64,000 nt of DNA, from assembly GCA_035532355.1 (NCBI GenBank), contig DATKRJ010000215.1, positions 7,247 through 71,246 on the forward strand, read 5' to 3'. Shown one piece after another: positions 1-64,000 of this stretch. The notes beneath the pieces are model-generated. The model saw only the letters and a program-made list of their open reading frames with translations, searched no databases and had not been told where the DNA came from. How positions within the stretch are numbered: the stretch's first letter is position 1; the number at the start of each line of letters is the position of its first letter. Origin of the DNA: Thermomicrobiaceae bacterium. Lineage in GTDB: Bacteria > Chloroflexota > Chloroflexia > Thermomicrobiales > Thermomicrobiaceae. The translations under genes and the position numbers were made by a program.

Positions 1-1383
1 CTCACTGCGCTGGCGCAGGATCACGTTGCGGTTGCCCAGGATGTCGACCAGCACCGCGCCGCTCTCCACCGTGCCCTCACGCCTGGCGCTGTCGCGGCCG
101 AGGCTGATCTCACAACCCAGGTCCGGGATCAGCACTTGCTGCTCGCCGTAGCCAACATCCATCGCGAGGTCGCGGTAGAGCGACAGGTGGCGGTACTCAC
201 CGTGGATGGGGATGACGAAGCGCGGCCGGATCAGGCGGAGCATGAACTTGAGCTCCTCCCGGCTCGCGTGCCCGGACACGTGGATTGTCGGCTCGATGGC
301 CGAGTAGATGACGTCCGCACCGCGCCGGAAGAGCTGGTCGATGGTCTGTGAGACCGTCTCCTCGTTGCCCGGGACCGGCGTGGCCGAGAAGATGACGGTG
401 TCGCCCTTCTGGATCCGAATCGCCGGGTGTTCGCCGCTGGCGATGCGGGCCAGGGCGGCACTCGCCTCCCCCTGGCTGCCGGTCGTCAGAAAGAGGACCT
501 GGTCACGCGGCAGCTTGGTCGCCACGTCGACAGGGACGATCACGCCGTCCGGGGGCGTCAGGTAGCCGAGCTCCATCGCGATCCGGGTGCTCTGCTCCAT
601 GCTGCGGCCCGAGATAGCCACCCTGCGACCGTGGCGGTAGCCGGCGCGGATCGCCTGATCGATCCGCGTGATGTTCGACGCAAACGACGTCAGCACGACC
701 CGACCCTTGGCCGCGCCGATCGTGCGGTATAGGGTCTCGCTGACGACCGCTTCCGACGGGGTATGGCCCGGCCGCTCGACGCGCACGGCGTCCGAGAGCA
801 GTAGCAACACGCCCTCGTCGCCGATCTCGCGCAGACGCGCCTCGTCCGTCGGCGGACCCAGCGGCGGCGTGGGGTCGAATTTGTAGTCTCCGGTGTGCAC
901 CAACCAACCCAGCACGGTCTTGAGGCCGATCGCGAAGCTACCGGGGATGCTATGGGTGACCGGGATGAACTCGGCAGTGAAGTGCTTGCCAAGCCGGTAC
1001 TGCTGACGTGGTTCGATGATCTGGAACTGCGCCAGGTTGGTCACGCCCGCCTCGTCGAGCTTGGCCCGCACGTAGGCGATCGCCAGCGCGGAGCCGTAGA
1101 TCGGGATCGGGGCCCGGCTCTTGAGCAGCGGCAGCAGGTACGGCAGGCCGCCGATGTGGTCTTCGTGGCCGTGCGTCAGCAGGATCGCCCGCAGGCGATC
1201 GATGTTCTGCACCACGTATGAGATGTCCGGGACGATCAGGTCGACGCCGCGCATCTCCTCTTCCGGGAACTTTGTTCCCAGATCGACCATGATCATGTCC
1301 CCGCGGTACTCGTAGACGGTGCAGTTCTTGCCCACCTCGCCGATGCCACCGAGGGGAATCACTCGAATGCGCGGACGCGCCAT
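1..1383 (-). CDS. rnj: Ribonuclease J (metallo-beta-lactamase/beta-CASP RNase); C-terminal end runs off the left edge
   Basis: Absent from the ORF track because it is open at the window edge. The reverse complement of 1321-1383 reads MARPRIRVIPLGGIGEVGKNC. The reverse complement of 1141-1200 reads DRLRAILLTHGHEDHIGGLP, which carries the HxHxDH MBL motif. Confidence 0.85.
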   Translation of the reverse strand, partial: MARPRIRVIPLGGIGEVGKNCTVYEYRGDMIMVDLGTKFPEEEMRGVDLIVPDISYVVQNIDRLRAILLTHGHEDHIGGLPYLLPLLKSRAPIPIYGSALAIAYVRAKLDEAGVTNLAQFQIIEPRQQYRLGKHFTAEFIPVTHSIPGSFAIGLKTVLGWLVHTGDYKFDPTPPLGPPTDEARLREIGDEGVLLLLSDAVRVERPGHTPSEAVVSETLYRTIGAAKGRVVLTSFASNITRIDQAIRAGYRHGRRVAISGRSMEQSTRIAMELGYLTPPDGVIVPVDVATKLPRDQVLFLTTGSQGEASAALARIASGEHPAIRIQKGDTVIFSATPVPGNEETVSQTIDQLFRRGADVIYSAIEPTIHVSGHASREELKFMLRLIRPRFVIPIHGEYRHLSLYRDLAMDVGYGEQQVLIPDLGCEISLGRDSARREGTVESGAVLVDILGNRNVILRQRSE

Positions 1384-1700
1384 GTGTCAGCCCCGCTCCT
1401 GCCTGTCGCCAATCCGGCGCGTTGTCGTCGCGCCCTACAGATCATCTCACGCGGCGGCCAGGACGTCACGTCGACCGGTCGGTGATTGCGCGGGTCACGT
1501 CAGAAAGGTTCGCTTTCGCCCGTCAGTCTCCGTTCGTCGTCGGAAGTTCGCTGCTCACGATAGATCCGTGCCCCGGCGGGGTTCCCCGCGGCGTGGATCC
1601 GCGTGCTCCCTGTGCGGCCCCGATTCGCCGGCGCGGTGCCTCGTGGCCGCCGGGCGGCGCCGTTGCGTGGTCGCGTGTTGCGTTGTTCCGTGTCTTTGCC

Positions 1701-1730
1701 TTGACATGCGCCGATGGCAATCCTTAAGAT
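1701..1730 (+). promoter_or_regulatory. Sigma70-like promoter upstream of the AlaX-type gene
   Basis: TTGACA (1701-1706), an 18-nt spacer, then TAAGAT (1725-1730). The track ORF start at 1714 lies inside this promoter, which supports the ATG at 1774. Confidence 0.45.
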
Positions 1731-1773
1731 GCTCCTTCACAATCTCCCGGTGGGGGCGTTAAGGGGCGGGTGG

Positions 1774-2523
1774 ATGACTGAGCTGCTGTACCTCGCTGAC
1801 AGCTACGTGCGTGATTTCGATGCGATCGTCACCGAGGTCCGTGGCGACGCCGTCGTCCTGGATCGCACCGCTTTCTATCCCGGAGGCGGTGGCCAGCCGA
1901 ACGACGAGGGAACGCTGGCTGCCGGAGACCGGATGTGGCGGGTAGCGCGCACCGGCAAGGATGCCGGCGCGATCGTGCACGCGCTCGACGGCGGCGATCC
2001 ACCGGAGCCCGGCACTCCGGTCCACGGGGCTCTCGACTGGGAACGACGCTACCGCCTGATGCGGACCCATACGGCCCTCCACGTGCTCTGTGGCGTCGTG
2101 TTCCGGGAATATGGTGCACTGGTCACCGGCGGGAACATGGCGCCGGACAAGGCGCGCATGGACTTCGAACTGGACGATCTCAACCCGGAGCGCGTGGCCC
2201 ACATCGGGGCCCTGGCGAACGACCGCATCCACGCCGGTCTTCCCGTCTCGTGGCGCAGCCTGCCCCGCTCCGAGGCCTTCGCCATCCCCGACCTGGTCCG
2301 CACCAAGATCAACCTCCTGCCGGAGGGCATCACCGAGGTGCGCATCGTGGAGATCGCCGGCCTGGACCTGCAGGCCGACGGAGGGACACACGTCCGGAAC
2401 ACCCACGAGGTCGGCGGTATCGCCGTCGTCGGCACGCGCAGCAAGGGACGCATCAACAAGCGCCTGGAGATCGTGCTGGTTGACGCGCCGTCTCCGCGGG
2501 CCACGGCGGAGGAGCGGCCGTGA
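1774..2523 (+). CDS. alaX: AlaX-type trans-editing protein (alanyl-tRNA synthetase editing-domain homologue)
   Basis: N-terminal LYLADSYVRDFDAIV...LDRTAFYPGGGGQPNDEG, the zinc motif HTALHVLCG, and a C-terminal GGTHV. The start was chosen at the ATG after AAGGGG. The stop overlaps the next gene start (GTGA). Confidence 0.8.
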   Translation: MTELLYLADSYVRDFDAIVTEVRGDAVVLDRTAFYPGGGGQPNDEGTLAAGDRMWRVARTGKDAGAIVHALDGGDPPEPGTPVHGALDWERRYRLMRTHTALHVLCGVVFREYGALVTGGNMAPDKARMDFELDDLNPERVAHIGALANDRIHAGLPVSWRSLPRSEAFAIPDLVRTKINLLPEGITEVRIVEIAGLDLQADGGTHVRNTHEVGGIAVVGTRSKGRINKRLEIVLVDAPSPRATAEERP

Positions 2524-3710
2524 CCATCGACTGGCGGCGAGCGCTGGCATCGCGCGCGGATTGGCTCAAACCGCTGTCTCCGGATGCGTTCGTCGACGTC
2601 TCCGCGCACCCAGATCTGGTGCTGCTGGCGGGCGGCACTCCCCCGATCGAGTGCCTGCCGATCGAACGGCTCGCCTGGGCCAACGCCCGGGTGTGGGCCG
2701 AGGTCGACCCGACCATCCTCTACTACGGCGAGGTCGAGGGCTATGAGCCGCTGCGCGCGCTGATCGTCGAGCGCATGCGCCGGCGCGGGGTTTCGACCTG
2801 CGTCGAGGACGTGATCGTCACCAACGGCTCACAGCAGGGGCTCGACTTCGTGGCGCGGGCCTTCGTCGAGCCGGGCCAACGGGTGATCGTCGAGGAGCCG
2901 ACCTACTTCGGCGCGCTCCAGGTGTTCGACGCCTACCAGCCGGAGTACGTCACCGTCGCCATCGACGAGCACGGCATGCTGCCGGCGGCGCTCGAAGCGG
3001 TGCTGGCCTCCGAGCCGCGGCCGCGCCTGATCTACAGTGTGCCGACGTTCCAGAACCCCACCGGGGTCACGCTGAGCACGAGCCGGCGGCGCGAGATCCT
3101 GGCACTCGCCGCCCGCTACAACGTCCCGATCGTCGAGGACGACCCTTACGGAGAGCTGTGGTACGACGGCGGAGATCAGGGGCCACTGCGCGCGCTCGAC
3201 CCCTCGGTGATCTATCTGGGGAGCTTCTCGAAGACGCTCGCGCCGGCCCTGCGCATGGGTTGGATCGTCGCCCCGACGGTCATCCGCCCGATCTTTCGCA
3301 ACATCAAAGAGGCCGTCGACATTCAGAGCGACCGGATGGTCCAGCGGGCGGTGGCGCTCGCGGCCGGCGACGGCTGGCTGGACGAGCACGTGAGCCAGGC
3401 GCGCGCGGTGTACCGGCGGCGGCGCAACCGGCTGCTCGACGCGCTAGAGCGCGAGATGCCGGCGGATGTGCGCTGGACTGAGCCGGCCGGCGGGTTCTTC
3501 GTCTGGGTAACGCTGCCGGACGACGTCGACAGCGCCGCACTCCTCACGGATTGCGTCGCCAACGGCGTCGCCTACGTGCCGGGCTTCCCCTTCTACCCGG
3601 ACGGTCGTCGGTCTCCGGCGTTCCGCCTGGGCTTCTCGACGCTGCCGGAGGAGCGCACGGCGCTGGGCGTGCGACGATTGGGTCAGGTTCTGCGCGCGCG
3701 GCTGGGATAG
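2520..3710 (+). CDS. PLP-dependent aminotransferase, class I/II (2-aminoadipate/aromatic aminotransferase-like)
   Basis: 396-aa ORF with SFSKTLAPALRMGW (PLP-lysine region) and NPTG and DDPYGEL motifs. Confidence 0.8.
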   Translation: MTIDWRRALASRADWLKPLSPDAFVDVSAHPDLVLLAGGTPPIECLPIERLAWANARVWAEVDPTILYYGEVEGYEPLRALIVERMRRRGVSTCVEDVIVTNGSQQGLDFVARAFVEPGQRVIVEEPTYFGALQVFDAYQPEYVTVAIDEHGMLPAALEAVLASEPRPRLIYSVPTFQNPTGVTLSTSRRREILALAARYNVPIVEDDPYGELWYDGGDQGPLRALDPSVIYLGSFSKTLAPALRMGWIVAPTVIRPIFRNIKEAVDIQSDRMVQRAVALAAGDGWLDEHVSQARAVYRRRRNRLLDALEREMPADVRWTEPAGGFFVWVTLPDDVDSAALLTDCVANGVAYVPGFPFYPDGRRSPAFRLGFSTLPEERTALGVRRLGQVLRARLG

Positions 3711-3742
3711 ACCGGGCGAGCAGTGCGCGAGACGAGGGCGCG

Positions 3743-4663
3743 GTGCCTGGTCACGACGATACTACCTGGGATATCGACGGGCGCGAGGTCGACCTGTCGA
3801 ATCTCGACCGTGTGCTCTGGCCGCGCAGCGGGCTCACCAAAGCGGACCTGATCCACTACTATCGCGACGTCGCGCCGGTCATCGTCCCCTACCTCACGGC
3901 GCGTCCGCTCACGCTGCGGGTCTTCCCGGACGGGGTGGACCGCCCCGGCTTCTACCTGCGCGACCTTCCGGCCGGCGCGCCCGACTGGCTACGCTGCGCG
4001 CCCTATCAGCCAGAGACCCGCCCCGGCGAGCGCTGCGTGCCGCTGATCGACGGTGCGGCCGGTCTGGTCTGGTATGCGGACCGAGGCGGCATCGAAGTCC
4101 ACCTCTGGCCCTGCACGGTCGCGGCGCTCGATCGGCCGGACTGGGTAGTCTTCGACCTGGACCCGGGGCCGGACGTGGGCTTCGAGCGCGTGCTGGACGC
4201 GGCGACGCTCGTGCGTGACGAATTGGATCGCCTCGGCGTGACCGGACTGCCGAAGACCAGCGGCGGACGCGGGCTGCACGTGTTCGTGCCGGTCGAGCCG
4301 AACGTTCCGTTCGCGAGCGCCCGAGACTGGGTGAAGGCTATAGCAGCGCGCCTGAGCGAACTACAACCCGACCTCATTGGCACGGCCGGCGGACGCACCC
4401 ATCGGCAGGGGTTGGTCACGATCGACCACGCGCAGAACAGCCTCGGGCGCAACACGGCCGCGCCGTACACGCCGCGCGCGACACCCGACGCCACGGTCTC
4501 GGCCCCGCTGAGCTGGGACGAGGTGGAGACGGGCACGCTCCGCCCGGGCGATTTCACCCTCCTGACACTGCCCCGGAGACTCCGAGACGTCGGCGACCCG
4601 TGGCGCGCCGCGCTCGACGCTCCTCGCCACCGCCTTCCGACGGACCGGGTGACGCCCGCCTGA
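3743..4663 (+). CDS. LigD-type NHEJ polymerase/primase domain protein (stand-alone PolDom)
   Basis: [11 protein letters not shown]...[33 protein letters not shown] and [13 protein letters not shown] motifs. A GTG at 3743 starts after the stop of the previous gene. The track start at 3551 overlaps that gene. Confidence 0.75.
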
Positions 4664-4773
4664 TCGCCGGACCCGCCACGACCCATGCGTCCGTACGCGG
4701 GGAAGCGGAGCAGCCAACGTGGTACACTTGTGTGTTGATGGGCCAATCCCGACGGGCATTCGCAGGGATCAGG

Positions 4774-5346
4774 ATGCAAGACCGCGCAACGCGATGGCAC
4801 GCGACCACGATCCTCGGCGTCCGGCGCGACGGCGTGGTCGCCGTGGCCGGTGACGGACAGGTGACCTTCGGCGACGTCATCATGAAGCACCACGCGCGCA
4901 AGATTCGGCCGCTCCTCGATGGACAGGTTGTAGCCGGCTTCGCCGGGGCCGTGGCGGACGCGCTGACGTTGTTCGAGAAGTTCGAGGCGCACCTGCGCGA
5001 CTGGGACGGCAACCTGCGCCGGGCCTCCGTGGAACTGGCCAAGGAGTGGCGCACGGACCGCTACCTCCGTCGGCTCGAGGCGCAACTGATCGTGGCCGAC
5101 GGCGACCAGGTGCTGGTGCTCTCCGGCGAGGGTGACGTCATCGAGCCGGACGACGGGATCGTGGCGATCGGAACGGGCGGTCCCTATGCCACGGCGGCGG
5201 CGCGCGCGCTGATCCAGCACACCGGCCTGAACGCCAGACAGATCGCCGAGGCAGCCATGCGCATTGCCGCAGACCTCTGCATCTATACCAACGACCACAT
5301 TGTGATTGAGACAACCAGACAGCATGAGCCTAGTCAAGACGAATGA
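4774..5346 (+). CDS. hslV: ATP-dependent protease subunit HslV (CodW-like, short N-terminal extension)
   Basis: [25 protein letters not shown]...KHHARKIR...[17 protein letters not shown]...[16 protein letters not shown]. There is no in-frame start closer to the catalytic TT. Confidence 0.9.
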
Positions 5347-6793
5347 GTTGCCCGCGTCGGGCACTCCGGAAGGACCCCTGTCGGCCGACGCGCACATCAC
5401 GCCGCGGCGCATCGTGGATGCGCTCGATCGCTACATCGTCGGCCAGCAGGACGCCAAGCGCGCGGTTGCGATCGCCCTGCGCAGCCGGTGGCGGCGCCAG
5501 CAGCTCGACGACACGATGCGCCAGGAAGTGACGCCGAAGAATATCCTCATGGTCGGGCCAACCGGGGTCGGCAAGACGGAGATCGCGCGCCGGGTGGCCA
5601 AGATCATCGACGCACCGTTCGTCAAGGTCGAGGCGACCAAGTTCACCGAGGTCGGCTATGTCGGGCGCGACGTCGAGTCGATCGTGCGTGACCTGCTCGA
5701 GGTGAGTATCGCCATGCTCCACGGGGAGCGCATGGCCGAGGTGCGCGACCAGGCGGCGTCCGCGGCGGTGCAGCGTCTGGCGGACATCCTCGTCGAACAG
5801 CGTGCCGGTCAGCGATCCGCGCGCGGGCGCGAGGAGGTGGCCGCGACCGCCGAGGGCGAGGAGCGCGCGGACGGCGAGACGCGCAAGCGCCAGGCGGCGA
5901 TACGTCGTCGCTTGGCACGCCAGCGATCCCAGGTTATCGAGCTCCTCAACAACGACGCCATCGAGGATGAAACGGTCGATCTCGAGCTCGACAACGAGGT
6001 CGACGTGTCGACCGTCGAGCTCGAGACTGGGTCCGGCATCGAGGAACTGCAGGAGGCCTTCAACGACCTGATCGACGGGCTGGCGCCGCGCCGCCGGCAC
6101 CGCAAGGTCTCCGTTCGTGAGGCCCGGCGCATCCTCACCCAGCAGGAGGCTAACCGCCTGGTGGACTTCGACTCGCTGGTGGAGGCGGCCGTCCGGCGGG
6201 CCGAGGACAGCGGCATTATCTTCGTCGACGAGATCGACAAGACCATCACCCCGAACGGCGAGTACGGACCCGACGTCTCGGGCGAGGGCGTCCAGCGCGA
6301 TCTGCTACCGATCGTCGAGGGGTCGGTGGTCATGACCCGCTACGGGCCGGTGAAGACCGACCACATGCTGTTCATCGCGGCCGGATCCTTCCAGAGTGTG
6401 CGCCCGTCCGACCTCATCCCGGAGCTCCAGGGACGGCTGCCGATCCGCGTCGAGCTCGATAGCCTGTCCGAGGACGACCTGTTCGCGATCCTGACCGAGC
6501 CCGATAACGCACTGACCCGCCAGTACGCGGCGCTGCTCAGGGCCGACGGCGTGGACGTGGAGTTTGCCGAGGATGGACTCCGGGAGATGGCGCACCTGGC
6601 CGCCCAGGTCAACAGCCACACCGAGGACATCGGTGCCCGCCGGCTGCACACGATCGTCGAGCGGGTGCTCGAAGACCTCTCGTTCGAGGCGCCCGAGCGC
6701 CAGGGAGAGCGTGTGCGCGTCGACGCGGAGTACGTGCGCTCGCGCATCCAGGACGTGGCGGCGGACGACGACTTGAGCAAATTCATCCTCTGA
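5324..6793 (+). CDS. hslU: ATP-dependent protease ATPase subunit HslU
   Basis: [33 protein letters not shown], Walker [23 protein letters not shown] and a C-terminal [10 protein letters not shown]. It overlaps the hslV end. Confidence 0.9.
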
Positions 6794-6916
6794 CTGTAAC
6801 AACCGGTACCGCGGTCTCGAGCCCACCAGGATCAAGCGCCCACTCCTCGAGGCGACAGGCGTCCGGGCCATGCAGTAGCATCACCCCCGAGTCGCGCTGA
6901 GAGCCGGGAGGTGGGG

Positions 6917-7609
6917 GTGGAGCGGGTCTCGGTCGTCATTCCGGTGTTCAACGAGGTCGGTAGCCTCGAGCAGATCCTGACCCAGGTCCGGGCGATTGAG
7001 CTGCCGTACGCGAAGGAGATCGTGGTCGTCGACGACTGCTCGATCGACGGCTCGCGCGAGCTGCTGCTGAGCGAGGCACTGCAGGGCAGCGACCTACGGG
7101 TGCTGACCCACGACCGCAACCGCGGCAAAGGCGCCGCCGTCCGCACGGGACTGCGCGCGGCGAGCGGAGACGTCATCATCATCCAGGACGCCGACCTCGA
7201 GTACGACCCGCGCGATTATCCGCGCCTGCTGCGGCCGATCGAGGAAGGGCGCTCAAAGGTCGTGTACGGCTCGCGGTTTCTCGGCGAGCACAAGGCGATG
7301 TACTTCTGGCACTCGGTCGGCAACAAGCTGCTGACGCTGGTCACCAATGTGCTGTTCGACACCACGCTCACGGACATGGAGACGTGCTACAAAGTCTTCA
7401 CAGCGGACGTCGCGCGCAGCTTCACCCTTCGGTCGGACCGTTGGGGCTTCGACCCGGAGATCACCGCCAAGATCCTCCGTCGCGGCCATCGCATCTACGA
7501 GGTGCCCATCGCCTACAACGGTCGCGAGTTTTGGGAGGGGAAGAAGATCAGCTGGCGAGACGGCCTCAGCGTCCTGGCCACGCTGGTACGCTACCGCTTC
7601 CTGGGCTGA
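6917..7609 (+). CDS. Family 2 glycosyltransferase (polyprenol-phosphate sugar transferase-like)
   Basis: [10 protein letters not shown]...[11 protein letters not shown]...[12 protein letters not shown]. The second GTG was chosen as the start because it is 6 nt after GGGAGG. Confidence 0.8.
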
Positions 7610-7657
7610 CCACCCCGCGTCAGTGGTGACTGGGCCGGCGACGCAAGGGAGAATGGG

Positions 7658-8635
7658 ATGACCGAGTCGGCCATCGCCGTGGACCTGGGCGGGACGAACA
7701 TCCGCGCCGCGATGGTCGGCCGCGACGGACGAATCGAGGGGGTCGTCACTCGCGGGACCGGAGCTGGCGAGGGACCGGAGGCGGTCATCGACCGCATCGT
7801 CGCCCTGGTCTCGGAGGTCGTGAACGGCGCGCAACCGGCACCGGAGGTCAAGGTCGGCGTGGTCGCGCCCGGGCCGCTGAACCCCTTCACCGGCGTGGTC
7901 TACTTCGGGCCGAACCTTCCCGGCTGGCACGACGTCCCGCTGCGGGACATTCTGCGGCAGCGGCTGAACCGCGACGTGGTCATCGGCAACGACGCGAACA
8001 GCGCCGCGCTCGGTGAGGTCATGTTCGGCGCCGCCCGGCAGGTGCGGCACCTGGTCTACCTGGCGCTCGGCACGGGGGTCGGCGGCGGTATCGTTTCGCA
8101 CGGGCATCTGATCGAGGGAATACGTGGCGTCGGCGGCGAGGTCGGTCACGTCTCGATCGACCCCTCTGGACCACGCTGCCACTGCGGCGGGATCGGCTGC
8201 GTCGAGGCCTACGTGGGCGGGTGGGCCATTGCCCGCGACGGCGAGATGCTGATCCGCTCCAGCCGGTCGAGTGCGATCGAGACGGCGGCCCGCGGCAGTC
8301 CGGTCACCGCGGAGGTCGTGGCCGAGGCAGCCCGCGCCGGTGACGAGGCGGCGCGCGGCGTCTTCCAGCGAGCCGGCCAGGCGCTGGCCGTCGGCATCGC
8401 GGGGCTGGTCAACATCTTCAACCCCGAGTTGATCGTGATCGGAGGTGGGCTCGCCGCGGTGGAGGGACTGCTGCTGGACCCACTGCGGGAGAGCCTGCCC
8501 CGCTACGCCATGGCGCAGATTCACCCGGACGCCACCATTCGGCGCTCGGCGCTCGGCGGCAACACCGGACTCTTCGGTGCCGCGGCCCGCGTCTTCTACC
8601 ATGAGCAGACGAGCAACGCGCTACTCGAACCCTGA
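7658..8635 (+). CDS. ROK family sugar kinase (glucokinase-like)
   Basis: AVDLGGTNIRAAMV, the Zn-Cys motif CHCGGIGCVEAY, and a ROK signature around LGTGVGGGIV. Confidence 0.8.
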   Translation: MTESAIAVDLGGTNIRAAMVGRDGRIEGVVTRGTGAGEGPEAVIDRIVALVSEVVNGAQPAPEVKVGVVAPGPLNPFTGVVYFGPNLPGWHDVPLRDILRQRLNRDVVIGNDANSAALGEVMFGAARQVRHLVYLALGTGVGGGIVSHGHLIEGIRGVGGEVGHVSIDPSGPRCHCGGIGCVEAYVGGWAIARDGEMLIRSSRSSAIETAARGSPVTAEVVAEAARAGDEAARGVFQRAGQALAVGIAGLVNIFNPELIVIGGGLAAVEGLLLDPLRESLPRYAMAQIHPDATIRRSALGGNTGLFGAAARVFYHEQTSNALLEP

Positions 8636-8717
8636 CTCATCGGCGCAGGGAGTAGCACCCGACGACCGGGAAGCCGCCGGCACCTCCCCGTCCCCGCACG
8701 GTTCGTTTTCGAGGATT

Positions 8718-10475
8718 ATGTCGCGTCGCGCGCTGCTTCGTTCCGTCGCTACCGCCGTACCTGCGCTTCTCTCGGCCTGCCGGGCCGGCGTCGTGACTCC
8801 GACGCCGACGCCGGAGCAACCCCAGCCGACTACTCCCACATCGGCACCCGCTACATCGACGGTGACGTCCATCCCGGACGCCCCGACTGTGGTCCCGTCT
8901 GGCGCGCCGCCCGCGACGCCGATCGACGCCACACAGGTCTTCTACGACGGCAGCTACGCTCAAGATCCGGTCAGCCACGACTTCAACGCCAACCCCGGCT
9001 GCGGCGGTGAGCCGGAGCTGTGGGCGGGCCTGCTTACGTTTACCCCCGATCTCGAGCCGAAGCCCGACTGGGCGCAGACCTGGGAGGTCGCTGCCGACGG
9101 CACAACCTGGACTTTCCACCTACGGCCCGACAACCGCGGCTGGAGCAACGGCGATCAGCTCACGGCCGCCGACTTCGTCTGGTCCTGGCAACGCAAGCTG
9201 CTGCCGGCGACCGCGGCGAGCGACGCCGCGGTGCTGTTCCCGATTCAGGGAGCCGCGGCGATCCACGCGGGAACGGCGTCGCGGTCCACGCTCGGAGCCA
9301 GCGCGCTCGACGACTGGACGCTCCAGGCCCGGCTGACGGCGCCGTCGGCTGCCTTCCTCGACATGGTCTCCACCCTCGCGACGGTCCCGGCGCATCGCCC
9401 GAGTGTGGAGCGGTACGGAGCGAGCTGGACGGAAGCGGGGCGCTGCGTCTCGAACGGGCCGTTCCAGCTCGACGGCTGGGAGCGCGGCACGCTGCTGCAG
9501 TTCTCTCCTAACCCCGGCTATTGGGATGCCGGCGGACTCACGCTGACCCAGGTGCAGGCGCCGATCACGCCAGCGGACCGCGCGCTGATCCAGTACCGGC
9601 TGGATCGCCTCGACCAGATCGGCGTCATCGGCAGCGACCTTCCCGGCCTGCAGGCCGATCCAACGCTCGGCCCCCAGCTCCGGCAGACGGTAGGGAATGG
9701 GACGTGGGCACTCTTCCCGCAGACCACCGTCCGGCCGTTCGACGATGTCCGCGTGCGCCGGGCCGCCGCTCACGCCGTCGATCGCCACCGTCTGGTCGAG
9801 ATCGTCTCGGGTCGCGCCTTGCCGGCCACCAGCCTGCTGCCGCCGGGATTCCCCGCCCACGTCGGCACCCCAGACATCGCGGGATTGCAGTCCTTCGACG
9901 TCGGCGCGGCGCTCGACGCCCTGAAGGACACGCCCTTCTCCGGCGGCGGGAACTGGCCGCCGGTGACGTTGCTGATGCGACAGGAGGACCCCGACTCCGA
10001 GCTGCTCGGACGCGATGTCGCGGCGCAGCTCGAGGAGAATCTCGGCATGTCGGTGAGCGTGACGGCGCTCGATCCGGCCGCCTTCGACGCCGCTCTGCGG
10101 CAGCGGCGTGCCGGTCTGATCTGGCTGCGATCGTGGTATGCCACGCCGGATCCGGCGGACGCATACGGGCGCCTGTTCAGCGGCGTGGATACCGCCGGTC
10201 CGACCACCTGGCGCAGCGCCGACCTGGACGCGCTCCTGGCCGGAGCGCTCGGCGAGGTAGATCTGCGCCGGCGGCTCGCGCGCTACGCGCAGGGCGAGCA
10301 TCTGCTGCAGCAGGAGGTGGCCTACGTGCCCGCCGTCTACCCGGTCAGCTGGTACCTCGTCAAGCCGTGGGTCACCGGGACACCGGTCGACCAGGCCGGG
10401 TGGCCGCTGCTCGCCGATCGCGTCTACACGCGCCGCCGCATGCCGCTGCGGATCGTCGGGCGACCGCTAAGCTGA
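8718..10475 (+). CDS. ABC transporter substrate-binding lipoprotein, family 5 (peptide/nickel type)
   Basis: ATG after GAGGA. Signal peptide MSRRALLRSVATAVPALLSAC (lipobox), a Pro/Thr linker, then an SBP_bac_5-like body. Confidence 0.75.
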   Translation: MSRRALLRSVATAVPALLSACRAGVVTPTPTPEQPQPTTPTSAPATSTVTSIPDAPTVVPSGAPPATPIDATQVFYDGSYAQDPVSHDFNANPGCGGEPELWAGLLTFTPDLEPKPDWAQTWEVAADGTTWTFHLRPDNRGWSNGDQLTAADFVWSWQRKLLPATAASDAAVLFPIQGAAAIHAGTASRSTLGASALDDWTLQARLTAPSAAFLDMVSTLATVPAHRPSVERYGASWTEAGRCVSNGPFQLDGWERGTLLQFSPNPGYWDAGGLTLTQVQAPITPADRALIQYRLDRLDQIGVIGSDLPGLQADPTLGPQLRQTVGNGTWALFPQTTVRPFDDVRVRRAAAHAVDRHRLVEIVSGRALPATSLLPPGFPAHVGTPDIAGLQSFDVGAALDALKDTPFSGGGNWPPVTLLMRQEDPDSELLGRDVAAQLEENLGMSVSVTALDPAAFDAALRQRRAGLIWLRSWYATPDPADAYGRLFSGVDTAGPTTWRSADLDALLAGALGEVDLRRRLARYAQGEHLLQQEVAYVPAVYPVSWYLVKPWVTGTPVDQAGWPLLADRVYTRRRMPLRIVGRPLS

Positions 10476-10634
10476 GCCCATGACCAACCATGGCTCCGGA
10501 ACACGTCCGCGAATTGGCCGTATTCGCGCAGACAGGTGTGTGTTATGCTGCGCAACAGCATCGTCAGGAGAAGACGCCCCGCCGGCCGCAACATGAGCTA
10601 CCCGGTACGGGACGCAGACGTGGGAGGTTGTTCG

Positions 10635-11585
10635 ATGGCCGAAGCGCATCCGAAGTACGTCTGGTGGAATGGGGACCAGGTCCGCTGGGAAGACGCCACG
10701 ATCCACGTCACCGACATCGGGTGGTCGACGGTGGGCGCGATCTTCGAGGGCATTCGCGCGTACTGGAACCCGCGGGAGCAGGAGGCGTACGTCTTCCGGC
10801 TGCCCGAGCATATGAAGCGCTTCGAGCGCTCGATGAAGCTGGTGCGGCTGCGGCAGGACATCTCCACGGACACCCTGTGTGACGTGATCGTCAAGCTGAT
10901 CCACGACAACGACCATCGGGAGAGCGTCTACATCCGCCCACTGGCCTATCGCGGCGGCGGCGACAGCAAGAGCTTCAGCGGCTTCGGCGGCGAGGCAGCC
11001 ATCCTGATCAACACGCGACCGAATCCGACGCACCTGCTGACCGGGAAGGCGCAGCACGCCTGCATCAGCTCCTGGACCCGCATCTCCGACAACGTGATGC
11101 CGCCGCGCATCAAGAACATCTCGAACTACCGCAACGGCCAGCTCGCCAACATGGAGGCCGCGATCAACGGGTACGACACGGCGATCCTGCTGAACACGCA
11201 GGGCACCGTCGCCGAGGGCGGCGGATCGTGCCTGATGATGGTCCGCGACGGCAAGCTGATCACGCCGGACGTCACCAGCAGCATCCTCGAGAGCATCACC
11301 CGTGACGCCATCATGACGATGGCGTCCGATGACCTCGGGGTCGAGGTCATCGAGCGGCCGGTCGACCGGACCGAGCTCTACATCGCCGACGAGGTCTTCA
11401 TGTGCGGCACCGCCGCGGAGATCACGCCGATCGTATCCGTCGATCGCTACGACGTGGGCGACGGCAGCGTCGGCCCGATTACGCGCCGGCTCGAGCAGCT
11501 CTTTCACGACGTGCTGCACGGCACCGACCCGCGCCACGCCGACTGGCGGACCCCGGTCGGCCTGGGCACGCTCGCGACGGCCTGA
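10635..11585 (+). CDS. ilvE: Branched-chain amino acid aminotransferase (class IV)
   Basis: YVWWNGDQVRWEDATIHV, NYRNGQLANMEA, EGGGSCLMMVRDGKLITP and ADEVFMCGTAAEITP. GGGAGG precedes the ATG at 10635. Confidence 0.85.
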   Translation: MAEAHPKYVWWNGDQVRWEDATIHVTDIGWSTVGAIFEGIRAYWNPREQEAYVFRLPEHMKRFERSMKLVRLRQDISTDTLCDVIVKLIHDNDHRESVYIRPLAYRGGGDSKSFSGFGGEAAILINTRPNPTHLLTGKAQHACISSWTRISDNVMPPRIKNISNYRNGQLANMEAAINGYDTAILLNTQGTVAEGGGSCLMMVRDGKLITPDVTSSILESITRDAIMTMASDDLGVEVIERPVDRTELYIADEVFMCGTAAEITPIVSVDRYDVGDGSVGPITRRLEQLFHDVLHGTDPRHADWRTPVGLGTLATA

Positions 11586-11611
11586 GCCGTTCGCCGCAAC
11601 CACGAGGTAAC

Positions 11612-11646
11612 GCAACGGGGCAGGTGGTTCGCACCTGCCCCGTTGC
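11612..11646. terminator. Perfect 15-bp hairpin between convergent genes (bidirectional terminator candidate)
   Basis: gcaacggggcaggtg (11612-11626), loop gttcg, cacctgccccgttgc (11632-11646). There is no strong T-tract. Confidence 0.5.
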
Positions 11647-11680
11647 GCTGTCGCTACCACGTGCTCGGCATGCGGCGCCG

Positions 11681-13054
11681 CTACGCCTCCGGGAAGAAGC
11701 CTTCCTCGAGCATCCGGCGGATGGTCACGTCGAACGCCTGCACGGTCCGGTCGATGTCGTCGATCGTGTGGACGGAGCTTAGCAGTCCGCCGCCGTGGAA
11801 CAGGTCGGCGCCGTTGAGCAGCATTCCCTGCGCCAGCGCGAGTGCCGCCTTGCCGCCGAGCCCGCCCTTCAGCACCTCCGGCGCGACGCCCTCGGGAATG
11901 TGGATATCCTCGCCACGCTGGTTGGTACACGACTGACCCAGGACGAGGTGGAATACCGAGCTCTCGCCCCAGGCAAAGCCAGGCACTCCCCGGCGCACCA
12001 GCACCTCGTTGAACCCCTTGCGGACGCGGGCGGCCATCTCGTCGGCGCGCTTCTGCACGCGCGGGTCCGCCACCATCTGCAGGGCCACCGCCCCGGCCAC
12101 CGCCGACAGCGGGTTCGCGTTGTAGGTGCCGGGGTGTCCGATCTTCTTGGTCTGATTCCAGCCCGGCTCGTCGCTGAACGCCAGCAACTGCATGATGTCG
12201 GCCCGACCCGCCACGCCGCCGCCCGGCAGCCCGCCCGCCAGGATCTTCGCCATCGTGGTCAGGTCCGGAGTCACTCCCTCGCGCTCCTGCTTGCCGCCCG
12301 GCGCCCAGCGGAACCCGGTGATGACCTCGTCAAAGATCAGTACGGTCGCGTGCCGGATCGTGATCTCGCGCAGCCGCGCCAGGAAGCCGTCCGGCACCGG
12401 AATCGAGGCGTATGACGCGCCGCTCGGCTCCAGGATGACGCCGGCCACGTCGCCCTCGGCGAGGCGCCGATCGACGAACTCCAGGTCGTTGACGGGCGCG
12501 ACCACGACCGTGTCGTACACGGCCTGGGGGATCCCCGGAGCCGAGCGGAGGTTGAACGGCGGTCGCTCGCCGGCCACCGCGTAGTCGTGCCATCCGTGAA
12601 AGTGCCCGGCGAACTTCATGATCCGGTCGCGACCGGTGAAGGCGCGCGCCAGGCGCATTGCCAGCATGGTCGCCTCGGTGCCGGACGACGTGAACTCGAC
12701 GCGCTCCGCCGACGGCACCAGGCGGCAGACCTGCTCGGCCCACTCCACCTCCAGTTCGTGGCTGGCGCCGAAGTGGGTCCCCTTGTGGACCTGCTCGCTC
12801 ACCGCGTCGGCGATCTCGGCGTTACAGTGGCCCAGGATCAGCGCCCCGTGACCCATCGAGTAGTCGACGAGCTCGTGGCCGTCGACGTCCCACTTGCGGG
12901 ATCCGGCCGCCCGCTCGACGTAGAGCGGGAACGGATCCAGGTGGCGTACGTCGTGGGTGATCCCGCCGGGGATCGCCTCGACCGCGCGCTGGAAACGCCG
13001 CATCGACCCCTGGAACTGCTCGACGAAGTCCTGCTCGATCGTTCGTCCTGCCAT
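11681..13054 (-). CDS. Class-III aminotransferase (glutamate-1-semialdehyde 2,1-aminomutase-like)
   Basis: GGITHDVRHLDPFPLY...DVDGHELVDYSMGHGALILGH...FTSSGTEATMLAMRLAR...IFDEVITGFR. The start was chosen at MAGRT. Confidence 0.8.
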   Translation of the reverse strand: MAGRTIEQDFVEQFQGSMRRFQRAVEAIPGGITHDVRHLDPFPLYVERAAGSRKWDVDGHELVDYSMGHGALILGHCNAEIADAVSEQVHKGTHFGASHELEVEWAEQVCRLVPSAERVEFTSSGTEATMLAMRLARAFTGRDRIMKFAGHFHGWHDYAVAGERPPFNLRSAPGIPQAVYDTVVVAPVNDLEFVDRRLAEGDVAGVILEPSGASYASIPVPDGFLARLREITIRHATVLIFDEVITGFRWAPGGKQEREGVTPDLTTMAKILAGGLPGGGVAGRADIMQLLAFSDEPGWNQTKKIGHPGTYNANPLSAVAGAVALQMVADPRVQKRADEMAARVRKGFNEVLVRRGVPGFAWGESSVFHLVLGQSCTNQRGEDIHIPEGVAPEVLKGGLGGKAALALAQGMLLNGADLFHGGGLLSSVHTIDDIDRTVQAFDVTIRRMLEEGFFPEA

Positions 13055-13240
13055 GGCTCTCCGCCCTCCCTCGAGGACCACTGCGCCGCGCGACGACACC
13101 CGGACGCGCGCGCCCGGTCGATTATCGGTGAGGCCCCGCCGAGCTGTCCAGGCGGAAGCGTCGCACGAGGCACGACCGGTCGTGGTGGACGTGACAGTTC
13201 GTCACAATCGTCCAGCTGCCCTTGCTGCTAGACTTGCCGC

Positions 13241-15721
13241 ATGAACACCTCCGAGTTGGTGAGTTCTGGCACCACGGAGCACTTCGTCGACGTCGCCGCC
13301 GACGCCCGCGTCGGGGAGCGCGGCCGGCTCCTGACATATGCTCTGCCTGAACCGCTGCTCGGGCCCGTGGCCCCCCGCCAGCTCGTCTGGGTGCCGCTCC
13401 GCGACGATCTCAAGCTGGCCATCGTCGTGCGGGTCCACCAGCATCGCCCCGGCTTTCCGGTTCGCGCCGTCCATGCGCCGGTCGAGCCGTGTTTCCGCCT
13501 GTCGGAGCGTCAGTGGGAGCTGGTGGAGTGGCTCAGCGAGGAGACGCTGTGCTCGCTGTTCGAGGCAGCCTCGCCGTTCCTGCCGCCCGGCGTTGGGCGG
13601 CGCAGCGTCGAGCACCTGCGCCTGCGCCACGAAGCGCTCGACGGCAGGCCTCTCACCCCGGTCCAGCGCCAACTGGTCGCGCTGCTCCGCGAGCGGGGCG
13701 AGATCACCGTCGACGCCGCGCGGCGCGCGCTCAACCGTACGCTAGCGTCGGTGATACCGGACCTCGAGTGCGCGGGCGTGCTCGAGCGCACGGCACGGGT
13801 TCAGCACCGCGTGCTGCGGGTCCCGACTGCGCGCTACGTTCGCCCACTACCGGGCGTCGCCCCGGAGCTCGGCCGGGCGCCGGCTCAGCGGCGCGCCTGG
13901 GAGGTGGTTCGCCGCCGCGCCGCGCTCGCGGGCGACCTCCTGCTGGCCTGGGACGATCTGGTCCGGCGCGGCGGCGTGACCGCCGAGGCGTTGCGGGCGC
14001 TCGGCGAGCGCGGCGCGATCGAGATCCTGGAGCTGCCGGCGCCACCTCGGGCACCCGGCATTCACCCGGCGGCGGCCACGATGGTTCAGCTCACCGCCGA
14101 GCAGAGCGCTGCCTGGCGCACCATCCTGGCAGCGCTGCGGACCGACGCACCGGACGAGTTCCTCCTCCACGGTGTCACCGGGAGCGGCAAGACTGAGATC
14201 TACCTGCGCGCCGCGGCCTGGTGCCTGAGCCGTGGCCGGCAGGTTATCGTGCTCGTTCCGGAGATCGCGCTGGCCTCCCAGGTCGTCGCCCGCTTCACCG
14301 AGCGCTTCCCCGGACAGGTCGCCGTGCTCCACAGCGCGCTACCCGACGCGGAGCGCTACCAGACGTGGACCGCGGCGGCGGAGGGGCGCATCCCGATCGT
14401 CGTCGGGCCGCGCTCCGCCCTGTTCGCGCCGCTGGCGCGCGTTGGCCTGATCATCATCGACGAGGAGCACGAGGGCTCGTACAAGCAGGACAACCCGCCC
14501 CGGTACCACGCCTGCGAGGTCGCCCGCCGGCTCGCGCGCCAGCACGGAGCGCTCCTGATCCAGGGTAGCGCCACGCCCGACGTGGCGACCTACTGGGAGG
14601 CCCGGGAAGGACCACTGCGATTACTGGAGCTCGCCGAGCGCGTCGGGCCGCTGGTGCTGGGTGCCGACGGCCTTACGCGCCGGAGCCCGCTCGGGTTACC
14701 GGAGGTCGAGCGCGTCGACATGCGCCTCGAGCTGCAGCAGGGGAACACCCACATCTTCAGCCGGGCCCTGCAGAGCGCCGTGAAGCGCGCCGTGGCCAGC
14801 GGCGAGCAGGCGATCCTCTTCCTCAACCGGCGGGGATCGTCGACCTTCATCCAGTGCCGCGCCTGCGGGCACGTCGAGACGTGCCCGTTCTGCGAGATCC
14901 CCCTCGTCTACCACGCGGACCGCGGGCAACTCGTCTGTCACCGCTGTAACGAACGGCGGATCCCGCCCCAGAGCTGCCCCGAGTGTGCCAGCCAGGCGAT
15001 CGGCTACTATGGCACCGGCACTCAGCGCGTGGAGACGGAGGTGCGTCGGCTGCTGCCAGAGGCGCGCGTGCTCCGCTGGGATCAGGACGCGCTACGTCGC
15101 GGCGTGGAACACCGGCATCTGATCGAGCGGGTGCTGCGGCACGAGGTCGATGTGGTCGTCGGCACGCAGATGGTCGCCAAGGGCCTCGACTTCCCGCTGG
15201 TCTCGACTATCGGCGTGATCAACGCCGACACGCTCCTGCATCTGCCCGACTTCCGCTCCGGCGAGCGCACATTCCAGATCCTTACCCAGGTTGCGGGGCG
15301 TGCCGGCCGGCGGGCGCCGGGCGCGCGCGTGATCTTCCAGTCCTTCACGCCCGACCACTACGCGATTCGTGCGGCCAGCCGGCACGACTACTTGAGCTTC
15401 TACGAGGAGGAGATCGCCTTCCGCCGCCGCCACGGCTACCCGCCGTTCCGGCGGCTGGCACGCCTGGTCTACCGCCACTCCGACGAGGTCACCTGCCAAA
15501 CGGTTGCGGAGGAGATGGGGGAGATGCTGGCGCGTACCGCGCTGCGGCTCGGCTTGCACGACGTCGATCTGCTCGGGCCAACGCCGGCCTTCACGGCGAA
15601 GTTGCGGGGACGTTACCAGTGGCAAATCGTCGTGCGCGGCTCGGACGCGCACGCGCTCCTGACGACGGTGGACCTCGATCCAGGCTGGATCGTCGACGTC
15701 GATCCGACGAGCCTGCTGTAG
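13241..15721 (+). CDS. priA: Primosomal protein N' (replication restart helicase PriA)
   Basis: Walker A GVTGSGKTEIYL, DEEHEGSYKQ, and the Cys-rich zinc region CRACGHVETCPFCEIPLVYH...CHRCN...CPECAS. Confidence 0.9.
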   Translation: MNTSELVSSGTTEHFVDVAADARVGERGRLLTYALPEPLLGPVAPRQLVWVPLRDDLKLAIVVRVHQHRPGFPVRAVHAPVEPCFRLSERQWELVEWLSEETLCSLFEAASPFLPPGVGRRSVEHLRLRHEALDGRPLTPVQRQLVALLRERGEITVDAARRALNRTLASVIPDLECAGVLERTARVQHRVLRVPTARYVRPLPGVAPELGRAPAQRRAWEVVRRRAALAGDLLLAWDDLVRRGGVTAEALRALGERGAIEILELPAPPRAPGIHPAAATMVQLTAEQSAAWRTILAALRTDAPDEFLLHGVTGSGKTEIYLRAAAWCLSRGRQVIVLVPEIALASQVVARFTERFPGQVAVLHSALPDAERYQTWTAAAEGRIPIVVGPRSALFAPLARVGLIIIDEEHEGSYKQDNPPRYHACEVARRLARQHGALLIQGSATPDVATYWEAREGPLRLLELAERVGPLVLGADGLTRRSPLGLPEVERVDMRLELQQGNTHIFSRALQSAVKRAVASGEQAILFLNRRGSSTFIQCRACGHVETCPFCEIPLVYHADRGQLVCHRCNERRIPPQSCPECASQAIGYYGTGTQRVETEVRRLLPEARVLRWDQDALRRGVEHRHLIERVLRHEVDVVVGTQMVAKGLDFPLVSTIGVINADTLLHLPDFRSGERTFQILTQVAGRAGRRAPGARVIFQSFTPDHYAIRAASRHDYLSFYEEEIAFRRRHGYPPFRRLARLVYRHSDEVTCQTVAEEMGEMLARTALRLGLHDVDLLGPTPAFTAKLRGRYQWQIVVRGSDAHALLTTVDLDPGWIVDVDPTSLL

Positions 15722-15804
15722 CCGGCGTATTCGCGGTTGCGCACTCGCGGCCCGGGAACACCCGCCCGTTCCCCGAGTGGCGGAAAGCAACGGTCCGTCG
15801 ACAC

Positions 15805-16668
15805 TCAGTCGCCGGGTTCGGCCGCGGCCAGCGGGATCCGACGACGGCGAGCGACCAACTCCGGCGATGGGACCTTGACGTTCCAGACCAGACCGACTCG
15901 ACGCATCAGGCGGATGGTCAGCCCGGTGAGGTCGAACTGCCGCCAGGTCATGCCGTGATACGCCATCGCCGGGAATGCGTGATGGTTGTGATGCCAGCCC
16001 TCGCCAAAGGCGAGCAGGCCGACGACCCAGTTGTTGCGGCTCTGGTCCTTGATGTCGAAGGGGCGGTCGCCGAAGGTGTGACAGACGGAGTTCACCGACC
16101 ACGTCACGTGGTTGACCACCGCGATCCGCACCAGACCGCCCCAGAGTAACCCCTGCCATCCCGCCAACAAGTACGGGATGACCAGCCCCAGGACAACCCA
16201 GAGCAGGAAGGTCCGATCCAGCGCGACGATCAGCGGATCGGCGAGGTGGCGTTTGCAGTAGCGCTCACGGTCCGCCGGCGGGGCCGAGAAGAACCAGCCG
16301 ATATGGGCGTGGAAGAACCCCTCCAGTGGCGAGTGCGGATCGCCCTCCAGGTCCGCGTAGGCGTGGTGCTTGAGGTGGTTGGCGGCCCAGTCGATCGCGC
16401 GGCCCTGGACGGCCATGGCTGCCAGGATCAGCACGACGGCCTTGACCACCGGCCCGGTGTCGAAGCTGCGATGGGTCAGCAGGCGATGGTAGCCGAACGT
16501 CACCCCAATACCGGTCAGCACGTAGAGTGAGAGGAACAGCGCGAGTTCACGCCAGCCAATCATGTGGTTCCACAGGTTGGCCATGGCGTAGACCGTCGCC
16601 AGCAGCGGCCCGACCACGAACACCAGCAGCACGCCCTGCCTCATGACCATGAATCGCGGTTGGGGCAT
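15805..16668 (-). CDS. Membrane fatty-acid (acyl-CoA/acyl-lipid delta-9 type) desaturase
   Basis: Three histidine boxes: HRLLTH, HLKHHAYAD and EGWHHNHHAFP. The start was chosen at MPQPRF. Confidence 0.85.
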   Translation of the reverse strand: MPQPRFMVMRQGVLLVFVVGPLLATVYAMANLWNHMIGWRELALFLSLYVLTGIGVTFGYHRLLTHRSFDTGPVVKAVVLILAAMAVQGRAIDWAANHLKHHAYADLEGDPHSPLEGFFHAHIGWFFSAPPADRERYCKRHLADPLIVALDRTFLLWVVLGLVIPYLLAGWQGLLWGGLVRIAVVNHVTWSVNSVCHTFGDRPFDIKDQSRNNWVVGLLAFGEGWHHNHHAFPAMAYHGMTWRQFDLTGLTIRLMRRVGLVWNVKVPSPELVARRRRIPLAAAEPGD

Positions 16669-17023
16669 GGAACTACCTTTCACACCCTGAACTCTGCTCC
16701 CCTGGCACGCGCGCGGGCAGGCGGCGCCCGTTGCGAGCCGCGTCGCCGCGCGAGCAGCAGGTGGAACCACACCGTGTGTCGCACACGGCGGACAGCGCGG
16801 AGGGGTTGCCGGCGACGGCTGGGTTATCCGTCGCGACGCACCTGGGGCGCAGAGATGCAGGGAGACAAACGTTGGCGATGTGGAGTGGCGAGGATGATTT
16901 CCTCACGCTGCAGTCAGTATACCGGCTCCCGGCCGAGAACGTTCGCCGTCGTCGGCCGGTTCGGACCGTCGCCGGTGCGCGGCCACCCTGCGCCGGCAGG
17001 CAGCGGCACGCCCGGAATGTGCG

Positions 17024-18517
17024 TCAGGCGACGGTGAAGGCCTGCACCCAGTGCTGCGCCAGATTGAGCAATGGACCTGAGAACAGGCCAAAGCCAATCG
17101 TGCCCAGCACCATCACCAGCAGCCCGACGCCGAGCAAGGGCGTGCGCTCGATCGTCCACTCGCCGGTCGGCTCCTGAAAGTACATCGTCGTGATCACGCG
17201 CAGGTAGAAGAAGGCCGACACGGCACTCATGACCACCACGGCCACCGCCAGCCAGACGAGCCCCGCCTGGATGGCTGCCAGGATGACGTAGTACTTGGCG
17301 TAGAAGCCGATCAGCGGCGGCATGCCCATCAGCGACAGCATGAAGACGGTCATCGCCAGGGCCGCGAGCGGGCTGCGCGACGCCAAGCCCCGGAAGTCGT
17401 CGAGCGTCACGCCGTGGCCGCGCGACTGCAGCCAGGTGACCACGCCGAAGGCGCCGATGTTCATGAAAGCATAGGCGAACAGGTAGAAAAGCAGGCTGCC
17501 GACGCTCTGATCACTCGCCTTCAGACCACTGAAGGCCGCCAGGCCGACCAGCATGTACCCGGTATGCCCGATCGAGGAGTAGCCGAGCATGCGCTTGACG
17601 TCGGTCTGGGCGATGGCCACCACGTTGCCGTAGACCATCGTGACCAGCGCGAGCGCGGCGACCAGGGTCAGCCAGGAATGGCTCAGCGGGCCGAGCGCCT
17701 GGACCATGATGCGGGCCATCGCGGCGAACCCCGCCACCTTCGGCACCACCGACATGTAGCCGCTCACCGGCGTCGGCGCGCCCTGGTATGCGTCCGGCGT
17801 CCACATGTGGAACGGCACCGCCGCGATCTTGAAGCCCAGACCGATCGCCAGCAGCAGGAGCGCCAGAAGCAGCGACGCCTCCACCCGTCCCTGGCCGGTC
17901 ACCGCCTTCTGCAACTGAGCCGAGATCCCCGACAGCGAGGTCGTCCCGGTCATACCGTAGGTCCAGGCCATGCCGTAGAGCAGGATCGCGGTCGCGAAGG
18001 CACCCAGCAGGAAGTACTTGAGCGCGCCTTCGATCGACGTCTCGCGTCCACGGTCGAAGCCGGTCAGCACGTAGACCGCGAGCGAGCTCATCTCGATGCC
18101 GATGAAGATCATCAGGAGATCACCGGCGGCGCCGACGAGCATGGTGCCGAAGATCGAGAAGAGGAGCAGCACCAGGTACTCCGGCAGCGGCATCCGCTCG
18201 TGCTCGGTGAGGCCCTGGACGTAGGACGACGAGATCATTACCGACAGGATCCCGGCCGTGAGCACCACGATGTTCACGAATAGGCTGAAGTAGTTCGCCT
18301 CGAACATGCCGTTGAAGGTCGTGCGGCCGGCACCCCAGTCGACCAGCAGGTTCGACGCCAACGCGAGCGCCAGCCCGAGCAGGGCAACCCAGGTGAGCAG
18401 CCCATGCCGCGCCCGCGGCAGCGCGACGTCTCCGATCAGGACGAGCGCCGCCGTCCCGAGCATGACCAATTCCGGGATGAGCAGGCCCCACTCAGGTCGT
18501 ACGAGATCCACCGGCAC
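17024..18517 (-). CDS. nuoN: NADH-quinone oxidoreductase subunit N
   Basis: [21 protein letters not shown] and a polytopic antiporter-like sequence. Last gene of the nuo operon. Confidence 0.9.
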
Positions 18518-18586
18518 GCTGTTACTCCTTCACCGGCCGTCGCGGCCCTCGGTCACACCGTGCCACGCGTCCGCCGGGCAACCCGA

Positions 18587-20176
18587 CTACATCCCCACTC
18601 CACCGAAGGGCTTGAGCACCGTCGTCACGAACGGGTGCAGGATGCCCATGATCCACTGCGGGTAGACCCCCACCCAGATTGTCAAGAGAAGGAGCGGCAC
18701 CAGCGTGACCAGTTCCTTCCAGTTGAGGTCCGGGAACGTCTTCGGTGGGACGAGATGCTCGTCGTACTCGGAGCCGCCCATCACCGGCGGCGGCGCTGCC
18801 TGCGCGCCGACCGTCCGCGATGCCGGGTCGGACGGGTCCGGCGGCTCGCCCGGGGCGCGCACCCAGGCGACCCGTTGGTACACCCACATCATGTACCAGG
18901 CCGACAGGATGACGACCGCCATGGCGACGATGCCGGCCGCGCGGTAGGTCCGGAACCCACCCAGCAACGACAGGAACTCGCCGACGAATCCGCTCAGCCC
19001 CGGCAGTCCGAGCGACGCGAGCATGAAGATGCCAAAGATGCTCGCGTAGATCGGCATGTTAGTCGCCAGCCCGCCGAAAGCCGAGATGAGCCGGGTGTGG
19101 CCGCGCACATAGATGATGCCGACGCAGAGGAAGAGCGCGCTCGTCACCAGCCCGTGGCTGAGCATCACGATCAGCGCGCCGTTCATCCCCTGCGAGTTGA
19201 GGGCGAAGATCCCCAGCGTGACGAAGCCCATGTGGCTGACCGACGAGTACGCCACCAGCTTCTTCAGGTCCGGCTGCACCAGCGCTACCAGCGCGCCGTA
19301 GATGATTGCGATCACGGACAGGATCACGATATAGGGCGCCCAGGTCCGCGCCGCGTCGGGGAAGAGCGGCAGGTTGAAGCGCAGCATGCCGTAGCCGCCC
19401 ATCTTCAGCAGCACGCCCGCCAGGATAACCGAGCCGGCGGTTGGCGCCTCGACGTGGGCGTCCGGCAGCCAGGTGTGGAAGGGCCACATTGGCACCTTGA
19501 TGGCGAAGGCGATGAAGAAGGCGGCGAATACCCACATCTGGAAGGTGTGGCTGTAGTGTCCGGTGGCGAGCACGGTCACGTCAAGGGTGCGCACGCCGGT
19601 CTGGTTGAAGTAGGACTGGTAGGTCGCGATGATCCCGACCAGCATCAGCAGGCTGCCGGCCAGCGTATAGAGGAAGAACTTGACCGACGCGTAGATGCGG
19701 TTCGCGCTGCCCCAGACGCCGATCAGGAGCGCCATCGGGATCAGCATGATCTCCCAGAAGATGTAGAAGACGAACAGGTCCAGGCTCACGAACACGCCCA
19801 GCATGCCGGTCTCGAGCAGCAGCATCGTGATCATGTACTCGCGGACCCGGTGGTCGATCGGATCCCACGAGGCGACGATAGCGATCACGGTGAGCATCGT
19901 CGTCAGGGCGATCAGCAGGACGGCCATGCCATCCACGCCCATGCGATAGGAGATGCCCACGTCCGGCAGCCACTTGGCGGTCTCGTTGAACTGCATGCCG
20001 GTCGCGCCGCGGTCGAAGCCGAACAGCACCACCAGCGACAGCCCCAGTGCCACGAGCGCCGCGATCAGCGCGATCCAGCGCGCGGCGTTGGCCGAGGCCC
20101 GCGGCCAGAAGAAGATGGCGGCCGCGCCCAAAAGCGGCGCGTAGGTCATCAGGCTCAGGATCGGAATCCCGTTCAC
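18587..20176 (-). CDS. nuoM: NADH-quinone oxidoreductase subunit M
   Basis: HTWLPDAHVEAPTAGSVILAGVLLKMGGYG. Confidence 0.9.
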   Translation of the reverse strand: MNGIPILSLMTYAPLLGAAAIFFWPRASANAARWIALIAALVALGLSLVVLFGFDRGATGMQFNETAKWLPDVGISYRMGVDGMAVLLIALTTMLTVIAIVASWDPIDHRVREYMITMLLLETGMLGVFVSLDLFVFYIFWEIMLIPMALLIGVWGSANRIYASVKFFLYTLAGSLLMLVGIIATYQSYFNQTGVRTLDVTVLATGHYSHTFQMWVFAAFFIAFAIKVPMWPFHTWLPDAHVEAPTAGSVILAGVLLKMGGYGMLRFNLPLFPDAARTWAPYIVILSVIAIIYGALVALVQPDLKKLVAYSSVSHMGFVTLGIFALNSQGMNGALIVMLSHGLVTSALFLCVGIIYVRGHTRLISAFGGLATNMPIYASIFGIFMLASLGLPGLSGFVGEFLSLLGGFRTYRAAGIVAMAVVILSAWYMMWVYQRVAWVRAPGEPPDPSDPASRTVGAQAAPPPVMGGSEYDEHLVPPKTFPDLNWKELVTLVPLLLLTIWVGVYPQWIMGILHPFVTTVLKPFGGVGM

Positions 20177-20195
20177 CAGCGCGCTCCTCTACCCG

Positions 20196-22097
20196 CTACC
20201 GGATCAGGCTGCTGTCGATGATCAGGTATACGGCCACGATGACCACCGCTCCGAGCGCGATCGCCAAAGCATAGTTGGCGAGCAGGCCCGTCTGGGCGCG
20301 GCGCCAGCGCTCGCTGGTGAAGGAGACCACCCCCGCCACGCCGTTGACCGTGCCGTCGATGATGTGGACGTCGACCACGCGCCACAGAAACACCGACGTC
20401 AGATACAACGGGTGCACCACCAGCCGCTCGTAGATCTCGTCGAAGTACCACTTGCGGAAGGAGAGCCGGTAGAGCGGCCCCAGCCGCGCCGCGATGGCGT
20501 CCGGCACCAGCGTCCGGGTCACGTAAGCCCGCCAGGTCAGGAACACGCCGCTCAGCGCGATGAGGGTCGAGATCACCCCGAACGTGAGCGTCGTCGTCAG
20601 CGAGACGTGGTGCTCGACCGCCGCCCCACTGACGCTGAAGACCGGGCCTAGGAAGTTCTGGATGAAGCCGTGCTCCGGTGGGAAGCCCAGGAAGCCGGCC
20701 AGTCCGGCGCCGATCGCCAGGATCAGGAGCGGCACCGTCATCCATGGCGGAGACTCGTGCGGGTGGACGTGGTCGTGGTCGAAGCGCTCCTCACCCAGGA
20801 AGGTCAGGAAGACGACCCGGAACATGTAGACCGAGGTGAAGAAGGCGGCGATCAGGCCGACGATGGCGACGATCGGGTAGCCGCCCGCCCAGGCGCCGAC
20901 GATCGTCTCGTCCTTGCTCCAGAAGCCCGCCAGCGGCACGATCCCGGCGTTGGCCGCCGCGCCGATCAGAAATGTCCAGAACGTGATGGGCATGAACTTC
21001 TTCAAGCCGCCCATGAAGCGCATGTCCTGCTCGTCGTGCATGCCGTGGATCACGCTGCCGGCGCCCAGGAAGAGCAGACCCTTGAAGAAGGCGTGCGTCA
21101 TCAGGTGGAAGATCGCCGCCGCCCAGGCGCCGACCCCGAGCGCGAACGCCATGTAGCCCAGCTGGCTGACTGTCGAGTAGGCGATGACCTTCTTGATGTC
21201 GTACTGCGTGACGCCGATCGTCGCCGCCACGAACGCCGTCGCCGCCCCGACGATCGCCACCACCAGCATCGCGGTGTGCGAGGCGCTGAAGATCGGGAAC
21301 GAGCGGGCCACCATGAAGATGCCGGCCGTGACCATCGTCGCGGCGTGAATCAGAGCCGACACCGGCGTCGGGCCCTCCATGGCATCCGGCAGCCAGACGA
21401 AGAGCGGGATCTGCGCGGACTTGCCGATCGCTCCGGTGAAGAGGAGCAGCGCGATCAGGGTGACCGCGCCCTGCGGCAGTTGCGGGACTGCGGCGAAGAC
21501 CCGGCTGTAGTCGAGCGATCCCACCTTCACGAAGATGAACATGATCCCGATGCCGAAGCCCAGGTCGCCCACCCGGTTCACGATGAAGGCCTTCTTGGCG
21601 GCATTGGCCGCCGAGAGACGTCGGAACCAGAACCCGATGAGCAGGTAGGAGCAGAGGCCCACACCCTCCCAGAAGACGAAGAGGAGCAGGTAGTTACTGG
21701 CCAGCACGAGCATCAGCATCGAGAAGACGAACAGCGGCAGGTACGAGAAGAAGCGGTAGAAGCCGGTGTCACCCTGCATGTAGCCCACCGAGTAGACGTG
21801 GACGAGCAGGCTGACGCCGCTCACCACCAGCAGCATGACCGCGGTGAGCTGGTCGACCGTGAGGGTCACCGGGATCTGGAAGTCGCCGGCCGGGATCCAG
21901 GTGTAGAGGTGTTGTGAGAGCGGCACCGTACCGCCGTGCACCTGCGCGAAGACGATCACGCTCAGCACGAACGAGACGCCGACGCCCAGGATGCCGAGCC
22001 AGTGCGCCCGATCGCGGATGAACCAGCGCCCGAGCACGAAGTTGACGACGGCGGCAACGAGCGGCGCCAGCGGGATCAGAAACAGCCAGTTCGCCAT
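20196..22097 (-). CDS. nuoL: NADH-quinone oxidoreductase subunit L
   Basis: WLPDAMEGPTPVSALIHAATMVTAG, in a 633-aa polytopic protein. Confidence 0.9.
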   Translation of the reverse strand: MANWLFLIPLAPLVAAVVNFVLGRWFIRDRAHWLGILGVGVSFVLSVIVFAQVHGGTVPLSQHLYTWIPAGDFQIPVTLTVDQLTAVMLLVVSGVSLLVHVYSVGYMQGDTGFYRFFSYLPLFVFSMLMLVLASNYLLLFVFWEGVGLCSYLLIGFWFRRLSAANAAKKAFIVNRVGDLGFGIGIMFIFVKVGSLDYSRVFAAVPQLPQGAVTLIALLLFTGAIGKSAQIPLFVWLPDAMEGPTPVSALIHAATMVTAGIFMVARSFPIFSASHTAMLVVAIVGAATAFVAATIGVTQYDIKKVIAYSTVSQLGYMAFALGVGAWAAAIFHLMTHAFFKGLLFLGAGSVIHGMHDEQDMRFMGGLKKFMPITFWTFLIGAAANAGIVPLAGFWSKDETIVGAWAGGYPIVAIVGLIAAFFTSVYMFRVVFLTFLGEERFDHDHVHPHESPPWMTVPLLILAIGAGLAGFLGFPPEHGFIQNFLGPVFSVSGAAVEHHVSLTTTLTFGVISTLIALSGVFLTWRAYVTRTLVPDAIAARLGPLYRLSFRKWYFDEIYERLVVHPLYLTSVFLWRVVDVHIIDGTVNGVAGVVSFTSERWRRAQTGLLANYALAIALGAVVIVAVYLIIDSSLIR

Positions 22098-22156
22098 CTC
22101 GGCCTACTCCCCTACCTTCACCCCGTCGGGCCGGGCGGACGGCGGCGCGCTGGCGC

Positions 22157-22465
22157 TCATTCCCGGAGCTCGCGGACCTGGTCGATGTCCACCGTGTCGA
22201 CCCGCCGCGAGAGGGCCATGATGATCCCGAGGCCGACGACCGCCTCCGCCGCCGCGACGGCGACGACGAACAGCGCGAAGGTCTGGCCGACCATCGAGTT
22301 CTGCTCCCAGGCAAATCCGATGAAACTCACGTTGACGGCATTGAGCATGAGCTCGACGCACATGAAGATGACGAGCACGTTGCGCCGGGTGAGCACGCCG
22401 ACCATGCCGACGATGAACAGCGCCGCGCTCAGCAGCAGGAAGTGGTCCGCGGTCAGGTGCGTCAT
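22157..22465 (-). CDS. nuoK: NADH-quinone oxidoreductase subunit K
   Basis: 102 aa with FMCVELMLNAVNVSF. The start overlaps the nuoJ stop (ATGA). Confidence 0.9.
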   Translation of the reverse strand: MTHLTADHFLLLSAALFIVGMVGVLTRRNVLVIFMCVELMLNAVNVSFIGFAWEQNSMVGQTFALFVVAVAAAEAVVGLGIIMALSRRVDTVDIDQVRELRE

Positions 22466-23184
22466 GGCTCGCGCCGCTCCCCCCAGACGGGATGATCGAC
22501 GAACTCGTCGCCGGACTTGGCCATCACCAGCTCACGCTCGCCGGTTTCCGGCTTCACCTGGCTGGCGCTGACGGCCGGCAACGCGGTTGGCTGCGGCTCG
22601 ACGTCGGTGCCGCGCGGGTGGCCGAGCGAGATTGTCGACGTCTCTCTGCGGGCGGAACGCAGCCGCGGCAGATCCGGCCGGGCCAGGACGAGCGCGCCAA
22701 CGGTCGCCACCAGCAGGACCAGCGCCGTGGCCTGGATCGGCAGCACGTATCCGGAATACAGGACCTGACCGAGCGCCTGAACGTTCCCGCCGGCCGACTG
22801 CACCGCCGCGGGCGTCCAGGGTCCGGAAGGTACCGAGGCGGAGCGGGTCAGCACCGCAGCCGCCACCTCGCCCAGGAGGATGAGCCCTAAGATAAAACCG
22901 GCGGCCCGCTGGACCGGGCGGCCGCCGTGGAACTCCGGCAGGTCCTCCTGGTGCACCAGCATGATGACAAAAAGCACCAGCACCAGGATCGCGCCGGTGT
23001 AGACGATCACCTGGACGACCGCGAGGAAGTCCGCGCGCAGCATGACGTAGATCGCCGCGAGGTTGACGAACGTCACCACCAGCGAGGCGGCGCTGTGGAC
23101 CGGGTTGCGCGCCAGCACGACGCCGATCGCCGCCAGCACCGCGATCACGCTCAGGATGTCGAAGACGACCACCTCAGCCGACAT
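22462..23184 (-). CDS. nuoJ: NADH-quinone oxidoreductase subunit J (with C-terminal extension)
   Basis: NPVHSAASLVV...VVQVIVYTGAILVLVLFVIML. Confidence 0.85.
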   Translation of the reverse strand: MSAEVVVFDILSVIAVLAAIGVVLARNPVHSAASLVVTFVNLAAIYVMLRADFLAVVQVIVYTGAILVLVLFVIMLVHQEDLPEFHGGRPVQRAAGFILGLILLGEVAAAVLTRSASVPSGPWTPAAVQSAGGNVQALGQVLYSGYVLPIQATALVLLVATVGALVLARPDLPRLRSARRETSTISLGHPRGTDVEPQPTALPAVSASQVKPETGERELVMAKSGDEFVDHPVWGERREP

Positions 23185-23226
23185 GACGCGAGCCGTCCCC
23201 TCGTGCGCGCGCGACGCCCCACGAAC

Positions 23227-24249
23227 TCACAGGAGCCCGAGGCCCCAGAGGCGGATCAAGCCGGTAAGCGCGATGTTGACCACCGCCAGTGGGAGGAGAA
23301 CCTTCCAGGCCAGCCCCATTAGCTGGTCGTAGCGAAACCGCGGTAGGGTGGCTCGCAGCCAGACGTAGAAGAGGAGGAAGACCCCAGCCTTGATGAGCAG
23401 CCACCACACCCCCGAGGCTATCGGCCCGTCGATACCGCCAAGGAACAGGGTCGAGGCCATCAGCGACACGATGATCATGTTGATGTACTCGGCCAGGAAG
23501 TAGAACGAGAAGCGGAACCCGGAGTACTCGGTGTGGAACCCGGCGATCAGCTCCGTCTCCGCCTCGGGCAGGTCGAAGGGGGCGCGGTTGGTCTCGGCGA
23601 CGGCGGCGATCAGAAAGATTACGAACGCGAGCGGCTGGCTCAGGATGTACCAGTTGGGCACCTGCAGCGCGCCGAAGCTGAGCGCCTGCTGCTGCTGATG
23701 GAGGATCTGCACCAGGCTGAGAGACCCGGAGAGGATGAAGACGCCGACCAGCGAGAGCCCGAGCGTGATCTCATAGCTGACGACCTGGGCGGCCGAGCGC
23801 AGCCCGCCGAGCAGCGAGTAGCGGTTCCCCGAGGCGTAGCCGCCCAGGATGATGCCGTAGACTCCCATGCTGCCGATCGCCAACACGTAGAGCACCGCGA
23901 CGTTGATATCGGCCACGTACAGGTGGACCGGATAGCCGAAGACGTGGATGGTGTTGCCGAAGGGGATCACGGCGGCGGCGACGGGGGCGAGGACGAAGGA
24001 GACGAGTGGGGCGATGAGGAACATCCGCTTGTCGGCGGCCTGCGGGACGATGTCCTCCTTCTGCAGGAGCTTCACCCCGTCCGCGAGCGGCTGGAGCAGA
24101 CCAAACGGCCCGGTCCGGTTTGGTCCGATCCGGTCCTGCATCACCGCCAGGACCTTGCGCTCGAAGTAGGTCATGTAGGCCATCATCGTCAACAGGATGA
24201 TCAGGACGATGACGGCGAGGATGTAGCTGCTCACATAGGCGCTCAGCAT
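23227..24249 (-). CDS. nuoH: NADH-quinone oxidoreductase subunit H
   Basis: ERKVLAVMQDRIGPNRTGPFGLLQPLADG. Confidence 0.9.
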   Translation of the reverse strand: MLSAYVSSYILAVIVLIILLTMMAYMTYFERKVLAVMQDRIGPNRTGPFGLLQPLADGVKLLQKEDIVPQAADKRMFLIAPLVSFVLAPVAAAVIPFGNTIHVFGYPVHLYVADINVAVLYVLAIGSMGVYGIILGGYASGNRYSLLGGLRSAAQVVSYEITLGLSLVGVFILSGSLSLVQILHQQQQALSFGALQVPNWYILSQPLAFVIFLIAAVAETNRAPFDLPEAETELIAGFHTEYSGFRFSFYFLAEYINMIIVSLMASTLFLGGIDGPIASGVWWLLIKAGVFLLFYVWLRATLPRFRYDQLMGLAWKVLLPLAVVNIALTGLIRLWGLGLL

Positions 24250-24351
24250 GCGCTCCTTGCCCCACTCCTCCGGCTGGCCCCGCGCGCTCGGCCGCGTCCC
24301 GGGCGCGATGCGTCCCGGAGCGTCACGACACGCCTTCGCTCGCCTCCCGCC

Positions 24352-25584
24352 TCAGCGGTCGACCGATCCTAACACGATATCGATCGTCCCGATCAGCGCC
24401 ACCACGTCGGCAAGCATCGCGCCCTCGGCCATGTACGGCAGCGACTGGAGATTGACGAAGTCCGGCGTGCGGATTCGCAGCCGGTACGGAATCGGCGACC
24501 CGTCGCTCACGATGTAGTGCCCCAGCTCGCCTTTGGAGTGCTCGATGGCCATGTAGACCTCACCCTTGGGCGGTGAGAACCCCTTGATCACCCAGACGAA
24601 GTGCCGCTGCATGTCCTCGGCCGTGGTCATCACCGTGTCGTGCGGCGGAATGACGTAGTTCGACTCGGCGAGCGTGAGCGAGCCGTCCGTCGGCACCTGG
24701 TCGATGCACTGACGGATGATCTTGAGTGACTGACGGAACTCCTCCATGCGCACCAGGTAGCGATCGTAGACGTCGCCGTGGGTCCCCAGCGGCACCTCGA
24801 AGTCCATGCGGTCGTACAGCAGATACGGCTGCGCCTTGCGTACGTCGTAGTTGATGCCCGACCCGCGCAGGCAGGCGCCGGTCAGCCCGTAGCTCAGTGC
24901 GACGTCCGGCTCGATCACGCCAATCCCGCGCGTACGGGCGAGCCAGATCGGATTGGCCGACAGCAGGTCGGAGTACTCCTTGAGCCGCGACGGGAAGACG
25001 TCCAGGAAGTTGCGGACCATCCCCGGCAGTTCGGGCGGGATCGGTCGGGAGAACCCACCGATCTCCATCATGTTCGTCGTCAGCCGGGCGCCGCAGAACG
25101 TCTCGAAGATGTCCATGATCAGCTCACGCTCGCGGAAGCAGTAGAGGGACATCGAGAGCGCGCCGATGTCGAGCGCGTGGGTGCCGAGCCAGACCAGATG
25201 GGACGCAATGCGCGCGAACTCCCCCATGATCATGCGCCAGTATTGGGCACGCTCCGGCGCCTCGAACCCCAGCAGCTTTTCGACCGTGAGGATGTAGCCC
25301 AGGTTGTTGGACGGCGAGGCCACGTAGTCGGTGCGGTCGGTCCACGGCGTGAACTGCGAGTAGCGCTTGGTCTCACCGATCTTCTCGACGCCGCGGTGCA
25401 AGTAGCCGATGACGGGGTCGCAGGCGGTGACGACCTCGCCCTCGAGGGACAGGCGGACCCGGAGCACTCCGTGGGTGCTCGGGTGCTGCGGCCCCATGTT
25501 CAGCACCATCTCGCGCCGGTTGTCGGTGAGGAGGTGCTCTTCGGTGACGACGACGGGTGTGGGCTCTTTGAATTCGAGCGACAT
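24352..25584 (-). CDS. nuoD: NADH-quinone oxidoreductase subunit D
   Basis: LNMGPQHPSTHGVLR and a C-terminal VALIGTIDIVLGSVDR. Confidence 0.9.
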   Translation of the reverse strand: MSLEFKEPTPVVVTEEHLLTDNRREMVLNMGPQHPSTHGVLRVRLSLEGEVVTACDPVIGYLHRGVEKIGETKRYSQFTPWTDRTDYVASPSNNLGYILTVEKLLGFEAPERAQYWRMIMGEFARIASHLVWLGTHALDIGALSMSLYCFRERELIMDIFETFCGARLTTNMMEIGGFSRPIPPELPGMVRNFLDVFPSRLKEYSDLLSANPIWLARTRGIGVIEPDVALSYGLTGACLRGSGINYDVRKAQPYLLYDRMDFEVPLGTHGDVYDRYLVRMEEFRQSLKIIRQCIDQVPTDGSLTLAESNYVIPPHDTVMTTAEDMQRHFVWVIKGFSPPKGEVYMAIEHSKGELGHYIVSDGSPIPYRLRIRTPDFVNLQSLPYMAEGAMLADVVALIGTIDIVLGSVDR

Positions 25585-25589
25585 GGCGG

Positions 25590-26198
25590 CTACGGCCTCC
25601 GGAGTCTAGAGCGGACGCGCGGCGCCGGCGTGTCGTAGCCGGGCTGCACGTACTCGCGGAATCCGCGGATCGGGTAGTCCTTGCGCAGCGGGTGTCCCTC
25701 GTCCCAGTCCTCGGCGAGCAGGATCCGGCGCAGGTCGGGGTGCCCTTCGAAGATCAGGCCGAACATGTCGTAGGCCTCGCGCTCGAGCCAGTTGGCCGCT
25801 GCGAACACCGGGACCAGGGAGGGGACGGTCTCGCCGTCGTTCACCCCGGTCTTGAGCCGCAGCCGGCGGCGCTTGGGCACGGAGTAGAGCTGTACGACCA
25901 GGTCGAACCGCGGATCGTCCCGCAGCCGAAGCATGTCGACGAATGTCTCGTCGGTCAGGAGGTTGAATCGGAGCTCCGGTTCGTCGCGGAGGAACTGGAC
26001 GACCTCGCGCAGGAACTCTCGCTCGACGCGCACCGTCATCTCATCGCGGTAGTTGACCGCGTCGACGTAGGCCCCGGGGAACGCCGCGCGGATGGCGAGC
26101 ACGGCCGGATTCTCGTCAGGGTTCGTCGGGCCCCAGTAGCCGGTCCGCTCCCAGGGACCTGGCCCCGGGTTGGTCGCGATCTGCCGGTCCTCGGACAC
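25590..26198 (-). CDS. nuoC: NADH-quinone oxidoreductase subunit C
   Basis: NWLEREAYDMFGLIFEGHPDLRRIL. A GTG start was chosen after GGAGAGG. The track ORF start at 26318 overlaps nuoB. Confidence 0.85.
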   Translation of the reverse strand: MSEDRQIATNPGPGPWERTGYWGPTNPDENPAVLAIRAAFPGAYVDAVNYRDEMTVRVEREFLREVVQFLRDEPELRFNLLTDETFVDMLRLRDDPRFDLVVQLYSVPKRRRLRLKTGVNDGETVPSLVPVFAAANWLEREAYDMFGLIFEGHPDLRRILLAEDWDEGHPLRKDYPIRGFREYVQPGYDTPAPRVRSRLRRP

Positions 26199-26229
26199 GT
26201 TCTCACCTCTCCCGGCGAACAGCGATCCG

Positions 26230-26787
26230 TCAGCGGCGCGGCCCCAGCGCGACCCTGGCCTCCTCGCGAGTGCGCGCCCGCTCGGCCTCCGCCTCGTCCG
26301 TCCCGTGCTTCTTGGCAATCGTCTCGTAGTTGATGACCCGGTTCTGGAGCTCGATCACACCGTACCAGAGGGCTTCCGGCAGCGGCGGACAGCCCGGCAC
26401 GTAGACGTCCACCGGGATCACCTGATCGACGCCCTGGACCACGGCGTAGGTGTCGAAGGGTCCGCCCACGTTGGCGCAGCTGCCCATGCTGATGACCCAC
26501 TTCGGGTCGGCCATCTGGTCGTAGAGCTGGCGCACCACCGGCGCCATCTTGCGGGTCACCGTGCCGGCCACGATCATCAGGTCGGCCTGGCGCGGCGAGG
26601 CGCGGTAGAGCATGCCGAAGCGCTCGGCAAGGTCGAAGCGCGGCATCGAGGCGCTGATCATCTCGATCGCGCAGCAGGCCAGGCCGAACTGGAGCCACCA
26701 CAGGCTGGAGCGCCGGGCCCAGTTGAACACTGAGTCAACCGTGGTGGTAACGACGTTCTTCTCGAAGCGGTCCTCGATCACACCCAT
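26230..26787 (-). CDS. nuoB: NADH-quinone oxidoreductase subunit B
   Basis: [10 protein letters not shown]...[15 protein letters not shown]...[10 protein letters not shown]...[11 protein letters not shown], carrying the N2 cluster cysteines. Confidence 0.9.
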
Positions 26788-27134
26788 TCCAGCGCGCCTT
26801 TCTTCCACTCGTAGATAAGGCCGCCGAGCAGGATCCCCAGGAAGATAATGGCCTCGACGTAGCCGTACAGGCCGAGCGCGTCGAAGGCCACGGCCCACGG
26901 GAAGAGGAAGATGGCCTCGACGTCGAAGACCACGAACAGCATAGCGACTACGTAGAAGCGCGGCGTGTAGCGCGCCCGGATCGGCGCGACGTCGGGCACG
27001 CCGCTCTCGTAGGGCTGCAGTTTGGCCGCGGTAGGATGACTGGGGCGGATCAGGTGTCCCAGCCCGAGCAGGCCAGTCCCCATAATGATCGCCGTAAGGA
27101 GCATCAGTCCGATGATCGCGTAGTCCTGGAGCAT
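26778..27134 (-). CDS. nuoA: NADH-quinone oxidoreductase subunit A
   Basis: YESGV...[15 protein letters not shown]. The start at MLQDY is preceded by GGAGAGG. Confidence 0.85.
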
Positions 27135-27263
27135 CGCCCGGCATCCTCTCCTATGCCGCGCGGGGCCCACCCGCACTTTGTGTACTATATCACGCAGTCC
27201 GTACGCACTCTACGACTCGTTCCAGGACTCACCGGCGGGCCTGAGCCATCGCCGAGCGGGACG

Positions 27264-29642
27264 TCACGGTCCCGTGGCGGTGGGCGTCGGACGGCGTCCC
27301 GGAATCGCCGTCGGCGTGGGAGCGACCGGTCGGGTCGGCGTCCTCGTGCTCTGCGGCCGGACCGACGGCGCCGTTACGTTGACCATCGCCGCGTATGTGT
27401 ACAGGCTCTGCGTGCCGGTGCTGGTGAAGTGGGCGTTGTGGCCCACGTCGGCCAGCGCCGCCTTCAGTTCCTGCGTCGAATACGGGTCCACCTTGTTGCA
27501 CGGGAGCGTCGGCCCCTCGCCGCGGACGAGCACCTCGGTCACCGTACGCGCCCCCGGCGTCGGCATTCCGCCGGTGGCGGCGCAGACCGGCCCGTTATAG
27601 ACGTTGGACGGCCGTGGGAAATCCGGAGCAATCGGCTTGCCGTCAGGTCCGGCCAGCGTCTGGGCGAATTGTGGATCGCTGTGCGCCTTGACCATGAAGT
27701 CGTGCCAGACGGGGGCGGCGGTCGTGACACCGTCCAGGTTCTGTCGCGGAGCATGGTTGTCCGTATTGCCGGTCCAGACGCCGACGACGAGATCGGTCGT
27801 GTAGCCCATCGTCCAGAGGTCCCGAGCGTCGTTGGTGGTCCCCGTCTTGGCGCCGGCCGGCCGGTTCAGCTCCGGCAGCGTCAGCGGAGTCTGGGTGCCG
27901 AAGACCATGGCCCGCGCGCTGTTGTCCGTAAGGATGCTGGTTATCTGATAAGCGTGCGCTGCCTCGACCACCTGCTGGCCCTGATCGAACGCGTGCTGCC
28001 GATCCAGCTTGTAGAGGACATTACCCTGGCTGTCGGTCACGTCCAGCAGCGGGGTGTACGAGACGTAGCGGCCGTTATTCGCCAGCGTCGCGAAGGCATT
28101 GGTGTGCTCCAGGGGCGTGACCTCCCCACCGCCGAGGGTTACCGCCAGGCCGTAGAAGCTGGTACCGCGCCAGAGCCCGGACACGATTCCCATTCTGTGC
28201 GCCAGATCGATCATCGTCGGCACGCCAACGTAGTCCAGTGCCTGCACCGCCGGGATGTTGAGCGAGTTGGAGAGCGCAGTCCGCACACTCACCGCGCCGT
28301 AGTTCTGGAAGGTGTAGTCGTGCGGCTCATAGAACGGGTCGGGCGCGCCCGGAGTCGGCCACTTCTTGTCGTAGTCGAAGATGACGGTCCCCGGGTTCCA
28401 GCCCTTCTCGAAGGCGGCGAGGTAGGTGATCGGCTTGATCGAGCTGCCCGGCTGGCGCTCTCGGGTGGTGACGTTCACCTGCCCGTCGATAGCGTCGTTG
28501 TAATAGTCGGCGCTGCCGACCATGCTGACGATCTCGCCGTCCCAGGGCAGCATGGCCACCAGCGCTCCGTTGTCCACGTCGTAGGCGGTGTAGTCCCTCA
28601 CGTGGTCGGACACGATCTTCTGCGCATCGGCCTGGAGGTTGGAGTCGAGCGTGGTGTGGACGACGAGCCCGCCCCGGTAGAGCGCCGCCGCGCCGAACTT
28701 CTGCTCGAGGTAGTACTGCACGTAGTTCACGAAGTGCGGCGCCACGTCTGCCGGCAGCTGGGGCGGCACGACGCGGATCGGCTCCGCGTACGCGTCGTCG
28801 GCCGCCTGCTGGCTAATCACCCCCTGGCGAGTCATCTGATCGAGGACGTAGCGCTGTCTGGCCTTGGCGAGCTCGTAGTTCTGCGTCGGGTCATAGGCGC
28901 TGGGGGCCTGCGGCAGGCCGGCGAGCATGGCCGCCTCGCCAAGCGTCAGGCCCCAGGGGTGCTTATTGAAGTAGGTCATTGAGGCCGCGTCGACGCCGTA
29001 GGCTCGGTTGCCGTAGTAGACGTCGTTCAGGTACATCTCGAGCACCTGCGGCTTCGTATAGTGGCGCGAGAACTGATAGGCGACGATCGCCTCGCGGAGC
29101 TTGCGCGTATAGGACCGGTCGAAGCCGATTGAGTCCGGATAGAGGGCACGAACGAGCTGCTGCGTGATCGTCGAGGCGCCAGAGCCCGCCGAGCCGCTCA
29201 GGTTGGAGAGGAAGCTGCGACCGATCGCGAGCGGATCCACGCCCTGGTTCGTCCAGAAAGACGCGTCTTCGGCCGAGACGGTCGCGTCGAAGATCCAGGC
29301 GCGATGGGGTGCGGTGAGGTCGGACTGCTGCTGGGTGATGTGGTCCTGGATCTCCTGGTAGCCGACCGGAGTACGGAGCCCGGTGTTGGGATCCGAGACC
29401 TCGCTCAGAAGCTTCCAGTTACGGTCGTAGATCTTGGTCGTCGCGAACTGCACGGCCTCGACCTGCTGGACAGACGGGAGATCCTGCGTCACGTAGTTCC
29501 AGCCGGCGTACCCGCCCGCCGCGGCCACGCCAACCGTCGCCAGGAGTACCAGCAGCAACCCGAGGGACGCCGCCGCCGCCACGCGTCCGAGCGTAATCGG
29601 GCTGCGGCGGTGGCGACGACGCCGACCGGCGAGGATCTGCAT
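27264..29642 (-). CDS. Class A penicillin-binding protein (PBP1A, transglycosylase + transpeptidase)
   Basis: GT51 motifs EDASFWTNQGVD and GASTITQQL. Transpeptidase motifs PGSSIKP and GAKTGTTND. A TM helix follows MQILAGRRRRH, and there is a Pro/Thr-rich C-terminal tail. The start is uncertain; an alternative lies near 29810. Confidence 0.85.
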   Translation of the reverse strand: MQILAGRRRRHRRSPITLGRVAAAASLGLLLVLLATVGVAAAGGYAGWNYVTQDLPSVQQVEAVQFATTKIYDRNWKLLSEVSDPNTGLRTPVGYQEIQDHITQQQSDLTAPHRAWIFDATVSAEDASFWTNQGVDPLAIGRSFLSNLSGSAGSGASTITQQLVRALYPDSIGFDRSYTRKLREAIVAYQFSRHYTKPQVLEMYLNDVYYGNRAYGVDAASMTYFNKHPWGLTLGEAAMLAGLPQAPSAYDPTQNYELAKARQRYVLDQMTRQGVISQQAADDAYAEPIRVVPPQLPADVAPHFVNYVQYYLEQKFGAAALYRGGLVVHTTLDSNLQADAQKIVSDHVRDYTAYDVDNGALVAMLPWDGEIVSMVGSADYYNDAIDGQVNVTTRERQPGSSIKPITYLAAFEKGWNPGTVIFDYDKKWPTPGAPDPFYEPHDYTFQNYGAVSVRTALSNSLNIPAVQALDYVGVPTMIDLAHRMGIVSGLWRGTSFYGLAVTLGGGEVTPLEHTNAFATLANNGRYVSYTPLLDVTDSQGNVLYKLDRQHAFDQGQQVVEAAHAYQITSILTDNSARAMVFGTQTPLTLPELNRPAGAKTGTTNDARDLWTMGYTTDLVVGVWTGNTDNHAPRQNLDGVTTAAPVWHDFMVKAHSDPQFAQTLAGPDGKPIAPDFPRPSNVYNGPVCAATGGMPTPGARTVTEVLVRGEGPTLPCNKVDPYSTQELKAALADVGHNAHFTSTGTQSLYTYAAMVNVTAPSVRPQSTRTPTRPVAPTPTAIPGRRPTPTATGP

Positions 29643-29939
29643 GGAGAGGCGGGCCGCCGTGCTCGCGGATTGGCGGCCGGGCTGACGCTGGTGACGGTGT
29701 CGGGCCCGGTCAAGGGTTGCTGCGCGGATGCGTCCTCGGCTCACGCCACCTCGCTCGCTGCGGTATCTGGCTGCGGCGCTGTTACCCCGGAGGCACGGGA
29801 TCGCACGCATAATACCACGCCCTCTCGCCGTCCTCGGCCGGGCGGAATTCCGTGTTAGAATGCGACGGAGCATGGGCACGACGACACGGGGCGTGGTGCG
29901 CGGCCGCCGGGCTGGCAGCGCCATCAGAGGAGGCTGCCG

Positions 29940-30728
29940 ATGGATCTGGGACTGAACGGCAAGGTCGTCATTGTGGCCGCCGCGAGCAAGGGCCTCGGGC
30001 GCGCCGTCGCCACGATCATGGCACAGGAGGGCGCAAGGGTCACGATCTTCTCCCGGGACCGCGAGCGCATCGAGCGAACCGCCGCGGAGATACGCGCCGA
30101 GACGGGAGCCGAAGTCTTGAGCCTCACCGTCGATGTTACCCAGCCGGACGATATCGCGCGAGCCATCGACGAGACCGTGCAGCACTTCGGCCGCCTGGAC
30201 ATCCTGGTCACCAACGCCGGCGGGCCACCCGCTGGAACCTTCGAGACGCTGAGCGACGACGACTTCGCGAGGGCGATCGAGCTGAACCTGCTGAGCACGG
30301 TCCGCATGTGCCAGGCGGCGGTGCCGCACATGAAGGAGCGCGGCGGCAGCATCGTCACGATCACGTCCATCTCGGTCAAGCAGCCACTTCCCGGCCTGAT
30401 CCTGTCCAATACAGCCCGCACCGGCGTGGTCGGTCTGGTCAAGTCGATGGCCAACGAGCTGGGCCACTACAACATCCGGGTCAACAACGTTGGCCCGGGC
30501 CCGACCAAGACCGACCGCATCATCGACCTGGCCCGCCAACGCGCCGCGCGCGACGACCTCTCGCTGGACGCCGCGCTGGAAGAGAGCGCCGACGGTATCC
30601 CGCTGGGTCGGCTGGGCGAGCCCGAGGAGTTTGGACGGGTGGTGGCCTTCCTGGCCTCACCGGCCGCGAGCTACGTCTCCGGCCAGACATTGATCGTCGA
30701 CGGTGGCATGTCGCGCGGCTCGATGTGA
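29940..30728 (+). CDS. SDR family oxidoreductase (FabG-like)
   Basis: GKVVIVAAASKGLGRAVA (TGxxxGxG-like) and the NAGG motif VTNAGGPP. 262 aa. Confidence 0.85.
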   Translation: MDLGLNGKVVIVAAASKGLGRAVATIMAQEGARVTIFSRDRERIERTAAEIRAETGAEVLSLTVDVTQPDDIARAIDETVQHFGRLDILVTNAGGPPAGTFETLSDDDFARAIELNLLSTVRMCQAAVPHMKERGGSIVTITSISVKQPLPGLILSNTARTGVVGLVKSMANELGHYNIRVNNVGPGPTKTDRIIDLARQRAARDDLSLDAALEESADGIPLGRLGEPEEFGRVVAFLASPAASYVSGQTLIVDGGMSRGSM

Positions 30729-30808
30729 CCGCGGTCGGTGGTACTGGGTACACGCACCATCGGCGGCTGCCCGGGGCGGGTGGGCAGCTGAACCGCGGCG
30801 CTGGGCGT

Positions 30809-30838
30809 TTGGACAGCCCGGCGCCACGCCGCTATAAT
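30809..30838 (+). promoter_or_regulatory. Sigma70-like promoter for the GT4/phosphatidyltransferase pair
   Basis: TTGGAC (30809-30814), an 18-nt spacer, then a perfect TATAAT (30833-30838). It implies a 5' UTR of about 145 nt. Confidence 0.5.
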
Positions 30839-30990
30839 GCCGCCCGTTGGCGCCCATCCTGGACTGCCCGGCGCCTGACCGCATCCCTGGAAGGACAACG
30901 GGTGGCCCCAGCGGGTACCGGTGGGGGCTTCACGGGTTCGACCGGACCAGCGCTGCCGATGGCCGGGGCGGTGTCGTCCGAGGGCCTCCG

Positions 30991-32145
30991 ATGAAGATCC
31001 TCCTCGTATCGCCGTTCGACTTCCGGTATCCCGGAGGCGTCAACGAGCACGTCCTCCATCTGGATCGCGAGTTCCAGGAACTCGGCCACCGGACCCGCGT
31101 GCTCTCGCCCCGCTCCGACGAGGAAGGGGAGGAGGACGACGGCCACTTCTACAAACTGGGAATGGCACTACCGGTGCCGTCCAACGGCTCGACGGCGCGG
31201 ATCACCCTCTCGCCGTTCGTCTCGGGCAAGGTGAAAGAGTTCCTCCAGCGGGAAGAGTTCGACGTCATTCACCTGCACGAGCCGCTGGCGCCGACCTTGC
31301 CGCTGATGGTGCTGCTGCACTCCAAGTCCGTCAACGTCGGCACCTTCCACGCGGCGCGATCGTCGAATCTCGCCTACTTCTACGGCAAGCCGCTCCTGTC
31401 GTACTTCTTCGGCCGCCTGCACGCGCGCATCGCCGTCTCGCCGTCCGCGCAGGAGTTCGTCGAGCAGTACTTCGCGTCGACCTACGAGGTGGTGCCCAAC
31501 GGGATCGACATCACCCAGTTCGGGCCGCACGTGCGGCCGATCGAGCGCTACGTCGACGGGTCGCGAAACCTGCTCTTCGTGGGGCGCTTCAACGAGTCGC
31601 GCAAGGGGCTAAAGTTCCTGCTGCGCGCGTTCGCGCTAGTCCGACAGGAGTTCCCGGAGACACGGCTGTTGGTGGTCGGCCCCGGGACGCCGCGGCGCTA
31701 CGACCGGGAACTGGAGCGCTTCGAGCTGGAGAACGTGGAGTTCGTCGGCGCGGTGAGGAAGGAAGAGCTCGCTTCCTACTATGCGACGTGCGACGTCTTC
31801 TGTGCCCCGTCGACCGGCCGGGAGAGCTTTGGCATCGTGCTCCTCGAGGCGATGGCCTCCGGCAAACCGGTCGTGGCCACCAGCATCCCGGGCTACACCG
31901 CCGTCGCGCGTCACGGCGTCGAGGCGCTGCTGGTCGAGCGCAAGAACCCCGAGGCGCTGGCCATGGCGCTGGTGCACGTCCTGGCCGACGAGCACCTCGC
32001 GGCCCGTCTGGGCGAGGCCGGCCGGGCTCGGGCAGAAGAGCACTCGTGGCCCGTCATCGCGCGACGGGTGCTCGACATCTATGCGCGGGCACTGGAGCAG
32101 TACCGGCCGGCCGGCGGTGTCCCGCTGTTTGCGACGCGACGGTAG
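30991..32145 (+). CDS. Family 4 glycosyltransferase (GT-B), PimA-like mannosyltransferase
   Basis: MKILLVSPFDFRYPGGVNEHVLHL...ESFGIVLLEAMASGKPVVAT (EX7E region). Confidence 0.75.
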   Translation: MKILLVSPFDFRYPGGVNEHVLHLDREFQELGHRTRVLSPRSDEEGEEDDGHFYKLGMALPVPSNGSTARITLSPFVSGKVKEFLQREEFDVIHLHEPLAPTLPLMVLLHSKSVNVGTFHAARSSNLAYFYGKPLLSYFFGRLHARIAVSPSAQEFVEQYFASTYEVVPNGIDITQFGPHVRPIERYVDGSRNLLFVGRFNESRKGLKFLLRAFALVRQEFPETRLLVVGPGTPRRYDRELERFELENVEFVGAVRKEELASYYATCDVFCAPSTGRESFGIVLLEAMASGKPVVATSIPGYTAVARHGVEALLVERKNPEALAMALVHVLADEHLAARLGEAGRARAEEHSWPVIARRVLDIYARALEQYRPAGGVPLFATRR

Positions 32146-32161
32146 GAACCCCGAGGGATCG

Positions 32162-32761
32162 ATGATCAGCACCCTTCTCGGCAGCTGGGTTCGACTGCGT
32201 CTGCAGCGCGTCGGCTCCCTGGCAGCTCGATCCGGCCTCTCCCCGAACGCCTTCACGCTACTGGGGCTGGCGCTGAACGTCTTCGTCGCGGGCGTCATCG
32301 CTTCGGGGAACCTGGTCCTCGCGGGCGTCCTGGCGCTGGGTGCCGGGGCGTTCGACATGCTCGACGGCGCCGTGGCTCGCGTCACGAATCGCATCACGCA
32401 CTTTGGCGGCTTCCTCGACTCGACTCTCGATCGGTACTCCGAGGCCGTCCTCTACTTTGGTCTGCTCGTGTACCTGCTGCGCGCCGGGGGTAATCAGACC
32501 GGGATCTTGCTGGTCTATGCCACGGTCGTCGGCTCGATCATGGTCAGCTACGCACGGGCGCGCGCCGAGGCGGCCGGCCTGAAGGCCGAGGTGGGCCTCT
32601 TCGCCCGCCCGGAGCGGGTGATCCTGCTGGCGCTGTTCCTCATTCTGCGACGTCCGGTTTGGGCGTTGTGGATCCTGGCGGTGCTAACGAACCTCACCAC
32701 GGCGCAGCGCATCCTCCACGTCTGGCGCGCGACTCGCGCCGGTGACCAGCGAGCGAACTGA
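32162..32761 (+). CDS. CDP-alcohol phosphatidyltransferase (PgsA / phosphatidylinositol-phosphate synthase-like)
   Basis: Complete signature D-x2-DG-x2-AR-x8-G-x3-D-x3-D in FDMLDGAVARVTNRITHFGGFLDSTLDRY, with multiple TM helices. Confidence 0.85.
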   Translation: MISTLLGSWVRLRLQRVGSLAARSGLSPNAFTLLGLALNVFVAGVIASGNLVLAGVLALGAGAFDMLDGAVARVTNRITHFGGFLDSTLDRYSEAVLYFGLLVYLLRAGGNQTGILLVYATVVGSIMVSYARARAEAAGLKAEVGLFARPERVILLALFLILRRPVWALWILAVLTNLTTAQRILHVWRATRAGDQRAN

Positions 32762-32833
32762 GCCGAGGCCTTCGATCCTCTCCGTGGTCGGCGTAACCGA
32801 GCGGGGAGGGCGAGCGTTTTGGGTCTCGGAAGG

Positions 32834-33250
32834 ATGGTGACCTTGACCTCGGGGAAGACCCTGTCGCGCTGGATGCTCGGGACTGCCATGCTCGCGCTGC
32901 TGGCGCTGGGCATCGCGGGATGCCGGGTCGTGGGCGGCACCGCCACATCGGACACGCCGGTGGCCGCCGCCACGCCGACGCTGCCGCCGGTGATGAGAAT
33001 CGTCACGCCAACACCGGCTCCGGCCGGCACTCCCTCCTCCGTGCCGCCCGCACCAGCGGCGACGCGTCCGCCGGCACAGCCGGCCAACAGCACGTATATC
33101 GTTCAGGCCGGCGACACGCTCTACGTCATCGCCGCCAAGCTGAACGTCAGCGTCCAGGCGCTGGCGACCGCCAACGGAATCACCAATCCCAGCAGCATCC
33201 AGGTCGGGCAGGTGCTCAAGGTCCCGACCCCCACCCCGTCGAAGCCGTAG
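32834..33250 (+). CDS. LysM-domain lipoprotein
   Basis: Lipobox LALGIAGC, a Pro/Thr/Ala linker, and a C-terminal LysM domain YIVQAGDTLYVIAAKLNVSVQALATANGITNPSSIQVGQVLKVP. The start is uncertain between 32819 and 32873. Confidence 0.75.
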   Translation: MVTLTSGKTLSRWMLGTAMLALLALGIAGCRVVGGTATSDTPVAAATPTLPPVMRIVTPTPAPAGTPSSVPPAPAATRPPAQPANSTYIVQAGDTLYVIAAKLNVSVQALATANGITNPSSIQVGQVLKVPTPTPSKP

Positions 33251-33327
33251 CCAGGAGGAGCCCGCCGCGTGACGCTGGCATCGGTCTCGCGTTGACACCG
33301 GGCGGTGGCGCGTGGTAAGGTTTGTGC

Positions 33328-33496
33328 AGTTCATCGCAAAGTCTTCGGACCGAGCAGGGTGAAGGAGGTGATGCCCACTTATGTGTAGTCATGGTACGCG
33401 GGGCATCACCGGGGAGTTCGTCGGCTAGACCGACACCGCCTCGGTGATGACCCGAGACACCAAGAGGCCGGCGCTCACGCGCCGGCCTCGTTTGTT
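33328..33496 (+). ncRNA. Candidate small RNA or small-ORF transcript bounded by a promoter and an intrinsic terminator
   Basis: Promoter TTGACA (33292-33297), 18-nt spacer, TAAGGT (33316-33321). UUCG hairpin at 33341-33350. Perfect 10-bp helix ggtgatgccc (33367-33376) with gggcatcacc (33401-33410). Terminator at 33464-33496. No family was recognised. Confidence 0.35.
33464..33496 (+). terminator. Rho-independent terminator
   Basis: Perfect 11-bp stem gaggccggcgc / gcgccggcctc with loop tcac, followed by gtttgtt. Confidence 0.7.
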
Positions 33497-33522
33497 GGCC
33501 ATCCCGCCGCCGTTTCGGTGAC

Positions 33523-34011
33523 CTACGGTGCGGTCGCCACGTCGGACGCGCCGATCGCACCGCTTCCCAGCAGCGGCAGCCGCATCAACGCGAACGCGTC
33601 GTCGTCCGCCGCGACCCGGTTGTGGCGCTCGACCCCACAGCCGGCACAGCGGTGCACCAGCACCTGCTCGCCCGAACGGCGCGCGAAGACCCCAATCGGC
33701 TCCATCGTTGCCCTGCATGGACTATCCCGATCGCCGGGCCGCCGCTCGTCCACGTGACGCGAGTGCAGGCAGAACGGGCAGTGATTGCGATGCCGGCCAC
33801 CGTCGACAGTGTGACCCACCATGGCACGGCAGCGCCGGCAGCGAAATGAGTCTGTCTCGGGACGTCTCGCCGCGCGCAACTCGCGCCGGCTCGCCCCGGA
33901 CGTGCCGGTGGACCGGCGCGCAGGCCGGGACACCCGGCGGATCGGCTCGCGACCTGACCGCGCGTCTGCCTCGCGGTCGTCGTCCCAGACGTCGTTGCGG
34001 TCGTATCCCAC
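33523..34011 (-). CDS. RNHCP domain-containing zinc-binding protein
   Basis: FRCRRCRAMV...GGRHRNHCPFCLHSRHVD...CRATMEP...VHRCAGCGVERHNRVAADDD. GTG start. Confidence 0.75.
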   Translation of the reverse strand: MGYDRNDVWDDDREADARSGREPIRRVSRPARRSTGTSGASRRELRAARRPETDSFRCRRCRAMVGHTVDGGRHRNHCPFCLHSRHVDERRPGDRDSPCRATMEPIGVFARRSGEQVLVHRCAGCGVERHNRVAADDDAFALMRLPLLGSGAIGASDVATAP

Positions 34012-34776
34012 GCTGAATCTCCCCCGTCATGACATGCGGAAGACCGGGGCAGGAATTCGCCTGGGTCACAAGTTCCATGAGGCCCTCCTGTGCCGCCGAC
34101 GGCGGCTGTATTGGTCGAACTCACGGGCAGCAGCAAGCGCCGACTCGGCTGGTCGGTCGCCTTCGTGCGCGGTCGATCCGGGTGTGTCCGGTGGGCGCGC
34201 AGGGGGTTAGACGACGAGCCAACCGCCGGGCCATGGATAGGCCGCGGCGATCACGTCAATGCGCGTCAGCGTCAGGAGAGCGACTACTCGAGGACCGGCT
34301 CGGGCCCCGGCGGCGATTCGCCGCGGGTCCGCGCCGGCACGGGGGTCAGGATTCGCTAGCGCTCAACGTGACGGCGGGATGACGTGAAATCCGCGGCCTC
34401 GCGCGCAATCGCCTGTATCGTCGACATGAGGCCCGTCCCTTCCGTCTCGCGCACACCGTTCGTCTTGGCAACGGCCGGTGACGCGGCGGAGCGTACCTCG
34501 CCATCACCGTCCAGGTCAATCGATCCAGGGCGATCGAGGGAGATCTATGTTGGTGGAGGCAGACTGGTCAGAGATCGGACGCTCTCGGATTGCGCGGCGA
34601 TCACCAGCCTCATACGCTTGGGAGACGAACGCTGCGGAGTTCAGCCGACGCGCGTGGTGGCCCGACCGGGATGCGCTGGGTTGTACCCGGCGATCGTGGT
34701 TCTCGTTGCCACACGGATCGCACGGTTCCGCGCCATACGAGTGACTCCAGCACGCTTCCAGAAAGGTCGCAGGTCG

Positions 34777-35163
34777 ATGACGCTCTTTCGCGGCGTAGCC
34801 TACGAATACTCAGCCGGTGCCGGCGGTCTCCTTTTCACTGCCGGCGCCTGCCCGCTGAACGCGGAGGGCAAGGTCGTTGGTATCGACGATCTGGAGGCAC
34901 AGGCCGCGGCGGCCACGGACAACCTGCTCGAGGCACTCCACGAGGCCGGCAGTGGCGCCCAGAGCTTGGTCAAGACCACGATCTACGTCGTCGGCCGGGA
35001 TCGCGATGACCTCGTGCGCGTGTGGCAGGTCGTCTCGGCGCGACTGGGCAGGACGCCCAGTACCCTGCTCGGCGTGTCTCTGCTCGGCTATCCCGACCAG
35101 TTGGTCGAGATCGAGGCGATCGCGTCGTTGACCCCCGCCACTGAGTCCGCGACGGGTCGCTGA
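34777..35163 (+). CDS. RidA/YjgF/TdcF family enamine/imine deaminase
   Basis: LLFTAGACPLNAEGKVVG...DDLEAQAAAATDNLLEALHEAG...VKTTIYV...LVEIEAIA. The 131-aa upstream extension in the track ORF looks non-coding. Confidence 0.8.
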   Translation: MTLFRGVAYEYSAGAGGLLFTAGACPLNAEGKVVGIDDLEAQAAAATDNLLEALHEAGSGAQSLVKTTIYVVGRDRDDLVRVWQVVSARLGRTPSTLLGVSLLGYPDQLVEIEAIASLTPATESATGR

Positions 35164-35327
35164 GGGCCGCCAGGGCGATGCGCGTACCACGATGGACTCG
35201 AACCCCAACCTTGCTCGATACTGCTCCGGACGTGAGCGGCCGCGCGCCAGGCGAGAAACGCGACCTGTCGGCCGTAGCTGAGGACAGTCCCCCGTCAGAT
35301 TGCGGGGGGTCGAGGGAGGACGCGAGC

Positions 35328-36827
35328 ATGGATGTCTCCGTACGCAACCTGTCCCTGGCACGGGAAGCGTTCGACGCGATCATCGTTCCGGTGGGGCCGG
35401 ACCGCGCACTCCAGCCAGACGGTGCCGCGGTTGACCGGGCCATGGGCGGAATACTGTCCACGGCGTTGGGCGACGCCGACTTCGAGGGCGGGGTCGGCAA
35501 GGCCATGGTGATCCCGACCCTCGGCCATCTACCGGCACGCCGGGTGGTCGTCGTCGGAATCGGAGCTGCGGCGGCGCTCTCCGTCGCGGCGGTCACCCGC
35601 GCCTGGTCGGTCGGCATCCGGGCGGCTCGCGACAGCGGCGCCCGCACCGTCGCCAGCGCCGCCCCGCCGACCGGGACGGACATTGCCGCGACAGACGCCT
35701 ATCGCGCCGCCGCGACCGGCGCGGTGCTGGGCGCGTACGAGTTCCTGGAGTATCGCACGCTCGACCGTCCAACCCGCGCGGTCGATTCCCTGACCTTCGC
35801 CGCCGACAGCGACGAGGCGCGCCGCGGGGTGGCCGACGGCACGGCCGTGGCCGGCGGCGTGAGTCTGGCTCGGGACCTGGTCAACCAGCCGCCGGATGCG
35901 CTCTATCCCGAGCGGCTGGCCGAGATCGCCCAGGACGTCGCCGGGCGCACCGGCCTCGAGTGTCGCATTCACGACCGGCAGGCGCTCGAGTCGATGGGGG
36001 CTGGGGCGACGCTCGGGGTCGGCAAGGGCAGCGCCCGCGAGCCGCGGCTCATCCACCTGACTTACACGCCACAGGGCCCCTCGCTCGGCAGCGTCGGGTT
36101 CGTCGGCAAAGCCATCACCTTCGACACCGGCGGGATCAACTTGAAGCCCACCGGCGGCGGGCTCGAGCACATGAAGAGCGATATGGCGGGGGGCGCGGCG
36201 GTCATCGGGGCCATGAGCGTCCTCCGGGCCCTCGGCGTGCCCTTCACGGTACACGGGGTGGTCGCCTCGGCCGAGAACATGCTGAGCAGCACGGCCTTTC
36301 GCCCTGGTGACGTCCTGAGGGCCATGAACGGAAAGACCATCGAGGTCATCAGCACCGACGCCGAGGGGCGACTGGTGCTGGCCGACGCGCTCACCTACAC
36401 CGCGCGCCAGGGCGCGCACGCCATGATCGACCTCGCCACCCTCACCGGCGCGTCCGTCGTTGCCCTGGGACAGCAGGCCGCCGGAGTCTTCGGCACCAGC
36501 CAGCCGCTGGTCGACGACATCCTGGCCGCGTCCGGACGCACGGGCGAACTCATGTGGCACATGCCGCTGTGGCCGGAGTATCGGGAGCTCATCCGGGGCG
36601 ACGTGGCGGATCTCAAGAATAGCGGCGGGCGCCCGGCCGGCGCGGTTACGGCAGCCCTGTTCCTCAAGGAGTTCACTGAGGGCGTCGACTGGGTTCACCT
36701 GGATATCGCGGGACCGGCCTGGACCGAGCGCGTCACCGACCTGTCGACCAAGGGTGGCACCGGTTATCCTGTGCGGACGCTGCTGGCGTTTCTGGAGAAT
36801 CGAGCGTCACGACGGCCAAACGCTTGA
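35328..36827 (+). CDS. pepA: Leucyl aminopeptidase (M17)
   Basis: VNQPPDALYPERLAE, GKAITFDTGGINLKP, MKSDMAGGAAV and STDAEGRLVLADAL. Confidence 0.9.
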   Translation: MDVSVRNLSLAREAFDAIIVPVGPDRALQPDGAAVDRAMGGILSTALGDADFEGGVGKAMVIPTLGHLPARRVVVVGIGAAAALSVAAVTRAWSVGIRAARDSGARTVASAAPPTGTDIAATDAYRAAATGAVLGAYEFLEYRTLDRPTRAVDSLTFAADSDEARRGVADGTAVAGGVSLARDLVNQPPDALYPERLAEIAQDVAGRTGLECRIHDRQALESMGAGATLGVGKGSAREPRLIHLTYTPQGPSLGSVGFVGKAITFDTGGINLKPTGGGLEHMKSDMAGGAAVIGAMSVLRALGVPFTVHGVVASAENMLSSTAFRPGDVLRAMNGKTIEVISTDAEGRLVLADALTYTARQGAHAMIDLATLTGASVVALGQQAAGVFGTSQPLVDDILAASGRTGELMWHMPLWPEYRELIRGDVADLKNSGGRPAGAVTAALFLKEFTEGVDWVHLDIAGPAWTERVTDLSTKGGTGYPVRTLLAFLENRASRRPNA

Positions 36828-36833
36828 TGCACG

Positions 36834-37679
36834 TTACGTCAGGTTACTATCGCCGCCGGTCGGACCGGCGGCGATCAGCAGTTCGCGGCTCCTGATGAGC
36901 CGGTCGAGGTCGCCATCACAGGCGCCCTCGATCATGAGCGGGCCATCATAGCCTGCGCCACGGATCAGCCGCAGCAGCGCGGGCCAGTCGATTTCGCCCT
37001 CGCCGGGCGGAAGATGTCGCCGGCCCCGCGGCGCGGCGTCGCTCACATGTACGTTGCGCAGCCGGCCGGCCATGGCGCGTAAGACCGTGCCGTGCCCCAC
37101 GCCGGCGTCGACCGCCTGGAAGGGATCGAAGGTGAAGCCGATCGGCAGACCCCAGCCCCGCACCATCGTCACGCTCTCGGCGTCCCGCACCACGCACCAG
37201 GCGACGTTCTCGAGACACACCTCGATCCCGTGATCCGCCGCCTCGTACGCGAGCTGACCCAGGACCTCAGCGAAAGCGTCAAACCCCACGCCACGCTGGT
37301 GATCCGCCCGAGTGAGCCCGTGCCAGACGAGATTGCCGGCGCCGAGTAGCGCCGCCGCTTCGATCGCGCGTCGAAAGGCGTCGAACCCCTCCGCGCGGCG
37401 GCGCGCGTACGGATCGAAGAGTCGATGCAGCTCCGTGTGAGTGTGTACCGAATGGACGCGGCTGCCACCGTAACGCACCCGTCCAACGAGGTGGTGGACG
37501 AAACCGGCCTCGTACTCTCCCGCGGTCTGAAGCAGAACCTCCAGGATCGGGAAACCGATGCCGGCCAGCCGGTCGACGGCGTCCTCAGTGGACATACCGG
37601 GATAGAGGGCACCGGTGGATGCCCCGATCAGCATGACGGACGCCACGTTTCGGCGGCCGATCGTGCCGTTGGCCGGCAC
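36834..37679 (-). CDS. Sugar phosphate isomerase/epimerase family protein (xylose isomerase-like TIM barrel)
   Basis: Family resemblance only (IGASTGALY...GFPILEVL...NLVWHG...CLENV...VHVSD). An alternative start lies at 37634. Confidence 0.6.
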
Positions 37680-37772
37680 TCGGATCGAGTGCTAGCATTC
37701 ATGGTCGCGTCTCCCATCGCCGACGTGGCGGTTCGATCGGGTGCGGTCGCGCGGCAGATAGACGGGACAGCG

Positions 37773-40700
37773 ATGCCGACCCGGCTCAAGCGGCTCGACC
37801 TCCACGGCTTCAAGAGCTTCGCCACACCCACCACCTTCGTGTTTGATCCCGGGATCACCGCGGTCATCGGGCCGAACGGCTCGGGCAAGAGCAACATCGC
37901 CGACGCCCTGCGCTGGGTCCTGGGCGAGCAGAGCTACGCGAACCTGCGCGGGCGGCGGACGGAGGACGTCATCTTCGCCGGCAGCTCGGCCCGTTCGCCG
38001 ATCGGCATGGCCGAGGTCGCGCTGACACTGGACAATGAGTCCGGCGACCTCCCGCTCCCCTTCGCCGAGGTTACCATCACGCGCCGCGCCTATCGCAGCG
38101 GCGAGAACCAGTACCTGATCAATGGCGCGCGGGTCCGTCTCAAGGACGTGGCTCAGGTGACGGCGTCCCTCGGCCAGGCGTACACCGTCATCGGGCAGGG
38201 GCTCGTCGACGCGGTGCTCAGCCAGCGACCTGAGGAGCGCCGCGGCCTCTTCGAGCACGCGGCCGGCATCACGGGGCTGCGGCTCAAGCACGCGGAGGCC
38301 GAGCGGAACCTGAGTGAGACGCAGTCCAACAGCATGCGCCTGGAGGATCTGCTGGCGGAAGTCGAACCGCGGCTCCGCGGGCTCGAGCGGGCGGCGCGTC
38401 AGGCCCGAGAACACGGCCAGGTGCGCGGTCAGCTCCAGGTTGCCCTGCGGCGCCTCTACGCCCAACATCTCTGGCACGCGGACGCCCGGGCCGTCGAAGC
38501 CGCGGTACACGCGGCGGCGGCGGAGCACGGCGTTGCCGATCTCGTGCTCGAGCGCGACGCAGCCATCGAGGACGCGCGCCTGGCCGCCGCTGAGGCACGC
38601 GACACGCGCGCCGCCAGCGAAGCTCTGGCGCGGCAACTGGAGCAGCTACGGATGAGCCGGCGGGAGGCCGAGCACCGGCTCGCACTCGCGAACGAGCGCA
38701 CGACGGCTCAACACGCTCGGCGCTCCGACCTCCGGCGACGGCGCGACGAGTTGGAGGCTTCGGGATGCGGGCTGGACGCCGAGTTCGCCCGCTGCGACGC
38801 GGCACTCGCCACGCTCGCCGACGAACTCGCGACCGCTCGAGTCGAGCTCGAACACCTCGAGGAGCACGACGCCGACGCCCGCCGCCAGCGCGCGGCGGCA
38901 GCGGCATCCGTGCGCACTGCGGAGGCGACAATCGCGACCCTCGAGCGAGAGCTGTTCGCCCTGGAGTCGCGTCGGGACGTCCTCGCCCAGCGAGCGCACG
39001 ACGCTGCGGTGGAGATCTCCCGGCTCGCAGGGACCGCACAGGACCGTCGTGCCCGCCTCGACGACCTCGCGCGGCAGCACGACGCGCTGACGGCGGCCCT
39101 CCCCGCGGCTCGTACCCAGCTCGAGACAAACCTCACGCAACAGGAGGCGCTGCGCGCCAGCCGCGGCCAGGTTCAGGTGGCGCGCCGGCAGGCAGCCGAG
39201 GCGCTGCAAGCGCTAGAGCGCCGTCTGGTGGAGCGATCGACCCGTCTGGAGACGCTGGGGCGTCTCCGGGACAGTGGAGTCGGTCTGCAAGGCGGCACGC
39301 GAGCCGTGCTGGACGCGGCACGGCACGGCAAGCTGGACGGCGTGGTGGGTGCGCTCGCCAGCCTGGTCCAGGTCCCGGTCGAGCTCGAGGCCGCGGTCGA
39401 GGCAGCGCTGGGCGGGCATCTTCAAGACATCGTGGTCGAGCGCTGGGCCGATGCCGAGGCCGCCATCGAGCACCTGAAGCGGAGCCAGACCGGACGCGCG
39501 ACCTTCCAGCCGCTCGACAGCCTGCGCGAGGTCGCGCCTCGGCAAACCCATCGGCCGGCCCAACCCGGCGTCCGCGGCGTCGCCGCCGACCTGATCGACC
39601 ACGACCCTCGGGTGGCACCCGTCGTAGCGGGGCTGCTCGGCCGCGTGTTGGTCGTCGAGGACCTGCCCACGACCCGGGCCACCCTTCCAACGCTCCCATC
39701 CGGCTGGAGTATCGTCACGCTTGCCGGAGAGATTACCCGGAGCAGCGGTGCCGTGACCGGCGGAGCGCGGGTTCGCGAGAGCGGGACCCTGGCGCGCGAG
39801 CGGGAGCTGCGCGAACTGCCGATTCAGTGCCGCAGTCTCGAGCAGAAGGTGGCCAGCGCGCGGGAGGCGCTGTACGCCGTGGAGCGAGATTCCGCGGACG
39901 TAGAGACCCGGCTGGCCGCGCTCGAGCGAGACGTCACCGCCGCTCGCGAGACCGTGCGCGACGTCGAGACCCGACGGGAGCGGGTAGAGCGCTGGCGCGC
40001 CGAGACAGGCCGTGCCCTGGAGGAGGATCAGGCCCGGATTCAGGACCTGGAAGGGCGACGAGCGGCGGCTGCCGGCGAGGGTGCGTCACTGGCCGCCGCG
40101 GGAGACGCCGCCCGCATGACGCTCGCCGAGGCGCGGGCGGAGTGTGAGCGGACCGCACGTCGAGTCGAGGAACTGGACGACGACGGCTCGGCCCGCCGAC
40201 TGCTGGAGGCACGCGCGACGCTGAGCGGGCTGCGGGAGCGCCAGCGCGCCACCACGCAAGAGCGCGCCCGGCTGGAGACCCAACACGCGGCGCTAGCCCG
40301 CGACTCGGCCAACCTCGATCGACTGACGGACGAGACCGAACAGGAGATCTCCACGGTCGAGCGGGTCATCGCCGACCTTACCGGCGAGGCAGAGCTTGCC
40401 AACGCACGCCTCGAGGAGGCGGCCGAGCGCGAGGGCCCGCTGCTGGAAAGTGTTGCCCGGTCGGAACAGCGGGAGCGCGAGGCAAGCGCCCGGCAGTCCG
40501 TGGTCGCGGCACGTCTTCGCGAGGTTGAGCGCGAGCGGGACCACCTCGCGCTCGAGCTGGCGCGTCGTGGCGACGAGGTCGACCTGCTGCGCGAGCGCGC
40601 TGGACGCGACCTCGAGGTCCCCGCCTACGATCTGGCCGGACTGCTTCCAGCGGCGGTGGAGGCCGACGACGTCGAACGGCTCCAGCGGGAGGTCGATCGC

Positions 40701-41324
40701 CTGCGAGAGCGACTGCGCCGCGTCGGCACCGTCGGCGACGATGCGATCGCGCAATACGAACGGGAGGCGCAGCGCCACGCCTTCCTGCGTGGCCAGCTCG
40801 ACGACGTGCTATCGGCCGGCGACGCCCTGCGCTCCCTGCTCGGGGAACTGGAGCGCGCCATGGCCGCGGAGTTCGATCGCACCTTCGGCGAGGTTGCCGC
40901 GGCCTTCGAGACGACGTTCACCAGCCTGTTCGGCGGCGGGCGGGCGCGCCTCGTCCGCGCCAGCGACGACGGGTCGGTCGGCGTCGACATCCTGGCTCAG
41001 CCGCCGGGCAAGCGCCTGCAGAGCCTGGCGCTCCTCTCCGGCGGGGAGCGGGCGCTGACGGCCGTTGCGCTGCTCTTCGCCATCCTGAAGGTCAACCCCA
41101 GCCCGTTCTGCCTGCTCGACGAGGTAGACGCCGCGCTCGATGAGGCGAACGTGGTCCGGGTTCGCGACGAGCTGCGCGGGCTGGCCGAGGGCACCCAGTT
41201 CGTGGTTGTGACGCACAACCGCGCCACGATCGAGGGGAGCGACACGCTCTACGGCGTCACCATGGGTGCCGACGGCGTGTCCCGCGTGCTGTCGCTGCGC
41301 CTGCCGGAGACCGCTCGCGCCTGA
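37773..41324 (+). CDS. smc: Chromosome partition protein Smc
   Basis: [17 protein letters not shown]...[24 protein letters not shown], long Ala/Arg/Glu coiled coils, a hinge, and a C-terminal [17 protein letters not shown]...LDEVDAALD. Confidence 0.9.
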
Positions 41325-41352
41325 CGCGCCGGGGCGCGCGGCATCGGCGGGA

Positions 41353-42057
41353 TCAGAGGCCGAGATACGCGGTACGGATCTCGGGCCGCTCGAGGAGCTC
41401 TGAGGCGGGCCCTGAGAGCACGACCCGCCCGGTGTCGAGGATGTAGCCGCGCTGCGCGTGCTCGAGCGCGATCTGCACGTCCTGCTCGACGAGCAGAATG
41501 GTGTTCCCCGCGGCGTGAACCTGCGCCAGCGCGTCCATCAACGCGTCCACGGCGACCGGGGCCAGGCCCAGCGAGAGCTCGTCGATCATCAGCAGCCGGG
41601 GGCGCCCCATCAGCCCGCGCGCGATCGCGCACATCTGCTGCTCACCGCCGCTGAGCTTGCCCGCTAGCGAGCTTACGCGGCGGCGCAGCGCTGGGAAGAG
41701 CTCGAGCATGCGCTCCAGGTCCTCCTGGATACCGTCGCTCCCCTGGCGGGCGTAGGCACCAAGCAGCAGGTTCTCCCGCACGGTGAGACCCTGAAAGAGA
41801 TGGCGGCCCTGCGGTACGTGGACGATGCCGAGCCGGACTAGCCGGTCAGACCCCAGCGCCGTCACGTCCCGCCCGTCGAGCTCGAAGCGCCCGGCCTTAA
41901 TCTCGACCAGCCCGGACAGCGCCCCCAGGAGCGTCGATTTGCCGGCGCCGTTGGAGCCGACGATCGCGACCATCTCGCCGGTCTCGACCTCGATGTTGAC
42001 GTCCCACAGCACCTGCACGTCGCGATAGCCGGCGCCGAGGTCCACGGTCCTCAGCAT
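41353..42057 (-). CDS. livF: Branched-chain amino acid (HAAT family) ABC transporter ATP-binding protein LivF-like
   Basis: GSNGAGKSTLL, LSGGEQQMCAIARGL and LLMIDELSLGLAP. The start overlaps the livG stop by 1 nt (TAATG). Confidence 0.85.
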   Translation of the reverse strand: MLRTVDLGAGYRDVQVLWDVNIEVETGEMVAIVGSNGAGKSTLLGALSGLVEIKAGRFELDGRDVTALGSDRLVRLGIVHVPQGRHLFQGLTVRENLLLGAYARQGSDGIQEDLERMLELFPALRRRVSSLAGKLSGGEQQMCAIARGLMGRPRLLMIDELSLGLAPVAVDALMDALAQVHAAGNTILLVEQDVQIALEHAQRGYILDTGRVVLSGPASELLERPEIRTAYLGL

Positions 42058-42836
42058 TACGCCCCCTCCGCCCCCAGCTCCCGCGCCGCCCAGCGGGCTC
42101 CCAGATACGCTTTGATCACCCCCGGGTTCGCCGACACGTCCTGGGGCGTGCCCTCGGCGATCACCCGGCCCGCGTCCAGCACCACGATGCGGTCGCACAG
42201 CCGCATGATGGCCCGCATCACGTGTTCGATGACCAGGATCGTCACCCCGCCACGGTTGATTCGCCTCACCAGATCGATCGCTTCATCGATCTCGGTCGCG
42301 TGCAGGCCGGCCATGACCTCATCGAGCAAGAGGACGAGGGGATCGGCGGCGATCGCCTTGGCAAGCTCGAGCCGCTTGCGGTCCTGTAGCGTGAGCGCGG
42401 AGGACGATCGATCGGCCAGCGCGGCCAGATCCACCTGCGCCAGCACCTCGTCGGCGCGTGCCCGCGCGGCCGCCACGCTGTGACGCTGGCCGCGCCCAAA
42501 GAGGGCACCAATCGCGACGTTCTCACGCACGGACATGCCCGCGAACGGACGGACCACCTGGAACGTGCGCGCCATACCGGCCCGACCTATCCGATGCGGC
42601 GCCCAGCCGGTAACGTCGACGCCGTTGAACTCGACGCGCCCCGCGTCCGGCTCCGCTACCCCGGTCAGGAGGTTGACCAGCGTCGTCTTGCCCGCACCGT
42701 TCGGGCCGATCAGGCCGAGGATCTCGCCCTCGCGCAGTTCGAAGCTGACATTGTCGGTCGCGGCCAACGCGCCGAAACTCTTGCGTAGGTGCGCCACGCG
42801 CAGAATGGGGTCGCCGATGCGGCGCTGCGCCTCCAT
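42057..42836 (-). CDS. livG: HAAT family ABC transporter ATP-binding protein LivG-like
   Basis: GPNGAGKTTLVNLLTG, LLLDEVMAGL and the C-terminal LivG-type extension. Confidence 0.85.
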   Translation of the reverse strand: MEAQRRIGDPILRVAHLRKSFGALAATDNVSFELREGEILGLIGPNGAGKTTLVNLLTGVAEPDAGRVEFNGVDVTGWAPHRIGRAGMARTFQVVRPFAGMSVRENVAIGALFGRGQRHSVAAARARADEVLAQVDLAALADRSSSALTLQDRKRLELAKAIAADPLVLLLDEVMAGLHATEIDEAIDLVRRINRGGVTILVIEHVMRAIMRLCDRIVVLDAGRVIAEGTPQDVSANPGVIKAYLGARWAARELGAEGA

Positions 42837-42840
42837 CGGG

Positions 42841-43833
42841 CTACACCCGGAACGCTTTCAGATCACGCAGGAAGTTGCGGACACCGGTACGCCCCTGGGC
42901 CACCAGGCCGCCCAGTCCTCCGGGGAGGAACAGCACGATCAGGAGCACGACCGCGCCGAAGATGACCGCGTGCCACTGGAGAAAGGCGCCGGTGAGCTGC
43001 TCGTTGAGCCCATCGAGGAGGAAGGCGCCGACCACCGGGCCGAGCACCGTGCCGGCACCGCCGAGCAGCGCCATCACGATCAGATCCACGTTGCGGGTGA
43101 TGTCGAATACCGTCGGGGCGTAGATCGACGTGCTCCAGTACGCCTGGACACCGCCCGCCAGCCCCGTCAGGAGCGCGCTGATCGCGAACGCCGCCGTCTT
43201 GTAGAGCGCGGTGTTGACGCCGAGGACGGCGGCCGCCTGCTCGTTCTCGCGGATCGCGACCAGGGCGTAACCGAGCCGCGAGCGAGCGATGAGCCAGGTC
43301 GCCACGACGGCGAGCACGAGCACGGCGAGCATCACGTAGTAGAAGAACGCGAACGGCGGACCGATCGGCAGCGAGATGCCGCTCGAGGCGCCCACGTAGC
43401 GGAGGTTGTTGGCCAGTTCGCCGAGGGCAATCCCGAAGGCCAGCGTCGCAATCGCGAAGTAGTGGCCGCGAAGCCGGAGGATGGGCACGCCAATCAGAGC
43501 AGCTACGACGGCCGGGAGAAGCCCGGCGGCGATCAGCGACGGCCAGAACGGCCAGCCCCACCTGCTCATCGCCACGCCCACCGTGTAGGCGCCCAGGCCG
43601 AACCACCCCACCTGACCGAAGGCCGCGTAGCCGGTAAAGCCCCCGATGATGTTCCAGCCCTCGGCCATGACCGCCACGGCGAAGATCCCGGTCAGGACGC
43701 GCACCCAGTAGTCGTCACCGTTCAACGGCACCGCGACGAGGAGGATCAGGACCAGCACCGAGAGCACCCAGCCCAGCGAGCGACTGGTGATCGGTGGGAG
43801 CAGCGAGCGCCGCCTCGACGCGTTCGCCCCCAC
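42841..43833 (-). CDS. livM: HAAT family ABC transporter permease LivM-like
   Basis: Polytopic sequence. A GTG start lies 1 nt after the livH stop. The track start at 43947 overlaps livH. Confidence 0.8.
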   Translation of the reverse strand: MGANASRRRSLLPPITSRSLGWVLSVLVLILLVAVPLNGDDYWVRVLTGIFAVAVMAEGWNIIGGFTGYAAFGQVGWFGLGAYTVGVAMSRWGWPFWPSLIAAGLLPAVVAALIGVPILRLRGHYFAIATLAFGIALGELANNLRYVGASSGISLPIGPPFAFFYYVMLAVLVLAVVATWLIARSRLGYALVAIRENEQAAAVLGVNTALYKTAAFAISALLTGLAGGVQAYWSTSIYAPTVFDITRNVDLIVMALLGGAGTVLGPVVGAFLLDGLNEQLTGAFLQWHAVIFGAVVLLIVLFLPGGLGGLVAQGRTGVRNFLRDLKAFRV

Positions 43834-43834
43834 G

Positions 43835-44716
43835 TTAGCCCTCCGCCGTCCCGCCGGAATATTCACGGCCCAGGATCCCCTGCGGCCGCAGCAGCAGGAT
43901 GACGAGCAGGATGGCAAACACCACCGCGTCGGCATAGCCCGCCCCAAACCAGGCCGCGCCGAAGACGTCGACCAGGCCGAAGATCAGCCCGCCGATCAAC
44001 GCCCCGGCGACATTGCCGAGCCCGCCCAAAATGCAGATCGCGAAGGCCAGCACCGTGTAGCTGGCGCCCATCGTCGGTGAAATCGGGCGGACCACCGCCA
44101 CGAGCGATCCCGCCGCACCCGCGATAGCCGCCCCAATCCCGAAGGTGACGGCGTAGATGCTTCCCAGCGAGATGCCCACCACCTTCGCGCCGGTGTGGTC
44201 GTAGGCCGTGGCACGAATGGCCTGACCGAGTCGGGTTCGCGCCAGGAAGAGCCACAGCAGCGCGGTGATCGCCAGCGCCAGGATCAGGGTGCTCAGCTGT
44301 ACGTAGGGCACGACCAACGTGCCGAACTGGATCCGGCTGCCGCCATAGCTCGGGTTGACCGAGCGCACATCCGCCTTCCACCACAGGAGCGCCAGGCTGC
44401 TGAGGAGGAGGTCGAGTCCGAACGTCAGAAGCAGCGTGATCAGCGCGGGCGCCCGCACCACCCAGTTGATGATTCCCCGCTGGATGGCGTAGCCGAGGAC
44501 GAAGAGCACCAGCATCGAGATCGGGATCGACAGGAAGGGGTCGACACCGAACAGGTCGAACAACCAGTAGGTGACGAACGCGCCGATCATCACGAACGAC
44601 CCGTGGGCGATGTTGATGATGTTCAGGATGCCCCAGACGAGCGAGAAGCCGAGCGCGACCAGCGCCAGCACTCCGCCGAGGAGCAGTCCGTTAATGATTT
44701 GCTGGACCGTCAGCAT
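43835..44716 (-). CDS. livH: HAAT family ABC transporter permease LivH-like
   Basis: MLTVQQIINGLLLGGVLALVALGFSLVWGILNIINIAHGSF. Confidence 0.85.
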   Translation of the reverse strand: MLTVQQIINGLLLGGVLALVALGFSLVWGILNIINIAHGSFVMIGAFVTYWLFDLFGVDPFLSIPISMLVLFVLGYAIQRGIINWVVRAPALITLLLTFGLDLLLSSLALLWWKADVRSVNPSYGGSRIQFGTLVVPYVQLSTLILALAITALLWLFLARTRLGQAIRATAYDHTGAKVVGISLGSIYAVTFGIGAAIAGAAGSLVAVVRPISPTMGASYTVLAFAICILGGLGNVAGALIGGLIFGLVDVFGAAWFGAGYADAVVFAILLVILLLRPQGILGREYSGGTAEG

Positions 44717-44768
44717 AGCGGCAGCGAGACCGGTCGGGCGCGCTCGACGGATCTCGCGACGACTCCTC

Positions 44769-46025
44769 TCAAGCCGATGGTCGCTTATCCCACGGGGGAG
44801 CCGGATAGGCGGGCTTCACCTTGGCTGCCGCCTGCGGCCAGACGGTTACTTTGGTGCCGTTCTGCCACTGCTCAGCGGCCATCGGCTTGTAGATGTTCTT
44901 GCCCGTGCTGTCGAACTTGATCTGTCCGTAAAACGTCATGGCATCTAGCGAGACCAGCGCGTCCCGGACCTTCTGTGGATCGAGCGACTTGGCCGCCTCA
45001 ATGGCCAGGTGCAGCGCGTAGCACGCCGCGGTGGACTCGGCGACGTGGTAGTCCGGCTCGTATTTGAACTGCTTGTTGAAGTTGTCGTTGAAGTCCTGGG
45101 CTGTGCCGAAGAGTGCGTCCTGGTAGCTCAGGTCCTTCGTCCACTGAGTGCCGCCGAAGACGTCGTTTGCAGCGTCTCCGAGCGAGGTCTTGAAGTCGGG
45201 AACCGACGGTCCGACGCTGAAGCCATAGGCCTTCGCGCTCAGCCCGATCGAGCGACAGGTCTTCATGATGAGCACGCTGGTATTGAAGTGGCCCGAGCCC
45301 AGCAGCACGTCTGGGTTCTTGGCCTTGATACCAGTCAGCACCGACGTAACGTCGGTGCTAGTGGCCGGGATCTGCTGATCGGCCACGACCTGCATGCCCT
45401 TGGACGTGGCGTAATCCGCCACGCCCTTGCCGACCTCGACCGAAAAGTCGTCGTTGTCCGAGATGATCGCGAGCGTCTTCGGCGCCGGATTTGCCTCGAG
45501 CAGGGCGTCTATCACGCCCTTGAGGTACTGCGGAGCGGGCGTCAGCACCCCGAAGATGTACTTGTACCCCTTACTGAAGATGGAGGTCGCCGCGCCGTTC
45601 CCCTCGACCATAGGGATCTGGTACTTCTCGCTGATGACCGCCGACTGGAGGGTCGCGTCCGTGCCGTACGGCCCGAGCAGGTGGTTGATCTTGTCCTCGC
45701 TGATGAGCTTCTGGAAGAGCTGTGCCGACTGCGTCGGGTTGCTCTGGTCGTCGTACAGCTTCAGGTCGATCTGGTAGGTCTTACCGCCCACGTTGAGTCC
45801 GCCGTGCGCGTTGACCCAGTCCTTGTAGAACGTGTAGCCGTCCTTGGTGAGGCCGCCCTCCTGGGACAGGCTCCCGGTCAAGGACACCGCCGCGCCAAAG
45901 GTCACCGTGGTGCTGCTACCGCTCCCGCTGCTGCCGCAGGCCGAGAGCACGACCAGCCCTCCGAGCCCGGCTCCCGTCAGCCGCAGGAACTCCCGACGCG
46001 TGTACGCGCTCCGCGTCGCTGCCAT
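44769..46025 (-). CDS. HAAT family ABC transporter substrate-binding lipoprotein (LivJ/K-like)
   Basis: Tat-like motif RREFLRLTGAGLGG plus lipobox VLSAC, then a type-I periplasmic binding fold-like body. GAGGAG precedes the ATG at 46025. Confidence 0.8.
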   Translation of the reverse strand: MAATRSAYTRREFLRLTGAGLGGLVVLSACGSSGSGSSTTVTFGAAVSLTGSLSQEGGLTKDGYTFYKDWVNAHGGLNVGGKTYQIDLKLYDDQSNPTQSAQLFQKLISEDKINHLLGPYGTDATLQSAVISEKYQIPMVEGNGAATSIFSKGYKYIFGVLTPAPQYLKGVIDALLEANPAPKTLAIISDNDDFSVEVGKGVADYATSKGMQVVADQQIPATSTDVTSVLTGIKAKNPDVLLGSGHFNTSVLIMKTCRSIGLSAKAYGFSVGPSVPDFKTSLGDAANDVFGGTQWTKDLSYQDALFGTAQDFNDNFNKQFKYEPDYHVAESTAACYALHLAIEAAKSLDPQKVRDALVSLDAMTFYGQIKFDSTGKNIYKPMAAEQWQNGTKVTVWPQAAAKVKPAYPAPPWDKRPSA

Positions 46026-46224
46026 GCCGGCTCCTCTCACGCGCGCCTGGTGATCCCGGCGCGCTATGCTCCCCCTACCGAGCACGCTGCTGGGTCCACC
46101 CGTGTGCGAGCGGCACATCGGACACTCTCGATTGTCATGCGGGGATAACTCCGCGTCAAGCGGCACAATGGTGAGCCCGACTCTAATCGTCCTAGTAACC
46201 GCATCTCACGGTCGGGCCATCTGG

Positions 46225-47697
46225 TCATTCGTCGAAAGGATCGAGGGGCCAGATGGGCCGGCGAACGTGGCGGAAGTCGAGGCGCGACAGGTCCGCCCCA
46301 CTGATCCCGGGACCCTCGACCAACACCACGCGCTCGGCAATGGGTTCGAATGCGGCGCGGAAGTGACCCTTGCCCTTCAGCGCGATCACCCGCAGATTCG
46401 TGGGCTCGATGCCGTGAGTCCGGAAGATATTGATGTCGATCGGCGTCTCGGCGCGCTCGGTGACGAGCACGGCGACGCTGTCGCAAGCCACCACTGCGGT
46501 TCGCCCCAGGTCTACCGGCACTCCGGCGTGCATCGGCCCCCGGTTGACGTAGCGGCCGTCGGAGAGCATGCGGACGTAGCCGCGCACCGGTAGCGGTGCG
46601 CCGTGGAGCCGATCGATCTTGCCACCGAGGCGCAGGTCGACGATCGACCCGACCCCAGCGGCGATGCACCTGGCGACCGACTCTGGGTCGGCGATGAGCG
46701 CCAGCGCGGCATCGCGCGCCCCTTCGTGCAGCAGGAAACGCAGCAGTTCTGCGCTGTCCCCGGTGCCACCCGTCCACGGGTTGTCGCCGATGTCCACCAG
46801 CACCAGCGGGCCGTGCTGGATCGCGCGCAGGGCGGCCGCGGCCTCCTCCCACGACGCCACACCGCCGAGAAAACCGTCGCGTCGCTGCCACGCGAGTCCG
46901 GCCAGTTCGTCCGCCAGGCGACGGGCGAGACCCGGGTCGCCGTCGGTCGTCACGAGGACGCAGAAGCCCGCCTCCTCCACGTCCGCCGGGGGGAACCCTC
47001 CGGCGACGGTGATGGTCAGCACGCCCGGCGTCCGCTCGAGTTCGTGGGCGCGGGCGACGATCGACCGCATGGGCTCCTGGTGGGTGGGCATGTTCTGCGA
47101 GGTCGGTAGCATGGGCGGCCTGGCCAGCGCCGTCTCCGGATGGACCTCGCCACGAGCGATCCGTACCAGCAACTCCGCCGCCTCTCGCCCGCGCTCGCGC
47201 TGGTCCACGTGTGGATAGGTATCGAACCCGACCAGCGCGTCGGCCAACTCGGCCATCGCGTCGCTGATGTTGGCGTGCAGGTCGAGCGTCGCCACCACCG
47301 GGACACGTGGGCCGACGGCCCGGCGGACCCGGCTCAGGATGTACCCGTCGGCGTCGCGTGCCGCCTCCGACACCATCGCGCCGTGCAGCCCGAGGAGCAC
47401 CCCGTCGACGGGACCGGCCTCGGCGATCCCGTCGACGATCTCACCCAGCAGCGAATCGAGCGCCCCGGCCGTGACCATCCCGGACGGCGTGGCCCACACA
47501 GACAGGATCGGGATGAGCTCCAGGCCAAGCTCGACCGCGGCGTCGAGGAATCCGGCGACCGGCGTCGCGGTCCCCCCCAGCTCGCGGGTAACCGCCGCGC
47601 CGCGCCGGATCCCGGCTCGCTCGAAGGCCGCCAGGTCGGTAGGGACGCTGCTGAACGTGTTCGTCTCGTGGGACAGCTCCGCCACCACGACTCTCAT
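46225..47697 (-). CDS. M81 family metallopeptidase / MlrC-like protein
   Basis: MRVVVAELSHETNTFS at the N-terminus and about 490 aa long. Family resemblance only. Confidence 0.65.
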   Translation of the reverse strand: MRVVVAELSHETNTFSSVPTDLAAFERAGIRRGAAVTRELGGTATPVAGFLDAAVELGLELIPILSVWATPSGMVTAGALDSLLGEIVDGIAEAGPVDGVLLGLHGAMVSEAARDADGYILSRVRRAVGPRVPVVATLDLHANISDAMAELADALVGFDTYPHVDQRERGREAAELLVRIARGEVHPETALARPPMLPTSQNMPTHQEPMRSIVARAHELERTPGVLTITVAGGFPPADVEEAGFCVLVTTDGDPGLARRLADELAGLAWQRRDGFLGGVASWEEAAAALRAIQHGPLVLVDIGDNPWTGGTGDSAELLRFLLHEGARDAALALIADPESVARCIAAGVGSIVDLRLGGKIDRLHGAPLPVRGYVRMLSDGRYVNRGPMHAGVPVDLGRTAVVACDSVAVLVTERAETPIDINIFRTHGIEPTNLRVIALKGKGHFRAAFEPIAERVVLVEGPGISGADLSRLDFRHVRRPIWPLDPFDE

Positions 47698-47871
47698 GCG
47701 ACGTGGCCCATCCCATCCAGCGCGACGCCGCGATGCCCCGCGACCGTCCCGCGCGACTCACTCAGCCTGTCCACAGAGGGTAGCTGGTTCAACACATCCG
47801 CCTAGCCGGACGGGCGGATCATAGCCCTCCACCGGCCAGGCGGCAAACCGGAGCCTCGTGACGCCGGCGTC

Positions 47872-47900
47872 TTGACATTATCACCATATCGTGATACTAT
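47872..47900 (+). promoter_or_regulatory. Near-consensus sigma70 promoter
   Basis: TTGACA (47872-47877), 17-nt spacer, TACTAT (47895-47900), in an AT-rich patch. The spacer contains the inverted repeat ATCAC-n6-GTGAT. Confidence 0.6.
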
Positions 47901-47962
47901 GATAGCAACGGAGAGGCGGATGGCCTTCGCCGCGATGGCAATGGACTCCGGAGGAATCGGAA

Positions 47963-48142
47963 ATGACCAAGTTCGGCAAGCTGATGCACTACCTGACGAT
48001 GATCCCGGGCCGCGACACGGCCTTCGAGACCTACTACGGCTCGCTCGTCCTGGGCCACCAGCAGGGGGTCCCGAGCGCGGCCGAGGCGCGGCGCGACTAC
48101 GAGCCAGTCCGCAAGGTCATAGATCGCGTCATCGTCTACTAG
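47963..48142 (+). CDS. Hypothetical small protein (59 aa), below the ORF-track cut-off
   Basis: GGAGGA (47950-47955) lies 7 nt before the ATG. Translation: MTKFGKLMHYLTMIPGRDTAFETYYGSLVLGHQQGVPSAAEARRDYEPVRKVIDRVIVY. Codon third positions are GC-rich like neighbouring genes. Flanked by its own promoter and terminator. Confidence 0.55.
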   Translation: MTKFGKLMHYLTMIPGRDTAFETYYGSLVLGHQQGVPSAAEARRDYEPVRKVIDRVIVY

Positions 48143-48243
48143 GTCGACCAAGGGTTCAGTCTCGGGGCCTATCATCCCGCACTCAGGCGGCGATTGAGGC
48201 GGCAACGCGGGTTCACCGGATGCCGCACCGAGCGCCCAGATTT

Positions 48244-48281
48244 CCGGGCCGGTCACTCATTTTGACCGGCCCGGTTTTCTT
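48244..48281 (+). terminator. Rho-independent terminator
   Basis: 12-bp stem ccgggccggtca / tgaccggcccgg, a 7-nt loop, then ttttctt. Confidence 0.75.
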
Positions 48282-48308
48282 GTCCCTGCTCGGGTCCGCA
48301 CGGATAAT
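48280..48308 (+). promoter_or_regulatory. Sigma70-like promoter for the second small gene
   Basis: TTGTCC (48280-48285), 17-nt spacer, GATAAT (48303-48308). Confidence 0.45.
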
Positions 48309-48350
48309 CGTGGGGTGAATCCAACGCGTCAGGTACGGGAGGAGCAGACG

Positions 48351-48548
48351 ATGGCAAGTACACGAGGGAGCATCGATCTGACCGGACTCGCCGAGGAGAT
48401 CCGACGCGGCGTGTCGGCCACCGCGCTCGGCATGTCGGAGGCGGCCTTTCAGCGACTGAGCGACAACATCGCGCGCGCGATCCTGCGAGCGGTGTCCGAG
48501 GGCCAGTCACAGAGCCCGGACTTCGGCGAGGAAGACCGCGGCAGCTGA
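48351..48548 (+). CDS. Hypothetical small protein (65 aa)
   Basis: GGGAGGAG lies 6 nt before the ATG. Translation: MASTRGSIDLTGLAEEIRRGVSATALGMSEAAFQRLSDNIARAILRAVSEGQSQSPDFGEEDRGS. No family was recognised. Confidence 0.5.
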   Translation: MASTRGSIDLTGLAEEIRRGVSATALGMSEAAFQRLSDNIARAILRAVSEGQSQSPDFGEEDRGS

Positions 48549-48577
48549 TCGACGCCCCCGCCCGGAATCCCCCGTCG

Positions 48578-49126
48578 CTACGCCTCGCCCAGCGGCAGGT
48601 CGTAGCGGCGTCGAATGCTGGAGCCGAGTCGGCCGATGTCGGCGCCGTAGACGTGCAGTGAAATGGCCATGCCCGGCCCCGGGTTCGCCACCTTGTGGAT
48701 GTCGCCCGGCGGGGTGAGGGCCGCCGTCGAGCCCACGGGGTTGACGGAGTGCCCGTCGGCCACCAGCACGGCGGCGTCGTCCCGCTGCTCGAGCCGGTAG
48801 CGGGTCTCGAACTCTTGCCCCTCGTGCACCCCCACCACGCACCACGAGACGTGGTCGTGGATCGGCGTCTCCTGCCCGGGCAGCCAGACCAGCGCCACCA
48901 CCGAGAAGCTCCCGTCGGGCTCGACGTGCAGCACGTGCTGCCGGTAGTGGGACGGGTCCGGCTGACGCTGCGCCTCGGTCAGGAAACTCGGGTCAGCGAG
49001 CAGCGGCGCGAGCACGTCGGCGACCCGGGCTGAGCGCCGCTCGACGTCCGGCTCGTGCGCGATCGCCCCGCGGATGCCCGCGACGAGCTGCTCGAGCGAG
49101 GTATGCCTGGTCGGGGTCATCGTCAT
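48578..49126 (-). CDS. Cysteine dioxygenase type I-like cupin protein
   Basis: YRQHVLHVEPDGSFSVVALVWLPGQETPIHDHVSWCVVGVHEGQE...GDIHKVAN, with cupin His ligands. AAGGAGGG precedes the ATG. Confidence 0.7.
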   Translation of the reverse strand: MTMTPTRHTSLEQLVAGIRGAIAHEPDVERRSARVADVLAPLLADPSFLTEAQRQPDPSHYRQHVLHVEPDGSFSVVALVWLPGQETPIHDHVSWCVVGVHEGQEFETRYRLEQRDDAAVLVADGHSVNPVGSTAALTPPGDIHKVANPGPGMAISLHVYGADIGRLGSSIRRRYDLPLGEA

Positions 49127-49511
49127 CGCCGTTATCCCTCCTTTGGCCGACGCCGGCCGTCCGCTCGTGCCTGCAGACGGGCGTCCGGATGCACTACCAG
49201 GGGATCATATCAACATGATCGCCTGCTCGCCGATCATCTGCCAGCTGCCGCCGCCCGCGCACCGCGTCGTCGCCCTGGCGCGGTTGGCTGGGCGTCCGAA
49301 TTGCCCCCGCGATCTCTGTGCGGCGGCGGAACACGCCGGAGATGACACGGTACTGTCGCGTTTCTGCAATGATCGCCCCTCCTACGTGGACGATTAATGG
49401 ACCATCACGGCGCTAGTCTGACGCGAGTAACTGGACTGCACGGTGCGAGCCGGCCCCGCGTCGGTAGGATGGCCGCGTGATCTGGCCGGCCCGCGGTGAG
49501 AGGAGACCTTC

Positions 49512-51131
49512 ATGCTCCCGACGCGGATCACTCGGTTCCTGGTTGGGTCGCTCCTTCTGCTCGCGCTCATGCCGGCGTTGCCGGCCGCTGCGCAGACACC
49601 CGCCGTCACCACGATCCACCAGTTCGGCACACCCGGCAACGACGATGCGCGCCCCGTCGCGGTCGATGGCGACGGCTACGTCTACGTGGCCGGCTACACC
49701 CCCGGGGTTCTCCGCGGCCAGACGAGCGCCGGTGGTAACGACGCCCTTGTCCGCCAGTACCTCCCGAACGGCTCGGAAGGCTGGACCCGCCAGTTCGGCG
49801 GCTCCGACGATGATTTCGCCTACGGCCTGGCGGTCGACTCGAACGGCAACGTTTAGGTGGCGGGCTACACTCAGGGCGTCTTGCCGGGCCAGACCAGCGC
49901 CGGTTCCGCCGACGCCTTCGTGCGCCAGTACACACGCAGCGGTGTTGAAGGCTGGACTCATCAATTCGGCTCGTCGAGCATCGAATATGCCTACGCCGTT
50001 GCCACCGACGAGGACGGCCACGTCGACGTGGCGGGCCAGACGCTCGGCACCCTGCCCGGTCAGACGAGTGCCGGTGGCTACGACAACTTCTTGCGGCAAT
50101 ACGACGGCAACGGTAACGAGGTCTGGACCCGCCAGTTCGGGGGAACCTCCAGCGAGGCGGTTAGTGGCGTGGCGGTGGACGCTGCCGGCGACATCTACCT
50201 TGCGGGCCTGACGTATGGCACGCTGCCGGGCCAGACCAGCGCGGGAGACAAGGACGGGTATCTGGCCGTCCTGTCCCAGACCGAGACCGACGAAACCGCA
50301 CCGGTGACCACCGCCTCGGTCACGCCGGAGCCCAACGTCAACGGCTGGAACAACAGCCCGGTCACGGTCACCCTTCAATCCAGTGACGAACCGGGTGGCG
50401 CAGGCGTCGAGGCGACCTACTCCATCCTCGACGGCAATCCGCGGCAGTCCTACACCGGGCCTATCGCCGTCACCCTCGAGGGCGTTCACACCCTCCAGTA
50501 CTGGAGCGTTGACGCCGCCGAAAACGTGGAGACTGCCCACTCGCTGACACTGCGGATCGACACCAAGGCCCCTGAGGTGGCTCTTGCCTTCGATCCGGCG
50601 AGTCGAGACCTCTCCGTGACCGCCACCGACGACGGCTCGGGCATCCCCTCGACCGTGCTTGCCAGTCGTGCCGCCGCCGCCTGGACGGCTCAGGACAGCC
50701 TTCCCGCCATCACGACCACCCCGTCGGTGTCCTCCGGGGGTCTGTTCAACGCCGAGCTGCGCACCTACGTCCTGACGGATCGGGCCGGCAACACGCTGAC
50801 CGTCGTCGTCAAGGTGCAGAAGATCGGCGGTCCGGCCTTTGGCACGCTCAACGCGCACGTGGTGAGCGTGCGTTACGGCAGCGGCCCCCCCTATATCCCC
50901 ACCGGACAGCTGCAGGCACAGTGGATCGCCGCGGGTTCGGCCAACCCCCTGATCCTGACCCAGCACTTTCTGTCCGGCAGTGGGATGTCCCGGCAGGAGC
51001 GGACCACCCTCTATACCGGCAGCAGCACCACGGTCTTCGACCTGGTCCACGGCGGCAGCCAGCGACTGAGCGGGATGGCCCTGCCGCAGCTCCACAGCAG
51101 CCAGGGCACGCTGCACATCGACCTGCCGTAG
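49512..51131 (+). pseudogene. Secreted beta-propeller (SBBP-type) repeat protein with C-terminal Ig/OmpL47-like domains, interrupted by one in-frame TAG at 49854-49856
   Basis: The track ORFs 49512-49856 and 49857-51131 share one frame. Signal peptide LLLLALMPALPAAAQ. Repeats G.G.VYVAGYT.G.LPGQTSAG..DAFVRQY. The TAG sits where the other repeats have Tyr or Asp. Confidence 0.7.
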
Positions 51132-51153
51132 TCGCGCCCACGATTGCTCGTAG

Positions 51154-51180
51154 CCGGCCGCCCTCCTGCCGGGCGGCCGG
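51154..51180 (+). terminator. Hairpin terminator after the propeller gene
   Basis: ccggccgccc / gggcggccgg 10-bp stem with a 7-nt loop. The T-tract is weak (ttcgcctttc). Confidence 0.45.
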
Positions 51181-51360
51181 TTCGCCTTTCCGGCCGACCC
51201 GCCCAGCCGCCTCGTCAAACGGCGACCCAACCTCTCGTAGTTGTGCTACGCCAGGACCTTGCTGGGTCCTCTCGATCCCGATTCAGCCATCTGGCTGCCG
51301 CTTCTGTTCCGGGACAAGGATTTGGCGCCCTCCGAGCGCCGGCCCACGTCTCGCCGGGCG

Positions 51361-51390
51361 TTGACATTCCTCGACCGATACCTCTAGAAT
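51361..51390 (+). promoter_or_regulatory. Near-consensus sigma70 promoter of the exporter/GNAT operon
   Basis: TTGACA (51361-51366), 18-nt spacer, TAGAAT (51385-51390). Confidence 0.6.
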
Positions 51391-51396
51391 GGCCGG

Positions 51397-51633
51397 GTCG
51401 GCTTCGCATGGAGCACGTCGCGGCGCAGGCCCTTGGGCATGGGAAGGTACGCTAGATGAGCGCGAACCTCGAATTCCACAGCCGGCTGATGGACCGCTCC
51501 CGTGGTGGCGGTTCCATCGTGCGGCCTGTGGGGCGGAGCTGCCTGCCGGCGGGATGACGTGACGCGCTGACACCAGCTGAGTCAATCCCGCCGCGGGCCG
51601 AGCAACAAAATCTCGCCCGCGGTTTTTGTTTGT
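51397..51633 (+). promoter_or_regulatory. Structured 5' leader (attenuator or riboswitch candidate) ending in an intrinsic terminator
   Basis: Hairpin at 51488-51518. CGGCGGGA (51547-51554) can pair with TCCCGCCG (51586-51593), which overlaps the terminator 5' arm. Two abutting uORFs lie at 51408-51455 and 51456-51557. The first structural gene starts 37 nt after the T-tract. Confidence 0.5.
51591..51633 (+). terminator. Rho-independent terminator inside the leader
   Basis: Stem ccgcgggc(c)gag / ctcgcccgcgg with one bulge, loop caacaaaat, then tttttgtttgt. Confidence 0.7.
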
Positions 51634-51669
51634 CCAGCCAACGGGCGAGCCGTGCAGAGAGGCGAACGC

Positions 51670-52539
51670 ATGCGAACCGGTGGTGGCCAGCCAATTCTTG
51701 CGACCGGAGGTCCCAGGCAGGTCGACGCGGTCGCCGTCGAGCACCTCTCCAAGCGCTTCGTCCGGCGCTCGCTGATCCGGCATCGTCCGATCCAGACGGT
51801 CCACGCGCTCGACGACGTGAGCTTCAGCGTCCGTCAGCAGGAGATCTTCGGCGTCCTCGGGGTGAACGGCTCTGGCAAGTCGACGCTCATCCGAGTTCTT
51901 TCGACGCTGCTGATCCCGGATGCGGGGTCCGTCCGCGTCTTTGGGTACGACATCGGTCGCGACGAGGCGGCGGTGAAGCGCCTGATCAACCGCGTTTCGG
52001 TGGAGGCGTCGTTCTTCAAGAAGCTCTCGGCGATGGAGAACCTGCTCTACGCGGTCCGCCTCTACGGCCGCGGTGGGGCCGGCCTGCGCCGGGAAATCGA
52101 GCAAATTCTGGTGGCGCTGGGGCTGGAGCGCCCCCGCATCGGCCAGCCGCTCGAGCAGCTTTCACGTGGGATGCAGCAGAAGGTGGCGATCGCGCGCGCC
52201 TTCCTGACGTCTCCGGTGCTCCTCCTGCTCGACGAGCCGACTACGGGACTCGACCCGCGCTCGAAGAAGGACGTGCAGGAGTTCGTCATCCGCCTGCGCG
52301 ACGAGCACGACGCCACCATCATCCTGTGCAGCCACGACATGGACGAGGCCGAGCGGCTGTGCGACCGGATCGCCGTGCTCGACGGGGGTCGACTGGTGGC
52401 AATCGACACGCCGACCGGCCTGAGGAGACGGGCCGCCGCGGGGGCCGGCCTACCCGACCTGACCCTCGAGCAGACGTTCATTCAGCTCACGGGTCGGCCG
52501 CCCGACGCGGTCGACGTCGAGGACGGGCAGGTCGCCTGA
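51670..52539 (+). CDS. ABC transporter ATP-binding protein (ABC-2/DrrA-like exporter type)
   Basis: Walker A GVNGSGKST, signature LSRGMQQK and Walker B LLLLDEPTTGLDP. Confidence 0.85.
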   Translation: MRTGGGQPILATGGPRQVDAVAVEHLSKRFVRRSLIRHRPIQTVHALDDVSFSVRQQEIFGVLGVNGSGKSTLIRVLSTLLIPDAGSVRVFGYDIGRDEAAVKRLINRVSVEASFFKKLSAMENLLYAVRLYGRGGAGLRREIEQILVALGLERPRIGQPLEQLSRGMQQKVAIARAFLTSPVLLLLDEPTTGLDPRSKKDVQEFVIRLRDEHDATIILCSHDMDEAERLCDRIAVLDGGRLVAIDTPTGLRRRAAAGAGLPDLTLEQTFIQLTGRPPDAVDVEDGQVA

Positions 52540-52569
52540 CGGCCTGGCGCCGGCGCGAATGGGGGATCG

Positions 52570-53409
52570 ATGGCCGATTCATGGAGTCACTCGTCTCCGG
52601 GAGCCGGGGGACTGTGGCGCGAGGTCAGGGCGTCCTACGCCTTCGTCGAGCGCAACGTGTTCCTGGTCCGCCGTTACTGGGGCTGGGAGATTGCGTTTCT
52701 GGTCTACAACGTCACGTCTTCGCTAAGCGTCATGTACATCGGCAAGGCCCAGCAGGTCCAGGGAGACCAGTTGATCCTGTACCTCGGGATCGGCACGCTC
52801 GTGTGGTCCTACCTGCGCTCGGTGTTCGCGAACATCAGCGAGATGATCTCCTGGGAGCGCTGGGAGGGGACCATCGAGTACACGATGATGGCGCCGGTCT
52901 CACGCCTGACGCACATGCTCGGCGTGTCGCTGTTCAGTGTGGCCTACGGCATCGTTCGCACGGCCGTGCTGCTGGGCGCGCTGGCGCTGTTCTTCGACGT
53001 CAGCCTGGGGCACGCCAACTTCGTCGGAGCGCTGGTCGTCATCCTCATCGGCAGCCTGTCCTTCATCGGCATCGGGATCATGGCGGCCGTCCTGCCGCTC
53101 CTCTTCACCGAGCGGGGTGAGGAGATGACGTTCATCATCTCGTCGGTCCTGCTGCTCGTCTCGGGCGTCTACTACCCGATCTCGGTGCTGCCGGGCTGGA
53201 TGCAGACGGTTGCCCGCATCTCGCCGGCCACCTACGTCCTCGACGGCATGCGCGCCACCGTGCTCGACGGAGCGGGCACCGGGCAGGTCCTCCGCTACCT
53301 GGTGCCGATGGCGCTCATCGGCGCGATCACCATTCCGCTCGGCATGGCCGTCTTCTCGTCGGTCGAGCGCTACGCCAAGCGAACTGGACGCCTGAAGCGC
53401 AGCGGCTAG
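52570..53409 (+). CDS. ABC-2 type transporter permease
   Basis: About 6 TM helices. N-terminal FVERNVFLVRRYWGWEI typical of ABC-2 permeases. Follows the ATPase by 30 nt. Confidence 0.75.
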   Translation: MADSWSHSSPGAGGLWREVRASYAFVERNVFLVRRYWGWEIAFLVYNVTSSLSVMYIGKAQQVQGDQLILYLGIGTLVWSYLRSVFANISEMISWERWEGTIEYTMMAPVSRLTHMLGVSLFSVAYGIVRTAVLLGALALFFDVSLGHANFVGALVVILIGSLSFIGIGIMAAVLPLLFTERGEEMTFIISSVLLLVSGVYYPISVLPGWMQTVARISPATYVLDGMRATVLDGAGTGQVLRYLVPMALIGAITIPLGMAVFSSVERYAKRTGRLKRSG

Positions 53410-53451
53410 GCCGCGCGACGACGCGTTTCGAGACGTGTGAAAGGAGTACCC

Positions 53452-53967
53452 GTGCGAGCCGTCTACCTGACCGGTCCGACCGTCTACCTGCGCGCCCTCG
53501 CCGAGAGCGACGCGGAGTCGGCCGCGGCCTGGTTCGACAGCCTCTTCCCGATCAACGCCTCCCGCGCGGCCGAGTTTCTCCGTGAGGAGCACCAGGAGCC
53601 CTGGTCCAGGCGCCGGACACTGGCCATCGCGCGCAACGACGGCGGCGAGGTCGTCGGCGGAGCCCGCCTGCGCATCGATGGCCGCTCGGCTCAGCTCGGA
53701 TTCCACATGGCGCCGTGGGCGCCCGACGCGGACGACCTGCGCGGCGAGGCGCTGGGCCTGCTGGTGCCGTGGCTGCGCGGTGAATTGGAGTGCCTGGTCG
53801 TCAGCACCGAGATTCCGGCCGACGAGGCCGCGACGCTGCGGGCAGCGGAAGCCGCGGGGATGCGCTGCCGCGTGCGCCTGCGCGAGCACGTGGCGCGCGG
53901 CGGCCAGCGGGTCGACCTGCTCATCTACCAGTCCGTCGACCCCACGCTGGAGGGCGCCGATGCGTAA
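53452..53967 (+). CDS. GNAT family (RimJ/RimL-like) acetyltransferase paralogue 1, with a degenerate acetyl-CoA motif
   Basis: AAGGAG lies 5 nt before the GTG. The N-terminus VYLRALAESDAESAAAWF parallels the next two genes. The R-G-x-G-x-G position reads DADDLRGEA. Confidence 0.65.
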   Translation: MRAVYLTGPTVYLRALAESDAESAAAWFDSLFPINASRAAEFLREEHQEPWSRRRTLAIARNDGGEVVGGARLRIDGRSAQLGFHMAPWAPDADDLRGEALGLLVPWLRGELECLVVSTEIPADEAATLRAAEAAGMRCRVRLREHVARGGQRVDLLIYQSVDPTLEGADA

Positions 53968-54568
53968 CCAGATCCTTGCCGGCGAGCGGCTGTACCTCCG
54001 CCCCCTCGAGACGTCCGACGCCGCCTCGCTTGCGGCGTTCTCCGCCGCCGAGACGGAAAGCTTCTTCGACGAAGGGCGCGTGCCGCACAGCCCGATCGCC
54101 CTCGAGCACTGGATCACGGAGCTCCACCGGCGGCAGCCGCCACGTGCGATCCAGCTCGCCGTCTGTCTGCGCGAGGACGACCAGTTCATCGGCATGCTCG
54201 GCGTCTCGAGGCTGGACTGGGTGAACCGGACCGGCGAGAGCGAGAGCTACCTGGGCGACGTCGCCGCGCGCGGCAAGGGCTACGGCCCGGAGGCAAAGTG
54301 GCTGCTGCTGGAGTACATCTTCGACCATCTGCAGCTCCACGTCATCCGGTCGTTCGTCTGGCAGCCGAACTGGCGCTCGGCCGCCGCGGTGCGCCACCAG
54401 GGCTACCGGGAGGCCGGCCGGCTCCAGACAACCGCCACGAAGCACGGGGTCTACCAGGGGGAGTTCGTCTTCGACCTGCTGCGCGACGAGTACCTGGCCG
54501 GTCGCGAGCGCTGGCGCGCCGAGCAGGCGGGGCGGAAGCAGCGCGTGACCGGCGCCATCGGTGCGTGA
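53960..54568 (+). CDS. GNAT family (RimJ/RimL-like) N-acetyltransferase paralogue 2
   Basis: LYLRPLETSDAASLAAF and motif A ARGKGYGPEA. Overlaps paralogue 1 by 8 nt. Confidence 0.8.
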   Translation: MRNQILAGERLYLRPLETSDAASLAAFSAAETESFFDEGRVPHSPIALEHWITELHRRQPPRAIQLAVCLREDDQFIGMLGVSRLDWVNRTGESESYLGDVAARGKGYGPEAKWLLLEYIFDHLQLHVIRSFVWQPNWRSAAAVRHQGYREAGRLQTTATKHGVYQGEFVFDLLRDEYLAGRERWRAEQAGRKQRVTGAIGA

Positions 54569-54572
54569 GCCA

Positions 54573-55154
54573 ATGGCTCGCGGCCCGCGGGTGTATCTGA
54601 GGCCGCTCGAGGAGTCCGACGCCGCCGCACTGGCCGGCTTCACCGCGGACGAGACCGAGACGTTCTTTCTCGGCCGCGGTCGCATCCCGGCTAGCCCGCT
54701 TGCATTCGCCGCGTGGATCCGCAACATCGGCGCGCGGCAGCCGCCTCAGACGCTGGAGCTGGCCGTCTGCCGCGTCACCGATGACCACCTGCTGGGCTAC
54801 GTCGGCGTCTGGGAACTGGACTGGGTACACGGCACGGGCGAGGTCGACATCGCGCTGTGGCCCGCGTCGGAGCGCGGCCGGGGATACGGCACTGAGGCGC
54901 TGCGACTGCTGCTCGACCTCACGTTCGGCACGTATCAGCTGCGCGCCCTGCGTGCCTTCGTCTGGAGCGCGAACGCCCGCTCGGCGGCTGTCCTCACGCG
55001 CGTCGGGTTCCGACCGGCCGGGCGTCTCCGCACCGCGGTGGTCAAGAGCGGGTTTCATCTCGACCAGCGGGCCTTCGACATGACGGACCGCGACTGGTTG
55101 AGCCCGGTTCGAGCCGGGAACACCAAGATCTGCAGCGGCACGTATCAAGTTTAG
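54573..55154 (+). CDS. GNAT family (RimJ/RimL-like) N-acetyltransferase paralogue 3
   Basis: VYLRPLEESDAAALAGF and motif A ERGRGYGTEA. Starts 5 nt after paralogue 2. Confidence 0.8.
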   Translation: MARGPRVYLRPLEESDAAALAGFTADETETFFLGRGRIPASPLAFAAWIRNIGARQPPQTLELAVCRVTDDHLLGYVGVWELDWVHGTGEVDIALWPASERGRGYGTEALRLLLDLTFGTYQLRALRAFVWSANARSAAVLTRVGFRPAGRLRTAVVKSGFHLDQRAFDMTDRDWLSPVRAGNTKICSGTYQV

Positions 55155-55199
55155 TTCGCCGGTCCCCATAAGAGCGTCGGCGATCTGGCATACTTCTCG

Positions 55200-55937
55200 A
55201 TGTCCCGTTCATGTTCCGGGACCAGAACGCGAGGAACCGTGCTTCTGCTCTCCCTGTTCTTCCTCCTCGGCGTGGCGGCGCTGAGTGTCACCGCCGCGGT
55301 TGGCACAAACCTGGCCGCGCTCAGCGCGCTCCTCGCCGCGCCCGGTCAGTTCGGGCTGCTCTTGCGTGACCGGCACGCCCGCCGCAACCTCGCCCTGGGT
55401 CACGCGACGGTCAACATCTTGCGGCAGCGCTCCGGGCACTCGGGTCTGGTCGCGCTGGCGAGCCCCGCGGGGTTCGTCGTCCGGGGCGGAGCCTCTCCGG
55501 CCATGGTCGCGGACGCGGCGTCCGAGGCGCTGGCTCGACTGCGCGCCGGAGAACGAACGCTGGCGGTCGATCCGCGCAGCGCCGCCGCCCTGCTGGCGAC
55601 GGACATGGGGCTGGCTGCTGCCGTCGTTGCGGTGCTGCTCCTCACCGATACCTCCGGTCTGGCCGCGGCAATCGCGGGCCTCGCGCTGGTGGCGCTCGTC
55701 GGTCCGCGCCTCAGCTCCGTCCTGCAGCGACACCTCACGACCGACGCGCACCTGGGTTCGCTGGCCATCAGGGGGATCCAAATCGAGGCCCCGTCCGGAA
55801 TCCGCGGTCTGCTCACGCTGGTGATGCTGGGACCGGTGCTCGTTCAAACGTCCGACGTACAAACCGCGGCGCCGGTCGACCGGCAGACTCCACCGATGCG
55901 GGAGATGATCGCGGTCGAGAACTTCACGGTGCGCTAA
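55200..55937 (+). CDS. Hypothetical Ala/Leu-rich membrane protein
   Basis: 245-aa ORF with at least three hydrophobic segments (LLLSLFFLLGVAALSV, LAAAVVAVLLL, LAAAIAGLALVALV). No family was recognised. Same strand, 45 nt after GNAT 3. Confidence 0.5.
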   Translation: MSRSCSGTRTRGTVLLLSLFFLLGVAALSVTAAVGTNLAALSALLAAPGQFGLLLRDRHARRNLALGHATVNILRQRSGHSGLVALASPAGFVVRGGASPAMVADAASEALARLRAGERTLAVDPRSAAALLATDMGLAAAVVAVLLLTDTSGLAAAIAGLALVALVGPRLSSVLQRHLTTDAHLGSLAIRGIQIEAPSGIRGLLTLVMLGPVLVQTSDVQTAAPVDRQTPPMREMIAVENFTVR

Positions 55938-56288
55938 CGGCCCTTCGCCAGTCGGAGGGCGGCCAGCAGACACGTTCGACGGAGATTCCCTTGTGGGGTG
56001 TAAGTCAGGTGATGGTTGTCGCCCCCGATTCGATGGGCGACGGGTCCGCGAGGTGTGGGTGCGGAGGAGTGCCCCCGGCGGACCTGTACGCCGGCCCGGC
56101 GGCAAGCCAGATCACACCAACGATGTCCGGGCTAGCGACGGGAGCGCGGGCGAGCGACCCGAACCGGGGCGGGCATCGGACTGGGACTCAGAAGCTGCCA
56201 GAGTCGGTTCCATCCATCACGGATAGCGACCAGTAGCGTGTCGACCATGGCCGAGTCTTCCTCCTTCGGCTCTTGACCGCCGGGGCGG

Positions 56289-56317
56289 TTGTCCGACCCC
56301 GCCAACGCTGCTATAAC
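56289..56317 (+). promoter_or_regulatory. Sigma70-like promoter (extended -10) upstream of the PFK-family gene
   Basis: TTGTCC (56289-56294), 17-nt spacer, TGcTATAAC (the -10 hexamer is at 56312-56317). Confidence 0.4.
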
Positions 56318-56353
56318 GCATCGGCCGTGCCGCCCAGGCTTGCCTGATTCGAT

Positions 56354-57631
56354 GTGGACCGCGCGGTGGTCGGGCGCAAGGCACCTCGGACAGCACGCCG
56401 CGCACATACCGGGGGGTCACGCTTGGGGTCCTGGGACAACCTGCTCGTGGCGCAGTCCGGCGGTGCCACGGCCGTCATCAACGCCAGCCTGGTAGGCGCC
56501 GTCGAGACCGCGCGAGCCAGTGCGCGCTTCGGCGCGATCATCGGCGCGCGAAACGGCATCGAGGGAATCCTGGGCGCGGAGTTCGTCGACCTGGGGCGGC
56601 AGCCGCCCGACGTGCTGATGGCGGTGGCCCGAACCCCATCCGCCGCGCTGGGCACGACGCGGCGCCGGCTCGACGACGAGACCGCGGCCCTGGCGGTCCG
56701 GAACCTCGCGCGGCGCGAGGTGCATCACGTCGCCTACATCGGGGGTAACGACTCCGCCGACACGGCCAGCCGTCTGGCCCGTGCCGCCGTCGACGCGCGC
56801 TACGAACTCGCGGTGGTCGGCATCCCCAAGACTATCGACAATGACCTGCCCGACACCGACCACTGCCCGGGCTACGGATCCATCGCGCGATTCATGGCGC
56901 TCGCCACCCGCGACGCCGGGCGCGACACCGAGGCCACGGCCGGCCTCTACCCCATCAAGCTGATCGAGGTGATGGGCCGGAACGCGGGATGGGTCGCAGC
57001 GGCGACCGCGCTCGGCCAGGAGCGCGACATCGACTCGCCGCAGCTCATCTTCTTCCCGGAGCGTCCGGCACGCGATCTGGCGACCTTTCTGGACGAGATA
57101 GGCGCGGCCCACCGTCGCTATGGGCACGTGGTCGCCATCGTGCCGGAGACGGCGCGAGACGCCTCCGGAGACCCATTGACCGGTGCGGAGGCGTACTGGA
57201 CCGATCCGTTCGGCCATCGCTACTACCAGAGCCCGGGTCCAATGCTGGCGCGGGCCATTGAGGAGAGGCTCGGACTGCGCGCCCGCTACGACAAGCCCGG
57301 CACGATCGCGCGGATGTTTGGCGCCTGCCTATCGGAGACCGACCTGAGCGAAGCCCACATGGTCGGTGCCGCCGCGGTACAACTCCTGCTCACCGGTGTC
57401 TCCGGCGTGATGGTAACGCTGGTGCGCGCCGGCGACGCGCCCTATCGCTGCGCGACCGGGACGACGCCGTTGGCCAGCGTGGCCAATCGGGAGCGGCATC
57501 TGCCCGATGAGTTCATCACCGACGGCGGCCGTGGGATAACCGACGCGTTCCGCGCCTACGCCGTGCCGCTGATCGGCGGCCCGCTCCCTCTATACGGCCG
57601 GCTGCTCGATCTCGACGTGCCGGGTGCGTAG
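56354..57631 (+). CDS. 6-phosphofructokinase family protein, probably PPi-dependent type
   Basis: QSGGATAVINAS, IGGNDSADTA, GIPKTIDNDL and MGRNAGW. Asp occupies the position equivalent to Gly104 of the E. coli enzyme (GGDGS versus GGNDS). The start is uncertain; a TTG at 56423 is an alternative. Confidence 0.75.
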   Translation: MDRAVVGRKAPRTARRAHTGGSRLGSWDNLLVAQSGGATAVINASLVGAVETARASARFGAIIGARNGIEGILGAEFVDLGRQPPDVLMAVARTPSAALGTTRRRLDDETAALAVRNLARREVHHVAYIGGNDSADTASRLARAAVDARYELAVVGIPKTIDNDLPDTDHCPGYGSIARFMALATRDAGRDTEATAGLYPIKLIEVMGRNAGWVAAATALGQERDIDSPQLIFFPERPARDLATFLDEIGAAHRRYGHVVAIVPETARDASGDPLTGAEAYWTDPFGHRYYQSPGPMLARAIEERLGLRARYDKPGTIARMFGACLSETDLSEAHMVGAAAVQLLLTGVSGVMVTLVRAGDAPYRCATGTTPLASVANRERHLPDEFITDGGRGITDAFRAYAVPLIGGPLPLYGRLLDLDVPGA

Positions 57632-57706
57632 CGCGTCGCCATCCCGCTTCGACCGCGCGGTCGCTCGCGCCCACACGACGGTCTTTGTTTGGGAGAAACG
57701 CGGGAC

Positions 57707-59473
57707 ATGAGCCAGAGCACACCGACCCCTCCCGAGCGCATCCTCACCGGCCGGCAGGAGGAACTGCGCGAGCGCGCGGCGGGAATCGTCGACGAACTGT
57801 CACGCACGATCCGCCAGTTCCCCGCCACCGAGGAGGACCTCACACTGCTCGCCGATGCGGGCGAGCGGCTGCAGGCGCTGTTTCTCCTCGTGGTGGCGGG
57901 GGAGTTCAACTCCGGCAAGTCCGCTGTGATCAACGCGCTGCTCGGCGAGACGGTCATGCCCGAAGGCGTCACGCCGACGACCAGCGCGATCCACCTGCTG
58001 CTCTATGGTGACCCGCCATCCGACGCGGTCGGCGCCAACGGCGTCGTCCAGCACGCCCACCCGGCGGCCTTCCTACGGGACGTCAATCTGGTCGACACCC
58101 CGGGGACCAACGCCATCATCCGCGAGCACGAGGAGATCTCCCAGCGCTTCATCCCACGCGCCGACCTGGTGCTCTTCGTGACCTCGACCGACCGGCCGTT
58201 CACCGAGACCGAGCGCCAGTTCATGATTGAGATCCGGGCCTGGGGCAAGAAGATCGTGCTGGTCGTCAACAAGATCGACCTGCTGCAGTCGGCGCGTGAA
58301 CTGGCCGAAGTGTCCGACTTCGTGACCGGCAATGCCGAGCGCGTGCTCGGCCTGCGCCCTCAGGTGTTCCCGGTCTCCGCACGCCGGGCACGAGAAGCCG
58401 AGGCGAGCGGTCAGGCCGAGGAGCGCCGCCGCCTGTGGGACAGCAGTGGGCTCGGCGCGCTGCAAAGCTTCATCATCGACTCGCTCGATGAGGAGATGCG
58501 CATCCGGCTGAAGCTGCTGAGTCCGCTCGGCATCGCCGACCGCGTCGGCGCACGCTACCGGGCGGCGGCGACCGAGCGGCTGGCGATCCTGGACCGCGAC
58601 GCGCAGACGGTCGAGCGGATCGAGCAGCGCATTTCGGTCTACCAGACCGAGATGCGCGCCGACTTCACCGGCTACCTCTCGCGGGTGGAGGCGATCATCT
58701 TCCGCTTCAACGATCGCGCCGACCGCTTTTTCGACCGCACGATCCGCCTTGGGCGCGTGCTCGACCTGCGGGATCGGGACAGGATCCAGGGCGAGTTCCG
58801 CGACCAGGTGGTCGCGGACACCGAGCTCCAGATCGACGCCACCGTCGCGGAGATGATCGACTGGATGGTCGAGCGAGACTTGCGGCTGTGGCAGGCGGTC
58901 AACGAGTACATCGACCGTCGGCAGCTCGACCGCCATCAGGACGAGATCGTGGGGGAGGTCGGCGGGAAGTTCAGCTACGACCGGCAGGCGTTGCTGGCCG
59001 CCGTCGCGCGCCGGGCCGACGACGTGGTGGAACGCTACGACCCGCGGCGCGAGGGCCTGGAGATCGCCGAGGCCGTCCGCAGCGCGGTCGGTCAGACGGC
59101 GCTGGCGGAGATCGGTGCGGTCGGGCTCGGTGCAATCGTGATCGCGCTGGCGACCACCGCAACGATGGATGTCACCGGTATCCTCGCGGCGCTTACGATC
59201 GGCGGCGTCGGGCTACTCATCTTGCCGGCACGCAAGCGGCGCGCTCGCGAACTCCTCCGCCGTCGCTCGGCCGAGCTGCGCGAGCGGCTGACCGAGGCGC
59301 TGCAGGACCAGTTCGACCGCGAGGTGGAACGCTCCACGGCGCGCGTTCGGGACACACTGGCGCCCTATTCCGCGTTCGTGCGCGCCGAGCGCGACAAGCT
59401 GCAGCGGCTGAGCCAGGTGCTCGCCCGGGTCGACGCCGACGTGTCCGACCTGCGGCGTATCGTGGATGTCTGA
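57707..59473 (+). CDS. Bacterial dynamin-like GTPase
   Basis: G1 GEFNSGKSAVINALLG, G3 DTPG, G4 NKID, a helical stalk, and a C-terminal hydrophobic hairpin LAEIGAVGLGAIVIALATTATMDVTGILAALTIGGVGLLILP. Confidence 0.8.
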   Translation: MSQSTPTPPERILTGRQEELRERAAGIVDELSRTIRQFPATEEDLTLLADAGERLQALFLLVVAGEFNSGKSAVINALLGETVMPEGVTPTTSAIHLLLYGDPPSDAVGANGVVQHAHPAAFLRDVNLVDTPGTNAIIREHEEISQRFIPRADLVLFVTSTDRPFTETERQFMIEIRAWGKKIVLVVNKIDLLQSARELAEVSDFVTGNAERVLGLRPQVFPVSARRAREAEASGQAEERRRLWDSSGLGALQSFIIDSLDEEMRIRLKLLSPLGIADRVGARYRAAATERLAILDRDAQTVERIEQRISVYQTEMRADFTGYLSRVEAIIFRFNDRADRFFDRTIRLGRVLDLRDRDRIQGEFRDQVVADTELQIDATVAEMIDWMVERDLRLWQAVNEYIDRRQLDRHQDEIVGEVGGKFSYDRQALLAAVARRADDVVERYDPRREGLEIAEAVRSAVGQTALAEIGAVGLGAIVIALATTATMDVTGILAALTIGGVGLLILPARKRRARELLRRRSAELRERLTEALQDQFDREVERSTARVRDTLAPYSAFVRAERDKLQRLSQVLARVDADVSDLRRIVDV

Positions 59474-59477
59474 GTGA

Positions 59478-59777
59478 TCAAGCCTCCACGACGACGTAGC
59501 CTTCCGCGTCGCGATCCACCAATCGCGTCGCGTAGCGTCCGAAGTCCGGCAGCGCCGGCAGGAGCTGACCAAATAGGATCTCGTTGTAGGTGTTGTGGGT
59601 GGCCCGGCTTGACCAGCGCTCGACCCAGGCATAGTGATGGTCCTCGTCGAGCTTGACCAGCTCAGATGACAGGCAGCCGGGCTCGCGGGCCGCGCGCTCG
59701 ACGACGCCGCGGAAGTCGCGCTCGAACACGCGCTGCATGCCCTCATCGACATCGAAGAAGCTCACGTCGATGAACAT
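59478..59777 (-). CDS. Antibiotic biosynthesis monooxygenase (ABM) domain protein
   Basis: 99 aa with a ferredoxin-like ABM pattern (LVKLDEDHHYAWVERWSSRATH). Family resemblance only. Confidence 0.6.
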   Translation of the reverse strand: MFIDVSFFDVDEGMQRVFERDFRGVVERAAREPGCLSSELVKLDEDHHYAWVERWSSRATHNTYNEILFGQLLPALPDFGRYATRLVDRDAEGYVVVEA

Positions 59778-59860
59778 CCCGGCCTCCCCTCGCTGCGCGA
59801 GTCACCAGCAGTCCGGTGCTAACGGCCGCCTCCGACCACGGAGGATCGCCGGAACGGCTC

Positions 59861-59869
59861 TGCTATAAT
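59861..59869 (+). promoter_or_regulatory. Extended -10 promoter element upstream of the JAMM operon
   Basis: TGcTATAAT, with a perfect TATAAT at 59864-59869. No good -35 element. Confidence 0.4.
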
Positions 59870-59971
59870 CCGCTCCGTCGCGGCGCGGGCCGCTGGGCGG
59901 GATTCTACCGTGGCCGTCTCCGGGTGTCTCGAACGGCAGGCCGACCCGGCGGCTGGCGGACTGGCGCAGGC

Positions 59972-60433
59972 ATGGAGCGCGACCACCAGAACGGACCGCT
60001 CGAAGTCCTCCAAATCGACCGTGATCTCTACGAAGCGATGATCGCCCACGTCCGCGGCGCCTATCCGCACGAGGGCTGCGGGCTGATCGCCTTCAACGGC
60101 GCGCATCCCGTTCGGTTGTTTCCGGGTACGAACACCGAGCACAGCGCCACCCGCTACAATATGGATCCGGGCGAGGTGGTCGCGGCGCTCGACGAGATGG
60201 AGCGCCGGCGTTGGCGGCTCGGGGCGATCTTCCACTCACATCCCCGCACGTCGGCCGTCCCGTCACGCACCGATCTCCGACACGCCTACGACGCTTATTA
60301 CCAGGCCGCGTTGATGATCATCGTGTCGCTGGCAACCCCAGAGCCCGACGTGCGTGCCTATCTGGTCAGCGGCGAACCCCGTGAGATCCCGGTCGTGGTG
60401 CAGCCGCGGCGAGAGGAGACGGATGAGGCATGA
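59972..60433 (+). CDS. JAMM/MPN+ family metalloprotease (Mov34/Mec-like)
   Basis: HEGCG (Glu) followed by HSHPRTSAVPSRTD, which fits E..HxH-x7-S-x2-D. Confidence 0.8.
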   Translation: MERDHQNGPLEVLQIDRDLYEAMIAHVRGAYPHEGCGLIAFNGAHPVRLFPGTNTEHSATRYNMDPGEVVAALDEMERRRWRLGAIFHSHPRTSAVPSRTDLRHAYDAYYQAALMIIVSLATPEPDVRAYLVSGEPREIPVVVQPRREETDEA

Positions 60434-61185
60434 CTGACGGTCGGACCGTCGGCGTTCTCGGCGGGATGGGGCCGCTGGCGACGGCCGACCTGTACCGAAA
60501 GATCATCGACGCCACTCCAGCGCGCCGCGACCAGGACCACCTGCACGTGATCATCGACGCCGATCCGCGTGTCCCGGACCGGACGGACGCGTTGCTCCGC
60601 GGCGGGGAGGATCCGACCCCCTGGCTCGTCGCCGGCGCATGCCGGCTGGCCGCCGCCGGCGCGGACTTCATCGTCATGCCCTGCAACACGGCGCACGCGT
60701 TCCTGCCGCAGGTACAACTCGAGGTGACGATCCCGTTCGTCAGCATGATCGAGGCAGCGACCGCGGAGGTCGCCCGGATCGTGGCACCGGGCTCGCCGGT
60801 CGGGATCCTGGCCACGTCCGGCACGATCGCGGTCGGGCTCTACCAGCACGCGCTGGAGCGCCTCGGCCTCCGACCGCTGGTGCCGGCTGACACGGACCAG
60901 GTCAGGGTCGAGACCGGCATACACCTGGTCAAGGCGGGCCAGACCGGTCGGGAGGCGACCGAGCACGTCCTCGTCGGGGCCAGGTCCCTCGTCGCACATG
61001 GCGCCGTGGCGCTGCTCGCCGCCTGTACGGAACTCCCGATCATCCTGCACCAGGAGGACGTACCGGTGCCGCTGGTCGACCCGACGGCGGCGCTGGCCCG
61101 CGCCGCCGTCGCCGTGGCATCCGAGGACGAGGCGATCCGGCAATTCGGACTCAATGAGGGGATGCGCCATGCCGTCCAGTCGTGA
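60430..61185 (+). CDS. Aspartate/glutamate racemase family protein (aspartate racemase-like)
   Basis: VGVLGGMGPLATADLYRKI, the first catalytic Cys in MPCNTAH and the second in LAACTELP. ATGA overlap with the JAMM gene. Confidence 0.8.
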   Translation: MTDGRTVGVLGGMGPLATADLYRKIIDATPARRDQDHLHVIIDADPRVPDRTDALLRGGEDPTPWLVAGACRLAAAGADFIVMPCNTAHAFLPQVQLEVTIPFVSMIEAATAEVARIVAPGSPVGILATSGTIAVGLYQHALERLGLRPLVPADTDQVRVETGIHLVKAGQTGREATEHVLVGARSLVAHGAVALLAACTELPIILHQEDVPVPLVDPTAALARAAVAVASEDEAIRQFGLNEGMRHAVQS

Positions 61186-61630
61186 CGACCGGCTCACGCG
61201 CATGCGCCAGCTCCCCGACCGTGTGGCGCGGATCGTGGATCCCGCTCCGCTCGACGCGATCCGCCGCGCCGGCGCCAACGGCGAGTGGGGTGCGATCGAG
61301 ATCCTGACGCACCTGCGCGACTGGGATGAGGTGAACCTGGACCGGCTTGACCATGTGCTCGGCGAGGATCGGCCGACGCTGGAAACGTTCGACGGCGATC
61401 TCTGGGCCATCGAGCGCGACTACCACGCGCAGGACCCATCCCGCGTGCTGGTCTCGCTGCGCCAGCACCGCAGGCGCCTGGTCGATGAGCTCGAGGCCGT
61501 CCCGGACGCGGGATGGTCACGGACCGCGCGGCACCCGGAACTCGGCGAGGTAACGCTCGATGACCTGGTACGGCGGATCGACGAGCACGACCAACAACAC
61601 CTGCAGGACCTGCGCGACCTCCTGCTCTGA
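61169..61630 (+). CDS. DinB family (DinB_2-like) protein
   Basis: WGAIEILTHLRDWDEV and a C-terminal IDEHDQQHLQDLRDLL (His triad pattern). Overlaps the racemase end by 17 nt. Confidence 0.65.
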   Translation: MPSSRDDRLTRMRQLPDRVARIVDPAPLDAIRRAGANGEWGAIEILTHLRDWDEVNLDRLDHVLGEDRPTLETFDGDLWAIERDYHAQDPSRVLVSLRQHRRRLVDELEAVPDAGWSRTARHPELGEVTLDDLVRRIDEHDQQHLQDLRDLLL

Positions 61631-61669
61631 TGTTCCCGGCTCGACACGTGAGCGGTGATGAGCCCGCCT

Positions 61670-61698
61670 GTTGCGGAACCTGTACCTCGGTTCTATAC
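61670..61698 (+). promoter_or_regulatory. Sigma70-like promoter of the zinc-ribbon gene
   Basis: TTGCGG (61670-61675), 17-nt spacer, TATACT (61693-61698). It implies a 5' UTR of about 155 nt. Confidence 0.45.
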
Positions 61699-61859
61699 TG
61701 GCACTCAGGTTCCACACGTCAAGTTGCGTTCGTTTCCCTACGGCCGCAGACGCCCCGTGAGATGGTCGTTGGAGGCGAGCGGGAGGGGGCTGAGCGTCCC
61801 CGGTGGCGGGCTGAACCTGCGCACCGCCTCCGAGCGTTCTCCCCGAGGAGTGGCCCGGG

Positions 61860-62183
61860 ATGTCGATGGCCGACAAGCTCTTGGTGTGCCGCGATTGCGG
61901 CCTCGAGTTCGTGTTCACGGCCGGGGAGCAGGAGTTCTACGCCGCCCGCGGCTTTAACGATCCGACGCGCTGCCCTGCCTGCCGCACCGCCCGTCGACAG
62001 TCGCGCGGCAGCGGGCCATCGGCGTTCCCATCCGGGTCCGGCATGGGCGACTCTCGGCCGACGCGACAGCTCTACCCGGCCGTCTGCGCCCAGTGCGGCC
62101 GCGAGACGATGGTGCCCTTCGAGCCGCGCAACGGGCGACCGGTCTACTGCCGCGAGTGCTTCCAGCGCCTGCAGGGACGCTGA
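61860..62183 (+). CDS. Zinc-ribbon domain protein (duplicated CxxC...CxxC module)
   Basis: LVCRDCGLEFVFTAGEQEFYAARGFNDPTRCPACR and AVCAQCGRETMVPFEPRNGRPVYCRECF. GAGGAG lies 9 nt before the ATG. Confidence 0.75.
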   Translation: MSMADKLLVCRDCGLEFVFTAGEQEFYAARGFNDPTRCPACRTARRQSRGSGPSAFPSGSGMGDSRPTRQLYPAVCAQCGRETMVPFEPRNGRPVYCRECFQRLQGR

Positions 62184-62216
62184 TCCAGCGGCGGCTGGTC
62201 GATCGACGCGTCGCGC

Positions 62217-62651
62217 TCAGTCCAGCATCTTGACGAAGCGCAGGCCGGTGTCGACGTAGCCGAGGCGCCGGTAGAAGGCGTGAGCGCCGGCGCGGTGCCG
62301 CGCCGTGGTGAGCATCACCCCGTGGCAGCCCCGCTCCCGTGCCAGTTCCTCGACCGCGCGCACCATCACGGCCCCGATGCCGCGCCCGCGATGCGCGTCG
62401 TCGACCACCAGCGCGGCGAGACGGCACACCGGATCGTCGTGCTCCAGCAGCGGGATTACCTCGGCCGCGACCAACCCCACCACCACCCCGCCGGGGTCGA
62501 CGGCGGCCAGCACGCGCCAGTCTGCCGACCCGCCAAGCACCTGCAGGCGGCGTTCCGCCTGCCGCGCGGTCGTCGGGTAGCCGAGTTGCTCGAGGAGCCC
62601 CGCGACGGCTTCGGCGTCGGCGGCGGCTGCGTCGCGCACCGTGAGGTCCAC
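62217..62651 (-). CDS. GNAT family N-acetyltransferase
   Basis: Motif A HRGRGIGAVMVRAVEELARERG and C-terminal FYRRLGY. The start is uncertain between 62651 and 62729. Confidence 0.75.
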   Translation of the reverse strand: MDLTVRDAAAADAEAVAGLLEQLGYPTTARQAERRLQVLGGSADWRVLAAVDPGGVVVGLVAAEVIPLLEHDDPVCRLAALVVDDAHRGRGIGAVMVRAVEELARERGCHGVMLTTARHRAGAHAFYRRLGYVDTGLRFVKMLD

Positions 62652-62765
62652 CGGCCAGTCTCCTCGGTGTCCAGCGAGTCCGGCGGGAATAGCGCCGGGG
62701 CGCCACAGTCGTCCGCGGCGCCCCGGCATAACCCGCTCGAGCCGACTCGAGGGTCGAGTCGGGCT

Positions 62766-64000
62766 TTACTCGCCGAGCTCGGAGGCGAACTCGGTCTCGG
62801 CCTCGGTCAGGCTCTCATCGATGATCTCGATGATCCGGTCGATCTCCTCGTAGGTCACCACCAGCGGCGGCGCCACGTGGAGCACGTCCCAGACCCGCGT
62901 GACCATACCCTTCTCGTTGACTTTCTGGTCGACCCGCTTGAGGAACTCCGAGCCGCGGCCCCACTTCTCCTTGGTGTTGCGGTCCTTCACGATCTCGATG
63001 CCGCACATGAGGCCGACGCCACGGACGTCGCCGACACTCGGGTGGCTGCGCAGCTCGTTAAGCTGGCCCATCAGGTAGGCGCCTTTGTCGGCGCTCTGCT
63101 GCACCAGGCCCTCCCGCTCGAAGATCTCGAGATTCTTGAGCGCGGCCGCGCAGGCCACTGCCTGACCGCCGAAGGTCAGCAGGTGCCCGAGCGCCGTCTC
63201 CTTCTTCTCCTGGAAGATCTCGAACACCCGGTCACTGACGGCCACGCCGGCGATCGGCGCGTAGCCGGACGACAGCCCCTTGGCCATCGTCATCAGGTCC
63301 GGCTGCATGCCGAAGTGCTCGGTCGTGAACATCTTGCCGCTGCGGCCGAAGCCATTGATGACCTCGTCCATGATCAGCAGCACGCCGTGCTTGTCGCAGA
63401 TCTCGCGCAGCCGCTGCCAGTACTTGGGCGACGGGATGTGCACGCCGTTGGAGGTCGACACCGGCTCACCGATGACCGCGGCCACCGTCTCCGGTCCCTG
63501 GCTCTCGATCTCCTGCTCGACGTAGTTGGCGCACATCAGGTCGCCGGCCTCGCCCTCCAGGCCGAAGTCGTTGCGGTAGTGGTTGGGCGACGGCACGTGG
63601 TAGACCCCGTACATGAACGGCCCGAAGTAGGTCTCGTTGCGGGTGGCGGTGAGGCTGTACGCGCCCATGGTCATGCCGTGGTAGCTGCCCCGCCGCGCGA
63701 TGACCTTGTAGCGCTTGGGGAAGCCGCGCATCGCCTGGACCTGCTTGGCGATCTTGACCGCGCTCTCGACCGCCTCGGAGCCGCCCGAGCAGAAGTAGAT
63801 CCGATTGAGGTCGCCCGGTGTCAGCTTGGCCAGCACGTTGGCGAGCTGGACAGCCGGGACGGTCGTGTAACTGGCGGCGGAGGCGTAGGCGATCTTGGCC
63901 GCTTGCTCGGCCATGGCCTCGCCGATCTCGGCTCGCCCGTGGCCCGCGTTGACCACCCACAGCCCGGAGATACCGTCGAGGTACTCGCGGCCGTGGATGT
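62766..64000 (-). CDS. Class-III (omega-type) aminotransferase; N-terminus runs off the right edge
   Basis: The reverse complement of the last bases reads IHGREYLDGISGLWVVNAGHGR. Also present: FCSGGSEAVESAVKIA, IMDEVINGFGRSG and TMAKGLSSGY (PLP lysine). Confidence 0.85.
   Translation of the reverse strand, partial: IHGREYLDGISGLWVVNAGHGRAEIGEAMAEQAAKIAYASAASYTTVPAVQLANVLAKLTPGDLNRIYFCSGGSEAVESAVKIAKQVQAMRGFPKRYKVIARRGSYHGMTMGAYSLTATRNETYFGPFMYGVYHVPSPNHYRNDFGLEGEAGDLMCANYVEQEIESQGPETVAAVIGEPVSTSNGVHIPSPKYWQRLREICDKHGVLLIMDEVINGFGRSGKMFTTEHFGMQPDLMTMAKGLSSGYAPIAGVAVSDRVFEIFQEKKETALGHLLTFGGQAVACAAALKNLEIFEREGLVQQSADKGAYLMGQLNELRSHPSVGDVRGVGLMCGIEIVKDRNTKEKWGRGSEFLKRVDQKVNEKGMVTRVWDVLHVAPPLVVTYEEIDRIIEIIDESLTEAETEFASELGE

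Follow-up and report, generated by a model that had tools for sequence, protein, structure and literature searches.

A putative leader-peptide transcription attenuator upstream of an ABC-2 exporter and acetyltransferase operon in Chloroflexota

A 64,000-nucleotide stretch of DNA from a Thermomicrobiaceae bacterium (contig DATKRJ010000215.1; hereafter the window) was analyzed in this study, which revealed that an operon encoding an ABC-2 exporter and three GNATs is preceded by a leader of approximately 235 nt containing a promoter, a short upstream ORF and an intrinsic terminator, an organization that is conserved in relatives. The leader had been proposed to be an attenuator from the letters alone, and these features agree with that proposal. 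It represents an apparently undescribed leader-peptide transcription attenuator: Rfam gave no match to the leader, and no description of the leader or of the system was found in Rfam or in targeted literature searches, consistent with the earlier statement that the cassette matches no described system.

Gene content and genomic context

Six genes follow the leader:

51670-52539, forward strand: ABC ATPase (ORF; alternative GTG start at 51652; Pfam ABC_tran, 1e-28)
52570-53409, forward strand: ABC-2 (type V) permease (ORF; Pfam ABC2_membrane, 1e-15)
53452-53967, forward strand: GNAT1 (ORF; Pfam Acetyltransf_3, 1.7e-3, under the gathering score)
53960-54568, forward strand: GNAT2 (ORF; Pfam Acetyltransf_3, 1e-21; motif RGKGYG intact)
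54573-55154, forward strand: GNAT3 (ORF; Pfam Acetyltransf_3, 8e-25; motif RGRGYG intact)
55239-55937, forward strand: DUF6391 membrane protein (alternative ATG at 55200; Pfam PF19928)

ORF, Pfam and promoter searches placed these genes, the promoter and the leader where the sequence-only reading had put them, and the profile matches confirm its ATPase and ABC-2 permease. The flanks are also as it described them, with a broken secreted propeller gene upstream (SBBP beta-propeller, interrupted by an in-frame TAG at 49854-49856) and a PFK-family gene downstream (56354-57631). The final gene, previously regarded as encoding an orphan membrane protein of no family, does have one: its 245-aa product belongs to Pfam DUF6391 with a score of 94 bits (cutoff 33; 8.7e-27), and its homologues are 232-236 aa long. 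This gene is syntenic and is a possible member of the functional unit and its transcript; in Caldilineales, the DUF6391 gene is flanked by glycogen phosphorylase and holA, in a neighborhood free of ABC and GNAT genes.

The gene order ATPase-permease-GNATs-DUF6391-PFK-dynamin-like GTPase is kept in relatives with 83-89% permease identity, including a Thermomicrobiaceae genome, and PFK lies 3′ of the permease in more distant Thermomicrobiales too. The ATPase-permease pair is phylum-wide, with 598 matching stretches from Chloroflexota in a collection of one genome per species, and GC content along the region revealed no base-composition shift over the cassette. Synteny, flat GC and the phylum-wide pair speak against the accessory or foreign insert that had been suggested, and the cassette is best explained, as judged from sequence comparison, as a chromosomal, vertically inherited operon of this Thermomicrobiaceae bacterium.

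Leader ORF, terminator and putative antiterminator

The leader contains the following features:

51361-51390, forward strand: sigma-70-type promoter, TTGACA (51361-51366), 18-nt spacer and TAGAAT (51385-51390), matching at 11 of 12 positions
51441-51447, forward strand: Shine-Dalgarno-like GGGAAGG, 8 nt 5′ of the leader ORF start (sequence reading)
51456-51557, forward strand: leader ORF (uORF) with Shine-Dalgarno, 33 codons plus stop, MSANLEFHSRLMDRSRGGGSIVRPVGRSCLPAG
51525-51631, forward strand: match to leader covariance model R1 (63.5 bits, E 4.7e-15)
51531-51548, forward strand: C-terminal motif codons, here G-R-S-C-L-P (aligned by the covariance model)
51547-51555, forward strand: putative antiterminator 5′ strand, CGGCGGGAU, comprising the uORF end and the first base of the stop codon (RNAfold)
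51585-51593, forward strand: putative antiterminator 3′ strand, AUCCCGCCG, overlapping the first 3 nt of the terminator 5′ arm
51591-51632, forward strand: intrinsic terminator, stem CCGCGGGC(C)GAG / CUCGCCCGCGG with a 9-nt loop, then UUUUUGUUUG

The near-consensus promoter noted earlier is the sole such site in positions 51000-56500 (5.5 kb, 0.2 expected), and an alignment of 11 leaders shows no variation in TTGACA or in the -10 positions A..AT. The description of the region as a structured leader stands and was incomplete, since it omitted the 33-codon ORF and its Shine-Dalgarno sequence. Folding of the whole leader gave a z of only -2.0. The R1 match, obtained with a model from whose building the window sequence was excluded, is the only significant one in the 64 kb, and in 1.55 Mb covariance-model matches were confined to these leaders.

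Candidate leader ORFs, listed solely if a Shine-Dalgarno-like sequence lay upstream, were found in nearly every related locus; they encode 21-51 aa, and the terminators begin 19-40 nt after them. The peptides end in a family motif, G/C-R-S-[VLA]-P, into which the window inserts one extra Cys codon (R-S-C-L-P), and a second stretch, R-L-R..A-P-[FIM]-G, is semi-conserved. A search with the motif returned 74 unique matches, nearly all of them leaders, with Pro kept in 70. Arg is written with all six of its codons (CGG 16, CGT 10, AGA 10, CGC 9, CGA 6, AGG 4) and Ser with both the AGY and TCN families (AGT 37, TCT 11, TCC 3, AGC 2, TCA 1), which therefore indicates selection on the peptide. When motif and terminator were combined in a scan of 1.61 Mb, all 64 operon-strand matches lay no more than 1.4 kb upstream of an ATPase or permease gene; the one match on the opposite strand belongs to a second, inverted copy of the operon.

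The terminator hairpin of the window (CCGCGGGCCGAG-CAACAAAAT-CTCGCCCGCGG, then TTTTTGTTTG) has a dG of -18.7 to -20.7 kcal/mol and was missed by a simple scanner because its loop is 9 nt long. In 103 of 123 testable loci, the 450 nt upstream of the ATPase gene contain a strong hairpin followed by a T-run; most of these 103 share the arm CCGYGGGC, and changes in the stem are compensatory (CCGCGGG/CCCGCGG, CCGTGGG/CCCACGG, CCACGGG/CCCGTGG).

At the family level, sequence comparison suggests that the motif codons double as a putative antiterminator strand against the terminator arm. For leaders cut before the 3′ arm, RNAalifold gave UCUGCC(Y):GGGCAGA plus an inner helix; single-sequence folds of transcripts that stop short of that arm draw the entire 5′ arm into the antiterminator in L019, L025, L009, L088 and L050, and in L160 the antiterminator is the minimum-free-energy structure even for the full-length leader. 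In Limnocylindria-type leaders, AGA-UCU-G pairs with terminator CAGAUC, and a between-class switch replaces CUG:CAG with GCG:CGC. On a hand-anchored alignment, pairing holds in 86.7% of cells (80.6% in shuffles) and double changes occur in 19 cells (8.2 in shuffles), each value being reached by 0 of 500 shuffles; this covariation is made up mostly of two or three clade-level switches and not of many independent events; slid registers paired only 37-58%. A cruder count of arm bases paired upstream (9.5 versus 7.7 for shuffles) was considered non-discriminating. The window's own leader is atypical of the family. With the extra Cys codon and an A-to-C change in the arm, only four of the seven family antiterminator pairs form, and the alternative helix predicted by RNAfold (51547-51555 with 51585-51593) overlaps the terminator by only 3 nt.

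A conserved ORF with a Shine-Dalgarno sequence, constrained at the peptide level, might instead encode a functional micro-protein, for example a transporter subunit or substrate, in which case there would be no attenuation and the hairpin would be a leaky terminator setting the stoichiometry of peptide and downstream genes. In peptide-export operons, a small structural gene is commonly separated from the transporter genes by a terminator. We consider this very unlikely, as conservation is confined to about five residues of a peptide that is otherwise free to vary in sequence and length, changes in the motif codons are matched by changes in the terminator arm, the arm sequence is conserved over the phylum beyond the need of a plain terminator, and the spacing from stop codon to terminator is constrained to 19-40 nt.

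Acetyltransferases and the ABC-2 exporter

The three GNATs had been described as paralogous, with overlapping or abutting frames. This holds for the frames and for GNAT2 and GNAT3, which are 47-48% identical, and less well for GNAT1, which shares just 20-22% identity with them, has no NCBIfam match and lacks the acetyl-CoA motif R/Q-x-x-G-x-G/A; D-A-D-x-x-R/K-x-E-A is found instead, also in three orthologues. GNAT1 is probably a conserved GNAT-fold pseudo-enzyme or partner subunit, and the operon in the window's lineage is best explained as carrying one pseudo-GNAT and two Acetyltransf_3 GNATs predicted to be active. Their resemblance to any characterized enzyme is weak. The nearest solved structures to GNAT2 and GNAT3 include spermidine and diamine N-acetyltransferases (E 1e-5 to 1e-7), and NCBIfam matches to SpeG (3.9e-6 and 3.7e-3; 26.8 bits against a curated cutoff of 218) are no stronger than those to AAC(6′) or uncharacterized GNATs. 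GNAT2 also has a weak match to PseH (5.6e-6).

Across Chloroflexota, GNATs occur in or beside the same ABC-2 operon in at least four arrangements, including 3′ of the permease, as one to five copies between ATPase and permease genes, and as a double GNAT between leader and ATPase. Lineages differ in the cargo behind the leader, which comprises 0-5 GNATs, RsgA (a 30S GTPase) or a RIO1 kinase, and a GNAT is present at 19 of the 84 loci with both flanks covered, the majority having none. Given these recurrent arrangements, the earlier pairing of exporter with acetyltransferase is no coincidence. A chance neighborhood, with the GNATs as housekeeping RimJ/RimL-type ribosomal-protein acetyltransferases, DUF6391 unrelated and no function shared, is the least probable account that we considered. 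Membership of GNAT2 and GNAT3 in Acetyltransf_3, the RimJ/RimL family, would fit it, as would the small-subunit factors RsgA and RIO1 kinase adjoining the operon elsewhere, the unrelated context of DUF6391 in Caldilineales and the many loci without GNATs. However, none of the GNATs matched RimJ, RimL or RimI in NCBIfam at E<=0.01, so that clear ribosomal-protein acetyltransferase orthologues, a possibility raised at the outset, were not found. In three lineages the GNATs are lodged inside the operon, between ATPase and permease; in the window they begin 42 nt after the permease gene and overlap or abut one another (GNAT2 starts 8 nt before GNAT1 ends); and GNATs of different families (Acetyltransf_3, Acetyltransf_1 and a double GNAT) joined the same operon by independent recruitment.

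Permease identity is 52-89% among the fetched loci, with the motif WERWEGTIEYTMMAP conserved in Chloroflexota, a level of conservation more in keeping with a housekeeping substrate than with a drug pump. The AlphaFold2 model of the permease (pLDDT 75) matched Wzm, KpsM, TarG and ABCG in Foldseek with TM-scores of 0.58-0.65; its nearest folds are glycan and glycolipid exporters, a point against drug export. The nucleotide-binding domain of the ATPase is of the DrrA/ABCA type (NCBIfam drrA subfamily, 1e-66, under cutoff), with those of ABCA7, ABCA4 and ABCA1 as best solved-structure matches. Together with this ABCA lipid-transporter likeness, the PseH match and the absence of GNATs from most loci, these data could indicate an envelope exporter with a housekeeping role. 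The substrate of the ABC-2 pair would be a cell-envelope glycolipid or glycopolymer, or a lipid, that Chloroflexota require; the GNATs would act on amino-sugar precursors by N-acetylation, and expression would be adjusted through the leader to the rate of growth or translation. We regard this as unlikely, though less so than the two accounts above. The fold likeness is generic to type V exporters, at 11-16% sequence identity; the ATPase (295 aa) lacks a carbohydrate-binding extension like that of Wzt; neither the window nor the annotated relatives have an adjacent glycosyltransferase, polymerase or sugar-nucleotide gene; the other recurrent cargo is ribosome-related; and tandem GNAT arrays of variable copy number resemble diversifying detoxification genes.

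Proposed regulation and comparison with known systems

Ribosome-mediated attenuation, through which translation stress would switch on efflux and acetylation, is, in our judgment, somewhat favored, with slightly better than even chances. The sequence data establish the anatomy, its conservation, the constraints on peptide and RNA and the gene linkage; the direction of regulation, pausing at the motif, the inducing signal and the substrate are proposals. The strong promoter would drive a leader in which the last codons of the short peptide also serve as the antiterminator 5′ strand, able to pair with the terminator 5′ arm just downstream. Where the leader ORF is translated to its end, the ribosome, perhaps held there by an R-x-x-P pause, would cover this strand, so that the terminator forms and transcription stops. 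By analogy with known attenuators, we infer that ribosomes lagging or stalling further upstream, because of translation inhibitors or lost transcription-translation coupling, would allow the antiterminator to form and RNA polymerase to read through into the exporter and acetyltransferase genes. Their products may export and N-acetylate an amine-containing toxic compound, the likeliest candidate being a ribosome-targeting antibiotic.

Alternatively, the nascent G-R-S-X-P might bind a small endogenous molecule (a polyamine or amino-acid derivative) inside the ribosome, as TnaC does with tryptophan and SpeFL with ornithine, and the operon would then export and acetylate the sensed metabolite in SpeG/BltD-like homeostasis. 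The leader peptides are short enough to lie almost entirely within the exit tunnel, both their C-terminal motif and the semi-conserved stretch would suit such sensing, and the polyamine acetyltransferases among the structural neighbors of GNAT2 and GNAT3, like the SpeG matches, would fit it. In Bacillus subtilis, blt-bltD couples an efflux pump to a spermidine acetyltransferase. This reading is quite unlikely, ranking between the envelope exporter and the micro-protein. The SpeG matches are far under the curated cutoff, the operon has no linked gene of polyamine or amino-acid metabolism, and stalling on the motif would leave the ribosome covering the antiterminator strand and favor termination, so that the ligand would shut down its own export, contrary to the logic of detoxification.

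The preferred reading, attenuation relieved by translation stress, has precedents in bmrB-bmrCD (PMC4191407) and in the whiB7 uORF, the whiB7 regulon including the GNAT Eis and the efflux pump Tap (PMC10274678). The R-x-x-P spacing of the leader motif, which may contribute to pausing, is that of R-A-G-P in SecM.

The leader and its conserved peptide

The cassette is more interesting for its leader than for its gene list. ORF and Pfam analysis recovered six plus-strand ORFs in the order and at the positions proposed by the sequence-only reading, and the near-consensus promoter placed before them (TTGACA-18-TAGAAT, 51361-51390) agrees with the consensus at 11 of 12 positions.

Features of the leader and cassette (window positions, strand)
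51456-51557, +: leader ORF (uORF), with GGGAAGG 8 nt upstream
51591-51632, +: intrinsic terminator, hairpin CCGCGGGCCGAG-CAACAAAAT-CTCGCCCGCGG, then TTTTTGTTTG
51670-52539, +: ABC ATPase (Pfam ABC_tran, 1e-28)
52570-53409, +: ABC-2 permease (Pfam ABC2_membrane, 1e-15)
53452-53967, +: GNAT1, GNAT-fold ORF
53960-54568, +: GNAT2, GNAT-fold ORF
54573-55154, +: GNAT3, GNAT-fold ORF
55200/55239-55937, +: membrane ORF (Pfam DUF6391)

This promoter is the sole consensus-like site in 5.5 kb (0.2 expected by chance), and in 11 aligned leaders of related operons TTGACA is invariant and the -10 box is kept. The related operons share a layout of promoter, 5' stem-loop and terminator with the 5' arm CCGYGGGC. 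In the window, the terminator lies about 40 nt upstream of the ATPase start with a dG of about -19 to -21 kcal/mol, and it was missed by a standard terminator scan because of the loop limit of 8 nt. A strong hairpin followed by a T-run occurs within 450 nt upstream of the ATPase gene in 103 of the 123 loci with enough upstream sequence; most hairpin loci carry the arm CCGYGGGC, and the stem shows compensatory changes (CCGCGGG/CCCGCGG, CCGTGGG/CCCACGG and CCACGGG/CCCGTGG). Every aligned leader also has a short stem-loop just past the predicted transcription start (window about 51399-51417; alignment A2, columns about 40-65), with stems that differ among them (for example, GACCC/GGGTC, GTTCCG/CGGAC, GCCCCG/CGGGC and GGCCCC/GGGGGC).

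The related leader ORFs are 21-51 codons long, are preceded by a Shine-Dalgarno sequence and stop 19-40 nt before the hairpin. Their sequences are variable save for a C-terminal G/C-R-S-[VLA]-P, which is followed by 2-11 residues. Among 74 distinct matches to this motif, almost all of them from leaders, arginine is found on all six codons (CGG 16, CGT 10, AGA 10, CGC 9, CGA 6, AGG 4) and serine on both codon families (AGT 37, TCT 11, TCC 3, AGC 2, TCA 1), which shows that the leader peptide itself is under selection. A functional micro-protein would likewise be selected as a peptide; with the remainder of the ORF so variable, we regard this reading as highly improbable. A riboswitch was rejected, since the conserved core keeps a single reading frame in which Arg and Ser persist despite switches between codon families. 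A second semi-conserved stretch, R-L-R-x-x-A-P-[FIM]-G, precedes the C-terminal motif by 10-15 residues in leader ORFs of two distant classes (L079, L081, L087, L103, L111, L014, L016, L099, L106 and L115; L-numbers denote fetched loci of relatives carrying a related ABC-2 operon).

In 1.61 Mb scanned, the combination of motif and terminator gave 64 operon-strand matches, none of them more than 1.4 kb upstream of an ATPase or permease gene, and the single opposite-strand match comes from an inverted second operon copy in L057. That locus (915-5580), on a contig of 6.5 kb, holds two inverted, divergently oriented leader-ATPase-permease copies, which could represent a duplication or an assembly artefact. 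In L037 (7744-7830) and L059 (7819-7904), the leader stands directly before the permease gene and no ATPase gene adjoins it, and the element therefore tracks the operon and not a particular first gene. A leader covariance model (R1) built from 20 Thermomicrobiales leaders, the window sequence excluded, matches the window once (51525-51631, 63.5 bits, E 5e-15), and its matches in 1.55 Mb of loci fall at leaders only. A known RNA family was rejected, as Rfam gave no match to 51000-56500 at E<=1, and a literature search for Chloroflexi leader peptides associated with ABC-2 transporters returned nothing relevant. The leader family, its dual-coded motif, its spread in the phylum and its GNAT/RsgA/RIO1 cargo appear to be undescribed.

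Putative antiterminator pairing and the proposed mechanism

The codons of the motif are complementary to the 5' arm of the terminator. For leaders cut before the 3' arm, RNAalifold gave the pairing UCUGCC(Y):GGGCAGA together with an inner helix GGGA:UUCC, and single-sequence folds before the 3' arm placed the whole 5' arm in a long-range helix in L019, L025, L009, L088 and L050. For L160, even the full-length leader has the long-range helix as its minimum-free-energy structure. Double changes preserve the pairing from class to class.

Pairing of motif codons with the terminator arm in three groups
Thermomicrobiales: motif codons AGU-CUG-CC; terminator arm GGCAGA
Anaerolineae: motif codons AKU-GCG-CC; terminator arm GGCGCA
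Limnocylindria: motif codons AGA-UCU-G...CCC; terminator arm GGG...CAGAUC

In an alignment that we anchored ourselves, 86.7% of cells were paired versus 80.6% in shuffles (0/500 reached the observed value), and 19 double-change cells were found versus 8.2 expected (0/500 shuffles), a covariation made up of few clade-level switches and not of many independent events. Slid registers were 37-58% paired. The count of terminator-arm bases pairing upstream, 9.5 versus 7.7 in mononucleotide shuffles, is non-discriminating in such GC-rich RNA. The leader in the window is atypical: its motif contains an additional Cys codon (R-S-C-L-P), its arm carries an A-to-C change, and only four of the seven family antiterminator pairs form. 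Its local helix joins 51547-55 with 51585-93 and overlaps the terminator by just 3 nt.

The reading that we favor, with slightly better than even confidence, is ribosome-mediated transcription attenuation of the exporter operon under translation stress. By analogy with whiB7 and bmrB-bmrCD, a ribosome at the end of the uORF would cover the antiterminator strand, so that the terminator would form and transcription would stop; when ribosomes lag, the antiterminator would form and the operon would be transcribed. The R-x-x-P element may pause the ribosome on the antiterminator strand until RNA polymerase completes the terminator.

The exporter, its neighbors and variable cargo

The exporter belongs to the core genes of Chloroflexota. 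A scan with one genome per species found at least 598 contigs encoding a relative. The fetched loci, with permease identities of 52-89%, cover Thermomicrobiales, Anaerolineae, Chloroflexales, Limnocylindria and other classes as well as some Bipolaricaulota and Fraserbacteria bins, and the ATPase and permease genes are adjacent in almost every locus. The ABC_tran subunit of the exporter and its separate permease of ABC2_membrane fold correspond to an ABC-2/type V exporter. The best NCBIfam families were TIGR01188 for the ATPase (1e-66) and TIGR01247 for the permease (4e-15), both scores lying far below the DrrAB subfamily cutoffs (225 versus 312 bits and 56 versus 223 bits, respectively), and the nearest relatives of the ATPase are ABCA-type nucleotide-binding domains. 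Like DrrAB-type drug exporters, the system has separate genes for an ATPase and a six-helix ABC2_membrane permease; unlike them, the window operon adjoins no antibiotic biosynthesis cluster, and the exporter is conserved phylum-wide and not tied to producer strains. A tandem pair of further ABC ATPase domains was detected by tblastn elsewhere in the window (41419-42797, -).

The AlphaFold2 model of the permease (pLDDT 75) matched Wzm, KpsM, TarG and ABCG in Foldseek at a TM-score of about 0.6, pointing to a generic type V exporter fold, and comparison of the permease and of a profile from its alignment with solved-structure sequences gave no informative match. An exporter serving the envelope would suit these structural neighbors; considering the acetyltransferase and 30S-factor cargo described below, we judge it unlikely.

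The three GNATs had been read from sequence as paralogous acetyltransferases, which holds for GNAT2 and GNAT3 and fails for GNAT1. GNAT2 and GNAT3 are 47-48% identical, exceed the gathering score of Pfam Acetyltransf_3 (78 and 89 bits) and retain the acetyl-CoA motif R-G-x-G-Y-G (RGKGYG and RGRGYG, respectively). GNAT1 stays below threshold (19.5 bits versus a cutoff of 25.4), and in this protein and its 42-59% identical orthologues (L088:6944-7462, L008:8857-9402 and L012:6504-7028) D-A-D-x-x-R/K-x-E-A replaces the acetyl-CoA motif R/Q-x-x-G-x-G/A. Judging from these motifs, GNAT1 is probably a conserved pseudo-GNAT. Its stop overlaps the GNAT2 start, an arrangement of translational coupling, which suggests that GNAT1 may be a partner subunit, possibly in a pseudo-GNAT/GNAT2 heterodimer.

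The possibility, raised beforehand, that the GNATs are clear orthologues of ribosomal-protein acetyltransferases was checked and rejected: no RimJ, RimL or RimI family of NCBIfam was matched by any of the three at E<=0.01. SpeG, AAC(6') and PseH were weak NCBIfam matches and no equivalog was approached, AAC(6') scoring 22 versus 250 bits and SpeG 27 versus 218 bits against their curated cutoffs. The nearest solved structures to GNAT2 and GNAT3 are uncharacterised GNATs, YdaF (1nsl), SpeG and AAC(6')-Ib (E 1e-5 to 1e-11). GNAT2 and GNAT3 share the Acetyltransf_3 domain and the intact R-G-x-G-Y-G motif with RimJ/RimL and related enzymes and show weak similarity to the structures of YdaF, SpeG and AAC(6')-Ib. 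In contrast to characterised Acetyltransf_3 enzymes, the present GNATs have no equivalog-level match, occur in tandem in 0-5 copies inside an exporter operon and include GNAT1, which lacks the cofactor motif. Another Acetyltransf_1-like GNAT was detected by tblastn at about 62256-62489 (-) of the window.

The cassette had been taken for an accessory insert, a view contradicted by the flat GC content (0.65-0.73 within the cassette versus 0.66-0.73 outside) and by the same gene order in relatives. The order ATPase-permease-GNATs-DUF6391-PFK-dynamin-like GTPase recurs in L088, L089 and L102 (permease identity 83-89%), partial versions of it occur in L001 and L004, and in Thermomicrobiales further removed PFK likewise comes after the permease. 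A horizontally acquired island is therefore ruled out by unshifted base composition and conserved synteny (L001, L004, L088, L089 and L102). The window permease is 100% identical to an annotated protein of a Thermomicrobiaceae metagenome-assembled genome. Both flanks proposed earlier, a broken SBBP propeller gene upstream and a PFK-family gene downstream, were recovered. The SBBP beta-propeller gene (49512-51131, +) encodes a signal peptide, and one in-frame TAG (49854-49856, GTT TAG GTG) divides it into ORFs of 114 and 424 aa, which could reflect a pseudogene or an assembly error.

The membrane ORF, previously called an orphan, matches Pfam DUF6391 at 94.4 bits (gathering cutoff 33) over profile positions 2-134 of 134; a literature search found no papers on this family. 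In Caldilineales (L005/L006:7418-11580), DUF6391 lies between glycogen phosphorylase (glgP) and holA (DNA polymerase III delta), and in L094 (6678-8783) a beta-lactamase-like gene, so called by eye from an S-x-x-K motif, takes the place of the GNATs between permease and DUF6391. DUF6391 as an obligate partner was ruled out on these two grounds, and its membership in the functional unit is doubtful because the Caldilineales context differs and the L094 gene separates it from the permease. L095 and L105 have a similar-sized gap between permease and DUF6391. In these two Thermomicrobiales loci, as in L094, the region upstream of the ATPase gene yielded no leader hairpin. The neighbor of DUF6391 is a PFK-family gene in the window and glycogen phosphorylase in Caldilineales, and these neighborhoods may point to a connection with carbohydrate metabolism.

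Cargo genes around the ABC-2 operon
Thermomicrobiales: 2-3 Acetyltransf_3 GNATs downstream of the permease
Anaerolineae: 310-aa Acetyltransf_1 GNAT between ATPase and permease
L030: double GNAT between leader and ATPase
Chloroflexales/Herpetosiphonaceae: RsgA and 1-5 GNATs between ATPase and permease
Limnocylindria-type loci: RsgA, 0.1-3 kb past the permease
L076 (5918-6937): RIO1-domain kinase (PF01163, 8e-37) between leader and ATPase

A GNAT is present in 19 of the 84 loci having both flanks, and most loci hold the ABC pair alone. A chance neighborhood, for which such sparse cargo would speak, is the least probable of the readings weighed here, as GNATs lie inside the operon, between ATPase and permease, in three lineages. 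The peptide motif was not found upstream of Chloroflexales-type operons. RsgA is a 30S-maturation GTPase, and RIO kinases are small-subunit biogenesis factors of archaea and eukaryotes. RsgA adjoins the ABC-2 operon in two distant clades, inside it in Chloroflexales and Herpetosiphonaceae and just downstream in Limnocylindria-type loci (L046 (4174-5109), L048, L031, L051, L055, L056, L063, L065, L071-L073, L075, L080, L082, L086, L087 and L160).

An exporter accompanied by diversifying acetyltransferases and 30S factors would fit a translation-stress response, most plausibly to ribosome-targeting antibiotics; we infer the function of the operon and its inducing signal by analogy. A wider possibility, which we put forward tentatively, is that G/C-R-S-[VLA]-P leaders form a new phylum-wide class of regulatory nascent peptides, dual-coded as the antiterminator strand and sensing ribosome state or a ribosome-bound compound. 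The response module would then comprise the ABC-2 exporter, diversifying GNATs and, in some lineages, RsgA/RIO1, together forming an ancient regulon, built into these bacteria, for translation stress or intrinsic antibiotic resistance.

Significance and relation to known systems

Leader-peptide attenuators are well known from Proteobacteria, Firmicutes and Actinobacteria; to our knowledge, few have been documented for Chloroflexota. The present leader family is conserved across several classes of this phylum, and with selection on the peptide and RNA pairing falling in the same nucleotides, it would allow dual coding and nascent-peptide control to be studied in a clean natural setting. For a major environmental phylum, the attenuator offers a concrete route into a transporter that is uncharacterised although among the most conserved, and it flags the GNAT arrays, RsgA and the RIO1 kinase as functional partners. 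If translation inhibition is the inducing signal, the operon would provide soil and hot-spring bacteria with an intrinsic resistance module, which would bear on the origin of efflux and acetylation resistance determinants.

SecM/RAPP-type arrest peptides lie upstream of Sec/YidC components, have a length that lets them engage the export machinery, and act mostly on translation (PMC10951299, PMC10951233, PMC10987492). The Chloroflexota leaders resemble them in being conserved at the peptide level and, as in SecM (PMC10951299), in an Arg three residues before a Pro near the C-terminus (R-S-X-P versus R-A-G-P), stalling being putative here; a few Anaerolineae leaders read R-S-A-P-P-G, close to RAPP/RAPG. 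They differ in their length of 21-51 aa, their position before an ABC-2 exporter, their coupling to a terminator and their middle residues, and the window copy has an extra residue (R-S-C-L-P). Such peptide-level conservation might also befit an arrest peptide that senses a metabolite, a reading that we consider quite unlikely, since a stall on the motif would favor termination and the ligand would repress its own export.

Ribosome-mediated attenuation of an ABC exporter is an already known kind of system. In B. subtilis, the bmrB leader peptide governs the multidrug ABC exporter BmrCD via ribosome-mediated transcription attenuation, with induction by antibiotics targeting protein synthesis and expression set by ribosome position (PMC4191407). 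Both systems have a small ORF directly before the ABC exporter genes and alternative stem-loops including an intrinsic terminator. However, their sequences are unrelated, BmrCD is a type IV (ABCB-like) heterodimer and not an ABC-2/type V exporter, and the bmrB terminator lies within the ORF, whereas that of the Chloroflexota leaders lies 19-40 nt past the stop. In the Chloroflexota leader, moreover, the conserved peptide motif doubles as the putative antiterminator strand, and GNAT genes are predicted to be co-transcribed.

In the mycobacterial whiB7 leader, efficient uORF translation leads to a Rho-independent terminator, and poor translation to an antiterminator and read-through (PMC10274678). 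That leader belongs to another phylum, has no sequence similarity to ours and controls a transcription factor with a dispersed regulon, whereas the Chloroflexota attenuator is part of the effector operon itself. Antibiotic induction has been demonstrated for whiB7; we infer it for the Chloroflexota leader. The whiB7 output, consisting of the efflux pump Tap, the GNAT acetyltransferase Eis and ribosome-related factors (PMC10274678), matches the ABC-2, GNAT and RsgA/RIO1 cargo of the Chloroflexota operons.

Follow-up and report, generated by a model that had tools for sequence, protein, structure and literature searches.

The 64,000-nucleotide stretch of Thermomicrobiaceae DNA analysed here (the window) carries, on its forward strand between positions 51361 and 51669, a leader directly upstream of an ABC transporter operon, which raises the question of how such a leader might control the genes that follow it. 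A first-pass annotation had described a promoter, two short upstream ORFs (uORFs), a hairpin and an alternative pairing that competes with a terminator, to be read as an attenuator or an unclassified riboswitch, and every feature that it listed is present where it was placed. The promoter TTGACA-18-TAGAAT is real: the -35 hexamer TTGACA (51361-51366, +) and the -10 hexamer TAGAAT (51385-51390, +), separated by an 18-nt spacer, together match at 11 of 12 positions, and transcription would start near 51397. Two promoter-like sites, including that of the leader, occur in 8 kb, against an expectation of 0.3. In the leaders in which the promoter of the family was checked, namely 18 from Thermomicrobiales and two others, TTGAC(A/T) lies at the same relative position in 18/18 Thermomicrobiales leaders, and this -35 element is also found in the other two (L053 and L077).

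The operon downstream begins with a DrrA-like ABC ATPase gene (51670-52539, +; PF00005, 1e-28; TIGR01188 drrA, 1e-66, below the curated cut-off), which has a Shine-Dalgarno (SD) sequence AGAGG at 51656-60, followed by a DrrB-like ABC-2 permease gene (52570-53409, +). On the 3' side of the permease gene lie a gene for a 171-aa protein without family, two GNAT genes and a DUF6391 gene. Searched against Pfam and NCBIfam, the operon genes give no more than GNAT, DUF6391 and generic DrrA/DrrB-like hits that fall short of the curated cut-offs. The transporter is found together with GNAT genes outside this class as well (three classes in all), and an operon of exporter plus acetyltransferases fits a module for stress response or detoxification.

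Taken alone, the leader of the window is not statistically special. The whole-leader fold is not significant (z = -1.4), and ORFs of 33 codons are nothing unusual in GC-rich DNA; the minimum free energy (MFE) structure of the nascent RNA 51456-51611 has z = -3.4 against shuffles. The leader is placed beyond chance by related genomes, which keep the promoter, the uORF with its motif and stop position, the antiterminator and the terminator. Specifically, among 69 related loci with enough upstream sequence, the window locus counted, 48 share the same design upstream of DrrAB-like ABC-2 ATPase/permease genes with GNAT genes; these come from Thermomicrobiales, Anaerolineae, Limnocylindria and other Chloroflexota and keep the order TTGACA-type promoter, SD, uORF, small hairpin and intrinsic terminator. 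Pairing, second uORF, stop position and terminator are retained in the 48 leaders of several classes, the homologous antiterminator pairing being found in 37/48 and co-varying between lineages. The window itself holds no second copy of the element.

The leader ORF is the second of the two uORFs (51456-51557, +; 33 codons plus TGA; MSANLEFHSRLMDRSRGGGSIVRPVGRSCLPAG). It shares homology and reading frame with the L084 and L095 uORFs as far as G-R-S, and is preceded, as the first-pass annotation had noted, by the SD sequence GGGAAGG (51441-51447, +), 8 nt ahead of the ATG at 51456. Family uORFs are 28-45 codons long and SD-like sequences lie ahead of the homologous uORFs in most leaders. In particular, the SD and start codon are in frame with a C-terminal peptide motif in 43/48 leaders, and the motif-frame stop falls 12 or 18 nt past the start of the motif's Pro codon in 39 of 47 related leaders; the median distance to the stop is 15 nt in that frame, whereas stops in the two alternative frames are scattered, with medians of 34 and 62 nt. 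The SD, the in-frame start, the stop position and synonymous codon turnover all support the view that the leader ORF is translated. Over the whole uORF, substitutions are distributed over the codon positions as 107/108/116, without third-position bias, so that constraint is limited to a short stretch of the peptide and the claim of selection on the peptide is confined to the motif. Two other listed features have fared less well. The 15-codon uORF at 51408-51455 exists but lacks an SD, and 17 related leaders contain nothing corresponding to it, which leaves its role unsupported. The 10-bp bulged hairpin at 51488-51518 is likewise present, as part of a mid-uORF hairpin (51485-51522, +; -19.6 kcal/mol, z = -2.5) with similar hairpins in the near relatives L084, L095 and L096, but a family-wide role is not borne out (mean z = -1.1); it is possibly a pause or spacer element.

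Downstream of the leader ORF, the proposed strong intrinsic terminator at 51591-51633 stands. Its hairpin (51591-51622, +) consists of 8 bp, a bulged C, 3 bp and a 9-nt loop (-21.3 kcal/mol, z = -3.2), is followed by the T-tract TTTTTGTTTGT (51623-51633, +), and is 72-83% identical to the same stretch in 11 related Thermomicrobiales leaders. The 9-nt loop and the bulge caused a simple terminator scanner to overlook it. The complementarity between CGGCGGGA and TCCCGCCG is also real, but the arm of 8 nt given for it is too short, and 13 nt are found. The 5' strand of the antiterminator, GCCTG-c-CGGCGGG (51541-51553, +), pairs with the 3' strand CCCGCCG-CGGGC (51587-51598, +) in a 12-bp helix with one bulged C (duplex -29.1 kcal/mol), which is present in the MFE structure of 51456-51611 and overlaps the whole 8-nt base of the terminator 5' arm. 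A small hairpin (51560-51584, +; -9.2 kcal/mol) sits inside the antiterminator helix, between the stop codon and the terminator. In line with the original description, the stop codon of the second uORF lies directly past the antiterminator arm, 1 nt after the 51541-51553 strand. The first-pass annotation did not notice that this arm coincides with the codons of the peptide motif, whose deep conservation it had missed.

In every lineage the motif codons pair with the 5' arm and loop of the terminator, and the sequences that do so are lineage-specific, as in TCTGCCTG:CGGGCAGA, GATCTG-GCCC:GGGC-CAGATC, ATTGCGCC:GGCGCAAT, and CCGCAG-GCGCC:GGCGC-CTGCGG versus TCGCAG...CTGCGA. It is a lineage-permutation test of duplex energies that carries the claim of co-variation: motif strands form duplexes of -22.7 kcal/mol with their own partners versus -17.5 kcal/mol with foreign ones, and 0/7,330 derangements are as good, an adjacent control window giving -17.6 kcal/mol. 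When nascent RNAs are folded without constraint, at least 60% of the terminator 5' arm is paired with the motif region in 37/48 leaders, and the full-length MFE structure is the terminator in 39/48. Additionally, the same motif strand can pair in many lineages with the SD-AUG region of its own uORF (p about 0.001), so that these leaders can adopt a trp-like four-segment layout. Both structures show about 80% pairing and little variation within Thermomicrobiales, and because the core pairs are near-invariant there, the evidence for co-variation comes from between-class comparisons. RNAalifold on the cross-class alignment recovers only four invariant core antiterminator pairs, since the loops and 3' arms do not align. 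The arms of the small hairpin show compensatory changes within Thermomicrobiales (CGTGAT/ATCACG versus TGAGT/ACTCA), and GGCGG/CCGCC-type hairpins occupy its site in Limnocylindria. When metagenome contigs were scanned for exact matches to a pattern of the terminator consensus, the 8 hits were all unrelated terminators or coding sequence.

The family uORF ends in [G/C]-R-S-[L/V/A]-P, followed by 3 or 5 codons and the stop; an example consensus peptide is MTTNFLASTAATALRIVAPMGAPVRGRSVPFLT. The motif Arg is encoded by all six of its codons and the Ser by both codon families (AGT, TCT, TCC), a usage indicating that the motif is selected as a peptide, and in a single protein cluster NGRSLPVGG is the same in all 15 variants. 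Every [L/V/A] codon has the form NNG, so part of the motif's conservation acts at the RNA level. Further upstream, R/K-x-R/K occurs 12-17 residues ahead of the Pro in 14/31 non-redundant peptides, often as R-L-R, R-I-R or R-M-R, versus 2.0 +/- 1.3 in shuffles (0/2,000 shuffles as high). In the window, the corresponding R14-S15-R16 codons (51495-51503, +) lie 14 residues ahead of the motif Pro in the ancestral frame.

The window copy departs from the family in one respect. Comparison of codons with L084 and L095, together with the codon table, places its motif codons at 51531-51548 (+), where they read G-R-S-C-L-P, and reveals a 1-nt deletion between 51538 and 51539, in the third position of the Ser codon. 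The deletion changes RSLP to RSCLP and shifts the stop upstream by 5 nt; the family frame would read ...SLPAGGMT* and end at the TGA at 51560-51562 (+). The stop position of the 33-codon uORF is thus the product of a lineage-specific deletion. Programmed frameshifting was considered for such frame-broken leaders and rejected, since the shifts differ (-1 in the window and L082, +1 in L039) and there is no slippery site. Start codon and motif are in different frames in 5/48 leaders, the window included, and the peptide motif can therefore be dispensed with, at least transiently.

One consequence could be that the window copy is a decaying relic that terminates or reads through constitutively, its leader-peptide function destroyed by the deletion. 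The deletion does strike the motif Ser codon and is common to three assemblies from three sample accessions, and the inner stem of the terminator reads GGGCCGAG versus the family consensus GGGCAGAG. However, the promoter, the SD, the uORF, the stop 1 nt past the antiterminator strand, the 12-bp helix and the strong terminator are all intact, and translation in the shifted frame still gives R-S-C-L-P and stops 5 nt away from the ancestral position, which keeps the path of the ribosome. We regard such decay as unlikely rather than implausible. The deletion leaves the RNA switch and the ribosome path intact and may weaken a peptide-dependent layer.

Alternatively, the small ORF could encode a functional peptide, bacteriocin- or RiPP-like or a partner of the transporter, with the hairpin as a leaky terminator that sets the peptide-to-transporter stoichiometry. 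Complementarity of codons with a terminator arm that co-varies from class to class would be unexpected for such a structural gene. Precursors of RiPPs or bacteriocins combine a conserved core peptide with adjacent modifying or processing enzymes, whereas most of the present peptide is unconstrained, without codon-position bias, and Pfam recognises no RiPP-modifying enzyme or peptidase in the adjacent ORFs of the window (48578-55937); frameshifted copies, moreover, persist. A functional peptide is hence improbable, even though a small conserved ORF with a terminator, an ABC exporter and acetyltransferases resembles peptide-export clusters and gene callers annotate some family peptides as hypothetical proteins. 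Exact look-up finds some of the leader peptides in databases, always as 'hypothetical protein'; three leader peptides have no match in NCBIfam, and a profile of the 34-peptide alignment has none at E <= 0.01 in a 5.8-billion-protein set, the peptides being too short for such a search.

The leader could also be a ligand- or protein-binding RNA, either a riboswitch or a protein-dependent attenuator, in which the uORF is incidental. Riboswitch expression platforms likewise alternate terminator and antiterminator, the nascent leader 51456-51611 folds better than its shuffles, and five leaders tolerate frameshifts. Yet outside the helices it is amino acids and not nucleotides that are conserved (six Arg codons, two Ser codon families), the SD, start codon and stop position are kept in one frame only, and the alignments show no unpaired 'aptamer' core that is conserved. 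The first-pass annotation could not match the leader to the T-box, ykkC/guanidine, TPP, fluoride or SAM consensus, and a scan of the window and eight representative leaders with Rfam 15 at gathering thresholds likewise returns no match, the E-value mode giving only noise (E > 3). Its 'unclassified riboswitch' reading is disfavoured by this result and by a conserved core that is a reading frame with synonymous turnover, and we hold a ligand- or protein-binding RNA to be very improbable. A chance juxtaposition of promoter, ORF and terminator, or a separate small RNA gene with no connection to the ABC operon, might draw on the insignificant whole-leader fold and on the commonness of short ORFs in GC-rich DNA, but is scarcely credible, because the arrangement is kept upstream of the orthologous transporter in 48 loci and no further promoter-like site was found in the 36 nt that separate the terminator of the window from the start of the ATPase gene.

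Taken together, these findings suggest that the leader is probably a ribosome-mediated transcription attenuator of the DrrAB-like ABC-2 exporter/GNAT operon. It combines a promoter and a leader with an intrinsic terminator, a short SD-bearing ORF, and an antiterminator that is exclusive with the terminator and lies under the region a ribosome would cover. In the proposed mechanism, a sigma-70-type promoter would start transcription near 51397, and the short ORF 51456-51557 would be translated, its last approximately 8 codons doubling as the 5' strand of the antiterminator. Pairing of 51541-53 with 51587-98 would sequester the base of the terminator 5' arm. If the leading ribosome stands at the motif or the stop while RNA polymerase transcribes the terminator, the antiterminator strand would be covered, the terminator would fold and the transcript would end after about 235 nt. 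If, on the other hand, the ribosome is delayed or stalled upstream by translation stress, possibly at the conserved R-x-R 14-17 residues ahead of the Pro, the strand would remain free to pair with the emerging terminator arm, and the polymerase would read into the operon. The masking of the antiterminator arm by a ribosome that has finished the second uORF, as originally proposed, is backed by architecture and co-variation in 48 leaders; we infer the direction of the switch and the pausing from footprint geometry, a ribosome covering roughly 12-15 nt on either side of its P site. Most likely, the motif [G/C]-R-S-[L/V/A]-P-x3/5-stop would slow elongation or termination and so park the ribosome on the antiterminator strand, with the operon tightly off by default. 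Considering the exporter, the GNATs and the R-x-R context, induction of the operon by drugs is plausible.

The layout recalls several known regulators. Attenuators of the trpL/hisL type use four segments (1:2, 2:3, 3:4), and their stop codon lies where a ribosome terminating on it covers segment 2; in many Chloroflexota leaders the motif strand can similarly pair with both an upstream segment and the terminator arm. Unlike trpL/hisL, however, these leaders lack regulatory-codon runs, the SD-AUG of the uORF is overlapped by their segment 1, the conserved element is a C-terminal peptide motif, and the genes encode an exporter and acetyltransferases. TnaC, which senses tryptophan and controls Rho-dependent termination, also has conserved residues a few positions ahead of its stop, and there too the position of the ribosome at the end of the ORF decides downstream termination, whereas the terminator of the Chloroflexota leader is intrinsic. 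The R-x-R at a fixed distance in 14/31 peptides (R14-S-R16 in the window) resembles the +x+ leader peptides of the macrolide type, and a ribosome stalled there would not cover the antiterminator strand. Distinct from those leaders, R-x-R is found in only 14/31 non-redundant peptides and the downstream genes are neither erm nor ABC-F; R-x-R could instead be the tunnel-contacting part of an intrinsic arrest sequence.

With the RAPP-like peptides SecM, ApdA and RQH, the Chloroflexota uORF shares a short regulatory ORF, a C-terminal Arg-x-x-Pro near the stop, little upstream conservation and a wide phylogenetic spread. Those peptides are encoded ahead of secA, secDF or yidC, where they act on how translation of the following gene is initiated (PMC10987492, PMC10951233), whereas the Chloroflexota uORF precedes an ABC-2 ATPase/permease and GNATs and would act, through a putative arrest, via a terminator. 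RAPP-like motifs comprise RAPP, RGPP, RAGP, RAPG, RGSP and others (PMC10987492); R-S-[L/V/A]-P is absent from that list and does not have the form R/H/Q-A/G-P/G-P. According to its abstract, bmrB-bmrCD of Bacillus subtilis encodes a multidrug ABC transporter under ribosome-mediated attenuation that is induced by protein-synthesis antibiotics and needs leader translation (PMC4191407). Its leader and the Chloroflexota leaders both place a translated ORF, stem-loops that form as alternatives and an intrinsic terminator ahead of the genes for an ABC exporter; the abstract reports neither a conserved C-terminal peptide motif nor co-variation of codons with a terminator (PMC4191407). BmrCD belongs to the heterodimeric type-I ABC exporters and the bmr terminator lies inside bmrB, whereas the Chloroflexota operon is of the ABC-2 type. 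No Rfam, Pfam or NCBIfam family matches the element. Our literature search found no described Chloroflexota ABC-leader attenuator or arrest peptide, and the element is a variant of ribosome-mediated attenuation for which we found no description.

Tentatively, we raise the further possibility that the family represents a phylum-wide, unrecognised bipartite regulatory peptide, consisting of R-x-R, 11-13 residues, [G/C]-R-S-[L/V/A]-P, 3 or 5 residues and the stop, in which the stall site would coincide with the antiterminator nucleotides and the arrest would be read out as intrinsic termination. Such a peptide may sense a tunnel-binding natural product or metabolite and switch on the detoxification module, an extension that we put forward as a speculation rather than as the expected outcome.

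Chloroflexota are abundant in soils, sediments and wastewater, and to our knowledge their gene regulation has seen little experimental study. The element would give the phylum a well-defined cis-regulatory system, with a class-spanning leader peptide whose motif is under joint peptide and RNA-pairing constraint, and with a structural switch that would control a highly conserved exporter/GNAT operon. For annotation, the uORF of approximately 100-135 nt and its terminator could be modelled together, so that leaders and 'hypothetical protein' calls are labelled correctly. If the motif is an arrest sequence, it would add to the SecM/RAPP/TnaC repertoire a new class of motif, and one that works via an intrinsic terminator. 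Should the inducer prove to be a translation inhibitor, the operon would be a candidate intrinsic resistance module of environmental bacteria.

All elements that the first-pass annotation had listed for the leader ahead of the ABC ATPase gene are found in the sequence. Specifically, the promoter TTGACA-18-TAGAAT matches at 11 of 12 positions and is one of two promoter-like sites in the 8 kb scanned, where 0.3 are expected; the mid-uORF hairpin (51485-51522, -19.6 kcal/mol, z = -2.5), the terminator (51591-51622 plus T-tract, -21.3 kcal/mol, z = -3.2) and both uORFs, of 15 codons (51408-51455) and 33 codons (51456-51557), are present. The 15-codon uORF is not retained as a leader element, having neither a Shine-Dalgarno (SD) sequence nor a counterpart in relatives, and the mid-uORF hairpin, though seen again in the nearest relatives, is not family-wide. 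The proposed complementarity between 51547-51554 and 51586-51593 is real, yet forms only part of a longer helix, in which GCCTG-c-CGGCGGG (51541-51553) pairs with CCCGCCG-CGGGC (51587-51598) and sequesters the whole 8-nt base of the terminator 5' arm. The whole-leader fold of the window alone, a suggested check, is not statistically remarkable (z = -1.4). Rfam, likewise suggested, gave nothing for the window at either threshold and no match for eight representative related leaders, which places the leader in no Rfam family.

The leader follows an SBBP-repeat protein gene (49857-51131), directly after which lies a GC-rich hairpin with a weak T-tract (51151-51183, GCCGGCCGCCC...GGGCGGCCGG), probably the terminator of that gene, separating it from the leader promoter. 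Further upstream, a strong terminator-like hairpin of 12 bp including 10 GC pairs (48244-48308), followed by TTTTCTTGTC, directly precedes TTGTCC-17-GATAAT, the sole further promoter-like site that the 8-kb scan gave. Downstream, the operon comprises the ABC ATPase gene (51670-52539), the ABC-2 permease gene (52570-53409), a gene for a 171-aa protein that matches nothing in Pfam or NCBIfam (53452-53967), two GNAT acetyltransferase genes and a DUF6391 protein gene (55200-55937). The 171-aa and DUF6391 proteins are both found again in Thermomicrobiales loci. The transporter is DrrA/DrrB-like, with scores under the NCBIfam curated cut-offs, and the closest named homologues of its permease are in Thermomicrobiaceae, Sphaerobacter and Nitrolancea metagenome-assembled genomes, which assigns the window to a Thermomicrobiales-like Chloroflexota member. 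Permease identity is 52-79% across Chloroflexota genome loci and up to 85-93% among metagenome proteins, a conservation unusually high for its class, and some stretches, for example WERWEGTIEYTMMAP, are invariant. GNAT genes lie alongside the permease in three classes, Thermomicrobiales, Limnocylindria and Anaerolineae, an association that suggests a core function.

Permease homologues were aligned and 80 loci fetched from species-representative genomes, with a few closer relatives added via exact protein look-up. When the leader was searched by blastn, 11 Thermomicrobiales loci matched in the terminator region; on inspection, their leaders have in common the order promoter, SD, uORF, small hairpin and terminator. 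In a systematic scan, 57 of the 67 loci with enough upstream sequence carry a terminator-like hairpin ahead of the ATPase gene, and in 48 of 69 assessable loci, that of the window included, the uORF ends in the motif [G/C]-R-S-[L/V/A]-P. These 48 leaders come from Thermomicrobiales, Anaerolineae, Limnocylindria and other Chloroflexota; the motif is absent from loci labelled Bipolaricaulota, Fraserbacteria or Acetothermia. The stop codon follows the motif by 3 or 5 codons (rarely 2, 4 or 7-10) and precedes the hairpin by 13-41 nt, mostly 28-41 nt. A TTGAC(A/T) -35 element, followed at constant distance by a -10-like TA-rich hexamer, is found in 18/18 Thermomicrobiales leaders and also in two further loci, L053 and L077. 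The uORF, its stop position, the pairing and the terminator all recur in the alignment of homologous leaders that had been proposed as a check. In loci L011, L016, L018 and L022, a leader terminator precedes the ATPase gene and the uORF C-terminus departs from R-S-[L/V/A]-P (e.g. ...ARLRPPAPSRESPC*); these could be versions of the same leader that have diverged. A second terminator-like hairpin, resembling the first in its stem (GCCGCGGGC...GCTCGCGGC plus T-tract), is present in L053 at 1835-1870 and also in L046, L054, L058 and L060, in each about 45-70 nt past the leader terminator and ahead of the ATPase gene; the pairs look like tandem terminators.

Complementarity to the 5' arm and loop of the terminator extends in every lineage over the motif codons and the next one or two codons, with a sequence that varies from lineage to lineage: TCTGCCTG faces CGGGCAGA in Thermomicrobiales, GATCTG-t-GCCC faces GGGC-CAGATC in Limnocylindria, ATTGCGCC faces GGCGCAAT in Anaerolineae group 1, and CCGCAG-t-GCGCC faces GGCGC-CTGCGG in Anaerolineae group 2 (TCGCAG...CTGCGA in locus L032). 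Over 18 non-redundant lineages, the own-partner duplex has -22.7 kcal/mol, against -17.5 ± 0.8 kcal/mol for between-lineage swaps and -17.6 kcal/mol for a control segment of equal size immediately upstream within that leader; none of 7,330 derangements matches the own-partner energy. When the RNA is cut at the terminator loop and folded unconstrained, at least 60% of the terminator 5'-arm bases pair with the motif region in 37/48 leaders, and the full-length minimum-free-energy structure includes the terminator in 39/48, being on average 10.5 kcal/mol more stable. In the window, the nascent-RNA fold has z = -3.4 and its antiterminator encloses the small hairpin (51560-51584). The two structures show about 80% pairing in Thermomicrobiales, where slid controls reach about 40%, and the core is nearly invariant there; RNAalifold on the cross-class alignment retains four invariant core pairs only, so the co-variation evidence lies between classes and not within them. 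Taken together, the own-versus-swapped energies, the nascent folds and the window z-score support a predicted pairing of motif and terminator arm.

An SD-linked start codon lies in the motif frame in 43/48 leaders, and in 39/47 related leaders a stop in that frame lies 12 or 18 nt past the first base of the Pro codon that ends the motif; the first stops in the two other frames are scattered (medians 34 and 62 nt, against 15 nt). The motif Arg uses all six codons (AGA 8, CGG 7, CGT 6, CGC 5, AGG 4, CGA 4) and Ser uses AGT, TCT and TCC, which amounts to selection on amino acids at the motif. The [L/V/A] codon is invariably CTG, GTG or GCG, a constraint at the nucleotide level. Over the uORF as a whole, close relatives differ by substitutions without codon-position bias (107/108/116), and just a small part of the peptide matters; leader peptides are usually constrained over a small part only. 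Additionally, 14 of 31 non-redundant peptides have R/K-x-R/K, often R-L-R, R-I-R or R-M-R, at 12-17 residues (mostly 14-17) ahead of Pro, where shuffled peptides give 2.0 ± 1.3; the window has R14-S-R16 (51495-51503) at that spacing. Some leader peptides are in public protein sets, annotated solely as 'hypothetical protein', and the three leader peptides compared with NCBIfam matched no model.

The window copy itself is somewhat degenerate. Its codons read ...GTG GGG CGG AG- CTG CCT GCC GGC GGG ATG ACG TGA, against ...GTG GGG CGG AGT GTG CCC GCC GGA GGG GTG CCT TGA in L084, which with the equivalent L095 is the closest leader; one base is missing at the third position of the Ser codon (51538/51539). 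The translated frame consequently becomes G-R-S-C-L-P-A-G-stop, with an earlier TGA (51555-51557), in place of G-R-S-L-P-A-G-G-M-T-stop (TGA 51560-51562). We take the deletion as real because it is common to three assemblies from three sample accessions. Start codon and motif are also out of frame in L039 (~1747-1790), L041 (~1932-1975), L078 (~1606-1650) and L082 (~715-750). In all five frame-broken leaders (5/48), single-base indels lie right before or within the motif, the shifts differ in direction, the alternative frame reaches a stop no more than about 8 nt from the ancestral one, and the antiterminator pairing is retained. They may represent decay that is tolerated, a functional state or, in some genomes, errors of assembly. 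Because the RNA pairing persists despite broken frames, the RNA switch and the ribosome path appear to be the primary constraint, and the peptide motif a second, losable layer.

The SD-AUG region of the uORF itself is a second possible partner for the motif strand in many lineages, which gives these Chloroflexota leaders a four-segment layout like that of the trp attenuator. Before the terminator arm is made, at least 8 of 15 core motif-strand bases pair upstream in 37/48 leaders; the pairing spans 13-18 contiguous bp in Anaerolineae and is weak in the window. Own partners again exceed swapped ones (-20.3 versus -17.4 kcal/mol, p about 0.001). In the Anaerolineae loci L046, L053, L054, L058, L060, L034 and L038, the segment up to and including the uORF start (e.g. 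GGCGCAAT-ATG) nearly duplicates the terminator 5' arm and loop, and its pairing with the motif codons would sequester the ribosome-binding site of the uORF.

A ribosome protects roughly 12-15 nt on each side of its P site, so that the antiterminator strand would be covered, and the terminator would fold, when a ribosome has the motif's Pro codon in its A site or waits at the stop codon 3-5 codons further on. If the leading ribosome is instead at least about 5 codons upstream as the polymerase makes the terminator 5' arm, the antiterminator strand would be free and would pair first, resulting in read-through. The motif most plausibly slows the ribosome on the antiterminator strand, which would make the default state off. 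This logic agrees with that shown for bmrB-bmrCD (PMC4191407). Translation stress or a ribosome-targeting compound is the candidate inducing signal suggested by the exporter and GNAT content together with the R-x-R motif; ErmDL has R-x-R as its macrolide/ketolide stalling motif (PMC8298421), and the R/K-x-R/K of the Chloroflexota peptides is of the same motif type.

Functionally, the leader is likely to be a case of ribosome-mediated transcription attenuation, already a known kind. R-S-[L/V/A]-P lies outside the RAPP-like arrest motifs, and the leader is not ahead of sec or yidC genes. No account of a Chloroflexota ABC-transporter leader or arrest peptide turned up in full-text literature searches, which is absence of evidence only. 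The leader is distinguished by its spread over several classes of Chloroflexota, a conserved C-terminal motif whose codons would double as the antiterminator strand, placing the same bases under peptide and pairing constraint, and, in many lineages, a predicted overlap of the first segment with the ribosome-binding site of the uORF itself. The interest lies chiefly in the whole leader family and less in the copy in the window.
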